A stretch of 64,000 nucleotides of DNA from Haliotis cracherodii. Taxonomy: Eukaryota. The translations under genes and the position numbers were made by a program. Positions within the stretch are counted from its first letter, which is position 1. Each line of letters begins with the position of its first letter. Of this stretch, positions 1 to 64,000 are shown piece after piece. The stretch covers positions 55,614,001 to 55,678,000 of the forward strand of contig NW_027266341.1 in NCBI RefSeq assembly GCF_022045235.1, in the 5' to 3' direction. The notes beneath the pieces were generated by a model. It did no database searches, was not told where the DNA came from, and saw only the letters and a program-made list of their open reading frames with translations.

Positions 1-143
1 CCCTGTTTGTCAGCACCATACCCATGGTTGTTTGTTCACCGAAGCGGTAAGTGTCCAAGGCCTGCATCACTTCGGGCTTTCCTCCCACATTAAGCTGACA
101 CGCCGCGATATGACTGGAATACTGTTCAAAGCGGTGTTCAACC

Positions 144-1273
144 CAGGGGTCCGGAAACCGTCATATGCGCCGGACATGTCCAATTGGGAATCTCAAATGT
201 CCGGTCTAAAATATTGCTTACCGGACATTTAAATTTTTCTGTCCGGACATTCTTAAATTTTGACTGGACATGATCAACAGTTAGGACTGAGCAATTTCTG
301 TCTGCAGTTGTAACACAATGAAGATTATCTACACTGACAAGCTTTGTTTGTTTTGATTGCTGTAAATACATCGTACCTAGAATGATAGTCCAATCGGTCA
401 ATCACTGTAATAGGCAATAAACTGAGCTGACACTGATTAATCGAGGATTTATTACTGAGAACATCTTGTTGATTTGAGTAAAATGTGTTTACAACTGTAC
501 ATAAATACCTTGCATCATCGATGTACCTCATTATCCTCACAATGCTACGATATGTAATCTCAGTCAAGAAGCGAAAGCGTGACGACAGCCAGTCGACCGA
601 TGCAGATCAGTCGAGCGGATCTGCCAAACCCTCAAAGTCTGAATGATCATTTTGTAAGTCGTGACTAACGACTTTCACTTGGTTGACATACAACGAGGAT
701 TTGCAGATTTTATTGTTTTCAGTAGCTAGTCGTATATTGAATCTTGATTGACCGCCATTTTGCTTTCTCGGACGATCGTTATCAAATTTTTTTATGGTCA
801 ATAATTAAGTACAGATGAAAAAGTATTCAAATAACTACTGCTATCAACGATAGTTTAGGATTTATGATTATATTATCTGTCTTGTTTTTAAATAATCTTT
901 AGTTTAAAAAAAACACTTTTCCCGTGAGGTCACGTGATAACCAAATATGGGATAATAGTCTCGATCCAAATGTTACAACGCGTACACTTGAGCAGACTCA
1001 TGAATATTAATAAGACAGTTCACAACGTTGACAGATCGTTATTATAACAGAAACAAACGTATGTTTTCCATATATATCTAAAATGATATTATTTGTTATT
1101 AATTGTCAGGTGAATTAAACAATTTAAATTGAAACAATTCATAATTCATCATATTATGAATACATAACAACTTGTAATTTGTGTGTAAAAAGTCGTACTA
1201 AAACACGCTGTTTGAAGGGGGCGTAGCATAAATGTAAATGTCCGATTGGGATTTTAAATTTTCCGGACCCCTG
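144..1273. mobile_element. Non-autonomous hAT-like element inserted in a SINE tail
   Basis: TIR CAGGGGTCCGGAAA / TTTCCGGACCCCTG; perfect 8-bp TSD GTTCAACC (136-143, 1274-1281); the SINE tail resumes after it. Confidence 0.88.
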
Positions 1274-1506
1274 GTTCAACCCTATTCACACACTCACTCA
1301 TGTAATGACGCCGCGATATAACTGGAATACTGTTAAAAGCGGCGTTAATCCAAACTCACTCACTCACTCATGTAATGTGACTTTAGGATGGTATGGGAAA
1401 AAGCTAAGTATGATATCATTGAAGTCAGATCTTTTTCTCCCATGCTCTACCTCCATGCATGAAGAAATGAGGATACTACCAAAGGATGTTGCTTCATGTT
1501 GTATCT

Positions 1507-1665
1507 GGGGCGGTCGGGTAGCCTTGTGCTTAAAGTGTTCGCTCGTCATGCTGAAGACCCGGGTTCGATTCCCGACATGGGTACATTGTGTGAAGCCCAA
1601 CTCTGGTGTCCCCCTGCCGTGATATTGCTGGAGTATTGGTAAAAGTGGCTTAAAACCAAACTCAA
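1507..1665 (+). mobile_element. SINE family B copy
   Basis: Matches the 61321 copy. Confidence 0.85.
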
Positions 1666-2174
1666 TCATGTCGTGCCGTGTCTGATAAGCCAATCAGCTT
1701 TGAGGCTTCTAAATTTTCAATAAAAGTGAGCAAAACATTCGGATAAGTATATCTGATTTCTGAATATAGCTGGGGACTTCCGACTGCCGAACAAGAGAGC
1801 CTATATTGTTGTGTATGTTCTATTCAGGCAGCTGTTTCTCCTCTTTCATTGCATCTACACTCAAAAGGTCACCATCGAGGGAATATTTGTGTTCTATGTG
1901 GGTTTTAATTTTTATAAATTCACAATTTTCAAATTGAGATGTTAAGGAAATGAAGCCGAATTGTTTTAGAAAGCTGGCATCTGATTGGGTCAAGAACCCA
2001 TGTATCCATTGTCGAAGGTCAAAGTTTGCTGAGGGTCCATCTTTTGTGATGAGATGGAGATGTACTCAGATTTGATGGATTAAGGTATCGGAGTAAAAGA
2101 TCTGATTTTTATGAGATTGCCATCCCACTTGCCCTCCCACTCACTGACATTGATTGATATGTTGGTTGTTGCAG

Positions 2175-2297
2175 GTGGACACAACGCTTCAGGTGATGAT
2201 GAACGAGAACAGTATGGATTACGTGAGCAAGTTCGAGTCTCTGGCAGCACACATCGCAGGTTCAACACTACCAAGACATAGAGACGCCAAGCACTGA
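2175..2297 (+). CDS. Probable terminal coding exon of an upstream plus-strand gene (VDTTLQVMMNENSMDYVSKFESLAAHIAGSTLPRHRDAKH*)
   Basis: ttgttgcag| acceptor and GC3-rich codons in an AT-rich background, ending in TGA. Family not recognised; a second frame is also open to 2281. Confidence 0.45.
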   Translation: MDTTLQVMMNENSMDYVSKFESLAAHIAGSTLPRHRDAKH

Positions 2298-2842
2298 TCT
2301 GTGTTAATGCATGGAGATTCTACCACACTACCAGGACAAGAGCCTTGTTGCATGACTCGTACTTCTGTCTCCAGAAGCATACATTCAAGTTCTACATTAC
2401 CACAATCTAGTGACACACCGATCACAAGTCATGATGATTTTAAAACCAAACACTGAAGAGCTAGTCAATCCATTGCTGTACTGATCACAGAGTCCGAAGC
2501 AGTATTGTAATTGCCTCTACCCCTCCACCATCCAGTACTCGCTGGAGGTCAGATCATGCCCCAAGTCACCGACGCCCATCTAGGAGTTGAGCGGGATTCA
2601 CGAGTTCCAGCACATCTCACCAGATGGTTAAACTAGTGGAGCTTATTGCATCAAGTGGATATAGTTTGTGATCTTTGAAATGTATGCTGGTACTGTAATT
2701 AGGAGTCTTACGGTTTTAGTTCCGAGATGCAGATCATACACTTCTTGCTTACTTATGAAAGCTAATTTAAAGTAGACAAATTATTTTAATAGCATTGATA
2801 ACCTCCGATTACCGATGTTATGTATACTTTTCTATAAATAAT

Positions 2843-3065
2843 ATAATAATAATAATAGGCTATTTATATTGCGCTTATTTCCACATCACTAAGGGGCATG
2901 CTCAATGCGCTATTATTACCCCAGTCACTGGATTAGTGTACACTCAAGAATCATTCTCAGCTCCCTTTTAGGCGCCAGAAGGTTAACCAACCACATCTCA
3001 TCCTACCGGGTACCCATTCACTGCTGGGTGAACAGAGGCACATTTCGAACAAAGTCACCTGCCTG
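2843..3065 (-). mobile_element. CORE-type SINE fragment with (TAT)n tail; related fragment 49870-50020(+)
   Basis: Minus strand GCCTCTGTTCACCCAGCAGTGAATGGGTACC (CORE-like), and tail AGCGCATTGAGCATG...ATAAGCGCAATATAAATAGCCTATTATTATT. Confidence 0.6.
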
Positions 3066-3091
3066 ATTTTTGCATGTTGTTCCAGTTAATC

Positions 3092-3225
3092 TGTCATGCC
3101 ATGGCAGATTAACTTTAGTAATATGAAAGAATCGTGTGTCATGCCATGGCAGATTAACTATAGTAATATGAAAGAATCGTGTGTCATGCCATGCCAGATT
3201 AAGTATAGTAATATGAAAAAATCAG
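3092..3225. repeat. 45-bp tandem repeat x3
   Basis: TGTCATGCCATG at 3092, 3137 and 3182. Confidence 0.9.
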
Positions 3226-4190
3226 AGGTTCCTTGACTTTCTTTTAGAGCTGTGTTTTAAGGAGAAAAGAAATATAAGATACAGGTTCTTATGCAAAGAC
3301 TGACGTGGGGCCGGTATTGAGGAGCATTGATGTAATAAGAGGAATCTAGAGGATTGCTCAGTCTCTGATGCACAGGTTATGGGGTGATTCTACTGACAAG
3401 AGAATCAGTATTTATGTGTCAGTATCAGTGGTGTCTGAATGCCTCACACAGCTGTGTTTGTGGTAGTGTTAGAGCTTGAGAGAACTCCAGGAGATTGTCT
3501 GATTCAGCCATATGATCAATGTCCTTCGTCACCATCGATTTAGGATGCCTTCAAATGATATCATTACAAAGTATTCATGGATCTTTTGCCAGTGATAAGA
3601 ACGAGAAATCCTGATGTTAGGGCTGGCTACTGATATGGATCATAGAAATTGATAATCGTTAATAAAATATCGATCCACTATCAATAGATATCGGAGAAGT
3701 AACTTTGAACGAATATGCAAAAAAGCCTGAAAGAAATCAACATATTTCACGTCACTGATGAATTGTGACACATTTATGCATGGACTACTTTGTGGACATT
3801 TAAGAGATAACAAAAACAGTTGCTTTCCGTCTTTGGCAATTGACATGATTGACAAAATGAAGTCTTTTTTGGTAAATTTAAACTTTATTTCATCACTAAT
3901 TTATGCAAGATATTATTGATAACACAATTTTTATGCTGATAATTGTTAATATTTCTTCTGATTATCGATCTTTTAAGCCAACCTTACCTGACACGATGTT
4001 GTTGCTTTCTCTGCAGAGATTCTTCCGGCTATTTCACTGCTGTTGTTCTCCATCCCAACCTTAGGCTATGAAACAATTATTTTTTATTCTTAAGGCCTTC
4101 ATCATCAGTCGAACAACCTTGCTGGACAGTATACTTCTACTTAAAGGGGAAAAAAGATCTTTCTGATCCAAGATATCCCACTAACTTTAG

Positions 4191-4462
4191 GGGGCACGGG
4201 CGGCCCAGTCGTCTAAGGCGCCGCGATTCGCTGTGCAGAGTTGCGTCCCTTGGGCACGCCAGAAACCTATGATTGTGGGTTCGAATCCCGGTTCGCCCCG
4301 ATTATGTTTCTAGGTTTGTTAGCACCATAGCCGTGCTCGTGTGTTTCACCGAAGTGGTAAACGTCTGAGACCTGCATCACTTCGGGCTTTCCTCCCACAT
4401 TAAGCTGACACGCTGTGATATAACTGGAATACTGTTTAAAGCGGCGTTAAACCCAACTCACT
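4191..4462 (+). mobile_element. SINE family A (~265 bp, tRNA-Leu/Ser-like head, (TCAC)n tail)
   Basis: A-box GGCCCAGTCGTCTAAGG and B-box GGTTCGAATCC. Other copies: 1-143(+), 10682-10945(+), 11731-12013(+), 12969-13234(+), 37482-37563(-), 40369-40647(-), 46575-46835(-), 50561-50835(-), 52303-52583(-), 62620-62832(+), 62847-63121(+). Confidence 0.9.
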
Positions 4463-7164
4463 AACGGTAACAAAAAAGCCCTACAGCACTCATACCAAGT
4501 ATGGTATGCAATGGAGAAAGCCTTGTTTCTGTTGATTTCAGAACTAGAATCAATGATCCCATTTAGGGACCGTTGATTCTTCTTTTCTCGAATCAACAGA
4601 TTTGAGTGATTTAAATGTTATGGTTGATGTATAATTTCTCTTTCGTTTTGCATATTGACCTGTAGCTGTGTCAGTTTTACTTGTTAAAATGCACATTCAA
4701 AAGGGCCATGGACCACCAAATTTAATGTAATTGTAAACATCGGAATCACTGCATTCTTTCATTGGTCTTTCCCTCTTAAAAATAAGTTACTATTTTGAGT
4801 AAAAATACCTCATACATGGCTTATGGGAATAAATTAAGGATGGGATGGGTAACTCGGGTGCTCGGGCCAGGTGGGTCCTGAGTGGGACCCTGGTACCCAC
4901 AGGACTACCTGGACCCCAGGTTAGTCACGTGATATATTGTTCGATGACAAAAATTATCTAAAACTCTATGGTTACACTATAAGTCACTAATGTTCCCATT
5001 TCTTTCTAACAATGCACCCATTCCTTCTGACTATTATATGTTTGAATAAAGATAAAACTCCATGCAGTAAACTTCAGTGTATGCATGACCAGATCATTTT
5101 ACACGTGTATCTAAATACATTTTGCCAGGGCTACGGTCAAACTTTTCCAAATCGGACAGTTTGTACCTATCTCTCAATATCTACAGTGGATACCCCGGTA
5201 GGGTCGGGTAATAGGGTGGCGGGTACCCGGATAGTAAATTTTGACTCGTCCCAGCTTAGAAGAAATAACACAATTCCAAGAACTATGATTATGATGCTTT
5301 TGTCTGACTGATTTGCTTTTTCAGTGAAGGCGGGCTTATGAAGTTTTTAAAATGTTGTCATGGTTGAGTTGAGGCCAATTCCTTTTTTGTGAAATGAAAT
5401 ACAGTACAAGCTCATTTGTTAACAAAAATCTGAATTCATTTAAGAAAAACAAAACATGTTTCAGGAAGACCTGTGAAATTTGTTATGCTTCATCAATGAA
5501 AGGGCAATAATTTCATATCTGATTTTAAAACTCCGACATTGACAAGATCATTTCTTGTGTGTCTAGATATCTTTGAAATTGGTACTGTTATGTAATACCA
5601 TTCAAGAACAAGAGTGTCTAGCTTATAAGCCCTCCTGATTCCGGAAGACACTGTGGCATTATTACATTACATTGTTCTATTTTTGTGCTTTAATACACAT
5701 TTTTGATATCAAACAAACATAACAGGTCACCTGGTTGCACATTTTAAGCTCATTTCCTAAGAATCAACTGTTTTTATTTATCAGCTTTGCTTGTGGTTGA
5801 TAGATATATTATGTTTTTACTTTTTATGTTCTCTGAGAATTTTTAAACACCCAGACCGATAAAGATGTTAAGTATAGAACTGCGTGATGTAGCCTCATCA
5901 TAATGGTATACCATCTATTTATCAACTGGTAGTCATGAGAAACAGCAGGTTGGAATGGGTGTTAAAGTTTTCCAAATTTTTATCAAGACAATTAAGGGTA
6001 AACGGTGTGGACGTGTCACCGCCGTCATACAGCTGGAATATTGCTGAGTCTGGCATTAAACAACAAAGAAACAAACAAATCATGGATTGTGTCCCACACA
6101 TGACACGTTTTAGAGCAAGATTACTTATCATCAGTGGTTGAGATTTTCAGGGGCCCCTGGTCATTGAATGCTAGAAACAGAATGATCTTCATTTCTCTTT
6201 GTTTCTGAAAGCTGGCCCATGTGGAGTCAGTCCACGAACTGCAGTCTTTAGGTGTTGAGTTTGGATTTTAGAAATGAAGACCTTAACACTTTATGCTTGT
6301 CGTAAAAGGCGACTAATGGGATCAGGTGGTCAGGCTCGCTAACTTGGTTGATGCATGTCATCGTATCCCAATTGCATGGATCGATGCTCATGATGTCAAT
6401 CACTGGATTGTCTGGTTCATACTCGTCTATTTACAGACCGCCGCCATTTAGCTGGAATATTGCTGAGTGCGGCGTTAAACAACAAACAACCAAACATTTT
6501 ATGAATGATTTTGACTTAGCATAAGCAACCAGAAGGTAGTGATATTTTCTTGATAGCTTAACAGAACCAACTTAGTGGAATAACATGCCATGAACTTGTG
6601 AGTCTTGTTAGACTGGAGTGACAGTATTGGTGCTTGAAGAAGCTGGTGTACTGTACAGTATATGTATAATTATGATGATGTGGTATATATATATATATAT
6701 ATATACATGCATGTATATATATTATGGTTTGTCAGTTCTGAGGGCATCACACTGATGTTGAAATCCATGAGTTTCCTGTCAATGATGTATTGTAGACAAT
6801 GTGAGTGTGATATATATATTGTAGTTAAGTTAATTTTCATGAATTGTTCACTAGAGTGTTCATGTTTGTAAATATGGAACGTTTGTACAAAATACATGTT
6901 ACAATACGAAGGGATTGCAACCTGCTGTAGTTGGCGGTGAGATCTTGATGTCGCTTGCAGACATATCCCTAACATGCTTTACCTGCTTACTCCAAGCTGC
7001 ACATTAGATGTCCACTTCACGGTGCTAGGTCGAGATAGTCATCCTCATCCTCAATATCAACGTAGCAGTTGCGGTCAGTTCATGGTAAAGACGTCATATG
7101 TAGCTCATCACATTGGGCGTGTTAGGCAGGACTTCAGAAGTTCAATGTGGACTAAAAAGGCTTA

Positions 7165-7492
7165 CCGTATTCGACATAATAAGCGCCCAGGGCGCTCTCA
7201 AAATTAGAAATAGGGGGCTCTTATTTGAATATTATTTTGGTGGAAAAAAACCGAGTTGAAAATTAAATTTCGTGGTTTATGCTGACAGCCTGAAATGTTT
7301 ATATACGACAGATATATTTTTCAAGAATTTAATTTCCCATGATTAAGGGTGTGTATAACACATGAGTGCGTATGATACGCGAATAAATAAGTCTTAGGTA
7401 CATTGATCAATCGGAAGGGGTGCTAATTTGGATTGTTCAGTAGCCAACATATTAGCAAATATCGCCGTCGGTGCTTATTACGTCAAATACGG
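7165..7492. mobile_element. Tc1/pogo-type MITE
   Basis: TA|CCGTATTCGACATAATAAGCGCC ... GGTGCTTATTACGTCAAATACGG|TA. Confidence 0.75.
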
Positions 7493-8255
7493 TACATTTT
7501 TTATGGGTGGGCTCAGGTGAAGTGATAAATCTGTAAGTTTTCCTTTCGATAAATTAACTTTTTATGGATTACAGTTCAAGTCAGTAGATGATAGCTCATA
7601 TTACTCTGAAGTTAAAATGATATCCCCACTGCAGTTGAGTGAGAAAGTAGTCAATTTGACATCCTCAAAACACCCTGCCACACTATCATTAATACATGGT
7701 GGAGTTAGATTTGTATGACTGAAGAACTTCATGAGTGTCATTTTAACAGTAATTTTGTATGGATGTGTGTGTATATTGTGGGGTGTGTGTGTATTGTGAG
7801 GGGTGTGTGTGTGTTGGCGGGGGGGGGGGGGGGGGGGGGGGGGGGGGTACAGAGATGTCTTAAAATTGGGTCGTCTTTTGTCCAACATGAGACTTTGTAC
7901 CATGAAAGGCTTTGCCCTAGGCTTTGTATGTTTGTTTTGTCTTCATCATCACTACAAGCCATCTCAGAGCCATCCTATTACGCAGCATACACATGGTGAT
8001 TGTGTTTAAAGCCAGTATTGATGTTACCTTGCCAACCAGACTTGTCTGTCACCTTACTCTGCTCTTTTGCAGTTCAATATGCACGTCATGGCACAACATG
8101 TAAACCTGCATGCTACATGTTGCACTGTGTATATTTACATCAGTGTCTGTATCCAAGCATTAACACCGCATCACACAGTATTTATGCTATATTGCAATGT
8201 GTAAGTCTTCCCTGCATGGAGTGTGAACATACACATGCTATATTACAGTGTTATG

Positions 8256-9184
8256 CAGGGTGCAATTTTTTTTCTTCTCTGCAGTTGATAAACTAGCTGT
8301 ACCACATACTATACTGGAGAATTAAGACAAAAAGACATTTCAGACAATGTTAGTTTACTCATTAGTGACATACTTTTTTAATATTACACTGAGCAGTGAC
8401 TGTCCTAGGACATATACATTTACACTTCAAATTTACTGTAATCAGGGGAAGATTTAATTGCTAGCCCGTTGGCCCATGGCCACTTACAATTATAAAAGGC
8501 TTGCTGAATCAAGAGTAGATGGCCCGTCTGGCTAGTCAAAATTTCACTTCTTCTCTGTGTATGCTATTTTTTTAAATGGAAACTAGGGAATTTTTTATGT
8601 GAAATATTTAGGGGGGATAAAGTCTTGTGAATGGTTAACACACAGATCATCTTGGTAGAATGACACAACCGACGTCCATTTTGTAATGTTCTGTAAAATA
8701 ACATCTTTATTTTGTCATAAATTGCCACAGATGAGGCAAAAGGAAGCCAAGATTTAATCTCAGATTGCAGGAAATGACGTTTTAGGGGTGAGGAGTTCTG
8801 AACATTTCAGAGCCACACAAGTAACTCAACAGTGGCCTCCAACATTTAGTTTTGGACCATTTGGTTTGGAGAAGTGCCAGTAACTTTTGAAAGAAGCAAG
8901 CCATGCTGGCTACATCGTATTTGTTGTTAAATCTACCCCTGCTGTAAAACATAATAATGTCCTTATGACTACCATGTTACAATAAAAACATATTTTTAGC
9001 CGACATGTATAAAGTGAAGATTGTCGATCTCTTCAAAAATGAAAGTTAATATATTTGCATTCGTACATGGTATCAATTTGAAGTAAGTATATATTATATA
9101 TACTCATATATTTTACTGATAGCAGTCTTATAAAACTGGGCTGCTCAAGCCAATTTTGTCTTGTCAATGAAAAATCGCACCCTG
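8256..9184. mobile_element. Old nested hAT-like MITEs (outer 8256-9184, inner 8443-8941)
   Basis: Outer CAGGGTGCAATTTTT/AAAAATCGCACCCTG; inner CAGGGGAAGATTTAA/TTAAATCTACCCCTG; TSDs degraded. Confidence 0.5.
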
Positions 9185-9417
9185 TACCCTGGAGTGTGTA
9201 GGTGTGTCATATTGCAGTGTTGAAGCTTGTACATTGCATAGTATTAAAGCTCATTCACCATATTGCATAGTGTATGCACACATACTATAATGGACAGTGT
9301 TGAGGCCTATGTTGCCTGGTGTGAAAGGATCTATACACCATTGAACACTCAAATTTGTACTATATTACAGCGTGGATGCACCAATGCAGAGTTTCACATA
9401 CCAAATGTTGCAAATTG

Positions 9418-9862
9418 TGTATGCATATACATCATTTTGTGTAGTGTATATGTACATGTATATACTGGATGGTGTTAGCATATGCATATTGCATACCTAG
9501 TATGCAGATACACCTCATTTTGCTTAGTGTATATGTACATGTATATACTGGATGGTGTTAGCATATGCATATAGCATACCTAGTATGCAGATACACCTCA
9601 TTTTGCATAGTGTATATGTACATGTATATACTGGATGGTGTTAGCATATGCATATAGCATACCTAGTATGCAGATACACCTCATTTTGCATAGTGTATAT
9701 GTACATGTATATACTGGATGGTGTTAGCATATGCATATTGCATACCTAGTATGCAGATACACCTCATTTTGCATAGTGTATATGTACATGTATATACTGG
9801 ATGGTGTTAGCATATGCATATAGCATACCTGGTATGCAGATACACCTCATTTTGCATAGTGT
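9418..9862. repeat. 83-bp tandem repeat, ~5.3 copies
   Basis: GTATATGTACATG recurs at 9446, 9529, 9612, 9695 and 9778. Confidence 0.95.
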
Positions 9863-10681
9863 GTAAGTGTATGTATAAACTGTGGCTTGGCATGAGCTTA
9901 TGCTGTTATATATTGCATTTCTGGTATGCATGAAAACCACTGCATAGTGTGGAAGGAAGCATGTAGTACATATTGCACTGTGAGCATACACATCAAAGAT
10001 GCCATCTCAAACTTGTCACAATATTGACCAGTGTATTACTCCAGCATAACTACCAGTATTTTTGCCTCCATGTTGTGTATGACTGCACATTATTCAAGGA
10101 CAAGAGGAACATAAGGCCATTATATTATTATTTGTTGGATCACAGATTTTTCCTGCCAATAAAACACAAATCATGGCCATCACACAATCAAGGATTTTTT
10201 TATTTTTAAACTGTCAGTGTGCACAATGTTGGCTTATCTCCCTAACCTATTGGTGTAAATTTAGGCTAGGCTATTGAGGACAAGGGACAGATTTTTACTT
10301 TTTTTATGTAATTCTAAAAACTGCCAAGAATTGTAGAATATTTGTGCATGGGTGGGGAATATTGGAGTTTAGTTTTTCATTCATGTAGGAATAGGGCTGG
10401 TGGATCCTTGATTGAACAAATTAAAAGAAATCTTGGCCTAACATTTGAGATGTAAGGCCTCAATAGTTCTCCAGTGCCACATTCTTGTCTTAAAGTAGGG
10501 CTGAAATTGGTCATGGGGCGGCAGCAATGGCAGAGAAGTATGGAGAGAACAGAGGAGACGGGATGGCCATGGGTAGTTGTTCACACTATTAACCACTGGT
10601 TTGTCACTTCTAAGTTGTATTACTTGGTTGCCGTCACATGGGGCCCACCGACATTAACCCACTTCATGCATTATCTTATCA

Positions 10682-10945
10682 GGGGCACGTGTGGCCCAGT
10701 CGTCTAAGGCGCCGCGATTCGCTGTGCAGAGTGGCGTCCTTTGGGCACGCCAGTAACCTATGATTGTGGGTTTGAATCCATGTTCGCCCCAATTATGTTT
10801 CTAGGTTTGTCAGCACCATACCCGTGCTCGTGGGTTTCACCGAAGTGGTAAATGGCTGGGACCTGCATCACTTCGGGTTTTCCTCCCACATTAAGCTGAT
10901 ATAACTGGAATACTGTTAAAAGCGGCGTTAAGCCCAACTCACTCA
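10682..10945 (+). mobile_element. SINE family A copy
   Basis: Full length; TSD cattatcttatca. Confidence 0.9.
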
Positions 10946-11730
10946 TTATCTTATCACAGATTATTTTATGGAAGTCAATTTAGGAAAAAGGGAAGTGAAT
11001 AATTCATATGTGAAAGGTGATGATGGTGATTATTCAAGATTTTTAGTTCTATTACAAATTTTATGGATGTTTTATTTGTGTTTTTGTCTCCCAAATTTAC
11101 ATTGCTTCCGATAAACATCTCAATTGTGACAACAGTATGTGTGTGGTCTTGTAGCTTATATTTCTGTTTTGTAAAACAGATGGTCACCTCATCTTCAACT
11201 AAATTGTAATGTTCTCATAAAACTTCACGGCAGCTTGAACAGGTAATGAAGAAGTCTTTGTAGTATTATTTCACGGCTTTGTCAGGCCGGAACTTAAACA
11301 GTGTATTTGTTTTAATCCTGCCAAAAGTTAGTACCGAAAACAGAAGTGTCATGACACTCCCTCCATCTTAGCATATATTGGCTGACTTTGTGACTATAAT
11401 TATTTTGTATGAAATCACAGCAAATATTTTAAAAAGTTGTTTAAATATGAGACTATGATCACCATTCAATTGGCCAATCTAATGTGTACTGATGGAAACG
11501 AATAAGGGAACAATGAAAAAAATGGGGAAATAAGCTTTACTATCATTACATTTGAAATTAACATACAAATTCAACATTTGTCAGTATTCAAATGTTAAGA
11601 TGTGTTTGTGCGCATTGTTTCCAGTGTGTATTTGGAAGACAAGGTTGGGAAGCAATAGCATATCATTTCACTGTGTCTAAAACTAAGTGTTACCTTATTC
11701 ATTTCCATCAGTATATCATACAAGGTGAGG

Positions 11731-12013
11731 GGGGGCACGGGTGGCCCAGTCGCCTAAGGCGCCGCGATTCGCTGTGCAGAGTTGCGTCCCTTGGGCACGC
11801 CAGAAACCTATGATTGTGGGTTCGAATCCTGGTTCGCCCCGATTATGTTTCTAGGTTTGTCAGCACCATACCCGTGCTTGTGGATTTCACTGAAGTGGTA
11901 AATGTCTGAGACCTGCATCACTTTGGGCTTTCCTCCCACATTAAGCTGACACGCAGCGATATGACTGGAATACTGTTAAAAGCAGCGTTAAACCCAACTC
12001 ACTCACTCACTCA
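11731..12013 (+). mobile_element. SINE family A copy
   Basis: Full length; flanking direct repeat tcatacaagg. Confidence 0.9.
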
Positions 12014-12968
12014 TACAAGGCAAAGATTGGTAACCATATACCTACAATTAATGGACTGAACCTACATCTGTTGTGCTTGACATGTATATTTTGCCGTTTA
12101 AATCTGCCGGGGTCCACTTGCACAAAGTGATCTTAGCACTAAGACTCAAGTCAATAGGAGCTACTATGTTGATAGGGCTTAGACAGCTTTGTGCTATTAG
12201 GCCCTGGTGCTGACTTTTACTTCCAGTATTGGAGGACTTAGCACTTCTTATTCAGGGCAGTATTTTACTTTTGTTAAGCCAGACTTGGGAGGTTGTGGAT
12301 GAAAAGTGAGACTGGATTTGTTGTTAGTTGGCTGTGGTGACCATGCATGGCTTTAAAATAATCCTTCAACAATTTGGTCAGGGCCTTAAACAAAGAATTC
12401 AAGGTCATTTTATTGTGTCAATGAGTTTGTTTGGTTCATAAGTTCCTAACAAAATAGCAACCTAATAATTCTGTGCTCCAGGACATTGTAAAGTGTCCTG
12501 AAGAGATAAAAGTTAATGATTTTTCAGATTTTTAAAGCTGAGCCCATCTCAGATTTCACAGCCTAAGTTTGTTTGTTTTGCTCAAGACATGAGGTTGTGT
12601 GGGCTTGACCTCCGAGTGTGAACTCACACTGAATGTACATATGGACATCTTGCATACAGGTATAGTCAAATTTTCAATACAATAAGCATATTTTGCTGTG
12701 ATCTTTGTTTATAGAAAAAAATAAAATCTTTATTTCAGTGTCTTGTTTTGTCATTCTTGGAGTGAGTGAGGGACTTTGGTCAGTATTTCGGTTGTATTTC
12801 CATTTCAGCTGTTATGTGCTGTGGGGCTTAGTATTAATCATAGAGCACTTCACAATGTGGATAGCATATGCCTTGATCTTGAATCCATAGTACTGACAAA
12901 TGTCATGGTGGAATACACAAGATGAAGTAACACACAATTAATTAAGTGGGGTAACTTGTGATTTGAAG

Positions 12969-13234
12969 TGGCGGACCAGTTGTCTAAGGCGCAGCGATTC
13001 GCTGTGCAGAGTTTTGTCGATTGGACACGCCAGAAACCTATGATTGTGGGTTTGAATCCCGGTTCGCCCCGATTATGTTTCTAGGTTTGTCAGCACCAAA
13101 CCGTGCTCGTGGGTTTCACCCACGTGGTAAACGTCTGAGACCTACATCACTTCGGGCGTTCCTCCCACATTAAGCAGACACACCGTGACATAGGAATACT
13201 GTTAAAAGCAGCGTTAAACCCAACTCACTCACTC
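12969..13234 (+). mobile_element. SINE family A copy
   Basis: TSD gtgatttgaagt. Confidence 0.88.
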
Positions 13235-13309
13235 GTGATTTGAAGTAACAAAGATTGAAAACATTTACTGCTTTAATGAAATCTAGGACTAGGTTTTTAC
13301 AGTCCCAAG

Positions 13310-13670
13310 TACAAGGGGTGGCTGAAAAGTTCTGAGCGTAACTGCGTTCAATGAGTTATTGATAATTAATATTTAACATAATCCACTCCAATGTCCACAG
13401 AATTCTGTCAATGGTTATGGAATGCCTGGATCCTACTGGTGCAGCAGGTCTCCTGGTAGTGTTAAAAGTTAACAGCAGAAATGATATCATTTACGAAATG
13501 TTTGCCTGACAGTTCTTCCTTCAAGTTGAGAAGAGGTGGAAATCTGACCGTGCCAAATCTGGTGAATACGGAGGGTGTTCAATAGGTTTGAAACTAGTCA
13601 TGCTTAAGCAGCCATGGTGAAAACAAACAACGCACAGGTGCGTTGTCCTGAAGAAACACCACATTCAGAG
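13310..13670 (-). pseudogene. Mariner (DD34D) transposase C-terminal fossil with right TIR
   Basis: Minus-strand fragments LQDNAPV, IEHPPYSPDLARSDFHLF, KEELSGKHF and GIQAFHNH*QNSVDIGVDYV, with frameshifts and stops. TA-CAAGGGGTGGCTGAAAAGTT end. Confidence 0.85.
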
Positions 13671-15138
13671 TTTTCCAAGATGTTTCTAACGTAACAATCA
13701 TTGTGGCTATCTTATAAAGGAGTGCGAATCGAGAATTGCCTTTCTACTCTAAAACACAAATGCCTCCACATGGGATATATTACGAGCACTTCACCCAACT
13801 AATAGCAGTAGTCGGACAAGGGGTTGAGAGTGATCTCCCTTCGCCCCAGTCAATATTGGATTCCACTCGTCTCATCATTATGGCTTTACAGGAGTCGACC
13901 TCACTGCTGGTCCTTTGGCCCGTGGTCTTCAGATATTGCAGAGGGCATGCTTTTATACATAGGCCGAGGCCAGGCGCAAGTAGAAAGCCATACTGACACC
14001 TACTCGTATGCAAGAGTAGATTGATGTACATATATATGACGTAATATTCGTATCTTGCATTCTACAAAAATACCTAAATAATACAAGGGGTCTGAATTCT
14101 ACCCCTGTACGTCCACATCAGCGTTTTCAAAATGGGACGGTCAATAGGATTCCTCTGACTGTGAGTGTGTGGGTGGCTAGGATTTTTTCAGAAAATAAAT
14201 ATATTGTCTCCGAAATTGATTGAAAACTAATTATGCTTCCATCTGTTGGACAAAAAGAACATGTCAGCCACCAAAAATACGTTGTTGCAAGGTGGAATTT
14301 TGAAAAAATGTTTTATTTAGGCTCATAATTTTAGCTGATTTTGCATTTGTAGCTGAAAAATATCCAGTCTCCATACAAAATCCAACGTCGCCCACTCCCC
14401 CTTCCAACAGAACATGAAATGGTCGGCCCCTTAGGCCTAGTATAGTAATAACCAATATGCTTGTCATTTATCTTTCTCTCCTATTAGCTATTTTCTGTGG
14501 TCGTCGTTTTTCCAGATTAGAAATCAAACCAAATAAGAACTGTCGCTGCACACGTTGGTATTTACCAGTACCATTTAACTTTTATTTTATCCCTTTAGGC
14601 TAGGGAATAATTCCCCAATCCCACTTGGATTATGAGAGATGGGCATTCTTACTAGCCTGCTAGCCCGTGTCAGTCTGTCGAATGTAAAAGGTATTGTGAA
14701 GGCTGGTATAATAGAGGGTCGTTATATGGTATCGCTATTCGGCCTAGCAAACGTTTAAGGTTAATGTCTACAAGAGATGATCCATATCAAAGTGAACAAA
14801 ATTCACCCTGTTTCGAGTAATGGAGGCACGAAAAACACCCCGTTTCACCTGCACAATGTTTTGAAACTGATGTAGGCAACGTTTCAGTTGTAAGTTACAA
14901 CTTAATCCCGGTGTTCAGACGAAATAAACTGGCAGTTTCACCCTCGGCAATGCCATTAGGCTTGACCACGCCGGAAGCTGGCGATGAGCCTCGTTCTGAC
15001 TCCTGGAACTCCGTAACGTAGTTACCGTTGCCGTTATCGACGTCCCTTCTGTTTTCAACAGAAAAACGATCGCTTTTGCTCCGCTGACCTCTACGTTTTG
15101 CTCACTGCTGTATCATTCCAAGTGTTTCTTCTTCCAAG

Positions 15139-16130
15139 ATGAATACAAGGCTTCACATTCAAGGTATTTAAGATCACAATTATTCCACTTAACAGTATTA
15201 AGATGTTAAATTAGACGTGAAATTGGTCGTTGTTAGGCAGCTGTATCGGGACTGAAGATGGCGGCCGCCATTTGCAATTGTCTTAACTGAACATTTTACA
15301 TTGTAAACTTGACATGTGGTGCTCAGATGAAACCTGTTCGTACATTATAGTGTCGGGCGATGTAGTACAGATGTAAGATAACCTGTATTACGTGAAAAGC
15401 AGGTGTTTGGCCCATTTTATTGGTTAAATGTCGTCTTGCAGCACAGCCTGTAACCCTACATACACTTGGAGTTCGAGGTGTCAAAGGGCCGAGGTCGAGT
15501 GACATACTGTAGCTGTCAGAAGTCGTAAATTGTGATTTTTTGAACGTAGCCGTCGGCGTACATTTAACTGAGCCTAGCTTTCGTTTTTCTTTTTCAGCTC
15601 GGGAGGACATAATTCGCTATTATGGCACTCCTGCGGCTGTGAGTTTGTGGCCGTCTCAGGATGAGGAGTCCGACTGTGTATGTATAATTTTACATGCCCT
15701 CCCTGTAAATTCTTCCGTCTAGTATAGGTGATTTGTTGCACATTAAGTCTGCCCAGTCCCTATAATAAACTGTGATTCGTTTTCTTTGCAAAAGTATCCC
15801 GTATTTCTGTCTGACCTGACTTCCTTTGTCCCTCCCTCCCTCCACCCCCTCGATGTGTAGCGTTCCCTGGCTGTGTCCCCTTCCCGTTGTCCCGACCCCC
15901 TGAGCGTCTTCACTCCGTTCTGGGCCCGCCCTGTCTACGGTGAGACGCTCCCCGCCCCCGTCACCATCAACCACGCTGATTACTATCCTGCCCCAAGTGA
16001 TGATGATGACAGTGACTACTGGGTGTACGAGGACCAGGACGACCACAGCTTTGTGGATGACAGAGACATTCATCCCTTTAGAAAGGCGCTGACGGGAGCG
16101 GCTGCCTTCTTTAGGAAGATCTTCTCTTAG
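15139..16130 (+). CDS. Array gene copy 1: 3-exon orphan ORF (15139-15163, 15598-15677, 15861-16130), 124 aa
   Basis: aagATG with an upstream in-frame stop; CAAG|gtattt (phase 1); tttttctttttcag|CT; TGT|gtatgt or GCT|gtgagt (both phase 0); ctgac + pyrimidine tract + tgtag|CGT; TAG stop; AATAAA at 16792 followed by a GT-rich tract. Confidence 0.6.
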
Positions 16131-16149
16131 ACTCCTTTATCCTTTTAAT

Positions 16150-16240
16150 GTCTGAATGTGTGCAAGTGAGTGAATGAATGAGCAGGTTTGTATGTATGTG
16201 TGCGTTTGTGTGAGAGTAAATATACGATTGAATGAGCATG

Positions 16241-16275
<35 letters not shown>

Positions 16276-16557
16276 GTGGGAGAGAGAGAGACAGAGAGAG
16301 AGAGACTGAATGAATATGTATGTTTGTGTGTGTGTATTGTGTGCGTGTAAGAGTAAATGTAAGATTGAATTATCATGTCTGTCTGTATGCATGTATGTGG
16401 GTATGTGTGTGTGAGTGTTTGTGTGTGAGTGTGAGAGAGTGAATGAGCATGTATGTATGATGTGTGTATGTATGTGTGAGAGGGAGAGTGTATATTGTGT
16501 ATATATGTTAGAGATGAGAGCTGGAGTGAATGAACGAGCCTACATGTATGTGTGTAT

Positions 16558-16613
<56 letters not shown>
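16150..16613. repeat. Compound (TG)n/(GA)n microsatellite block in each array unit (putative 3' UTR)
   Basis: Visible dinucleotide runs, repeated at ~19630-20100, 24395-24950, 27965-28475 and 32020-32450. Confidence 0.95.
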
Positions 16614-16615
<2 letters not shown>

Positions 16616-17052
16616 ACCATTCCAGCGTATTTTTGGCGTATTTTTAGGCTCACAGTTTTGGCCCAACTTTCAGTTTCCTTTTGGCAAACCTCTTTGCTTA
16701 TTAGCATGGCACAAGACCATACTTTCTATACAATTTTGGCCCGTTTTTGGATCTCCCTTGAGGCATATTACTTTCGACTTTCGGTCATCTGAATAAATGT
16801 TTCTGTAATGTATACACAAGTTGTTTGTTTTCTGTACAGTGTTTCTTCCTTACAGCTAATAATATCTGGGTGACAGCAACCTGCAAATCCCAGGGTTTCC
16901 GAACATGAGACATAAATTCATATGGATATTGTTAAAAAGTGAATGTTGCCCCTATATTGCTGTGCTGCTGTGTCCCAGTTTCATGATCTGCACTTAGCAA
17001 AAGATTTCTAAGTAGGTGGGGTTACCTTAAGATCAGACACTTCTAAATGTTT

Positions 17053-17236
17053 ATGTGGCGACAATTGTGACACGGGATATTCTCTGAGGACAGCTCTCTG
17101 ACACTTTGTTATCTGGAATAATTTTTTTATTCCAATATAATAGCTCATCGTTTCTAATGTAACAATAACTGTGGCTTCCTTTTAAAGGAGTGCGAATCGA
17201 GAATTGCCTTCTCTAAAACACAAGTGTCGCCACATG
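17053..17236. mobile_element. Small MITE-like element within the array unit
   Basis: Inverted ends ATGTGGCGACAATTGTG / CACAAGTGTCGCCACAT; recurs in the array units. Confidence 0.5.
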
Positions 17237-18617
17237 GGATATATTACGAGCACTTCACCCAACTAATAGCAGTAGTCGGACAAGGGGTTGAGAGTGATCT
17301 CCCTTCGCCCCAGTCAATATTGGATTCCACTCGTCTCATCATAATGGCTTTACAGGAGTCGACCTCACTGCTGGTCCTTTGGCCCGTGGTCTTCAGATAT
17401 TGCAGAGGGCATGCTTTTATACATAGGCCGAGGCCAGGCGCAAGTAGAAAGCCTATACTGACACCTACTGGTATGCAAGAGTAGATTGATGTATATATAT
17501 ATGACGTAGTATTCGTATCTTGCATTCTACAAAAATACCTAAATAATACAAGGGGTCTGAATTCTACCTCTGTACGTCCACATCAGCGTTTTCAAAATGG
17601 GACGGTCAATAGGATTTCTGTGACTGTGAGTGTGTGGGTGGCTAGATATTTTTTTCCCCAAAAAATGTTTTCTTCGAAATTGATTGAAAACTAATTATGC
17701 TTCCATCTGTTGAACAAAAAAAACATGTCAGCCACCAAACAATACATTGTTTTGTGGTGGGTTTTTGAAAAAAACATTTTTTTAGTAGTTTATACTAATC
17801 ATAGTTTTAAACCTGATTTTGCATTTGTAGCTGAAAAATATCTAGTCTCCATACAAAATCCAACGTCGCCCACTCCCCCTTCCAACAGAACATGAAATGG
17901 TCGGCCCCTTAGGCCTAGTATAGTAATAACCAATATGCTTGTCATTTATCTTTCTCTCCTATTAGCTATTTTCTGTGGTCGTCGTTTTTCCAGATTAGAA
18001 ATCAAACCAAATAAGAACTGTCGCTGCACACGTTGGTATTTACCAGTACCATTTAACTTTTATTTTATCCCTGTAAGCTAGGGAATAATTCCCCAATCCT
18101 ACTTGGATTATCAGAGATGGGCATTTTTACTAGCCTGCTAGCCCGTGTCAGTCTGTCGAATGTAAAAGGTATTGTGAAGGCTGTTATAATAGAGGGTCGT
18201 TATATGGTATCGCTATTCGGCCTAGCAAACGTTTAAGGTTAATGTCTACAAGAGATGATCCATATCAAAGTGAACAAAATTCACCCTGTTTCGAGTAATG
18301 GAGGCACGAAAAACACCCAGTTTCACCTGCACAATGTTTTGAAACTGATGTGGGCAACGTTTCAGTTGTAAGTTACAACTTAATCCCGGTGTTCAGACGA
18401 CATAAACCCGGCAGTTTCACCCTCGGCAATGCCATTAGGCTTGACCACGCCGGAAGCTGGCGATGAGCCTCGTTCTGACTCCTGGAACTCCGTAACGTAG
18501 TTACCGTTGCCCTTATCGACGTCCCTTCTGTTTTCAACAGAAAAACGATCGCTTTTGCTCCGCTGACCTCTACGTTTTGCTAACTGCTGTATCATTCCAA
18601 GTGTTTCTTCTTCCAAT

Positions 18618-19605
18618 ATGAATACAAGGCTTCACATTCAAGGTATTTAAGATCACAATTATTCCACTTAACAGTATTAAGATGTTAAAGTAGACGTGAA
18701 ATTGGTCGTTGTTAGGCAGCTGTATCGGGACTGAAGATGGCGGCCGCCATTTGCAATAGTCTTAACTGAACATTTTAGATTGTAAACTTGACATGTGGTG
18801 CTCAGATGAAACCTGTTCGTACATTATAGTGTCGGGCGATGTAGTACAGATGTAAGATAACCAGTAATACGTGAAAAGCAGCTGTTTGGCCTATTTTATT
18901 GGTTAAATGTCGTCTTGCAGCACAGCCTGTAACCCTACATACACTTGGAGTTCGAGGTGTCCAAGTGCCGAGGTCGAGTGACATACTGTAGCTGTCAGAA
19001 GTCGTAAATTGTGATTTTTTGAACGTAGCCGTCGGCGTACATTTAACTGAGCCTAGCTTTCGTTTTTCTTTTTCAGCTCGGGAGGACATAATTCGCTATT
19101 ATGGCACTCCTGCGGCTGTGAGTTTGTGGCCGTCTCAGGATGAGGAGTCCGACTGTGTATGTATAATTTTACATGCCCACCCTGTAAATTCTTCCGTCTA
19201 GTATAGGTGATTTGTTGCACATTAAGTCTGCCCAGTCCCTATAATAAACTGTGATTCGTTTTCTTTGCCAAAGTATCCCATATTTCTGTCTGACCTGACT
19301 TCCTTTGTCCCTCCCTCCACCCCCTCGATGTGTAGCGTTCCCTGGCTGTGTCCCCTTCCCGTTGTCCCGACCCCCTGAGCGTCTTCACTCCGTTCTGGGC
19401 CCGCCCTGTCTACGGTGAGACGCTCCCCGCCCCCGTCACCATCAACCACGCTGATTACTATCCTGCCCCAAGTGATGATGATGACAGTGACTACTGGGTG
19501 TACGAGGACCAGGACGACCACAGCTTTGTGGATGACAGAGAGATTCATCCCTTTAGAAAGGCGCTGACGGGAGCGGCTGCCTTCTTTAGGAAGATCTTCT
19601 CTTAG
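18618..19605 (+). CDS. Array gene copy 2 (18618-18642, 19077-19156, 19336-19605)
   Basis: Same exons and splice sites; ORF intact. Confidence 0.58.
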
Positions 19606-19715
19606 ACTCCTTTATCCTTTTAATGTCTGAATGTGTGCAAGTGAGTGAATGAATGAGCAGGTTTGTATGTATGTGTGCGTTTGTGTGAGAGTAAATATAC
19701 GATTGAATGAGCATG

Positions 19716-19755
<40 letters not shown>

Positions 19756-20034
19756 GGAGAGAGAGAGACAGAGAGAGAGAGACTGAATGAATATGTATGT
19801 TTGTGTGTGTGTATTGTGTGCGTGTAAGAGTAAATGTAAGATTGAATTATCATGTCTGTCTGTATGCATGTATGTGGGTATGTGTGTGTGAGTGTTTGTG
19901 TGTGAGTGTGAGAGAGTGAATGAGCATGTATGTATGATGTGTGTATGTATGTGTGAGAGGGAGAGTGTATATTGTGTATATATGTTAGAGATGAGAGCTG
20001 GAGTGAATGAACGAGCCTACATGTATGTGTGTAT

Positions 20035-20102
<68 letters not shown>

Positions 20103-22104
20103 ACCATTCCAGCGTATTTTTGGCGTATTTTTAGGCTCACAGTTTTGGCCCAACTTTCAGTTTCCTTTTGGCAAACCTCTTTGCTTATTAGCATGGCACA
20201 AGACCATACTTTCTATACAATTTTGGCCCGTTTTTGGATCTCCCTTGAGGCATATTACTTTCGACTTTCGGTCATCTGAATAAATGTTTCTGTAATGTAT
20301 ACACAAGTTGTTTGTTTTCTGTACAGTGTTTCTTCCTTACAGCTAATAATATCTGGGTGACAGCAACCTGCAAATCCCAGGGTTTCCGAACATGAGACAT
20401 AAATTCATATGGATATTGTTAAAAAGTGAATGTTGCCCCTATATTGCTGTGCTGCTGTGTCCCAGTTTCATGATCTGCACTTAGCAAAAGATTTCTAAGT
20501 AGGTGGGGTTACCTTAAGATCAGACACTTCTAAATGTTTATGTGGCGACAATTGTGACACGGGATATTCTCTGAGGACAGCTCTCTGACACTTTGTTATC
20601 TGGAATAATTTTTTTATTCCAATATAATAGCTCATCGTTTCTAATGTAACAATAACTGTGGCTTCCTTTTAAAGGAGTGCGAATCGAGAATTGCCTTCTC
20701 TAAGACACAAGTGTCGCCACATGGGATATATTACGAGCACTTCACCCAACTAATAGCAGTAGTCGGACAAGGGGTTGAGAGTGATCTCCCTTCGCCCCAG
20801 TCAATATTGGATTCCACTCGTCTCATCATAATGGCTTTACAGGAGTCGACCTCACTGCTGGTCCTTTGGCCCGTGGTCTTCAGATATTGCAGAGGGCATG
20901 CTTTTATACATAGGCCGAGGCCAGGCGCAAGTAGAAAGCCTATACTGACACCTACTGGTATGCAAGAGTAGATTGATGTATATATATATGACGTAGTATT
21001 CGTATCTTGCATTCTACAAAAATACCTAAATAATACAAGGGGTCTGAATTCTACCCCTGTACGTCCACATCAGCGTTTTCAAAATGGGACGGTCAATAGG
21101 ATTTCTCTGACTGTGAGTGTGTGGGTGGCTAGATATTTTTTTCCCCAAAAAATGTTTTCTTCGAAATTGATTGAAAACTAATTATGCTTCCATCTGTTGA
21201 ACAAAAAAAACATGTCAGCCACCAAACAATACATTGTTTTGTGGTGGGTTTTTGAAAAAAACGTTTTTTTAGTAGTTTATACTAATCATAGTTTTAAACC
21301 TGATTTTGCATTTGTAGCTGAAAAATATCTAGTCTCCATACAAAATCCAACGTCGCCCACTCCCCCTTCCAACAGAACATGAAATGGTCGGCCCCTTAGG
21401 CCTAGTATAGTAATAACCAATATGCTTGTCATTTATCTTTCTCTCCTATTAGCTATTTTCTGTGGTCGTCGTTTTTCCAGATTAGAAATCAAACCAAATA
21501 AGAACTGTCGCTGCACACGTTGGTATTTACCAGTACCATTTAACTTTTATTTTATCCCTGTAAGCTAGGGAATAATTCCCCAATCCTACTTGGATTATCA
21601 GAGATGGGCATTTTTACTAGCCTGCTAGCCCGTGTCAGTCTGTCGAATGTAAAAGGTATTGTGAAGGCTGTTATAATAGAGGGTCGTTATATGGTATCGC
21701 TATTCGGCCTAGCAAACGTTTAAGGTTAATGTCTACAAGAGATGATCCATATCAAAGTGAACAAAATTCACCCTGTTTCGAGTAATGGAGGCACGAAAAA
21801 CACCCAGTTTCACCTGCACAATGTTTTGAAACTGATGTGGGCAACGTTTCAGTTGTAAGTTACAACTTAATCCCGGTGTTCAGACGACATAAACCCGGCA
21901 GTTTCACCCTCGGCAATGCCATTAGGCTTGACCACGCCGGAAGCTGGCGATGAGCCTCGTTCTGACTCCTGGAACTCCGTAACGTAGTTACCGTTGCCCT
22001 TATCGACGTCCCTTCTGTTTTCAACAGAAAAACGATCGCTTTTGCTCCGCTGACCTCTACGTTTTGCTAACTGCTGTATCATTCCAAGTGTTTCTTCTTC
22101 CAAT

Positions 22105-22129
22105 ATGAATACAAGGCTTCACATTCAAG
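22105..22129 (+). CDS. Array gene copy 3, exon A only (rest lost in the 100-N gap 22225-22324)
   Basis: ATGAATACAAGGCTTCACATTCAAG|gt followed by an assembly gap. Confidence 0.4.
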
Positions 22130-23385
22130 GTATTTAAGATCACAATTATTCCACTTAACAGTATTAAGATGTTAAAGTAGACGTGAAATTGGTCGTTGTT
22201 AGGCAGCTGTATCGGGACTGAAGANNNNNNNNNNNNNNNNNNNNNNNNNNNNNNNNNNNNNNNNNNNNNNNNNNNNNNNNNNNNNNNNNNNNNNNNNNNN
22301 NNNNNNNNNNNNNNNNNNNNNNNNTAATACAAGGGGTCTGAATTCTAACCTGTACGTCCACATCAGCGTTTTCAAAATGGGACGGTCAATAGGATTTCTC
22401 TGACTGTGAGTGTGTGGGTGGCTAGGATTTTTTCAGAAAATAAATATATTGTCTCCGAAATTGATTGAAAACTAATTATGCTTCCATCTGTTGGACAAAA
22501 AGAACATGTCAGCCACCAAAAATACGTTGTGGCAAGGGTGGAATTTTGAAAAAATGTTTTATTTAGACTCATAATTTTAGCTGATTTTGCATTTGTAGCT
22601 GAAAAATATCTAGTCTCCATACAAAATCCAAGGTCGCCCACTCCCCCTTCCAACAGAACATGAAATGGTCGGCCCCTTAGGCCTAGTATAGTAATAACCC
22701 AATATGCTTGTCATTTATCATTCTCTCCTATTAGCTATTTTCTGTGGTCGTCGTTTTTTCCAGATTAGAAATCAAACCAAATAAGAACTGTTGCTGCACA
22801 CGTTGGTATTTACCAGTACCATTTAACTTTTATTTTATCCCTGTAGGCTAGGGAATAATTCCCCAATCCACTAGGATTATCAGAGATGGGCATTCTTACT
22901 AGCCTGCTAGCCCGTGTCAGTCTGTCGAATGAAAAAGGTATTGTGAAGGCTGGTATAATAGAGGGTCGTTATATGGTATCGCTATTCGGCTAGCAAACGT
23001 TTAAAGGTTAATGTCTACAAGAGATGATCCATATCAAAGTGAACAAAATTCACCCTGTTTCGAGTAATGGAGGCACGAAAAACACCCAGTTTCACCTGCA
23101 CAATGTTTTCAAACTGATGTAGGCAACGTTTCAGTTGTAAGTTACAACTTAATCCCGGTGTTCAGACGAAATAAACTGGCAGTTTCACCCTCGGCAATGC
23201 CATTAGGCTTGACCACGCCGGAAGCTGGCGATCAGCCTCGTTCTGACTCCTGGAACTCCGTAACGTAGTTACCGTTGCCCTTATCGACGTCCCTTCTGTT
23301 TTCAACAGAAAAACGATCGCTTTTGCTCCGCTGACCTCTACGTTTTGCTAACTGCTGTATCATTCCAAGTGTTTCTTCTTCCAAT

Positions 23386-24372
23386 ATGAATACAAGGCTT
23401 CATATTCAAGGTATTTAAGATCACAATTATTCCACTTAACAGTATTAAGATGTTAATTTAGACGTGAAATTGGTCGTTGTTAGGCAGCTGTATCGGGACT
23501 GAAGATAGCGGCCGCCATTTGCAATTGTCTTAACTGAACATTTTACATGTAAACTTGACATGTGGTGCTCAGATGAAACCTGTTCGTACATTATAGTGTC
23601 GGGCGATGTAGTACAGATGTAAGATAACCTGTATTACGTGAAAAGCAGCTGTTTGGCCCATTTTATTGGTTAAATGTCGTCTTGCAGCACAGCCTGTAAC
23701 CCTACATACACTTGGAGTTCGAGGTGTCAAAGGGCCGAGGTCGAGTGACATACTGTAGCTGTCAGAAGTCGTAAATTGTGATTTTTTGAACGTAGCCGTC
23801 GGCGTACATTTAACTGAGCCCAGCTTTCGTTTTTCTTTTTCAGCTCGGGAGGACATAATTCGCTATTATGGCACTCCTGCGGCTGTGAGTTTGTGGCCGT
23901 CTCAGGATGAGGAGTCCGACTGTGTATGTATAATTTTACATGCCCACCCTGTAAATTCTTCCGTCTAGTATAGGTGATTTGTTGCACATTAAGTCTGCCC
24001 AGTCCCTATAATAAACTGTGATTCGTTTTCTTTGCCAAAGTATCCCGTATTTCTGTCTGACCTGACTTCCTTTGTCCCTCCCTCCACCCCCTCGATGTGT
24101 AGCGTTCCCTGGCTGTGTCCCCTTCCCGTTGTCCCGACCCCCTGAGCGTCTTCACTCCGTTCTGGGCCCGCCCTGTCTACGGTGAGACGCTCCCCGCCCC
24201 CGTCACCATCAACCACGCTGATTACTATCCTGCCCCAAGTGACGATGATGACAGTGACTACTGGGTGCACGAGGACGAGGACGACCACAGCTTTGTGGAT
24301 GACAGAGAGATTCATCCCTTTAGAAAGGCGCTGACGAGAGCGGCTGCCTTCTTTAGGAAGATCTTCTCTTAG
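23386..24372 (+). CDS. Array gene copy 4 (23386-23410, 23844-23923, 24103-24372)
   Basis: Same structure; synonymous CAC>CAT and GAT>GAC, replacements Y>H, Q>E and G>R. Confidence 0.58.
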
Positions 24373-26951
24373 ACTCCTTTATCCTTTTAATGTCTGAATG
24401 TGTGCAAGTGAGTGAATGAATGAGCAGGTTTGTATGTATGTGTGCGTTTGTGTGAGAGNNNNNNNNNNNNNNNNNNNNNNNNNNNNNNNNNNNNNNNNNN
24501 NNNNNNNNNNNNNNNNNNNNNNNNNNNNNNNNNNNNNNNNNNNNNNNNNNNNNNNNNNNNNNNNNNNNNNNNNNNNNNNNNNNNNNNNNNTGTGTGTGTG
24601 TATTGTGTGCGTGTAAGAGTAAATGTAAGATTGAATTATCATGTCTGTCTGTATGCATGTATGTGTGTATGTGTGTGTGAGTGTTTGTGTGTGAGTGTGA
24701 GAGAGTGAATGAGCATGTATGTATGATGTGTGTATGTATGTGTGAGAGGGAGAGTGTATATTGTGTATATATGTTAGAGATGAGAGCTGGGGTGAATGAA
24801 CGANNNNNNNNNNNNNNNNNNNNNNNNNNNNNNNNNNNNNNNNNNNNNNNNNNNNNNNNNNNNNNNNNNNNNNNNNNNNNNNNNNNNNNNNNNNNNNNNN
24901 NNNNNNNNNNNNNNNNNNNNNNNNNNNNNNNNNNNNNNNNNNNNNNNNNNNNTATTTTTGGCGTATTTTTAGGCTCACAGTTTTGGCCCAACTTTCAGTT
25001 TCCTTTTGGCAACCCTCTCGGCTTATTAGCATGGCACAAGGCCATACTTTTTATACAATTTTGGCCCGTTTTTGGATCTCCCTTGAGGCATACTACTTTC
25101 GACTTTCGGTCATCTGAATAAATGTTTCTGTAATGTATACACAAGTTGTTTGTTTTCTCTACAGTGTTTCTTCCTTACAGCTAATAATATGTGGGTGACA
25201 GCAGCATCGCAATATTGGCATATGCCCAAATCCCAGGGTTTCCGAACATGAGACATAAATTCATATGGATATTGTTAAAAAGTGAATGTTGCCCCTATAT
25301 TGCTGTGCTGCTGTGTCCCAGTTTCATGATCTGCACTTAGCAGAAGATTTCTAAGTAGGTGGGGTTACCTTAAGATCAGACACTTCTAAATGTTTATGTG
25401 GCGACAATTGTGACACGGGATATTCTCTGAGGACAGCTCTCTGACACTTTGTTATCTGGAATATTTTTTTTATTCCAATATAATAGCTCATCGTTTCTAA
25501 TGTAACAATAACTTTGGCTTCCTTTTAAAGGAGTGCGAATCGAGAATTGCCTTCTCTAAAACACAAGTGTCGCCACATGGGATATATTACGAGCACTTCA
25601 CCCAACTAATAGCAGTAGTCGGACAAGGGGTTGAGAGTGATCTCCCTTCGCCCCAGTCAATATTGGATTCCACTCGTCTCATCATTATGGCTTTACAGGA
25701 GTCGACCTCACTGCTGGTCCTTTGGCCCGTGGTCTTCAGATATTGCAGAGGGCATGCTTTTATACATAGGCCGAGGCCAGGCGCAAGTAGCAAGCCTATA
25801 CTGACACCTACTCGTATGCAAGAGTAGATTGATGTATATATATATATGACGTAATATTCGTATCTTGCATTCTACAAAAATACCTAAATAATACAAGGGG
25901 TCTGAATTCTAACCCTGTACGTCCACATCAGCGTTTTCAAAATGGGACGGTCAATAGGATTTCTCTGACTGTGAGTGTGTGGGTGGCTAGGATTTTTTCA
26001 GAAAATAAATATATTGTCTCCGAAATTGATTGAAAACTAATTATGCTTCCATCTGTTGGACAAAAAGAACATGTCAGCCACCAAAAATACGTTGTGGCAA
26101 GGTGGAATTTTGAAAAAATGTTTTATTTAGGCTCATAATTTTAGCTGATTTTGCATTTGTAGCTGAAAAATATCTAGTCTCCATACAAAATCCAAGGTCG
26201 CCCACTCCCCCTTCCAACAGAACATGAAATGGTCGGCCCCTTAGGCCTAGTATAGTAATAACCAATATGCTTGTCATTTATCTTTCCCTCCTATTAGCTA
26301 TTTTCTGTGGTCGTCGTTTTTCCAGATTAGAAATCAAACCAAATAAGAACTGTCGCTGCACACGTTGGTATTTACCAGTACCATTTAACTACTGTATTTT
26401 ATCCCTGTAGGCTAGGGAATAATTCCCCAATCCCACTTGGATTATCAGAGATGGGCATTCTTACTAGCCTGCTAGCCCGTGTCAGTCTGTCGAATGTAAA
26501 ATGTATTGTGAAGGCTGGTATAATAGAGGGTCGTTATATGGTATCGCTATTCGACCTAGCAAACGTTTAAGGTTAATGTCTACAAGAGATGATCCATATC
26601 AAAGTGAACAAAATTCACCCTGTTTCGAGTAATGGAGGCACGAAAAACACCCAGTTTCACCTACACAATGTTTTGAAACTGATGTAGGCAACGTTTCAGT
26701 TGTAAGTCACAACTTAATCCCGGTGTTCAGACGAAATAAACCCGGCAGTTTCACCCTCGGCAATGCCATTAGGCTTGACCACGCCGGAAGCTGGCGATGA
26801 GCCTCGTTCTGACTCCTGGAACTCCGTAACGTAGTTACCGTTGCCCTTATCGACGTCCCTTCTGTTTTCAACAGAAAAACGATCGCTTTTGCTCCGCTGA
26901 CCTCTACGTTTTGCTAACTACTGTATCATTCCAAGTGTTTCTTCTTCCAAT

Positions 26952-27939
26952 ATGAATACAAGGCTTCACATTCAAGGTATTTAAGATCACAATTATTCCA
27001 CTTAACAGTATTAAGATGTTAAATTAGACGTGAAATTGGTCGTTGTTAGGCAGCTGTATCGGGACTGAAGATGGCGGCCGCCATTTGCAATTGTCTTAAC
27101 TGAACATTTTAGATTGTAAACTTGACATGTGGTGCTCAGATGATACCTGTTCGTACATTATAGTGTCGGGCGATGTAGTACAGATGTAAGATAACCTGTA
27201 TTACGTGAAAAGCAGCTGTTTGGCCCATTTTATTGGTTAAATGTCGTCTTGCAGCACAGCCTGTAACCCTACATACACTTGGAGTTCGAGGTGTCAAAGG
27301 GCCGAGGTCGAGTGACATACTGTAGCTGTCAGAAGTCGTAAATTGTGATTTTTTGAACGTAGCCGTCGGCGTACATTTAACTGAGCCTAGCTTTCGTTTT
27401 TCTTTTTCAGCTCGGGAGGACATAATTCGCTATTATGGCACTCCTGCGGCTGTGAGTTTGTGGCCGTCTCAGGATGAGGAGTCCGACTGTGTATGTATAA
27501 TTTTACATGCCCTCCCTGTAAATTCCTCCGTCTAGTTTAGCTGATTTGTTGCACATTAAGTCTGCCCAGTCCCTATAATAAAGTGTGATTCGTTTTCTTT
27601 GCAAAAGTATCCCGTTTTTCTGTCTGACCTGACTTCCTTTGTCCTTCCCTCCGTCCCCTCGATGTGTAGCGTTCCCTGGCTGTGTCCCCTTCCCGTTGTC
27701 CCGACCCCCTGAGCGTCTTCACTCCGTTCTGGGCCCGCCCTGTCTACGGTGAGACGCTCCCCGCCCCCGTCACCATCAACCACGCTGATTACTATCCTGC
27801 CCCAAGTAACGATGATGACAGTGACTACTGGGTGTACGAGGACGAGGACGACCACAGCTTTGTGGATGACAGAGAGATTCATCCCTTTAGAAAGGCGCTG
27901 ACGAGAGCGGCTGCCTTCTTTAGGAAGATCTTCTCTTAG
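26952..27939 (+). CDS. Array gene copy 5 (26952-26976, 27411-27490, 27670-27939)
   Basis: Same structure; ORF intact. Confidence 0.58.
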
Positions 27940-28047
27940 ACTCCTTTATCCTTTTAATGTCTGAATGTGTGCAAGTGAGTGAATGAATGAGCAGGTTTGT
28001 ATGTATGTGTGCGTTTGTGTGAGAGTAAATATAAGATTGAATGAGCA

Positions 28048-28078
<31 letters not shown>

Positions 28079-29180
28079 CAGAGAGAGACAGAGAGAGGCT
28101 GAATGAATATGTATGTTTGTGTGTGTGTGTATTGTGTGCGTGTAAGAGTAAATGAAAGATTGAATTATCATGTCTGTCTGTATGCATGTATGTGTGTATG
28201 TGTGTGTGAGTGTTTGTGTATGAGTGTGAGAGAGTGAATGAGCATGTACGTATGATGTGTGTATGTATGTGTGAGAGGGAGAGTGTATATTGTGTATATA
28301 TGTTAGAGATGAGAGCTGGAGAGAATGAAGAANNNNNNNNNNNNNNNNNNNNNNNNNNNNNNNNNNNNNNNNNNNNNNNNNNNNNNNNNNNNNNNNNNNN
28401 NNNNNNNNNNNNNNNNNNNNNNNNNNNNNNNNNNNNNNNNNNNNNNNNNNNNNNNNNNNNNNNNNNNNNNNNNNTTTGGCGTATTTTTAGGCTCACAGTT
28501 TTGGCCCAACTTTCAGTTTCCTTTTGGCAAACATCTTGGCTTATTAGCATGGCACAAGACCATACTTTCTATACAATTTTGGCCCGTTTTTGGATCTCCC
28601 TTGAGGCATACTACTTTCGACTTTCGGTCATCTGAATAAATGTTTCTGTAATGTATACACAAGTTGTTTGTTTTCTCTACAGTGTTTCTTCCTTACAGCT
28701 AATAATATGTGGGTGACAGCAGCATCGCAATATTGGCATATGCCCAAATCCTAGGGTTTCCGAACATGAGACATAAATTCATATGGATATTGTTAAAAAG
28801 TGAATGTTGCCCCTATATTGCTGTGCTGCTGTGTCCCAGTTTCATGATCTGCACTTAGCAGAAGATTTCTAAGTAGGTGGGGTTACCTTAAGATCAGACA
28901 CTTCTAAATGTTTATGTGGCGACAATTGTGACACGGGATATTCTCTGAGGACAGCTCTCTGACACTTTGTTATCTGGAATAATTTTTTTATTCCAATATA
29001 ATAGCTCATCGTTTCTAATGTAACAATAATTGTGGCTTCCTTTTAAAGGAGTGCGAATCGAGAATTGCCTTCTCTAAAACACAAGTGTCGCCACATGGGA
29101 TATATTACGAGCACTTCACCCAACTAATAGCAGTAGTCGGACAAGGGATTGAGAGTGATCTCCCTTCGCCCCAGTCAATA

Positions 29181-29712
29181 CAAGCTCCTTCCCAGCGCGT
29201 GACACCTTCGTTACACTCTCGGTAACATCGCTGCCACCAGTGTGGGCGCGGCCATTTCAAGAATCTTGAAATTTGCCCTCCAACCCCATATGTAGTAACG
29301 TTTATACTTTTTTTTATGTCTCTGGGAATGCCATCATATTTCAATTTGAAAAGGTTTACGACTGACCATGTTTTCCAGATGAATTCACTTTGTTGTTTTG
29401 ATAATCAGATTGGTTCGAGATTGCAGACTAACGGAAAATCAACCAACTTCTCCCTTACATTCTTACTATATCAATAACACGATAGTTTTAATGAAACAGA
29501 AATTCAAATTGACAAACGAAGAAAGTAATTTAGCAGCGATAAGTGTATTCGGCGTCACGACAGTCGTCACTTGTTTGTAAACATAACGGTCATTCGGTTG
29601 CGAGTTCAACTCCAAGCATGGTTGTGGCCACCTATTCACAGTGGGGAGTTTTGACTGGTGGCAGCGATAGTATAGAGAGCTCCGGGAACGTACTATCGCT
29701 GTGAGGAGCTTG
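29181..29712. mobile_element. 532-bp non-autonomous DNA transposon (MITE, MULE-like) inserted in one array unit
   Basis: TIRs CAAGCTCCTTCCCAGCG / CGCTGTGAGGAGCTTG; 9-bp TSD CAGTCAATA (29172-29180, 29713-29721); empty site in the five other copies of this segment. Confidence 0.9.
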
Positions 29713-31008
29713 CAGTCAATATTGGGTTCCACTCGTCTCATCATTATGGCTTTACAGGAGTCGACCTCACTGCTGGTCCTTTGGCCCGTGGTCTTCAGAT
29801 ATTGCAGAGGGCATGCTTTTATACATAGGCCGAGGCCAGGCGCAAGTAGAAAGCCTATACTGACACCTACTCGTATGCAAGAGTAGATTGATGTATATAT
29901 ATATATGACGTAATATTCGTATCTTGCATTCTACAAAAATACCTAAATAATACAAGGGGTCTGAATTCTACCCCTGTACGTCCACATCAGCGTTTTCAAA
30001 ATGGGACGGTCAATAGGATTTCTCTGACTGTGAGAGTGTGGGTGGCTAGGACTTTTTCAGAAAATAAATATATTGTCTCCGAAATTGATTGAAAACTAAT
30101 TATGCTTCCATCTGTTGGACAAAAAGAACATGTCAGCCACCAAAAATACGTTGTTGCAAGGTGGGATTTTGAACAAATGTTTTATTAAGGCTCATAATTT
30201 TAGCTGATTTTGCATTTGTAGCTGAAAAATATCTAGTCTCCATACAAAATCCAAGGTCGCCCACTCCCCCTTCCAACAGAACATGAAATGGTCGGCCCCT
30301 TAGGCCTAGTATAGTAATAACCAATATGCTTGTCAGTTATCTTTCCCTCCTATTAGCTATTTTCTGTGGTCGTCGTTTTTCCAGATTAGAAATCAAACCA
30401 AATAAGAACTGTCGCTGCACACGTTGGTATTTACCAGTACCATTTAACTTTTATTTTATCCCTGTAGGCTAGGGAATAATTCCCCAATCCCACTTGGATT
30501 ATCAGAGATGGGCATTCTTACTAGCCTGCTAGCCCGTGTCAGTCTGTCGAATGTAAAATGTATTGTGAAGGCTGGTATAATAGACAGTCGTTATATGGTA
30601 TCGCTATTCGACCTAGCAAACGTTTAAGGTTAATGTCTACAAGAGATGATCCATATCAAAGTGAACAACATTCACCCTGTTTCGAGTAATGGAGGCACGA
30701 AAAACACCCAGTTTCACCTGCACAATGTTTTGAAACTGATGTAGGCAACGTTTCAGTTGTAAGTCACAACTTAATCCCGGTGTTCAGACGAAATAAAACC
30801 GGCAGTTTCACCCTCGGCAATGCCATTAGGCTTGACCACGCCGGAAGCTGGCGATGAGCCTCGTTCTGACTCCTGGAACTCCGTAACGTAGTTACCGTTG
30901 CCGTTATCGACGTCCCTTCTGTTTTCAACAGAAAAACGATCGCTTTTGCTCCGCTGACCTCTACGTTTTGCTAACTGCTGTATCATTCCAAGTGTTTCTT
31001 CTTCCAAG

Positions 31009-31996
31009 ATGAATACAAGGCTTCACATTCAAGGTATTTAAGATCACAATTATTCCACTTAACTGTATTAAGATGTTAAATTAGACGTGAAATTGGTCGT
31101 TGTTAGGCAGCTGTATCGGGACTGAAGATGGCGGCCGCCATTTGCAATTGTCTTAACTGAACATTTTAGATTGTAAACTTGACATGTGGTGCTCAGATGA
31201 TACCTGTTCGTACATTATAGTGTCGGGCGATGTAGTACAGATGTAAGATAACCTGTATTACGTGAAAAGCAGCTGTTTGGCCCATTTTATTGGTTAAATG
31301 TCGTCTTGCAGCACAGCCTGTAACCCTACATACACTTGGAGTTCGAGGTGTCAAAGGGCCGAGGTCGAGTGACATACTGTAGCTGTCAGAAGTCGTAAAT
31401 TGTGATTTTTTGAACGTAGCCGTCGGCGTACATTTAACTGAGCCTAGCTTTCGTTTTTCTTTTTCAGCTCGGGAGGACATAATTCGCTATTATGGCACTC
31501 CTGCGGCTGTGAGTTTGTGGCCGTCTCAGGATGAGGAGTCCGACTGTGTATGTATAATTTTACATGCCCTCCCTGTAAATTCCTCCGTCTAGTTTAGCCG
31601 ATTTGTTGCACATTAAGTCTGCCCAGTCCCTATAATAAAGTGTAATTCGTTTTCTTTGCCAAAGTATCCCGTTTTTCTGTCTGACCTGACTTCCTTTGTC
31701 CCTCCCTCCACCCCATCGATGTGTAGCGTTCCCTGGCTGTGTCCCCTTCCCGTTGTCCCGACCCCCTGAGCGTCTTCACTCCGTTCTGGGCCCGCCCTGT
31801 TTACGGTGAGACGCTCCCCGCCCCCGTCACCATCAACCACGCTGATTACTATCCTGCCCCAAGTAACGATGATGACAGTGACTACTGGGTGTACGAGGAC
31901 GAGGACGACCACAGCTTTGTGGATGACAGAGAGATTCATCCCTTTAGAAAGGCGCTGACGAGAGCGGCTGCCTTCTTTAGGAAGATCTTCTCTTAG
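31009..31996 (+). CDS. Array gene copy 6 (31009-31033, 31468-31547, 31727-31996)
   Basis: Same structure; ORF intact. Confidence 0.58.
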
Positions 31997-32105
31997 ACTC
32001 CTTTATCCTTTTAATGTCTGAATGTGTGCAAGTGAGTGAATGAATGAGCAGGTTTGTATGTATGTGTGCGTTTGTGTGAGAGTAAATATAAGATTGAATG
32101 AGCAT

Positions 32106-32141
<36 letters not shown>

Positions 32142-32398
32142 AAGAGAGAGACAGAGAGAGGCTGAATGAATATGTATGTTTGTGTGTGTGTGTATTGTGC
32201 GTGTAAGAGTAAATGAAAGATTGAATTATCATGTCTGTCTGTATGCATGTATGTGTGTATGTGTGTGTGAGTGTTTGTGTGTGAGTGTGAGAGAGTGAAT
32301 GAGCATGTATGTATGATGTGTGAGAGGGAGAGTGTATATTGTGTATATATGTTAGAGATGAGAGCTGGAGTGAATGAACGAGCCTACATGTATGTGTG

Positions 32399-32454
<56 letters not shown>

Positions 32455-34389
32455 CCATTCCAGTGTATTTTTGGCGTATTTTTAGGCTCACAGTTTTGGC
32501 CCAACTTTCAGTTTCCTTTTGGCAAACCTCTTGGCTTATTAGCATGGCACAAGACCATACTTTCTATACAATTTTGGCCCGTTTTTGGATCTCCCTTGAG
32601 GCATATTACTTTCGACTTTCGGTCATCTGAATAAATGTTTCTGTAATGTATACACAAGTTGTTTGTTTTCTCTACAGTGTTTCTTCCTTACAGCTAATAA
32701 TATGTGGGTGACAGCAGCATCGCAATATTGGCATATGCCCAAATCCTAGGGTTTCCGAACATGAGACATAAATTCATATGGATATTGTTAAAAAGTGAAT
32801 GTTGCCCCTATATTGCTGTGCTGCTGTGTCCCAGTTTCATGATCTGCACTTAGCAGAAGATTTCTAAGTAGGTGGGGTTACCTTAAGCTTAGACACTTCT
32901 AAATGTTTATGTGGCGACAATTGTGACACGATATATTCTCTGAGGACAGCTCTCTGACACTTTGTTATCTGGAATAATTTTTTTATTCCAATATAATATC
33001 TCATCATTTCTAATGTAACAATAATTGTGGCTTCCTTTTAAAGGAGTGCGAATCGAGAATTGCCTTCTGTAAAACACAAGTGTCGCCACATGGGATATAT
33101 TACGAGCACTTCACCCAACTAATAGCAGTAGTCGGACAAGGGATTGAGAGTGATCTCCCTTCGCCCCAGTCAATATTGGGTTCCACTCGTCTCATCATTA
33201 TGGCTTTACAGGAGTCGACCTCACTGCTGGTCCTTTGGCCCGTGGTCTTCAGATATTGCAGAGGGCATGCTTTTATACATAGGCCGAGGCCAGGCGCAAG
33301 TAGAAAGCCTATACTGACACCTACTCGTATGCAAGAGTAGATTGATGTATATATATGACGTAATATTCGTATCTTGCATTCTACAAATATACCTAAATAG
33401 TACAAGGGGTCTGAATTCTACCCCTGTACGTCCACATCAGCGTTTTCAAAATGGGACGGTCAATAGGATTTCTCTGACTGTGAGTGTGTGGGTGGCTAGG
33501 ATTTTTTCAGAAAATAAATATATTGTCTCCGAAATTGATTGAAAACTAATTTTGCTTTTAGTAATATTCCAGCAATATGGAGGGGGGCTCCAGAAAGTGG
33601 CTTCACATATTGTACCCATGTGGGGAATTGAACCCTGGTCTTTGGCCTGAAGGCGAACACTTTAACCACTAGGCTACCCCCACTGCGCCAAAGGGAGGAA
33701 GAACAATTGTTTTTATTATGTGGAGAACTTTGGCATACATGTTTCTTCTTATGATTACATATAGTATCACTGCTGCAGAAAACATTTGAATATCAATGAT
33801 GACAGTAACTTTTACTCAGTAGCTGTCTTTGTGTTTTTAGCTATTGAATACATGGTGAGTGACCTGTGACATGGCACTAATGTCTGTGTACATCCTTGTA
33901 TGCTAACCATGTGTTGTATCCTGATCATGTGTCTTCACATCCTGACTTTGGGATTGCTCACCCTTTCGTCACCAGATCAGTTCCCGACACGAAATCACAT
34001 GCTGCCATGATACAGCAGTGAGAGTGCTAGTAGTGGGATCACACACAAATGTATGATGATTTTTCACTACTCGATAGAAGTATAGGTCACAGCTGCACAC
34101 CAAGAAACAAATATTGATTCTCACCTAAAAAGGGTGGCTAAATAAATGTTACACCAAACACTAATAAGTAGTGGAAACTTAAATACTTGACACTGCCAAC
34201 TGTAAATCATCAGTGTGCCAGTGATCGGCCATCCTGTCTAGGGAAAAAGATGGCTTACCCCAACAGATAAGCACCAGCAAGTATCGTGATTCATATTGGA
34301 TCGTAAGCAACGTATCGTGATACGTATTCGGCCATCCTGTCTATGAAAAAGATGGCTTACACACCACAGATAAGCACAAACAAGTATCG

Positions 34390-34695
34390 GGTGAGGTGAA
34401 ATGGGGTTTAACGTCCAAGATTATTGCACTTATATAGCGACGTGCATGTACGTGTGTGTGTTTGTGTGGCTGCTTGTACTAGTCTGGACTGATGCCAATT
34501 TATAGTGCTAGCTCACTGAGATACCATGCCACAGTTTAACATAAATACCCCACTCAGACACAGTATACTGACTCCGGGTCGACCAGTCCTTGTTTTAGCC
34601 CCTTAATGCCGAGCGCCAGACAGGGTAACAACAAGTACCATCTTTTAACCTTCCGCTCTGGGGGGACGCTCTACCACTAGACCACGGAGGCGGTC
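34390..34695 (-). mobile_element. SINE family D (tRNA A-box head, (TCACC)n tail); second copy 46243-46552
   Basis: Minus strand starts GACCGCCTCCGTGGTCTAGTGGTAGAGCG. Two dispersed similar copies, plus a fragment around 36286-36840. Confidence 0.78.
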
Positions 34696-36322
34696 AGCAA
34701 GTATCGTGGTACATACTGGATCGTGAGCAAAGGTATCCTGATCGGATCACAGATGGTGTATTGCTCCAGCCCTCAAATTGCCGACTTCCACATTAAAAGA
34801 ATAGAAGACAAGATTGCAAAGAAGTATATGGTTTACTATGTACATAGTTTACACACAGTGGGCAGAAGGGAGTCTAATGTACTCTCCTGGTTCTCTATTG
34901 GCTCTGTACAAATCAACTCTAATCTCTCATCACTAACATCTTAGAAGCAGCAAGTTAGTCATGAACAACACTTGACTGTGGAGGACAAATGTATATTAGA
35001 AAACACAACCTATCTCACCTTGTCCTATCAGCCCTCAACTAACAACCATTGGTAGCTGGGTGCTTCCATTGTTTAATCACGGAGTAACTCCAACACAAGG
35101 TGGGCGGGATACATATACTCAAACACCTAAAAAACACAACAGTATCATTTGCCTAACAAATTATATTTATACATCAGAAGCTTCCGAGGTGTTTTGAACT
35201 TTTTCTGTAGTACTGGTACATGTTATTTCACAAGAAAAGATTCTTGATCTTCAAATTTATTCAATTTATTTTACTGATGGTCACTCAAAACCATTGTCAA
35301 GACTGAAAGTAGTTCCGACCTGAAATGTTACTTCATGTGATTAAAATGATGATTTCAGATTTTCAGATAAAAATACCATTTCATCCCTAAATACCTTATA
35401 AATGTTTAGTTGGTGTTGAGTTACAGGGTTACAGTATATCTTTTTGTAATAACCATCTTGGAGTCCTAATTCTGTATACATGCATTCCAAACAAAACTCA
35501 TTCAATGCCTACACAAATCTCTACGAGGATACCTTGGTAATGGTGTATTTAACTGGCAGTGAGAAGTGCTGATGTAATGTACATACCATACATGTGTTCA
35601 TAATTACAGCCTCAAACTGAGGCTGTGCTCAACTGGCATTAATGAGTTATCTCCCTTAGGGAGCCATGATATAAAGCCATGATCAAATTCCAGAGTTGTG
35701 TGTGCTAAAACTAAAACTGAATTCAGATAAAATCAAACAGGAAATAAAGCCTTGATGTTGACATAAATATTTTAGATACATGGCAAGCTCATGACCCAAA
35801 TTTAAAGGTCCCCCCAAATTTGAGTGAGTTGGGTTTAATGCTGCTTTGAATTGTTCTTCAGTCATATCATGGTATGACAGATTGATATGGGAAGAAAGCC
35901 TGAGGTGATCCAGATCTTAGACGTTTATCACTTTACTGAAACCCTAGCTGACAGCTACAATCATGGGGTCCTCCAGTCAAGACATGACAGTAGGGTGATG
36001 TCCCATTTCCATCCATATTTTCCCATTCAGATCAGTTTTAACCAGGAAACCCTGCATCCCATGGCAACCCTGAAGGCAAATAAATACTTTTCTCATGACT
36101 TGGGATTTAACTGAACCGTAAACATTTTCTAGCCTGAATTGTGCTAATATATGTGGATGCCCTTGGGTTAATTTAACATGAGACAAAGTGATTTTGGCCA
36201 GCAGGATGGTGCTGAGGTGTATTCCTCTTTATGACCCGTGTACTTAGGATGCCTCATGTATTCCAAAGTCCTCGTAGATATTACAGGGTGGGGTGAATAA
36301 ACATGGGGTTTAATGTTGCACT

Positions 36323-36790
36323 CAATCTCATTAAAATCAGACCTTAGTTCTCGCTACCGCTAAACACAGGTCTGAGGACATCCCATTACGGGTCACTTCA
36401 GACCAACCAATGGAATGACCAATCAGAAACCAGCTTTCTCGTGCTTTACGGCACAAATTTCAAATTGGCGACTATGCTTCGAAACATATTTTGACAAATT
36501 CTCGATTACAAATTTGAAACCTGAACAAAAAAACATTCTGGAATGACTAATAGATGGTCTAGAATGTAAGGATTCAGTCGTTAAACCCGTAACTATCGTT
36601 CGAAATACCCCATGTTAAAGTTTTCGAGATTGCATGATTAGAAATCACATTCCGACAGTCACTTTCATAATCTGGTAAGCGACGCACTGATTGGTCGGAT
36701 GAAAGGTCGTTCTGACGTGACCCCTAATGGGATGTCTTCAGATCTTTGTTTAGCGGTAGCGAGAACCAGGATCTAATTTTAATGAGATTG
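36323..36790. mobile_element. MULE-like MITE with ~80-bp TIRs (CAATCTCATTAAAATCAGA...)
   Basis: Long TIRs; 10-bp flanking repeat atgttgcact/acgttgcact; interrupts a family D SINE fragment. Confidence 0.85.
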
Positions 36791-38151
36791 ACGTTGCACT
36801 CAAAGCGACATGCATGTGTGTGGCTGCTTGTACTAGACCACAGGTGCAGGGGTGATACAGTATCAGTGACTCCAGTACACAGACACAGCGCCATCTGTAA
36901 ATACCCATGACTCCCTTCACAAATCCAAATAATCCCTGCATTGTAATAAATAACACAAGTGAATGAGGGATGCCAGACAATGAATGATATCAGCCATTAA
37001 CCTTGTCAACATGACAGGTTTCTCAGTAAAACACTAAAAAATGAAAAAAGAGTATTTTGTAATCATAAACCCTACACAATTGCATAACAAACATTTTCAA
37101 CATGAAACAAAGTATAACACATGGTTTATATTCACTGGCTCACTGTTGTCAATGGAGAACTGAATACCTGTCTCTGATTACCACTCATCAGCTGCTAAGG
37201 ATATGAGTGAGTGAGTGAGTGAGTGAGTGAGTGAGTATGGTTTTACGCCGCTTGTTGCAATATTCCAGCAATATCACGGCGGGGGACACCAGAAATGGGC
37301 TTCACACATTGTACCCATGTCGGGAATCGAACCCGGGTCTTCAGCATNNNNNNNNNNNNNNNNNNNNNNNNNNNNNNNNNNNNNNNNNNNNNNNNNNNNN
37401 NNNNNNNNNNNNNNNNNNNNNNNNNNNNNNNNNNNNNNNNNNNNNNNNNNNNNNNNNNNNNNNNNNNNNNNNNNNNNNNNNCTTTTAACAGTATTCCAGT
37501 TATATCACGGCGTGTCAGCTTAATGTGGGAGGAAAGCCCGAAGTGATGCAAGTCTCAGACGTATTGGAGGATGACTATGGCGTCTGCCCATGAAGAAGTT
37601 GGATCTCTGTTGAGTGTGAGTGTGAGCGTTTGTTTCTTGTTTAATGCCGCCCACTGCCATATTTCAGCATCCATGGGACACGACAACAACCATGGTACAT
37701 GCAATCAACCAGGTCACCGAGCTTGACCATCAGATCCATTTTGTTGCTTCTTATGACAAGCAAAGGTTGCTGGCACCTATATTCCTCTAGGTTTTTACTT
37801 TACTGGTATTCAGTCACATCTAAATTATTGTTATAAGGTGGGAGAAAAGCTAAAGGCTATTCTTGTCTTGTTGAAACCCCTCAGTGAATATGAATGAGTG
37901 AGTGGATGTTGACGATATAAGGTGAATATATATTTTGTTTTACACATTTGCCAACCAACTATTTAAAAAAGAATTGTAATAGTATACATACTTATGAATA
38001 AATATATATTTGTAAACTGCCCTATGTTGCCGACTGTATGTGTAAATATATGTATATTGATATACATGTATACTACTGATGAGGTAAAAGTGATTCTAAT
38101 CACACTGGCCTCACACGTCAGCACAGGTAGAATCAGCAGTGATTTTCCTAT

Positions 38152-38745
38152 TGAATGCTACTGCATTTACATAACCTGACTCTTGAATGCTGCAGCAGAA
38201 ACATAACCTGACTCTTGAATGCTGCAGCAGTAACAACCTTATTGTTGAATGCTAAAGCAGTAAAATAACCTTATTGTTGAATGCTGCAGCAGAAACATAA
38301 CCTGACTCTTAAATGCTGCAGCAGTAACATAACCTTCTTGTTGAATGCTGCAGCAGTAACATAACCTTATTGTTGAAAGCTGCAGCAGTAACATAACCTT
38401 ACTCTTGAATGCTGCAGGAGTAACATAACCTGACTCTTGAATGCTGCAGCAGTAAAATAACCTGACTCTTGAATGCTGCAGCAGTAACATAACCTTATTA
38501 TTGAATGCTGGGGGACTAACATAACCTAACACTTGAATGCTGCGGGACTAACATAACCTTACTCTTGAATGCTGCGGGACTAACATAACCTAGCACTTGA
38601 ATGCTGCGGGACTAACATAACCTAACACTTGAATGCTGCGGGACTAACATAACCTTACTCTTGAATGCTGCAGCAGTAACATAACCTTATTGTTGAATGC
38701 TACAGCAGTAACATAACCTTATTGTTGAATGCTGCAGCAGTAATA
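38152..38745. repeat. ~32-bp minisatellite, ~18 copies
   Basis: AACATAACCTGACTCTTGAATGCTGCAGCAGT consensus with variant blocks. Confidence 0.95.
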
Positions 38746-39919
38746 TTTCCACCATTCAATCTTTCTCAGCAGCTAAAATATCCTTGAACAAAACAATGAA
38801 CTTCTGTATGATGAGAAATTCAGTTTCTGGCAGTGTTTCACAAGCCACCAGTGCATACACTAGACCTACTCATGCACTACAAGCACCAGCAGCACTGTCA
38901 GGCAGCCAGTCTCTTATTATGCCTCATTTTGTCGGCTGCTTTATTTCCCCACAAAATATATAAAAACTGCAAATCTATAAACTACTCTTATATCCATTTG
39001 ATGTATAAATGTATGTATAATGTATAACCATATAAAATATTGAATGTCTACAAGTGTGGGCAATATTTCAGAAGTATTGAAAACTATTACTGTGTAGAAT
39101 GCAGTTGTGTCTGTGCCTGGGAAACAGACTACCATATGCCTTCTATTCAGAGACCAAATCCATATTAACTTCAACTTACTGTCACGCCCAGCCCATATTA
39201 GATACAATACTTCTCTGTGTGAAGATCCGAGGACGCCTCCATGGGAGGTTGCACCAGGTGAACTTTTACAAACATCCAAACAACATTGAGGCTCCTAAAT
39301 CCTTGGTACAAGTGAGCGGAGCATTCAGACCAACTTTTCTAAAATTTCTGTTTCTTGAAAACTATTATAGACAGCGAGTTCCAAATGCAAAAAAAAATAA
39401 AAAAATCCTATCATATTACATTATTTTCTTGTAGATATTTTGTACATCCTGTCTTACCTGAGTACTATGGCATATACACCCAAACAACAAACTATCAAGG
39501 GTATATTTGTCTTCTATGGCAGATTTTGTTTGCCAAGGTTGAAATTTCTAAATTTAGGTGGTAAAAAAAAAAAGCCGAATAGTTTTAGAAAGCTGACATC
39601 TGATTGGTTCAAAAACCAACAAGTACTTATAGAAGAGTGGCGGTCGGTAATGGAGGTGTTCGCAGACCTTGACCCAGAGAGGTATTGTGGGTAAAATATC
39701 TGATTTTAATGTGATTGAAAAAAAGTTCTATGTGTGTTGTAAACAAAAAACTCACAGATGCCAACTTACCAAATGCACCACAAAACAGTCTGTAAATGTT
39801 GACTTAAAAATGGCTACAGCTGAGACACCATAAAAGGCATATCCTGAGCAAAACGAAGATAGGGACTAAAACATCAACACAATAGCACATTACAAAGGAA
39901 GTAAAGGCAAGCTCATTCA

Positions 39920-40368
39920 AATAAGATCTTAGTTCTCACTACCGCTGAACAAAGATCTGAGGACATCCCATTCCTCACGTAAAAATCTGACCAATCAGAG
40001 TATCTTTCATTCGACCAATCAGAGTGTCAGGAAAGTGACAGTCGGAATGTGTTTTCTAATCATACAACCTCTACAAATTTAACACTGGGTATTCTGAACG
40101 ACAGTGATGGGCTTTATGACTGAATCCATACAATCCAGGTCATCTATTAGCCATTCCAGAATATTCTTTTGTTCAGTTTTTAATTTTCAATCGAGAATTT
40201 ATCAAGATATGCTTTGAAGCATAGTTGCCAGATGGAAACTAGTGCCTTCTAATTGGCAAATGTCGACTCTTGTCAGTCATTCCATTGGTTGGTCAGACGT
40301 GACCTCCTGATGTCCTCAGATCTTTGTTTAGCGGTAGCGAGAACTAAGATCTGATTTTAATGAGATTG
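39920..40368. mobile_element. MULE-like MITE, same family, opposite orientation, left end eroded
   Basis: AGATCTTAGTTCTC...GAGAACTAAGATCTGATTTTAATGAGATTG. Confidence 0.8.
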
Positions 40369-40647
40369 AGTGAGTGAGTGAGTTAGGTTTAGCCCCGCTT
40401 TTAACAGTATTCCAGTTATATCACGGTGTGCTAGCTTAATGTGGGAGGAAAGCCCGAAGTGATGCAGGTCTTAGACTTTCCACTTCGGTGAAACCCATGA
40501 GCACGGGTATATTGCTGACAAACCTAAAAACATAATCGGGGTGAACCGGGATTCGAACCCACAATCATAGGTTTCTGGCGTGCCCAAGTGAGTCAACTCT
40601 GCACAGTGAATTGTGGCGCCTTCGACGAATTGGCCACCCATGCCCCC
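40369..40647 (-). mobile_element. SINE family A copy
   Basis: Reverse complement of the consensus, abutting a MULE-like TIR. Confidence 0.88.
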
Positions 40648-41640
40648 TTAATGAGTTTGAAGTAAAGGTAACTAAACATGAAATCATTGAGAAGAAACTT
40701 TCAAATTTAAGTCTCAAGCATGAGGTACAGTAGGCAAAACACATTGCTTTAGTGATAAAATTCAATTTTTCAGCATCAGCTACTAGAACTAGCCATTAGC
40801 TTGTTATAGAATAGAAACTGTTTTAGTCTACAGCTATGGAGTCAAGCCCATCACTGACTATGGCTTAATCTACCACTGTTAGATATAAGACCTGATCATT
40901 TGTCCAAAAATAAGTGTGTATCATAAACATGACCAGCAGATCCTTTCACAGCTAAGGAAAATAACTCTGTACAGTGAGCTGTTGCACCTTGGTTGACTGG
41001 GCATCTAACATGACAGGACAATGAACTGTTGAGGAAATCAATCTCACCTAAGGGAAGAATACAATAAAAAAGAACTTGAATATTTTGTGACCTTGAAATG
41101 AAATTCCTGATATATGTTCACTGTAAGAGCATAGAAATGTTCAACTGATTGTATTTTAGTGTGTTTTCTATGTTCATTTTTTTTCATCACTTACACTAGT
41201 CAACAGTCCCAACTGGAAGAGAAAAAAAAGTTTTCTAAATGTTCATTTTCAGGACGCCAACCCTAAATTGAGGCATCAAGGAATATCTGGGAAAAATGGT
41301 GTCTAAAAAAACAACACCATGTATGGTTTTAACCAAAACAAATAATGTTTTGCATCACATTTTATCTCCCAAACTCATTTTAATCCACGAACCTTCCCAT
41401 CAAACAAATGTGATTATTAACTGATTATCAATAGTTGTTTACTATATGCATGATTTTCAAGGTCAATATGTACCGGTAGTTTAAATTACAGACAATGTCC
41501 TTTGGAAAAGTTGTAATATGTATCACTAAATCGTATTTGCAGAAATTGGCCTAAAATATCGTAACGATTCCGCCAATGTCACGTCTACATTTGATTCAAC
41601 ATGTGAAATATCCGTCCAATCCGGCAACTAAGTACTTAAT

Positions 41641-42207
41641 GGCCCTGTCACACTACAACGTATAGCAATAACATATGTCGACGTTTGAGAATTTTTGCCA
41701 AAACGCCGGCAACGCTAAAACACGCTTTGGATCAGTTAGGTGTAAGTTGTATACGTTAAATGCATGCTGGTATACGTTATAGTACGCTGAGGCTTAAAAT
41801 CAATTTAGTGCATGCACATAATTTTCGGTGTATGGGAACGTATTAAGGTATGAGTGAAACGTTAGGCATACGTTAGAGGTACGCTCTTCATATGTTTACA
41901 TACGCCAGATAGGCGTTACCAATGTGGCCCGTTTCAGGCACCTTTCCCCTACGGTAAGCGAGCTAGTCATACGTTACTCATACGCTGGCCATGTGCTTTT
42001 ATACGCTTTCATAAGTTATGTATAAGTCAGTGATACGCTACTAATGCGTTAGACATGCGTTACATATACGGTAAACTCTCGTTATGTATGCACTATGGAC
42101 ACGCCAAAATCATGATTTTTCGATGACAGCTCGACGTATGACAGCGTACTAACTGTTTTTTACACGCTAGGTTCAAGTTACTCTACAACATTGTAGTGTG
42201 ACAGGGA
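41641..42207. mobile_element. Harbinger-like MITE
   Basis: TIR CCCTGTCACACTACAACG / CATTGTAGTGTGACAGGG; CpG-rich ATACG/AACG internal motifs; TSD not clean. Confidence 0.65.
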
Positions 42208-42420
42208 AATAACTGTCTTCTAGGAATAGTGACAGACTGGCCTATGAGGTAATGAACTGAAAAAAAAAAAGATATCTAAATACAAAATTTCACTAAAGCA
42301 TTCAGTCTGGACTGACACAACTGGACTCCACTGTCAGTGTTGTGTAGAACAATGTCTTCAGCACTATATGAAATACATCCTGATAAATTAACACTGTATG
42401 CCGCCATGCAGCAGCCCACA

Positions 42421-42687
42421 TCATGACTGGAACTGCCGGGATTGGGGTTGGTAGTATTGTTGGGTTGGTCGGCGCTTGTCAGGCCGGGCTTGTCCCCCTT
42501 GGAAGCCAGCGCCATTACCGCTGCGTCGAAACTCCATGGAGTTGATTGGCCCTGCGAACCCAGCCTGGCCGGGGAAGGGGGGCGGGCCTTGCATGACCAT
42601 TGCCCCTGCATTGTGAGGGGGGTTGTTGTAGTAGGATTGCTGACTCGGGGGGCCCTTGTGGTAATTACGCGAGTTGTTCGGGGGTTG
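42421..42687 (-). CDS. TDRD3: TDRD3 exon 13 (terminal; EJC-binding motif-like)
   Basis: QPPNNSRNY...[10 protein letters not shown]...[19 protein letters not shown]. Confidence 0.92.
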   Translation of the reverse strand, partial: QPPNNSRNYHKGPPSQQSYYNNPPHNAGAMVMQGPPPFPGQAGFAGPINSMEFRRSGNGAGFQGGQARPDKRRPTQQYYQPQSRQFQS

Positions 42688-45600
42688 CTGTTGAAAAGAA
42701 ACAGAGAAAATAGTGTGTGTGTGTATCTGTCAAATTGACTTAGGCCGTGAAACATAAAAGAATTCACATTCAAAATATATTTCAAAACGGAGAGCAAGGG
42801 TGGCCCAGTCGGCTAAGGTGCTCGATTTGTTGTGCAGAGTTGTGTCCCTTGTTCACGCCAGAAACCTATGAATGTGGGTTCGAATTCCGGTTCGCCCCAA
42901 TTATGTTTCATCCGCTTTTATTTACAGGCCTGGACTTGATTATTTACAGGCCGCCGTATTATCGTTGGAATACTGCTGAGTGCAGCGATAAATATCAAAC
43001 AAGTGAGAGAGTTAGTTGTGTTTAACACCGCTTTTAACAGTATTCCAGTTATATCGCAGCGTTATATTTGAACCATATACTGTTAGTGCAGCTCCTGAAG
43101 GGTCAACTTACCCAAGTTTGCTGTGAGAGGGCTTCAATATCAGACAGCAGCACTTCCTCCATATTGCCATATTCCAGGAATGTCACAACACATGTTGCTC
43201 CATTGCTGGCAAAATCCTCAATGCGTGCCATGTAGAACTGCAACAGACAACCAGGACCTGTAGCCACTCAATCACAGCATTCCAGGATGGGTGTGGGAGG
43301 ACTGTGCGAGGTACATAACATTAAGGGCTCCAATTGTCTGAACCATTGAATACTTAGTGACATGTTATAACTCATTCATCTTCCCGAGGCAAGGGAGTTA
43401 ACTGACTGTAAAAGCCCTGTTTCCTACTTTGCCGAACTAGGCTGGAATTTCTGGGTTTGATCGTAGCGCCTCCATTGGCTATTATGACTTTATGTCCCTC
43501 CTACAGACCAATCAGATTCCACCTCTCACATCACTTACATTTGCTTCAAACAAAATGGCGCCGCCCCGTCAAGACGATCAGATCAATAATCAATATCTAT
43601 ATTGTCATAAAAGGGTCTTACTTCGCGAAGTGCATCAAATCACGTTAGCACCTTGATTAGAAACATGAAAGGATTTTTAAAATACCTGTTGACGGAGTTG
43701 GCGGTACACATGCCTTACAAATCCTGCAATCGGATGAAATCTGCACGGCAGTTTACTAGAGGATTTCAGTTTCGTTATCGTGATTATGATTGTTCAACGC
43801 ATTGACGAGTTAGTCCAGGGAAAATGTAACTCCACTATTCCAGGCTGGTTTGGCGAGGATTGAAATTGGAATTTTATAGACAGTTAACTCCCTTGCCTCG
43901 GGAAGTTGTCATTCATTTTGATTATTCAATACATATTTATTCTCTAACAGGCTCTTAATGGTGCTGTTGGAATTTGGAACCCTGGGACAGAAGCAAACAT
44001 ACACAATGATGGTAACATTGTTTTTGTTTGTTTGTTTTTTGACGCCGCACTCAGCAATATTCCAGCCACATGACAGCTGTCTGTAAATAATCGAATCTGG
44101 ACCAGACAATTCAGTGATTGATATTATGAGCATCAAACTGTGCAATAGGGTTACGACATGCATCAACCAAGTCAGCAAGCCTGACCACCCGATCCCGTTA
44201 GTCGCCCCTCGCGACAAGCATGGGTTGCTGAAGACCGGATCCACCCCGGATCTAAACATTGTCCCACGCCTGCACTCACCCGACTGTCCTCCCAGTACTT
44301 GGCCATGACCTGATCTCCCTTCCTCCACGAATGACCTTCACCTTGTGGGGGACCCTCATGACGATGTTGTTGGGATTGCTGTTGCTGTGAAACATGAATG
44401 ATGTGACTAGGCTATCATCACAAACTAAAGCAAGTGTTATTACGGGCAATGGTGGTTGACAGCATGAGCAACAATCAATTGGGAAGGGGCATGAGGTCAC
44501 ATGATCCTCAGGTCACACATTGTAACTCTCTAATCCTACAGTGGCAATGGAGGAACCTGTTCTGTCCAAGAATTGCTTCGGAATTGCAGCTTTATTGTAT
44601 AACTTGCCCTAATGTTGACTGAATAAGTGAAGGTTTTTTTTACACTAGCCAGACATGTTCCAGGTTTGTAACAGCAGCAGAGCCCTCTAATTTTGTTTGT
44701 TTGTTAGGGAGCCAAGCGGTTCCTAACATGATTATCTTAGGAGCTTAAGTTTTTAGGAACCGACCGATGTTTTAAACAGACATTGTCAGTTTGCACAAAT
44801 ATATAGAATGGACGCACCGAAAAAAAGATGGCATCCCAAGGCAGTCAAAATAGTATTCAAAGGACTAAATTGTCACAAGAAATATAAGGGTCCTGGATTA
44901 TCAAATCTTACAGTACACCATGGTACACTACACGATCTCAATACTTCACAGGACCCTCATATTACCAGTGGGGACCCTTGAAATAAATTTAAGGTAAAAC
45001 CCTGTAACAGAGAACAATGACACACTCATCTTGAGGTTGATTCTGCCCCCAGCATGCCTTCAGGGAGACAAGAAAAAATGATTGTCCATTCTTTCCTGGA
45101 GTGCCCAACTGAATTCTTAGATATAAAATCATAGAAGCATCCCTGACATGCAGTGGCAGCCTTCATTCAGTGAATGTCACGCTTGCTGTTCGTGCAGCAC
45201 TCAGCAATATTCCAGCTACATGATGGTGGACTGTAAATAATAAGTCTGGACCAGACAATCCAGTGATCGATATAATGATCAATGCCTCACATCATCGAGT
45301 CTGATCACCTTGGCCCCCGATCCACAAAGCGATCTTAGTGCTAAGTCGATTGTAACACCCATTCTTTAACACTGACTTACAAGAGTCGTCACGCTAAGAT
45401 CGCTTTGTGGAACAGGGCCCTGATGCATACAGATGGTGGTTGCAATTACAGATTACTCGATGTCTTCTAACCCAGAACCCCCACAGAGACCCACTGACTG
45501 CTTGCCTGATAACCTGCCCTTTTCATAGCATTTTCGTTTACCTCATATGGCTTCCTTGATCCATCTTGCTGTGACCTTGAACTTCTCTGACCTTGAGCTT

Positions 45601-48600
45601 GGCGACTGCCTCTTTGGTTGTCAAAACGGTTATCACGTCTGTCTTCTTGGGGGCCATCGTTTTTAGAATTGTGTTGTGAGTTTTGCCGACTATTATATCT
45701 ATTTTCCTTGTATTCCTGCGGATCATTGTAATTGTATGATCCGGACTTTGGACGGGACTGGTTAAAATCTTTTTGACCACGTTCGTAAGCATTATAGCCT
45801 GACTGGTTGGACCGGGTTTGATTGTCTGTTCTCCGATGGGAATCCTCTCCCCGCTGTGTCCTATCAGAATCAAAATTTGGGAACTGCTGACTAGAAGGTT
45901 TCTGTTGGTGGTAGCTTGGGCCATCTTGGCCGTGCCTCCCAGCTAACCTTGGTGGAAGATTCTGTTTGCGATTCTGAAAGTTTTGCCCTGAGAAGTCTTG
46001 CTGTTGAGATTGTTGATGGTGATGGTTTGGTGTGGACTTGTAGCCCCCTGACCTGCTGGAGTTATTTTCATAGTGAGGCCTGCCATTGGGCCCTGAGTTG
46101 CTGCGAGTTGAGCTGCTGTCTGTAGATGACTTGTTGTTGAAGGTGGGACGACTAGAGGCACTGGACGACTTCGACTCTGGAACATAAACTGACTGTTAGC
46201 AGGCTGTTTTAGGGGTTTAAGCTGGTGTGTATATTGGTGGGGAGGTGAGGTGAGGTGAAATGGGGTTTAACATCACGTCAGATATTATTGCACTCATATA
46301 GACGTGCATGCACGTGTGTGTGTGGCAGCTTGTACTAGTCCAGACTGATGCTGATTTATAGTGCTAGCCCACTGAGATACCATGCCACAGTTTAACATGA
46401 ATACCCCACTCAGACACAGTATACTGACTCCGTATCAACCAGTCCTTGTTTTAGCCCCTTAACGCCGTGGGCCAGACAGGGTAACAACAAGTACCATATT
46501 TTAACTTCTGCTCTCCAGGCGGATGCTCTACCGCTGGACCACGGAGGTGGTCTTGAAGCGACAAGAGATGACTAGAGTGAGTTGTGCTTAATGCCGCTTT
46601 TAACAGTATTCCAGTTATATCATGGCGTGTCAGTTTAATGTGGGAGGAAAGCCCGAAGTGATGCATGTCTTAAACGTTTACCACTTCTGTGAAACTAACG
46701 AGCACGGGTATGGTGCTGACAAACCTAGGGCGAATTGGGATTCGAACCCATAATCATAGGTTTCTGGTGTGCCCAAGGGACGCAACTCAGCACAGCGAAT
46801 TGTGGTGCCTTAGACAACTGAGCCACCCGTGCCCCTGGAGATGACTAGAAATGATTGACCAGGTAGATACCACACATTGGTTCTGTAAGTGACGAAGAAG
46901 TGAAAGGTAATCAAATTAATCATAGATCACACTACCTTCCTTGACTGGAATCTTTGTTTCGAGGAAATCAAAGAGTGTGGCAGGACCACTCGGTCTGGAT
47001 GATGCCCCACCCTCTTCATCCTCATCCCGGTCTCTCCCTCGACGGCCACGCCCACCTAAACAATCAATGTTAGTTAAGTTCACACAGATGGCAAAAATGT
47101 TGCTGTCAAACTATCCTGAACTTATTAAGGGAAGCAATGTAATTACAAATTAGGTAATATTCTGAAATGTTAGGGTGACTATTGGGGCTATTTTCACAAC
47201 TGAGGGTGATTGTATTGCAATAGTAGCCCTCACTATTGCAACAGTATTGCGATTGTAGTCAACTATTGCCATAGTAGGAAACTAATGTCAAGACTTGATA
47301 ATTATCTAAATCAATGAAACACAAAATGAAAAAAGCACTGCCGACAATGTCAAACTCGACCATTTTCCATTTTCGCTACTCAAATTAAAAGGAAGTAACT
47401 CTTATTTGAAGATGTCGTAGTCCTTGCTAATCGACTCATTTGGCAGTAAAAATGTTTTCTGATTCATAATTCATGTTTTATTGCAACTAATGGTGGCCAC
47501 TGAAACTGTCAACTGTTATGCATACTATGAACAATACTATTGAGTTATTAAATTGTTATTAATATTGTACAATCATAAGAATTCCATATATTGTTACACA
47601 CATAACATTAAAGATTTGCAAGAACTGTTAAAAATACAATCTCTTTGAGTAATTCCTAAATTATAAACTCTTCAATAATGTATATTTTACAAGCTGTGAA
47701 CAAATCCACCACACCTTGTCTTGATTCCATTGGTTGTCGTCTTTCAAACTTATCTCCTCGATCCCCTCCACGACCAGGACCCCTGCCCCCCCTTGAGATG
47801 AGGGAGCTGATGGCATCGTTGACGTTGCCATTGGTTTGTCGTAGTGCTGTGCTTGCTTGGTCTGGCGTGAAGCCCATCTCCACAATACGAGCAACGTCTT
47901 TGTCACTCACATGCTGCCAACAGAGATGTGGTGCTTTACCTCACTTGGTCTATTTGCATCAACTATCAGTCTGAGACAAGCAGTAACTAATACACACCGT
48001 TCATCATCTTAGCATTTAAGAAACTATAAATCCAAACTGCCAATGGTATTTTGAACCTGTTGCAATACCCCGGCAAATGTCTTTTGTCATCCCCTCCTGT
48101 AGAGCCTCACTCTTTTCATCCCCCCACCCATTGTCTTCCCCTCCTGTAGAGCCTCACCTGTTTCATCCCCCCACCGAATGTCTGTCTTCCCCTCCTGTAG
48201 AGCCTCACCTGTTTCATCCCCCCACAGATTGTCTTCCCCTCCTGTAGAGCCTTACCTATTTCATCCCCCCACAGATTGTCTTCCCCTCCTGTAGAGCCTC
48301 ACCTGTTTCATCCCCCTACATATTGTCTTCCCCTCCCGTAGAGCCTTACCTGTTTCATCCCCCCACAGATTGTCTTCCCCTCCTGTAGAGCCTTACCTGT
48401 TTCATCTCCCCACAGATTGTCTTCCCCTCCTGTAGAGCCTCACCTGTTTCATCCTCCTACAGATTGTCTTCCCCTCCTGTAGAGCCTTACCTGTTTCATC
48501 TCCCCACAGATTGTCTTCCCCTCCTGTAGAGCCTCACCTGTTTCATCCTCCTACAGATTGTCTTCCCCTCCCGTAGAGCCTCACTTGTTTCATCCCCCCC

Positions 48601-51600
48601 CCCCACCGAATGTCTTTTGTCGTCCTCTCCTGTAGAGCCTCTACCGTTTCATCCCCCCCACTGAATGTCTTTGTCTTCCCCTCCTGTAGAGCCTCACCTG
48701 TTTCATCCCCCTCCGAATGTCTTTTGTCGTCCTCTCCTGTAGAGCCTCACCTGTTTCATCCCACCACCGAATGTCTTTGTCTTCCCCTCCCGTAGAGCCT
48801 CTACCATTTCATCCCCCCACTGAATGTCTTTGTCTTCCCCTCCTGTAGAGCCTCACCTGTTTCATCCCACCACCAAATGTCTTTGTCTTCCCCTCCTGTA
48901 GAGCCTCGGCTATAGTTGCTTGTCTCTGTTGCTCAAACTCGCTCTCTTCTGTCTTCTTATCCTTCTTGGAAGACTCCAAGGACTTAAAGTTCTCCTTCTT
49001 CTCTGGTGCTGGATACAAACAACTCAAACTTACAACCATCACACAGGAACAAGATGCTGACTAGGGAGTGAGGGAGGCTCAAGGTGACAGCAGTCATGAT
49101 AAGGTCTTCGCATTGTGAAAATCAAAGCTCATCATATGCGTGTGTTATGCACACACTGGTAGTCCAATACATATTCCAGTAGTTTACTCATCAAGGAATA
49201 CATTTATGTAGGGAGGCCCTTTCCCAGGTTGACAACTATTTATTTAATTACAGTAAATCATGAAATTAATGCGTCTCCAAAAGAATGTGAATGCTGGCCC
49301 CTAGCCATAAATGCCACTGCCTGCCGCCACTAAATTTTCAAAACCATTGCCTGAGAACCAATTCTTTTATTTTTTAAGCCTTCAGTGTGTTCATATGGTC
49401 ATCAGATTTCATGTATTTGTCCCTGTTTTCTGCACTGGCTTAAAATAATAATACTCATCATAGTAATTATTTCATAATGATTCCAAGAGTGCCCACTAGG
49501 GACCTGGAACTAAATGTGTTTGTTGTCTCACCTCTATGACCGGGATTGTAGTCATTTGATGGCATCTTCTTTCCAAATGGAACAAACAAAGGTGGCCCGC
49601 CTTCAGTCTGCACTCCCGATCTAGACTGTTTGGCTAGTTTCTGCCATTGAAAAAAAAATAATATATATATATATCTTTAAATGTAATTCCAAAACCTAAC
49701 ATTGAAAGTTCTTCATGAAAATGATTAAACATTGCGATAATCAAAACGTTAGAAAACAATTATCTGAACCCGGGTTCGAACCCACAGTCATAGGTTTCTG
49801 GCAGAATGGATAAACAAGAATGGCATGTACAACTGAGGTTGTAATGTGGCAGTTAACCTTTAGTGCCTCAAAGGTACCTCAGGTTGTATACTCCCCAGGG
49901 AGCTGATAATGATAAACGAGTGCACATTGATAAATTAACCCTGGTAATAATGTTAGCGCTTTGAGCATGCACCGTAGTCTAGTGCAATGTAAGTACACGT
50001 TATTGTTATTATTATTATAACAAAATACCATAGCTTCAAGAAATATTTATCTTGTTAATTGTTCAATGCTGCACTCAGCATGTTCAAGCCATATCCAATC
50101 CAATGGATGATATTATGAGCAACAATCCATGCTGCTGATGTTCAATGACAATCAACCAAGCCACCGAGTCTGACACCCTAATACATTTAGTAGCCACGAT
50201 GACTAGAACTGGGTGGTTTCCAGCAGTGGTTTCTGGGTACCTGGCCTAACCCGGAATCCCCACGCAGGTCTAGAAATAAGCACCACTCACTCGCTTCAGT
50301 TCCCATGTCTCCACCAACTTCTCTACTTTCCCTCCAAGACACCGGAAGTTCTTGTTAGTCAGTAACAGGAAGTTGTTCTCGACATCGACAGCGCCCTCTA
50401 GCATCACCTTGGTGCCAGGAGGCGTTCCAAGGCTGCAACAGAAGTGTTGGACGTCAACCATGTACTCACATACCAAAACTTACTTTCTCTGTTGAGAGGC
50501 TTCTCACCGGCATCAGTAGTTAAAACCTATTTCAGTTACATCACAATTATACAAAAATAATGAGTGAGTGAATTGGGGATAACATCACTTTGAACAGCAT
50601 TTCAGTAATATCACAGCGTGTCAGCTTAATGTGGCAGAAAGCCTTCAGTGATGCAGGTCATGGACGTGTCCCACTTCGGTAAAACCCAGCATGGGTATGG
50701 TGCTGACAAACCTAGAAACATAATCGGGGAGAATCGGGATTATAATCCACGATTATACGTTTCTGGTGTGCTCAAGGGACATAACTCTGCACAGCAAATT
50801 GTGGCCCTTTGGACGACTTGGACATCCGTGCTCCCTTCAAAACTATAGTATTTAGTAAGATGACACTCTGACCCCTCTTGGTTAATGTACCCCCGACATC
50901 AATGCACACTCAGTGAAACTGTGTCCCATACGTAGGATTCCTTACTTGATGTTTTTGAGGTTCTCAATTTCAATGGCTGTGCAGTTAATGTGACCATCAG
51001 TCAGTGACAGACGGAGAAGACGAGGAGCAGTTTGAGACTCCTCATTTTCTTTGGGGGCTGAGATGTTCCGTAGCTTCATCAACTGTAGCACCGCCGGCCC
51101 CTGAATCTGTATACAAAACAATATTGAATAAACAACACAACGTCACACAACATTTTGTTCTTTAATTATCTTTAATTTTATAGTTCATGTTGTAACATGA
51201 ACAACATGTTCTGCTTGTAACACCCTTATACCAAAATGATATTTCACTAAAGATTATTCACAATTCTAATACCTCTCAATTAGAGGCCCCTGCGACCCAT
51301 GAAGATCCAGGTTAGAATTGGTCTTCAGCAACCCATGATTGCCGTAAGAGGCGACTAGCGGGATCAGGTGGTAAGGCTTGCTGACTTGGTTGATACATGT
51401 CATCGTAACCCAATTGCGTGGATCGATTCTCATAATATCAATCACTGGATTGTCTGGTTCAGACTTGAATATTTACAGACCGCCGTCATATAGCTGGAAT
51501 ATTGCTGAGTGCGGTGTCAAACAACAAAGAAAGGAAAGTGTCTACTGGCAGAGTCCAACTACCTACCCTGCACACTAACGCATGGCGACATTATCAGCCA

Positions 51601-54600
51601 CTCCCTAGAGACTGAATACACAATCTCATTAAAATCAGATCTTAGTTTTCGCAACAGCTAAACACAGATCTGAGGACATTACACGTCAGAACGAGCTCTC
51701 GCAAACTTTGACCGATCAATGAAATGACTGACAAGAAATCGACATTAGTCAACCAGAAGGCAGCTTTCTCGAGCTTTACGACACTAGTTTCAAATTGGCA
51801 ACTACACTTCGAAACATATTTATTCTCCGTTTAAAATTTTAAAACTGATAAAAAAAATATTCTGCAATGGCCTAACAGTCATTCGGAATACCCTCTGTTA
51901 AACATTTCGAGGTTGCATGATCAAAAACACATTCACTTTCATGATCTGGTAAGCAACGCTCTGATTGGTTGGATGAAAGGTCGTTCTGACGTGACCCGTA
52001 ATGGGATGTCCTCAGATCTTTGTTTAGCGATAGCGAGAACTAAGATCTGATTTTAATGAGATTGCTGAATACACAACCAGGTAGAAATCATAGGGACTTA
52101 TCTTGACCTGCTCAGAGGCAGACATTTGGTCCCAAGTCTGCAGTGAATGGCAACAAAAATTTCCACATTGGTTCAAAAAGATGTTTATGAGTTAATAGAC
52201 AAAACTAATGTTATGTCTTTGCAGCAGTGGCCTATATTTCACTGATACCAGGACCAATAAACAGAAAACAATTAATGCTTAGACTCACATTATTACATTG
52301 AAGGAGTGAGTGAGTTGGGCTTAACGTCGATTTTTGCAGTATTCCAGTTATATCACGGCGTGTCAGCTTAATGTGGGAGGACAGCCCAAAGTGATGCAGG
52401 TCTCAGACGTTTACCACTTCGGTGAAACCCATGAGCACAGGCATGGTGCTGACAAACCTAGAAACATAATCGGGGCGAACCAGGATTCGAACCCACAATC
52501 ACAGGTTTCTGGCGTGCCCAAGGGAGGCAACTCTGCACAGCGAATCGCGGCGCCTTAGACGACTGGGCCACCCGTGCCCCCCCCTCATGAATGAACCAAT
52601 ATATACACATAATGCACCAAAATAATTTCAAACAATATGATGAAAAGTTGATGGAAGACGTACATAGTCCAGTCTGCCCTTGTGTAGCTCCTCCGGCAGC
52701 CATTTATCTCCCACGTCCCGCAAGTCAGTCTGCAAACAAGTAATATCAATTCATGTTCTCATTGATGTTTCCTGTGTGTTATATGTGTCTCTGTATGAAT
52801 TTTTAAGTTTATCTATCTGATGTGCTTCATGGAACACATTATAAGTGTATTTATTTGTTATTGATGTTTAAGCAACTACATTCCGGTAAGAGTTGATGTA
52901 ATAGTGAGTGAGTGAGTATGGTTTTACGCCGCTTTTAGCAATATCACGGCGGGGGTCACCAGAAATAGGCTTCACACATTGTACCCATGTCGGGAATTGA
53001 ACCCGGGTCTTCGGCGTGACGAGCGAACGCTTTAACCACTAAGCTACCCGACCGCCCAGTTGATGTAATAAATTTCATCTATGTTTCAATGTGGACACTG
53101 ACAGCTAAACACAAACAAATACACATTTTGATAATTGATAGAAAACTAAATGAACTGATATCAACTCCCCTTCCCCCCCCCCTCCCAAAAAAAATGTGGT
53201 CAAGGCTAATGTGGTGTTGGTTTGCTCACAACAAAAATAAATACAATTTTTTTTTCAGAAAACCAACATTTTTAGTCTAACAGGTTTTTTTTAAATTTGG
53301 AAAATAATGAAAGGCTAGTCTGTAAAACAATTAAGAATTGACTTTCACTTTTATGCGAGTTCATTGGAGTATGAACCTTCATAGAGTGAGGGCCAAACTG
53401 TATGAACGTTGGTGCTTGTGATATTCGTGAACGATCGTGCAGAGAAACTCTCTGACGTTTCTCAATGTTAACTTAAACAAGTTCAAAATTAAAGGGTCTA
53501 AATGATCAGAAAGAATGCTTCTGTGTGTATTTGTGCTTGAGAATTCCCAGGGGTTTCCCCAGGAATGTGGAAGTAGTCCGTCAGTGTTTACGTCATTTCA
53601 ACAACACTGTCTAGTGAAAAACTTATGAACATCCAATTGTGTTGTTCATACACTAATGAACGTCAATTTCATGGTCAGGTGACGGACCTCTCGTCCAATT
53701 GAAAACCCGTACATCGTGTTAACTTCAAATTAAAAATTTATAAGAACTTGAAAAGGCCTTTAATAGATTTTCCTTTCAATGATAGGAAGGAAAACATGCA
53801 TGACCTCATACATCGTATAAAGCATATAAAGGATTTATAGGATATACACAACCTACATCAATGGCTGTTTTGATGAGCTGATCCACTCCTCTTTTCCCAT
53901 TTTGTTCTAGCTCTGCGATGCCTTCTGCTGTCAGATGCCTGTGAAAATATAACAAGCAATCTAATTTAAACTATCTAATTATTGCCACTGGTACTTTTGA
54001 CATAAATGACATATAGGAAGACCTTCCAAGTTTTAGTAATAGTCCTACATATACCTATCAATTTCTAAATTGGGTCATGACTGTAGAATTAATAGCACCA
54101 GTTTTAATACTAGTTATGATAATTGATAACAGATTTGTTTCAACTTACAGGGGTAGAAACTAACATATTTAGTCCACTAGTCCTTATAATTATAACATAA
54201 AGCAAAACACTTAAAAATGGAAATTTCTACTTGTCCTTATGATTTTTTAACTACCGGTATTGGACTACAGGACTAGTGCCAATTTCTAACGCTGACTTAT
54301 CAATCATTGGTGATGATTGCATTTGTTACATTTTTTTCAATTTACATGTCCAAGAACCCTCTCATCCCTAACATGTTAAAAATGCCTGTTTGCTTCCACA
54401 CTGAAGAGTGTGTTAATATATGAATACATCAAAAAAAAGAATTGAACTTTTCAAATAAATAGTTGATATTGTTTTTGAATAACATTTTCTCCATAAATGA
54501 TTGCCCAATTACAACTGATCCTTGCACTGGTACAGGCAAACTGATCTATCGTCAGTTATTATCTAACCATAAACTCAAATTAATTCTGATAACTTTACTG

Positions 54601-55452
54601 CAAAAGAATTGCTCTTTTAAGTTGTTTTCTCTATATAATATGACATGTGTTTCAATGAGCATCAGAACAATTTACCTATTGTGTGAGTGTGTTAGTTAAA
54701 GCTGCATCAGAAAGTTTGGAACCATTCTTGCAGCAAGTCAGAAAAAGTTTTTAGGGCAGTTTTTTTCACATGAATGGTTAGACCTACAAGTGAAATATTT
54801 GGAATTCAGAACTTTTTTCTGCTGATGTTGCACAAGATCTATCATCTTTAATCTAAAAAAACCACATCTGACAAATGAGTGGCGAATTTTAATGGCATTA
54901 TGTCATGAATATAGCTATGGTCAATTATTTTGCGCGAAACGTTGGAAATCAGTGTGTTGAGATTCAGTTGAAACGCTAAAGTGTTTTCTTGCTGATAAGA
55001 ATATTTTGAGAACGTCAATTAAATTTAGGTTTTCTGTAGCTAGGCCTTATTGTGCAGTCACAAGCAAACATTTCAAGTCATCTGGCTAAAGCAAAGCATC
55101 ACTGAGGTGTGTGGGCAAGCAAAATCTGAGGGCAAGCACTGTCCTAAAAAAAGTCAACAATATTACTTTCAATAACTGAGTAATTGCAGTCACATGTCCT
55201 CAAAGGAACTGTTCTACAGTTCTGTCATGCACCTTCTAAAGTAAAAGTTGCTAAGTCAGAAATTCTACACATTCCTATTCTGAGCAAGTATAACTACACA
55301 GCGACGCAAAATAAGTGTGACTTTTCATACATACAGACAAATAAAGGGAAAGAATGCACATGCTCATGTGTCACACACACGTGTACTTTTCTTCCTATAA
55401 TTTTTATAATGCACACCTACCATCCCCTACGAGCCAATTCATCACCCGCCAT
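42421..55452 (-). CDS. TDRD3: Tudor domain-containing protein 3, 13 coding exons, 2196 nt / 731 aa
   Basis: Manually spliced exons 55452-55421, 53938-53857, 52729-52664, 51106-50946, 50432-50291, 49640-49532, 49008-48857, 47913-47715, 47055-46936, 46176-45542, 44384-44280, 43237-43112, 42687-42421. All introns are GT..AG and phases are compatible. Recognisable TDRD3 motifs: [59 protein letters not shown] (IVEMGF), [13 protein letters not shown], Tudor ([18 protein letters not shown]...[10 protein letters not shown]) and C-terminal MEFRR...RPTQQYYQP. Confidence 0.96.
43112..43237 (-). CDS. TDRD3: TDRD3 exon 12 (Tudor C-half)
   Basis: [42 protein letters not shown]|gtaagt. Confidence 0.95.
43377..43908. 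mobile_element. MITE with ~37-bp TIRs and 5-bp flanking repeat TCATT (TDRD3 intron 11)
   Basis: CATCTTCCCGAGGCAAGGGAGTTAACTGACT / AGACAGTTAACTCCCTTGCCTCGGGAAGTTG. Confidence 0.8.
44020..44252 (-). mobile_element. Family C copy (TDRD3 intron 11)
   Basis: Similarity to the 51294 copy. Confidence 0.82.
44280..44384 (-). CDS. TDRD3: TDRD3 exon 11 (Tudor N-half)
   Basis: [35 protein letters not shown]|gtgagt. Confidence 0.93.
45542..46176 (-). CDS. TDRD3: TDRD3 exon 10 (Q/N/S/R-rich low-complexity region)
   Basis: 635-nt open exon, ttccag|AG ... [10 protein letters not shown] ... KPYE|gtaaac; phases fit both neighbours. Confidence 0.88.
46575..46835 (-). mobile_element. SINE family A copy (TDRD3 intron 9)
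   Basis: TSD gagatgactaga. Confidence 0.88.
46936..47055 (-). CDS. TDRD3: TDRD3 exon 9
   Basis: [39 protein letters not shown]. Confidence 0.93.
47715..47913 (-). CDS. TDRD3: TDRD3 exon 8 (UBA domain + RGG)
   Basis: [50 protein letters not shown]; MGF loop typical of UBA domains. Confidence 0.93.
48055..48907 (-). repeat. Minisatellite (47/53-bp units, ~17 copies) spanning the TDRD3 exon 7 / intron 7 boundary
   Basis: 17 occurrences of GTAGAGCC, mostly at 47- or 53-bp spacing; the first unit is exonic. Confidence 0.93.
48857..49008 (-). CDS. TDRD3: TDRD3 exon 7
   Basis: [10 protein letters not shown]...[28 protein letters not shown]|gtgagg. Confidence 0.9.
49532..49640 (-). CDS. TDRD3: TDRD3 exon 6
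   Basis: [36 protein letters not shown]|gtgag. Confidence 0.93.
50291..50432 (-). CDS. TDRD3: TDRD3 exon 5 (OB fold)
   Basis: [47 protein letters not shown]|gtgagt. Confidence 0.95.
50561..50835 (-). mobile_element. SINE family A copy, diverged (TDRD3 intron 4)
   Basis: Similarity to the other copies. Confidence 0.8.
50946..51106 (-). CDS. TDRD3: TDRD3 exon 4 (OB fold)
   Basis: tacag|[53 protein letters not shown]|gtaag. Confidence 0.95.
51294..51532 (+). mobile_element. Retro-repeat family C (~240 bp, no Pol III boxes, GTCGTAAGAGGCGACTAA hairpin, (AAAC)n tail)
   Basis: Copies: 6292-6497(+), 44020-44252(-), 45195-45310(-), 50060-50270(-), 59298-59508(-), 60110-60325(+), 63340-63603(-). 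Shares its 3' tail with families A and B. Confidence 0.82.
51621..52064. mobile_element. MULE-like MITE, same family
   Basis: Same TIRs; perfect 9-bp TSD CTGAATACA. Confidence 0.88.
52303..52583 (-). mobile_element. SINE family A copy (TDRD3 intron 3)
   Basis: Near-consensus full-length copy. Confidence 0.9.
52664..52729 (-). CDS. TDRD3: TDRD3 exon 3
   Basis: tttgcag|[22 protein letters not shown]|gtacgt. Confidence 0.9.
52904..53057 (-). mobile_element. SINE family B copy
   Basis: 13-bp TSD agttgatgtaata. Confidence 0.9.
53857..53938 (-). CDS. TDRD3: TDRD3 exon 2
   Basis: ttttcacag|[28 protein letters not shown]|gtaggt. Confidence 0.9.
55421..55452 (-). CDS. TDRD3: TDRD3 exon 1 ([11 protein letters not shown])
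   Basis: aatATGG start and TG|gtaggt donor. Joins exon 2 to give GWHLTAEGI, similar to the vertebrate GWYLSDEGI. Confidence 0.85.
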
Positions 55453-56062
55453 ATTTCTTCCACGAAGTAAAGCTTAATTTCATTGGTGAAAATTAAATGC
55501 AATGATCCGCAGCAAACGATTGTAAAAAATAAATTGGGAAGTTAGAAAGCTGATAGTTTTCATGGAGATGCTCCATAAAATTCCCATCCCTTATTCAAAT
55601 TAGCAACATTTAAGCAAGAAAAGATGAATATGTTTTCCCGCAGCAATAGCATTTGTCCCACCCAGTTGTAAAACATATTTTGATTGGATGATTATTTTTG
55701 TTGATAACGTTTCATTGGACACGAATGACCTTTGACCCGAGACTTGTAAATTTCTGAAAATGGCGGAAAGGGATGACTAACTGGGAAGTGAACTGTTCTT
55801 GAAACACCCGTTGTTCTTTGGTGAAAGGAGACATTTACTAAGCTGACAGCAATCGACATTATTGCAATTGCAGAGTCGATCCTACACTTATGTGTAGTGT
55901 TTGAGTGGATTTTAGCAATTGCTATGAGCGGTTATGTGCACTGATTAAACTGAAAGCCAAACACGCTGCTTATGATGAAGTAGTGTAGGCACACCTACAT
56001 TTGGCGCAGCTGCGTCTGTTAAACTTGATTACTGAATAAATTGGAGCTATAACACGTTGAAG
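55453..56062. promoter_or_regulatory. Putative bidirectional promoter / 5' leaders of TDRD3 and a divergent gene
   Basis: No interspersed repeat recognised between two divergent ATGs. ATTGG (CCAAT) boxes at ~55482, ~55683 and ~55714; YY1-like AAAATGGCGG at 55757-55766. Confidence 0.55.
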
Positions 56063-56098
56063 ATGGACAGGAAGGAAAAGGATAAGAGAAACAGTTTT
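56063..56098 (+). CDS. Putative first coding exon of a divergent gene (MDRKEKDKRNSF), identity unproven
   Basis: aagATGG Kozak context, 12 codons, then a consensus GTAAGT donor. Followed by repeat-rich, intron-like sequence to the window end. Confidence 0.5.
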
Positions 56099-59000
56099 GT
56101 AAGTAGACCACATCAATATTTAAGCTTCAAGACATCTGTTTATTGTTGACATTGGTTAATTTGAACTGTCATTGTGACAATGACAACGATGACTTTCCAA
56201 GTTGCTAGTCATTGTTTTTGTTCTATTTAACGCTTTTGTCTGCAGACTTGAGATGTGCAGTTTGACCTACGTGAAGTTAAATACTTTAGTTTGGGCCAAT
56301 TAATTTGTGTAAATAATGTCAGACAAGGAATAAATGTCGGATATGTATGGTGTTTATTGTTTGCATTGACAAATTGTGAAGTAACATTGTCGAAGATACG
56401 ATCGTTCCCTTCCAATATTTTTTATGAAGCCCTGTGACATGTTCAGCACATGAACAAGTTTTAGTGTAATTTCTAAAAAATCGAAGTTTAGGATACCTTG
56501 TTATGTTTTTGAGTGGGTGTTGTTGTCGGCTGGTGGTATAAACATTCACTCGTTCAGCTGATTATCCACGTTTAACATGTGTAATTCCCACATGGATGTG
56601 TAACTCCCATTCTCTGTGTGCACCTTTGCCCACCATGGGGAATGAGTGAGTGAGTGAATAATTATTTTGTCAGTCAGCAATCCTACAGTTGTGTGCATCA
56701 TGACATGGAGGCCTGTAATAAGTGTAAATAATAAAATCATTGCCAGAAAAAAACTGGTTGATAGCATGATGAACAATCAATGCCATCTTGTAGAATGATG
56801 TATAGATGCAAACTCCATATGTGAGGTATAATAGTCAGCTCTTACAACAAGCAATTAATTCAAGTGTTTGTGGGGACAAATAACAACAAATTATTATGCC
56901 CCATGTGATGATATTATGTAACATGTCACTATTGTCACTATTGTTTTCATTGAAATATTGATATTTAGCTTATATTTACTTCTATACCTTGTGTACTGGG
57001 CCCTGATTTAGAGTAATGCTGACCTCAGTCTGTCATTAGAAAAACCTTGTCAATTTTGGATCGTGTATGGCTACAGATTGGAAAGGGACACCAAATATAT
57101 ACAGAATGAACCCACCATGCCCACAGGGATCCCCAAAATTTGTATGCTTATTTAGGAATGAATGTTACTAATTTTATTTGGTATAACTTAAGAAGATTTA
57201 TTTCTGTATGTAATCATTCAGAAAATGTTTCACACAGTCAAGGCTTCATGATCCTCGCATGCTTTATCACTTTTAGAATCGTCTCAGTACTGTGTTCCAA
57301 TTTTTGACAATTCCCTGGGACCCCAATTTGTTAACCTGGGACACCTACAATTAAGTGTTTTGAGCCCCTGGAACCACAAAGTAAATAAACCAGATTAATG
57401 ACATATGTATATATCCCTGCTTGTCATACAGTAATAGTATTGGCTATATATATTTTCTCAGAAAGGATGCAAAGATTTTAAGATATGGTTGTGAAAACTA
57501 TTGTACAAGGGGCATTTCTTTTTGTAATTGGTCACCAATAACCTTTGATTTAGAAATTAAGTAGTTCAAGCATAAGTTCATAGCATCAATGGCCCTGGTT
57601 TGAGCCCCATGTAGGTGTGTACACTGTGCGAGGCCCATTTCTGGTGCCCCCTACTGGGACTATTTGTAAAGCAATGTAACGCCATACTTACTTACTCGCT
57701 CACTCATATAATGTAAGACCAGACTAACTTGTCATGTGGCAGATATTGTATTGATGATTACCAGGAAATCCTGACTTTCCTGTTTTTGTGTCAACCTACT
57801 TACGCTGCAGGCTTTCAGATTGGTCAAGTTTCTAGGACATTGAATGATTGTTGTCTGAAATGTTCTGACATGTTTTTTAAACTTAGGTAAAGATAAAGAA
57901 TAATAGATGACTAGCTGTTTGTTCCTGATGCTAGCCTAGATCTAAGGTCACTTGACTCAGCCCCTGAACATGTTAAATAAATGATAAATGGCATAATCTG
58001 ACCAGTCTGATGTTGATGTCACTGATAAACCAAAAATTGATTAAATGTTTCCTTCCAAGAGAAAAATGGATCCTAATCATTATAAGGTATCTTTCTGAAA
58101 TTGATGGCCAAGTTATGTGAATTGTTTTGAAGAAAAGCTTCTGTTTTACTTAACAATCCTCAAACTAATGTATGAAGAACATTTTCACTAAATTCGGTAA
58201 CCATGGTTACAGATGATTGCAATGATTATAAAGAAGAAATACTGTTGTACATTATCAACAATATAAACATATCTGTATCCGTCTTTAGCCTGACCTTGGC
58301 AGTTTCAGTTTGGTGGGATCAACATAAGCATGATAAGGACACAGACACAGTGTTGATGAATGTTGTATTGCTTGGTGAAACGTTCATTTAAGACAATCTT
58401 CTTGAGGTGTTGCCTGTATATATGATTTTATTTACGGAAAGGTTATTGTAGATCATCTTTACAGGTGCATATCACTTGTGTAAACAAACAGATGATTATA
58501 TTCATGGTTGCAGTGTTAAACAAACACAGGGGCTCACACCCACATCTGTGTTGAGTATTGTGTAGTTGGTTGATCAGAAAAAAAGATATTTGATCAAGGA
58601 TTAGGGGGAATGCAAGGTTAAAGTTATGTGTTGGAAAATTGTTCAAGGATTAAAAGAGATTCCAGAAGAAATAAAGGGTAGAGTTCATATTTGTCATAAT
58701 AGGGTAAAGTGTCTGGTTGCCTAGAAATAAACTCTGTTGGAGGAGAGCTTCTAGAACAAAAAGGATTTTTGTGGTTAATTCGTCTGCTTATTGATAAGTT
58801 GTTTCTATTATTAATCTGAGATGTTAATTTCTGTGTGAATGAGACTTGTTGAGTTCACTTTATGATGTGGAATAAAACTTGCTTCAGAAAATTGATTTAT
58901 TTGAAAATGGAATGTGAATAATCAGTTTTAGAAGTTTCTTTGGGTGTTCAGTTTTAAAATCTTAAGGCCACAATAAATTCTTTGTTAGATTTTCGTCCAC

Positions 59001-59542
59001 TTTTATTAAGAAAATGTGAAGTATAAAAAACACTCTGTTCAAGGTATCTGTGTACATTAACTGTTTTGGGATGTGATTCACATGAAGTATGAATGCTTGG
59101 AAGGTCGTCATTCATACAAAAAAGTACCAGTAAGGCAACACATTTACCAAGTTTCAACGTCTGATTGATGTTCTGACAAGTTATCGTCAATAAATATTTT
59201 CCAAATCTTTTCATGCTTTTAATCAACATGCTCACAAGATTTTATGAAGTGAGACCTGTTTTATTACAATATAGGTCTTGATTATCAATCAGATTATTTG
59301 TTGTTTGTTTGTTTGTTTGTTTGTTGTTTAACACCACACTCAGCAATATTCCAGCAATATGACAGCGGTCTGTGTAAATAATCGAGTCTGGACCAGACAA
59401 TCCGATGATTCATATCATGAGCATCGATCCATGCAATTGGGATCGATGACATACATCAACCAAGTCAGCGAGCCTGACCACCCGATCCTGTTTGTCGCCT
59501 CTTACAACAAATGCATGGATTGATGCTCATGATATCAATCAC

Positions 59543-59544
<2 letters not shown>

Positions 59545-59600
<56 letters not shown>
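59545..59600. repeat. (GA)n microsatellite
   Basis: Direct observation. Confidence 0.95.
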
Positions 59601-59603
<3 letters not shown>

Positions 59604-60344
59604 ATTCTAGTAGACTGGTCACGACTGTTTATGAAGATGATTAAGCAGGCATCAATGTATGGTTTTATCATTTTGTGAAGAAAATCAGTTCTATTTTCAA
59701 ACATTTCACAGGATGACTCAGATCTGAAGTGTCAGGTGAACGCATTTCACATTCATAAATCATGATAAATTATTACCAAAGTTCAAAGAGGAAGAGATAT
59801 CTATGAGGCTTATCTGTTGATGATATTGATATGCTAATATTATTGCTTAGATTGCGCCTATGCTGCATGAACCCTACCTTGCATGCATTGAAGGAAGTTT
59901 ATGTGTTGATCGCGAAATATTGTGTTATGGCGACTGCAAGGTGTGCAGTCAAGCAGAACTACCTGCTGTCGCCATTACAGGTTATCTATAAATAATACCC
60001 GGTACTTCCTGAACCAGTCGCCCTTTACCTTGTTTTTGTGATTGTGTTTCATGATTGTTATCAAACCCATGAGTTTACCATGTTACTAATGTCATATAGT
60101 TCCTGAACCGACCCATGAGGATTCCAGGGTAGAATTGGTCCCCAGCAATCTATGCCGTCTGCGTGAGGCGATCAAATGGATTGGTGTCAGACTAAGCATG
60201 CTAAGTGACCTGGTTGATTGTGTGTCAACGTACCCTAACGGTTTGGATTGTTGATCATTGTATCAATCACTGTCTGGTCAAGACTTGATTATTTATAGGC
60301 TTTCGCCATGTAGCTGAGTGTGAAACACAAAATTTCCTGAACTT

Positions 60345-60628
60345 TTAGGTTGGGGGTATATAGTTATACCAAGTTCTGTCCATCCATCCGAAAACTTTGT
60401 TCGCAAGATTTCTCTTAAACTATTCAGTGGATTCATCTCAAACTTAGTACATATAATCTGTGTCATATGGAGGGGTGCAGTCTAAAGAAAAAAAATGTTT
60501 TTATTAATTTTCCATATTTTTATAAATTTTTCAAATCCTTACCCTATCCTAGCTATTTAATTTGAAACTACTGACACAATAGGCGGGTCAGGGGTATTAG
60601 TGAGCCACGCTCACTTTTGCCCTTGTTC
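60345..60628 (+). mobile_element. Helentron/HINE-like non-autonomous element
   Basis: GGGGTAT near both ends, TCCA/TCCG microsatellite, terminal hairpin AGTGAGC-CAC-GCTCACT followed by T-rich sequence. Confidence 0.4.
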
Positions 60629-61320
60629 ATGTTGTTGTGAGTGTGTTGCTTGATTTGTTATCAAACCCATCACCGTATATATGGCATGGCATTCCTGATT
60701 TTTTGTCTTAGTATCCTAATAATATATTCAGTATATGGATAATTGTGTAAACAGGATATCCTATTTAACACATTTAGATTGTCACTTGTCATTATTTTAA
60801 ATTCAGTTTAGCACAGATAAATCTACATGTAACCTAGCTTTACATTGAAAACACAGTGTGTTTATCTCCGAGACAAATTTATGTGCATTTCTGTCAATAA
60901 TGAATGAGATGATTTATGTAAATTTGTAATGGATATGTTTGTATATATGTTTTATGGAGATGGAATTGTGAATACTACTGAATAGTTTCTCATCTGTAAA
61001 ATATTGGAGAGTATCACAGTGCAGGTTATTCAGGGGTTGACATGAACCTGAAGTGTTTAGTGCGAGTGGAATGGTTAATTAAGTAATGGCACAGTTAAGA
61101 TAGGTTCTTGGTTAGAAATAACTTTTGTTCAACAGTAATACCTTGTGACAATATTTATTTAATGAAACCATAAATAAAGTGCCAAACAAGTGGAAAAATG
61201 ATGAAAATGAGGACATGCATGCATGGAGTGATTCACTATTTGAGTTTGGGAATTCAGAAATGAAATAGGGTATTATGTCAATGAAAACATTCAGAATTAC
61301 AAGTGCTTATCATCTCACTT

Positions 61321-61534
61321 GGGGGGGTCGGGTAGCCTAGTGGTTAAAGCGTTCGCTCGTCCTGCCGAAGACCCGGGTTCGATTCCCGACATGGGTACAA
61401 TGTGTGGAGCCCATTTCTGGTGTCCCCCGCCGTGATATTGCTGGAATATTGCTAAAAGCAGCCTGAAAGTGAAACCATACTCTCACTCACACACTCACTC
61501 ACTCACTCACTCACTCACTCACTCACTCACTCAC
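61321..61534 (+). mobile_element. SINE family B (~170 bp, tRNA-Asp-like head, (TCAC)n tail)
   Basis: Family consensus TAGCCTAGTGGTTAAAGCG...CGTCACGCCGAAGACCCGGGTTCGATTCCCGAC resembles tRNA-Asp(GTC). Copies: 1507-1665(+), 33554-33690(-), 37204-37347(-), 52904-53057(-), 57560-57707(+, degenerate), 62302-62469(+). Confidence 0.88.
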
Positions 61535-61643
61535 TTTGGTGAAATGACATTTATTGAGTTCGATGATAGATCAAATGTATTTGTCAAGTTGTTCCACTTT
61601 AATTGCAAAGGGAACACCTAAACTTATTTATGAGTGCACTATT

Positions 61644-62010
61644 GACCACTGGTTGTAACCTGGTTCTGTCGTCATGTCCCAACAACACTGATCACACTGT
61701 CGACCACTGGTTGTAATCTGGTTGTATGTCATCGTGCCCCAACAACACTGATCACACTATCGACCACTGGTTGTAACCTGGTTCTGTCGTCATGACCCAA
61801 CAACACTGATCACACTGTCGACCACTGGTTGTAACCTGGTTGTATGTCATCGTGCCCCAACAACACTGATCACACTGTCGACCACTGGTTGTAACCTGGT
61901 TCTGTCGTCATGACCCAACAACACTGATCACACTGTCGACCACTGGTTGTAACCTGGTTGTATGTCATCGTGCCCCAACAACACTGATCACACTATCGAC
62001 CACTGGTTGT
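61644..62010. repeat. 58/60-bp alternating minisatellite (118-bp higher-order dimer x3)
   Basis: GACCACTGGTTGT at 61644, 61702, 61762, 61820, 61880, 61938 and 61998. Confidence 0.93.
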
Positions 62011-62301
62011 CTTCAACTGTGACTGTTTACAAGTTGTGATGTAGGTGTACAATTGCTGTTTTGTGTCTACTCTTGTGAAACAACATTCACATATTTCCTT
62101 GTCATCTCTCACACAATACCGTATCACATTTCCAGATTTCTTTTGTCCTGCCTGCTGGTACTTTCGACAGCCGGGTATCTTGTGTTGTGGTTTATGAGTT
62201 TATGTACAAGGAAGTGTACACATGCAGTCTTTGATTTGAATCGACTTTTGTCACTTGACATTATTTATAGTACAGAGACAGAAAGAGTGCCATCATCGCA
62301 A

Positions 62302-62469
62302 TGGGGACGGTCAGGTAGCCTAGTGGTTAGAGCGTTTGCTCGTCATGCCGAAGACCCAGGTTTGATTCCCGACATGGGTACAATGGGTGAAACTCATTTC
62401 TGGTGTCCCCCGCCGTGATATTACTGGAATATTGCTAAAAGAGGTGTAAAACCATACACACTCACTCAT
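62302..62469 (+). mobile_element. SINE family B copy
   Basis: TSD catcatcgcaatg. Confidence 0.9.
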
Positions 62470-62619
62470 CATCGCAATGTATGGAGTCCCCTTTGGATAT
62501 ATGTGTTGCAAAAAGAAAATTGCTTTTCATGTAAGTAAGTAATATTTGAAATTTTATTCATTAAAATGTTCATATGTTCATTATGTACATTTGTCTTTGT
62601 TCAGTTTACTTGTGAAAGT

Positions 62620-63121
62620 TCCTTGGGCACACCCGAAACCTATGATTGTGGGTTTGAATACCGGTTCGCCCTGATTATGTTTCTAGGATTGTCAGCACCA
62701 TACCTGTTTTACCAGAGTGGTAAGCATTTGAGACCTGCATCACTTCGGGCTTTCCTCCCACAATAAAATGACATGCTGTGATATAACTAGAATACTGTTC
62801 TAGTGACGTTAAAACCCATCTCTCTCACTCACTTGTTTAGGAATATGGGGCATGGGTGGCCCAGTTGTTTAAGGTGCTGTGATTGGCTGTGCAGTGTTGC
62901 GTCCCTTGGGCACTCAAGAAACCTATGCTTGTGAGTTCGAATCCCGGTTTGCCCCGATTATGTTTCTAGGTTTGTCAGCACCATACCCGTGCTCGTGGGT
63001 TTCACTGAAGTGGTAAACGTCTGAGACCTGCATCACTTCGGGCTTTCCTCCCACATTAAGCTGACACGCCGTGATATAACTGGAATACTGTTAAAAGCAG
63101 CTTAAACCCAACTCACTCACT
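62620..63121 (+). mobile_element. Two adjacent SINE family A copies (truncated + full)
   Basis: 62620-62832 is 5'-truncated; 62847-63121 is full length. Confidence 0.88.
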
Positions 63122-63339
63122 AACTGTATCGAAATACATGCATAAATGGCTTGATATGACATAAACAAAAGGTATTTATATCAATGAAATGGCACTGGGA
63201 ACTTATTTTAACTGTTGCACTACGATTTTAATTGCGCCATTGTGTTGGAATTTTGGACTCTTTAGATTTTAGGTTCATTTGGACTGTGGTCTGATGCTGT
63301 CAATTGATGGCTTGAATCTCACATTCACCCGAAATAAGC

Positions 63340-63603
63340 TTTGTTTGTTTGTTTGTTCTTTAATGCTGCTCTCAGCAATATGCCAGCTCTTTGATGGCGT
63401 TCTGTAAATAATCAAGTCCAGACAATCCAGTGATTGGAATCATGAGCATCGATCCATGCAACTGTGATACGATGACATGCATCAACCAATTCAGCGAGCC
63501 TGACCACTCGATCTCGTAAGTCGCCTCTTACGACAAGCATAATTGCCTTTTACGGAAAGCAGAGTTTGCCGAAGACCTGTTCTAACCCGGGTCTTCACGG
63601 GTC
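63340..63603 (-). mobile_element. Family C full-length copy
   Basis: Starts GACCCGTGAAGACCCGGGTTAG on the minus strand and ends in (AAAC)n. Confidence 0.82.
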
Positions 63604-64000
63604 CGAAATGAGCTCTTTCATTTGAAGGCAACATGTCTGTACACATGGGTGTAAAAGGACACAACTTGCTTCAATTACACTTGAAAATATATGACCCTCG
63701 TTATAGGACTTAACAGCTGTTGTAAGCTGTGTCAAACCTACATGCTTACACACTTATTAATATGGCCATTGGGCAGCTCAGCCTTTGTGTTGCTTGTTGA
63801 AATGGAATGCAATTAGGCCTACAACAACACATGTTGTCGTGATTCAATATGAACTTTGATCAGCATTAGTAATTGGCATTAGTCCTATAGTCCTTGCCAA
63901 GCTGCTCAATAGTTAGGGCACCCTAAGGACGTGTAGAAATTTGCCATTTTGAAGGGTTTTGCTATATGTTATCATTATAAGGACTAGTGGGTTAAAACTG

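Follow-up and report, generated by a model that had tools for sequence, protein, structure and literature searches.

A stretch of 64,000 nucleotides from Haliotis cracherodii (hereafter the window) carries one small tandem array that belongs to a derived subfamily of a much larger gene family. The reading that we favour, with a probability of roughly 85%, is that each repeat unit is a self-contained, transcribed protein-coding gene, so far known only from abalones, which is held under purifying selection and has been amplified in arrays. RefSeq models of the gene were already known. The arrays may grow and become homogenised through unequal crossing-over or gene conversion, and the copy number may serve to supply some tissue or stage with the protein in bulk. 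Judging from other small disordered proteins encoded by ampliconic genes, the most likely setting would be the germline or early development.

The repeat unit and its gene

BLAST of positions 15000-18600 against the window revealed a head-to-tail array of units of about 3.48 kb at 13682-33557 on the forward strand, with a period of 3479 nt and 94-99% identity to unit 1. The array begins mid-spacer at unit position 2151 and stops at unit position 2703. With units of at least 1 kb that lie head-to-tail and each hold a complete gene, it is a gene-bearing macrosatellite, and its content is five complete three-exon copies together with one that is interrupted by an assembly gap.

All copies are on the forward strand. 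Copy 1 (15139-16130) consists of exon 1 (15139-15163), intron 1 (15164-15597), exon 2 (15598-15677), intron 2 (15678-15860) and exon 3 (15861-16130), which ends in the stop codon TAG. The corresponding exons lie at 18618-18642, 19077-19156 and 19336-19605 in copy 2 (18618-19605), at 23386-23410, 23844-23923 and 24103-24372 in copy 3 (23386-24372), at 26952-26976, 27411-27490 and 27670-27939 in copy 4 (26952-27939), and at 31009-31033, 31468-31547 and 31727-31996 in copy 5 (31009-31996). A sixth exon 1 (22105-22129) is followed by a gap (22225-22324) that leaves exons 2 and 3 unread, with the sequence picking up again at unit position 2545; this copy is beyond assessment, and the unit count at that point is uncertain. 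Exon 1 is 25 nt long (ATG..CAAG/GT, the slash marking the splice site). Exon 2 is 80 nt long (ttttcag/CTCGGG..GACTGT/GTATGT) and, with its immediate flanks, is 100% identical across all five window copies, while exon 3, which follows a pyrimidine tract and tgtag/, comprises 89 codons plus TAG and is open in 5/5. The two GT-AG introns are in phase 1 (after codon 8) and phase 0 (after ...EESDC). An in-frame stop lies 54 nt 5' of each ATG, position -3 is an A, and there is no upstream ATG within 150 nt of any of these start codons. One AATAAA per copy follows the stop codon at a distance of 634-745 nt: at 16792-16797 in copy 1, where it is the sole such signal within 1.4 kb, and at 20279, 25117, 28635 and 32630 in the others, all on the forward strand.

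This three-exon, in-phase model had been proposed in a first-pass annotation made from the letters of the window, along with the upstream stop, the A at -3, an AATAAA about 660 nt after the stop and five complete copies that keep their frame and splice sites, and we recovered every one of these elements. Both junctions match RefSeq models from three Haliotis species, and the predicted 124-aa product, including the junction ...EESDC/RSLAVS..., agrees with these models. The same annotation had described the gene as hidden, which it is not, given that automated annotation already models it in RefSeq. Its statement that indels fall only in introns and spacers is correct in that the window indels lie outside the exons, but it omitted a 532-bp mobile-element insertion (29181-29712) in the spacer of unit 5.

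Upstream of copy 1, a conserved promoter/5'UTR block (14961-15138, forward strand) is one of three unit segments that can be aligned with 18 diverged arrays. The motifs GCCGGAA (at about 14970) and GTAACGTAGTTACCGTTG (15013-15030) and the palindrome TCTGTTTT(C/G)AACAGA (15048-15062) are present in all or nearly all of 17 aligned representatives. Intron 1 contains a candidate regulatory element, GGCCGCCATTTGCAAT (15263-15278, forward strand), in 17/17 of these representatives, one of them with a single mismatch; it may resemble a YY1 core plus an octamer-like site. On the 3' side, again on the forward strand, a 3'UTR tract of GT/GA microsatellites (16131-16620) gives way to the remaining 3'UTR and inter-genic spacer (16621-18478), whose sequence is common only to window-type arrays (84-100% identical) and cannot be aligned with major-type arrays. 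Three further assembly gaps (24459-24590, 24804-24952 and 28333-28474) interrupt the GT/GA microsatellites of the 3'UTR in units 4 and 5 and leave every exon and intron untouched; the sequence on either side of them follows the unit collinearly (109, 91 and 98 unit bases absent versus 132, 149 and 142 N, respectively).

The 124-aa product is acidic (pI 4.6) and is predicted to be mostly disordered. AlphaFold2 places a single helix at residues 107-123 (mean pLDDT 53), and the last 18 or so residues are predicted to form a cationic amphipathic helix (hydrophobic moment 0.62), the net charge being -15 for the body and +5 for the tail. It is plausible that the basic helix acts as the working or anchoring end of the protein and that the acidic body masks or regulates it. 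No signal peptide was apparent: within the first 40 aa, no 12-residue stretch exceeds a Kyte-Doolittle average of 0.5, which indicates that there is no hydrophobic core. On this hydropathy measure, the product does not fit a secreted shell-matrix protein or antimicrobial peptide precursor.

Extent of the family and selection on its coding sequence

A protein search of H. cracherodii returned at least 457 candidate exon-3 copies, spread over dozens of tandem arrays on seven chromosomes with periods of 3.1-5.3 kb; a DNA search gave 219 candidates, and a motif search gave 198 matches compared with 0 in a reversed control. The reading frame stays open over 88 aa or more in 150/150 scored copies, which are the best of the 457 candidates, so that decayed copies may be under-sampled. 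The arrays frequently form inverted pairs and copies group by array, a pattern consistent with local amplification and homogenisation.

The window gene is the same as the "uncharacterized protein" models of 124 aa that RefSeq holds for H. cracherodii (XP_071089038.1, XP_071106956.1 and others) and H. rufescens (LOC125376035, LOC125372355 and others), and it has relatives of 120-122 aa in H. asinina (XP_067685017.1 and others). Its start, both junctions and C-terminus are common to these Haliotis models. Exon 3 is 94-100% identical to the models from the first two species (P0001, P0003, P0007, P0014 and P0016), that of copy 3 being 100% identical to XP_071089038.1 (P0007), and 75% identical to the H. 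asinina representative P0002. Exons 1 and 2 translate into exactly residues 1-35 of P0007 and P0014, and in every copy the tblastn alignment is interrupted at residues 35/36. H. asinina, at 75-83% identity, preserves both the frame and the junction phases. Some RefSeq loci differ in having an extra 140-aa isoform that starts inside intron 1, where the window copies read GTA rather than ATG. The RefSeq entries are automated predictions without a name, and we found no function or publication for the Haliotis models. A profile search of 1.84 billion cluster representatives, a collection that lies apart from un-annotated vetigastropod genomes, found no homologue outside Haliotis, its sole non-Haliotis match being a doubtful metagenomic repeat (hhalign probability 22%); likewise, no domain or structure relative was matched in Pfam, PDB or the ESM Atlas. 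Judged by these searches, the gene is an orphan, so far known only from abalones (Haliotis). The earlier suggestion of a lineage-specific ampliconic gene family is therefore supported, and was if anything understated.

As the first-pass annotation recognised, the window copies are too similar for selection to be detected from the window alone; the dN/dS test that it proposed with diverged orthologues was made instead with diverged arrays elsewhere in the same genome, and these settle the matter. Alignments across diverged subfamilies (18 diverged arrays) extend only over the block of promoter plus exon 1 (14970-15290) and over exons 2 and 3. By the NG86 method, dN/dS is 0.17 between subfamilies, at a dS of 0.69; among major-type copies it is 0.16, and among window-type copies 0.19. 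Substitutions, counted as parsimony steps, are distributed over codon positions 1/2/3 as 51/34/117 (p = 4e-13), and the bias is also present in exon 2 alone (p = 0.003). All 41 full-length exon 3 copies from sampled arrays are open, one additional copy being truncated (41/42 intact), and the chance of encountering zero stops given 176 random substitutions is about 3-6e-3. Exons contain 0 indel events versus 0.4-1.5 per 100 nt in introns, and exon mismatch rates are 2-5 times below those of introns. Intron 2 varies from 179 to 987 nt, with lengths in all three classes modulo 3, and is never free of in-frame stops; in sampled copies with flanking sequence, neither its GTATGT donor nor its TAG acceptor varies. 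Exon 3 has no Met codon and an in-frame TAG lies ahead of it, and the constraint upon it therefore requires splicing to exon 2. As judged from these alignments, purifying selection is shown to preserve coding sequence, splice sites and promoter while the introns, 3'UTR and spacer drift.

Transcription and competing explanations

Four coded sequencing runs from four studies, presumed to be RNA and carrying no tissue labels, were examined via assembled contigs. Two junctions had been predicted. The first, the GT..AG joint 15163^15598 across intron 1, is present in 4/4 runs, and loose contig ends bearing the end of exon 1 sit directly 5' of exon 2. The second, 15677^15861, was not seen in the contigs of the four runs; contigs with a depth of 49-418 instead run unbroken from 15629 to 15920/35 across intron 2, so that this intron frequently stays in the transcript, to say the least, unless the contigs represent pre-mRNA or DNA. 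The argument that intron 2 is probably spliced rests on conservation and on the RefSeq models. Summed contig depth, a poor measure of expression since conserved exons gather contigs from many paralogues, is several-fold higher in exon bins than in intron or spacer bins, and it falls after about 16855 in runs X1 and X8. Low-depth coverage in the same runs extends to the spacer and across the joint between units, and a diverged in-frame paralogue (..TYVDHYPAPS..) is found among the contigs. RNA runs labelled with the same species contain almost none of the family's words.

These data bear on an explanation that accepts the gene but takes intron 2 to be a detained intron, left in most transcripts. 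Bulk RNA would then yield a peptide of just 49 aa that terminates within the intron, or would be withheld or broken down, and the 124-aa protein would appear only once splicing completes. We consider this unlikely, and it would in any case be a regulatory overlay on the favoured reading, not a replacement for it. The missing second joint speaks for it, as does the depth of the retained-intron contigs, which is 2-6 times that of intron 1 in the same runs and near that of some exon 3 contigs (49 versus 74 in X8). However, a k=31 junction unitig with about 30 nt per side may go unplaced, whereas the intron 1 joint is anchored by its long upstream side; exon 3, moreover, is under strong coding constraint yet untranslatable without the splice, and the junction is used by RefSeq models in three species. 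Far less probable is a tandemly amplified interior of a transposon or virus-like element. Copies are indeed many and lie on many chromosomes, but they are head-to-tail rather than single insertions, the spacer matches among the best-scoring candidates are all inside sister arrays and none is dispersed, the scored exon matches likewise sit in tandem arrays, no transposase, reverse transcriptase, integrase or other Pfam domain occurs in unit ORFs of at least 50 aa, and no Rfam family matches; the one true mobile element is an insertion into a single unit. A match of the unit to a known transposon, which the first-pass annotation had named as fatal to its proposal, was thus not found in Pfam, Rfam or the spacer comparisons. 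Least probable of all is a non-coding macrosatellite or transcribed satellite in which three ORF segments happen to align. Such a reading could draw on the lack of any domain, structure match or homologue beyond the genus and on window copies too alike to reveal selection, but it is refuted in practice by the low dN/dS at substantial dS, the third-position bias, indel-free exons beside introns with frequent indels, subfamilies that share only exons and promoter, and the retention of frame and junction phases in H. asinina.

A different kind of alternative accepts the gene and questions why it was amplified. Genetic conflict, rather than an organismal need for dose, might have drawn a gene expressed in the germline into a copy-number arms race like those of sex-linked or meiotic-drive ampliconic families, and inverted arrays might give rise to small RNAs that police it. 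We regard this as improbable. Hundreds of copies in arrays formed repeatedly and independently on seven chromosomes, the many inverted pairs, the restriction of the family to one lineage and its small disordered product would all fit, and the near-absence of family words from same-species RNA runs hints at restricted expression. Against it, dN/dS is uniformly low (0.16-0.19), the long branch that leads to window-type copies shows no sign of positive selection, and no link to a sex-determining or drive locus is seen.

Comparison with other amplified genes

The favoured reading, of a selected and amplified abalone gene, invites comparison with several systems. Human macrosatellite or ampliconic genes include GAGE/PAGE, CT47 and D4Z4/DUX4, of which GAGE/PAGE and CT47 are cancer/testis families encoding small, acidic, intrinsically disordered proteins whose role is unclear, and DUX4 is an intronless homeobox gene. 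The abalone family likewise has kilobase tandem units with a complete gene each, is lineage-restricted and is conspicuous for its copy number. There is, however, no sequence relationship; human macrosatellite arrays have roughly 10-100 units at one or few loci, in contrast to the dozens of arrays here; and germline expression is, for the abalone family, a hypothesis. Stellate and Su(Ste) in Drosophila are also short intron-containing genes arranged head-to-tail, up to hundreds of them and at more than one locus. Stellate has a CK2 beta-like domain, is sex-linked and is silenced by piRNA, none of which was seen for the abalone family, in which selection is plainly purifying. Tandem histone repeats (the sea urchin early histones and the Drosophila histone locus), the classic case of copy number for bulk supply, share with it hundreds of tandem units, conserved promoters and purifying selection, but histones are universal, intronless and not polyadenylated, whereas the abalone gene is genus-restricted and probably spliced and has a poly(A) signal.

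To our knowledge, few protein-coding genes other than histones are kept in several hundred copies that are intact and under selection. We suggest, very tentatively, that roughly 450 or more selected, intact tandem copies of a genus-restricted gene, a histone-scale number, may reflect either bulk supply or a copy-number arms race. Well-studied ampliconic families are mostly on mammalian or fly sex chromosomes; if expression were specific to the germline or early embryo, this family would give the molluscs an equivalent of the mammalian and Drosophila systems, on autosome-like chromosomes. The gene is young and its amplification can be traced across abalone species, with clear subfamilies, arrays of differing age and measurable selection on both coding sequence and promoter, so that the process by which a new gene becomes dosage-critical, and the spread of arrays between chromosomes, could be tested in farmed and endangered animals. 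There is also an annotation gap: several hundred major-type copies are represented in the protein database only by one 655-aa chained model. The reference annotation seems to lack or mis-chain hundreds of copies, and abalone gene counts and RNA-seq quantification would be distorted accordingly.

Gene structure and annotation of the array

The first-pass annotation had described a gene of three in-phase exons recurring in each unit of the array, and that observation is confirmed. A BLAST search of one unit against the window delimited a head-to-tail array at 13682-33557 with a period of 3479 nt, whose units share 94-99% identity with unit 1. The three segments lie at the positions proposed for them, with canonical borders. 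In copy 1, exon 1 (15139-15163, 25 nt) is followed by GTATTT, exon 2 (15598-15677, 80 nt) is preceded by a ttttcag acceptor and followed by GTATGT, and exon 3 (15861-16130, 89 codons plus TAG) is preceded by a pyrimidine tract and tgtag. The proposed flanking features hold in every window copy: an A at position -3 of each ATG, an in-frame stop 54 nt 5′ of it, and one AATAAA only, located 634-745 nt past the stop codon. There is no upstream ATG within 150 nt of any of these start codons. In the assembled sequence, exon 1 is present in six copies and the complete gene in five. Downstream of one exon 1 lies an assembly gap (22225-22324), beyond which the sequence picks up again at unit position 2545; exons 2 and 3 of that copy are unread. 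Three further gaps (24459-24590, 24804-24952 and 28333-28474) fall in the GT/GA microsatellite part of the 3′UTR; their flanks align collinearly with the unit, and they leave exons and introns intact. An antisense reading frame at 15690-16073 (127 aa) was dropped as a candidate because it extends into the non-conserved intron 2 and belongs to no family.

The gene had been thought hidden, which is not the case: RefSeq already annotates the same model. The exon 3 query matches entries named 'uncharacterized protein' from Haliotis rufescens (94% identity) and H. asinina (75%), and the clusters of those entries also include 124-aa H. cracherodii proteins. The 124-aa proteins have the same start, both junctions (...HIQ-A... 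and ...EESDC-RSLAVS...) and the same C-terminus, and RefSeq protein XP_071089038.1 (P0007) is a 100% match to exon 3 of copy 3; the proposed model is therefore right. RefSeq also holds a 140-aa isoform that starts inside intron 1, which the five window copies are unable to encode because they carry GTA at its start codon. Finally, a 655-aa H. cracherodii model on contig C34 (XP_071118469.1, P0029) chains nine exon 3s of consecutive units by means of a donor after ..EDRE, and represents either read-through transcripts of the array or an annotation artefact.

Family size and purifying selection

The description of an ampliconic gene family was borne out across the H. cracherodii genome. A DNA search with the exon 3 query gave 219 candidates. 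Translated in six frames, the genome gave 457 against the H. asinina protein; 150 of these were scored, and each keeps 88 aa or more of open frame. Allowing up to one mismatch, a 23-nt motif spanning the FTPFWARP codons was counted 198 times, versus 0 for a reversed control. Arrays lie on seven contigs (C1, C2, C12, C34, C45, C56 and C78) and have periods of 3.1-5.3 kb. They frequently form inverted pairs whose members are separated by a few tens to a few hundreds of kb: C78 53.32-53.37 Mb(-) and 53.96-53.99 Mb(+), C1 34.88-34.90 Mb(+) and 35.28-35.31 Mb(-), and C56 32.67-32.69 Mb(-) and 32.73-32.75 Mb(+). Copies group by array in a tree of 40 copies. The majority belong to a 'major' type with exons 1 and 2 reading MFTRLHIQ / AREDMIRYHVTPAASLWPSLDEESDC, as in H. 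asinina; copies of the window type, which read MNTRLHIQ / AREDIIRYYGTPAAVSLWPSQ..., form a derived clade and lie on C78, C12 and C1. In the protein database the major-type copies seem to be represented only by the chained XP_071118469.1 and not as individual genes. Six-frame matches spanning query residues 5-120 in ~345 nt were considered as intron-less copies and rejected as spurious read-through of stops, since exon 2 lies ~1 kb 5′ of exon 3 in one such genomic stretch (L004).

Selection was assessed on twenty 10-kb stretches from different arrays together with the window. Exon 3 is full length and open in 41 of the 42 copies; in the lone defective one (L007:8704-8871, a fetched stretch at C34 ~58.1517 Mb) it is cut after ..SDYWVDE and unrelated sequence follows. 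Where the fetched sequence extended far enough, 40 copies yielded exon 2 and 35 yielded exon 1; in two sampled copies exon 1 was not found despite sufficient sequence. All donors and acceptors are preserved in the sampled copies, in which intron 1 ranges from 274 to 643 nt and intron 2 from 179 to 987 nt, the latter falling into all three length classes modulo 3 and always containing in-frame stops. Between the window unit and 18 diverged arrays only three blocks can be aligned, namely exon 2, exon 3 and 14970-15290, which comprises the promoter, the 5′UTR, exon 1 and the first part of intron 1; the introns, 3′UTR and 2.3-kb spacer gave no alignment.

The proposed dN/dS check, run between diverged paralogous arrays of the H. 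cracherodii genome only (Nei-Gojobori, exon by exon, split codon omitted), gave 0.17 between the subfamilies (dS 0.69, dN 0.118); inside the subfamilies the ratio was 0.16 for arrays of the major type and 0.19 for the window type. Parsimony steps on the tree of 40 copies number 51/34/117 at codon positions 1/2/3 (p = 4e-13), and 8/2/16 for exon 2 alone (p = 0.003). Where non-coding DNA still aligns, exons show 0 indel events versus 0.4-1.5 per 100 nt in introns, and their mismatch rates are 2-5 times lower. The chance that 176 random substitutions in exon 3 would produce no stop is ~3-6e-3. The coding sequence, the splice sites and the ~300-nt promoter/exon 1 block are under purifying selection, and each unit is an independent gene.

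Several non-coding motifs stand out in an alignment of 17 array representatives. GCCGGAA near 14970, GTAACGTAGTTACCGTTG at 15013-15030 and the palindrome TCTGTTTT(C/G)AACAGA at 15048-15062 are kept in all or nearly all of them. Within intron 1, GGCCGCCATTTGCAAT (15263-15278) is present in 17 of 17, one with a single mismatch, and is lengthened in the window type to the palindrome AAGATGGCGGCCGCCATTT. This motif looks like a YY1 core combined with an octamer-like site, and might indicate an internal promoter that drives the 140-aa isoform of other loci.

Transcription and splicing

Contigs from four presumed RNA runs (four studies, four organism labels) were placed on one unit, and one of the two predicted junctions was recovered. 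A GT..AG joint resolving to 15163^15598 is present in all four runs, and contig loose ends with the last bases of exon 1 directly adjoin exon 2; intron 1 appears to be spliced. Summed contig depth is several-fold higher in exon bins than in intron and spacer bins, and a diverged in-frame paralogue (..TYVDHYPAPS..) is also found among the contigs.

The second predicted junction, 15677^15861, was not reported in the contigs of the four runs, and unbroken contigs extend from 15629 to 15920/35, that is through intron 2, at a depth of 49-418. These contigs may reflect genuine retention of the intron, or may derive from pre-mRNA or carried-over DNA; contigs of low depth also cross the spacer and the junction between units. 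The missing joint may also be a technical blind spot: at k=31, a unitig that spans a junction and is bounded by two branch points extends only ~30 nt to each side. The intron 1 joint, by comparison, is anchored by a long upstream side. Indirect support for splicing at 15677^15861 comes from exon 3, which contains no Met and lies behind an in-frame TAG, so that the constraint upon it implies joining to exon 2. A detained intron might add a layer of control, and a conflict-driven race in copy number might lie behind the amplification.

Elsewhere in the unit, depth rises at 17784-17899 in all four runs, and contigs exit into unrelated sequence at 17819/17828 and 17858/17861; this spacer stretch is common to something expressed or repeated elsewhere.

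Protein, interpretation and the spacer

The claim that the family is lineage-specific is also supported. A profile of twelve members searched against 1.84 billion cluster representatives returned only the H. asinina protein P0002, which represents the family's own cluster, the chained model XP_071118469.1, and a weak match outside Haliotis, the 622-aa metagenomic reading frame P0030 (SRR5271169; nine 69-aa repeats). We did not accept P0030 as a relative: nine near-identical repeats share its 48 bits between them, and hhalign gives it a probability of 22%. P0030 and the family have AASL..S..EE and NPL..FTPFW..P in common, in like order, a resemblance which may be due to chance or to a distant relative from an unsampled animal. 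No known family had been recognised in the product at first, and none was found here: Pfam gave only sub-threshold low-complexity matches for exon 3, the RefSeq proteins and six other unit reading frames, a PDB profile search nothing better than E = 0.36, and the ESM Atlas no relative (best score 0.77, under chance level).

The protein is acidic (pI 4.6; 22 acidic and 12 basic residues) and has no hydrophobic N-terminus. AlphaFold2 predicts a single helix at residues 107-123, with low confidence (mean pLDDT 53). The C-terminal 18 residues carry a net charge of +5 and have a hydrophobic moment of 0.62, and the remainder carries -15. Conservation reaches as far as H. asinina in the blocks VFTPFWARP, GETLPAPVTI, SDYWVYED and AAFFR.

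Our results support the interpretation of the units as a lineage-specific ampliconic gene family. Arrays would arise and be homogenised through unequal crossing-over or gene conversion and would seed further arrays on other chromosomes, and the high copy number could serve to make product in bulk, limited to a particular tissue or stage. Plausibly, the cationic amphipathic helix is the interacting end of the protein, modulated by the acidic disordered body. In its workings the gene resembles GAGE/PAGE, CT47, D4Z4/DUX4 and Stellate, which are gene-bearing macrosatellites or ampliconic families, and in scale it resembles the histone repeats, but it has no sequence in common with any of these; it is a very large case among such systems. 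Our literature search found no relevant paper on this Haliotis gene family or on abalone tandem arrays.

It had also been considered that the unit might match the interior of a known transposon. This is not what we found: no unit reading frame has a transposon domain in Pfam, the unit has no match in Rfam, and among scored hits the spacer matches sister arrays only (C78 89-100%, C12 84-90%). The spacer of unit 5, and of that unit only, contains a 532-bp insertion (29181-29712) with at least 2458 candidate copies genome-wide, many of them 99-100% identical and exactly 532 bp long. This mobile element is non-autonomous, very young and probably still active.

What the first reader, a model, noticed from the sequence alone, without database searches (positions are those of the whole stretch)
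48055..48907. TDRD3 exon-7 end plus splice donor amplified 17 times; the working donor appears to be made by the repeat junction
Seen in sequence (minus strand): the unit is the last 51 nt of exon 7 (GAGGCTCTACAG...ATGAAACAG) plus GT. The exon-7 donor CAG|GTGAGG is therefore GT plus the start of the next unit. The distal unit ends in a decayed ...GCAACAG|GTTCAAA, plausibly the ancestral donor. Most intronic units retain CAG|GTGAGG or CAG|GTAAGG, while the unit next to the exon has lost it (TGGTAGAGG). Read-through past the first donor meets an in-frame TGA at ~48809. Inference: splice-site turnover by tandem duplication in a conserved gene, leaving an array of decoy donors.
Basis: partly seen in the sequence, partly recalled or inferred. 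Interest (0 to 1): 0.7.

Follow-up and report, generated by a model that had tools for sequence, protein, structure and literature searches.

The report
Splice-donor minisatellite in abalone TDRD3
The end of one exon of an abalone's TDRD3 gene, with the first two letters of its splice signal, is copied 16 more times into the next intron; the annotated proteins use the first signal, so this is likely a tolerated example of a repeat type already known from lancelet and human genes.

Summary
The array is real: 17 head-to-tail units of 47-59 nt (48907-48055, minus strand), found only at this locus. Unit 1 is the last 51 nt of TDRD3 exon 7 plus GT; the gene matches a Haliotis cracherodii protein exactly. 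The working donor CAG|GTGAGG takes bases +3 to +6 from unit 2. Ten of 16 intronic units keep CAG|GT(G/A)AGG, and every one lies behind a stop at 48811. Annotated proteins of four abalone species have the unextended junction. The intron is old, not made by the repeat. Whether the junction replaced a different ancestral donor is untested: no relative's intron and no reads were obtained; I put it near 60%. It would be unremarkable, since 23 of 143 exon-7 breakpoints give an equally consensus-like donor. The kind is in print: lancelet 'mirages', human F7, CBS, 6-16. The scan has noted it before on other DNA, in this genome and others. New member of a known kind; low interest.

The parts
48857..49008 (-). 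TDRD3 exon 7 (152 nt, ends in phase 0)
   Evidence: unique 13-exon solution reproducing P0001 and P0010
48855..48907 (-). Unit 1: last 51 nt of exon 7 plus GT
48851..48859 (-). Working donor CAG|GTGAGG; +3 to +6 are the first four bases of unit 2
48802..48854 (-). Unit 2: no GT in register (weak shifted ATG|GTAGAG); holds the first in-frame stop
48809..48811 (-). In-frame TGA, included by any downstream unit donor
48583..48801 (-). Units 3-6 (53-59 nt); units 4 and 6 share variants, as do units 2 and 5
   Evidence: alignment
48109..48582 (-). Units 7-16: nine of 47 nt (shared internal deletion) and one of 51 nt; all keep GT in register
48055..48108 (-). Unit 17, most diverged, ends CAG|GTTCAA; likely the copy that kept the old intron flank
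47914..48054 (-). Non-repeat remainder of intron 7 (141 nt) ending in the acceptor AG
   Evidence: no similarity to the unit above chance
47715..47913 (-). TDRD3 exon 8 (UBA domain)

Best explanation
This is a minisatellite of 17 copies of the end of TDRD3 exon 7 plus GT, lying at the start of an old intron, and it is likely an unselected by-product of local DNA duplication that splicing tolerates. Shown: the unit, its 16 extra copies, a working donor whose +3 to +6 bases come from unit 2, and a stop in front of every other unit donor. Inferred mechanism: (1) one duplication copied exon bases -51 to intron +2, so the left copy kept the exon and got a donor completed by the start of the right copy, while the right copy (now unit 17) kept the old intron flank; (2) it survived because the junction happened to read as a good donor, which is common in this purine-rich exon; (3) slippage or unequal exchange added units in the middle, spreading a 47-nt variant; (4) the spliceosome would take the most upstream donor, as measured for human F7, and any leak to later donors would carry the stop at 48811 and be removed by nonsense-mediated decay. 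That the old donor differed from GTGAGG is about 60% likely and untested.
For: Unit structure and edges. 17 of 17 genome matches of the unit motif lie in the array, control 0; the locus is single-copy in G000. A unique exon solution reproduces both H. cracherodii proteins with the donor at 48857; 12 of 12 cluster members from four Haliotis species read MKQ|[H/P]VSDKD with no insert. No extended or truncated abalone form among 10 hits of a search for longer proteins with the read-through peptide (weak). Of 44 GT in the intron only the working donor and one poor site (4 of 9) are stop-free; the stop follows from the 53-nt unit length shifting ATGAAA into TGA. 23 of 143 exon-7 breakpoints would give 8 or more of 9 consensus matches after CAG|GT, 66 of 143 seven or more. 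Interior units share variants and the last unit is the most diverged, the pattern reported for lancelet mirages (PMC3087553). First-site use with silent identical downstream sites: PMC1557585.
Against: No reads: donor use rests on annotated proteins only, and annotation would miss rare or decayed transcripts. In human 6-16 and CBS the two nearest pseudo-sites are used (PMC1557585 introduction), so some leak is possible. The nearest decoy is one of 2 of 16 without an in-register GT, which could be selection. The ancestral donor, the age of the array and its length variation are unknown.
Confidence: 0.8

Rival explanations
1. Same neutral array, but the donor was never replaced: the ancestral donor was already GTGAG(G/N), its match to the exonic GAGG at -51 seeded the duplication by microhomology, and GTTCAA at unit 17 is a later deletion or decay.
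For: GTTCAA scores 5 of 9, below all 12 working donors. Unit 17 carries 5 substitutions and 3 gaps. The intron without the extra units would be 143 nt, against 424-1557 nt for the other 11 introns, which hints at lost sequence. At the same intron in other animals the residue after V is R in 7 of 44 and S in 13 of 44 read-through frames, Q in 0 and H in 2, so GTNCAN starts are a minority.
Against: Needs either four substitutions in four bases or a deletion starting exactly at +3. Unit 17's donor still pairs with U1 about as well as those of exons 2 and 4. A distant animal uses CAG|GTACAG at this intron (L012), two changes from GTTCAA.
Confidence: 0.35
2. The array is a regulatory sink: part of TDRD3 pre-mRNA is spliced at downstream donors, carries the stop and is destroyed, so unit number tunes TDRD3 dose.
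For: 10 of 16 intronic units have donors predicted as strong as the working one (-11.5 to -11.6 kcal/mol); all lead to a premature stop; nearest pseudo-sites are used in human 6-16 and CBS.
Against: The stop is an automatic result of unit length; annotated proteins show only the first donor; lancelet mirages and F7 do not disturb splicing; no sign of conservation was obtained.
Confidence: 0.08
3. The intron itself arose from the tandem duplication (Rogers-type intron gain).
For: 800 of the intron's 943 nt are repeat; one cluster of 12 genomic frames from another animal has no intron here (P0003 cluster).
Against: The acceptor lies 141 nt outside the array, exon 8 does not start with the unit's sequence, and the same phase-0 intron is present in L012 and implied by 44 read-through frames among 110 hits.
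Confidence: 0.01
4. The array is an assembly artefact.
For: No reads were laid on it.
Against: Units differ by ordered, shared variants and several lengths, which copying errors of an assembler would not give; no N in the stretch; contig of tens of Mb. Copy number could still differ between alleles.
Confidence: 0.03

Closest known systems
Lancelet 'mirage' minisatellites (Adh3, troponin C, globins BflGb6 and BflGb9, PGBD5); PMC3087553 and PMC3902484, passages read
   Same: Tandem copies spanning an exon-intron boundary, units in the reported 10-160 bp range, many but not all with splice signals, homogenised interior with a diverged boundary unit; reported not to disturb splicing.
   Different: Mollusc gene. 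Unit stops at intron base +2, so the donor is completed across the junction; I saw no statement of this in the passages read (PGBD5 repeats are said to abut the 5' splice site). Length instability and normal splicing were measured there, not here.
Human F7 intron 7 37-bp VNTR, with 6-16 intron 2, CBS intron 13, lamin B2 and PDGF intron 4; PMC1557585, abstract, introduction and discussion read
   Same: First unit spans the exon end; the donor is reiterated down the intron; the most upstream site is the authentic one.
   Different: F7 unit is 4 exon + 33 intron bases, so the whole donor lies inside the unit; here 51 exon + 2 intron. F7 pseudo-sites 5 and 6 would be stop-free (discussion), here none is.
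Human CBS 31-bp VNTR c.1444_1467+7(16_21); PMC2630376, passages read
   Same: Mostly exonic unit (24 exon + 7 intron bases by its name), 16-21 copies, the same size class as here.
   Different: Donor complete within the unit; length polymorphism shown; two pseudo-sites reported in use.

Membership tests
Mirage / splice-donor minisatellite | Tandem units that span a real exon-intron boundary | tested here: met
Mirage / splice-donor minisatellite | Minisatellite-size unit (10-160 bp reported), local to the gene | tested here: met
   47-59 nt; 17 of 17 motif matches in G000 at this locus
Mirage / splice-donor minisatellite | Many but not all units keep the splice signal | tested here: met
   14 of 16 intronic units keep GT in register, 10 of 16 the full CAG|GT(G/A)AGG
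Mirage / splice-donor minisatellite | Interior units homogenised, boundary unit excluded | tested here: met
   units 7-14 and 16 share a deletion; unit 17 has most differences from unit 1 (8 of 53)
Mirage / splice-donor minisatellite | Normal splicing at the authentic (first) site | tested here: inconclusive
   annotated proteins only; no reads (one search listed none)
Mirage / splice-donor minisatellite | Length differs between alleles | not tested
   one copy in G000; no reads obtained
Intron gain by tandem duplication (Rogers model) | Intron absent in relatives | tested here: not met
   same phase-0 intron in L012; 44 read-through frames among 110 hits
Intron gain by tandem duplication (Rogers model) | Donor and acceptor both supplied by repeat units | tested here: not met
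   acceptor 141 nt beyond unit 17, in sequence unlike the unit
Dispersed transposon or satellite | Copies elsewhere in the genome | tested here: not met
   (exact 17-letter motif; diverged copies would be missed)

The most novel reading that the evidence does not exclude
The duplication swapped out bases +3 to +6 of a weak ancestral donor (close to GTTCAA) for exon-derived GAGG, about doubling predicted U1 pairing without moving the splice point, and selection then kept the array harmless by disabling the nearest decoy while the 3n+2 unit length routes all leak to decay: a dated, natural case of donor renewal by repeat junction.
Probability: 0.12. Interest if true: 0.45.

Novelty: new member of a known kind. 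Interest (0 to 1): 0.18.

Why it matters
Little on its own. It adds a mollusc case to a known repeat type and shows one plain route by which the intronic half of a donor can be replaced while the protein stays the same. If RNA confirmed that ten donors as strong as the real one stay silent, it would be one more natural support for first-site selection outside mammals. The only distinctive detail, a unit that ends inside the donor, is easy to get by chance (23 of 143 breakpoints).

Tried and rejected
Sequencing runs: one search (window 42400-52300, kind any, word PACBIO) listed none; this is no evidence either way, and it left no runs to lay, so junction use, allele length and relatives' introns are untested. 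Other routes to a related abalone's intron start gave none: read-through protein searches (2 hits of 3 candidates, both distant; 10 hits of 82, none a read-through), metagenome scan (1 distant locus of 597 candidates), representatives, earlier notes on relatives (nothing). A unit-like stretch in the intron remainder (47944) is chance: 52% of 2,872 random stretches score as high. Selection against the nearest decoy: not supported, units 2 and 5 share the change and 2 of 16 lack the GT, so 1 in 8 by chance. Intron gain and dispersed element rejected (see rivals). Literature: no paper held with abalone + minisatellite + intron + splice site; TDRD3 + abalone: none of the 10 listed held TDRD3; a search for a donor created at a repeat junction gave 3 papers, none with that phrase; some searches were listings. 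PMC10078293 and PMC2812944 passages added only background. PMC1783408 was not held. Most subscription journals and all supplements were not seen, so absence from print is not shown.

Full report
Observation. The minus strand from 48907 to 48055 holds 17 head-to-tail units (TRF period 47, 16.5 copies). Unit 1 is 53 nt; units 2-6 are 53-59 nt; units 7-14 and 16 are 47 nt through a shared internal deletion; unit 15 is 51 nt; unit 17 is 54 nt and decayed. An exact 17-letter motif of the unit occurs 17 times in the 1.18-Gb genome, all here, with 0 for the reversed control. The locus has one match in G000.

The gene. Exons around the array hit Pfam RMI1_N, UBA and, weakly, a Tudor model. The exon-8 peptide is 100% identical to a protein named TDRD3-like X2 of Haliotis cracherodii. 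A search over GT/AG boundaries found exactly one 13-exon solution for each of the two H. cracherodii proteins; exon 7 is 49008-48857, exon 8 starts at 47913, and intron 7 is 943 nt, phase 0. All 12 members of the protein cluster, from H. cracherodii, rufescens, rubra and asinina, read MKQ then [H/P]VSDKD with no insert. These are annotations, not read counts.

The donors. The array's left edge is 48907, where the flank stops matching; the period is 51 exon bases plus GT. So the working donor is CAG|GT plus GAGG from unit 2. Of 16 intronic units, 7 have the identical 9-mer, 3 have CAG|GTAAGG, 4 keep GT in a weaker setting (units 6, 13, 16, 17) and 2 (units 2, 5) have it shifted by one base. The first in-frame stop is TGA at 48811-48809; it arises because a 53-nt unit shifts the frame over ...GGATGAAA. 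Of 44 GT in the intron, only the working donor and one site matching 4 of 9 consensus places lie before it. Six exons follow, so use of a later donor would, by established knowledge of nonsense-mediated decay, give an unstable transcript lacking the UBA and Tudor domains.

The intron is old. Metagenome locus L012 has the homologous exon ending CAG|GTACAG at 1397 and the next exon starting at 1891, same phase (boundaries read by eye). A profile search of representatives gave 110 hits (collected; ticket check). In 44 of them, short frames run from the exon motif into a valine and unrelated sequence, as read-through of a GT donor would; the other 66 were full-length, continued into the UBA exon, or were not parsed, and about three of the 44 were parsed at an earlier valine. 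One cluster of 12 frames lacks the intron. So the repeat did not make the intron.

Was the donor replaced? Unit 17's tail is a true copy of the unit end (0 of 19,444 random stretches as good), and it is followed by TCAA, not GAGG. Read simply, the old intron began GTTCAA or something near it and was 143 nt long. For this: predicted pairing with the U1 5' end (motif recalled) is -5.6 kcal/mol, within the -1.2 to -12.6 of the gene's 11 other donors, against -11.6 for the working donor; L012 uses GTACAG. Against: 5 of 9 consensus matches (consensus as) is below all 12 working donors, which have A or G at +3; only 2 of 44 read-through frames have H and none Q after the valine; unit 17 has 5 substitutions and 3 gaps; 143 nt is far shorter than the other introns. 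An ancestral GTGAG could have seeded the duplication by microhomology and the distal flank been deleted later. My rough weighing is 60 to 40 for replacement; this is inference. No related abalone's intron was obtained. Even if true it needs no special cause: 23 of 143 exon-7 positions would complete a donor with 8 or more of 9 matches, 66 with seven or more, and duplications that broke the donor would not be seen.

Mechanism. Shown: anatomy, donor make-up, stop, annotated junction. Inferred: a first duplication of exon -51 to intron +2; growth in the middle by slippage or unequal exchange (shared variants in units 2 and 5, in 4, 6 and 17, and in 7-14); first-site selection; decay of any leak. 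The lost donor in unit 2 is shared with unit 5 and is 1 in 8 by chance, so selection is not shown.

What is known. PMC1557585 (abstract, introduction, discussion read) describes the human F7 intron 7 VNTR whose first unit spans the exon end, shows that only the most upstream site is used though the others are functional, and lists 6-16, CBS, lamin B2 and PDGF; in 6-16 and CBS two nearby pseudo-sites are also used. PMC3087553 and PMC3902484 (passages) describe lancelet 'mirages', with units of 10-160 bp, length instability, a diverged boundary unit and normal splicing. PMC2630376 (passages) names the CBS repeat c.1444_1467+7(16_21). The array meets four of six features of this kind, one is inconclusive and one untested. 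It differs in that the unit ends inside the donor; my searches did not show that detail in print, but they cover open papers only. Earlier notes of this scan list at least three more donor arrays and two acceptor arrays in this genome and more in other animals; these are unchecked and gave me the term 'mirage' and its paper, which I then read.

Verdict. Real, correctly described, new member of a known kind. Interest 0.18. The boldest reading not excluded, selected donor renewal with a disabled nearest decoy, has about 12% odds.

Noticed in passing
protein P0066: A frame from another, unnamed animal holds three tandem copies of part of the same TDRD3 exon with intron-like sequence between them: a parallel duplication at the same exon.
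   Followed up: no
window 55452-55417: The two annotated isoforms start at ATGs 10 nt apart in different frames (55452, 55442) and use donors 4 nt apart (55421, 55417), rejoining one frame at exon 2.
   Followed up: partly
window 13682-33557: A unit of about 3.5 kb repeated several times at 94-98% identity, with N stretches; each copy has a short acidic open stretch on the + strand near 15900-16130. Not identified.
   Followed up: no
window 38151-38743, 9419-9882, 61637-62010, 3092-3223: Four other minisatellites (units 32, 83, 59/118, 45 nt). Six-frame reading showed no evident exon at their edges.
   Followed up: partly
window 4186-4465 and at least 8 other places: A dispersed element of about 275 nt and another of about 200 nt recur in the window, several inside TDRD3 introns; likely short mobile elements.
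   Followed up: no
proteins P0003, P0016-P0026: Twelve genomic frames from one unnamed animal run from the exon-7 motif into the UBA exon without a break, so the old intron has been lost in that lineage.
   Followed up: no
window 47997, 47944, 47939: Three donor-like sites in the non-repeat intron remainder, all behind the stop; likeness to the unit is at chance level.
   Followed up: yes
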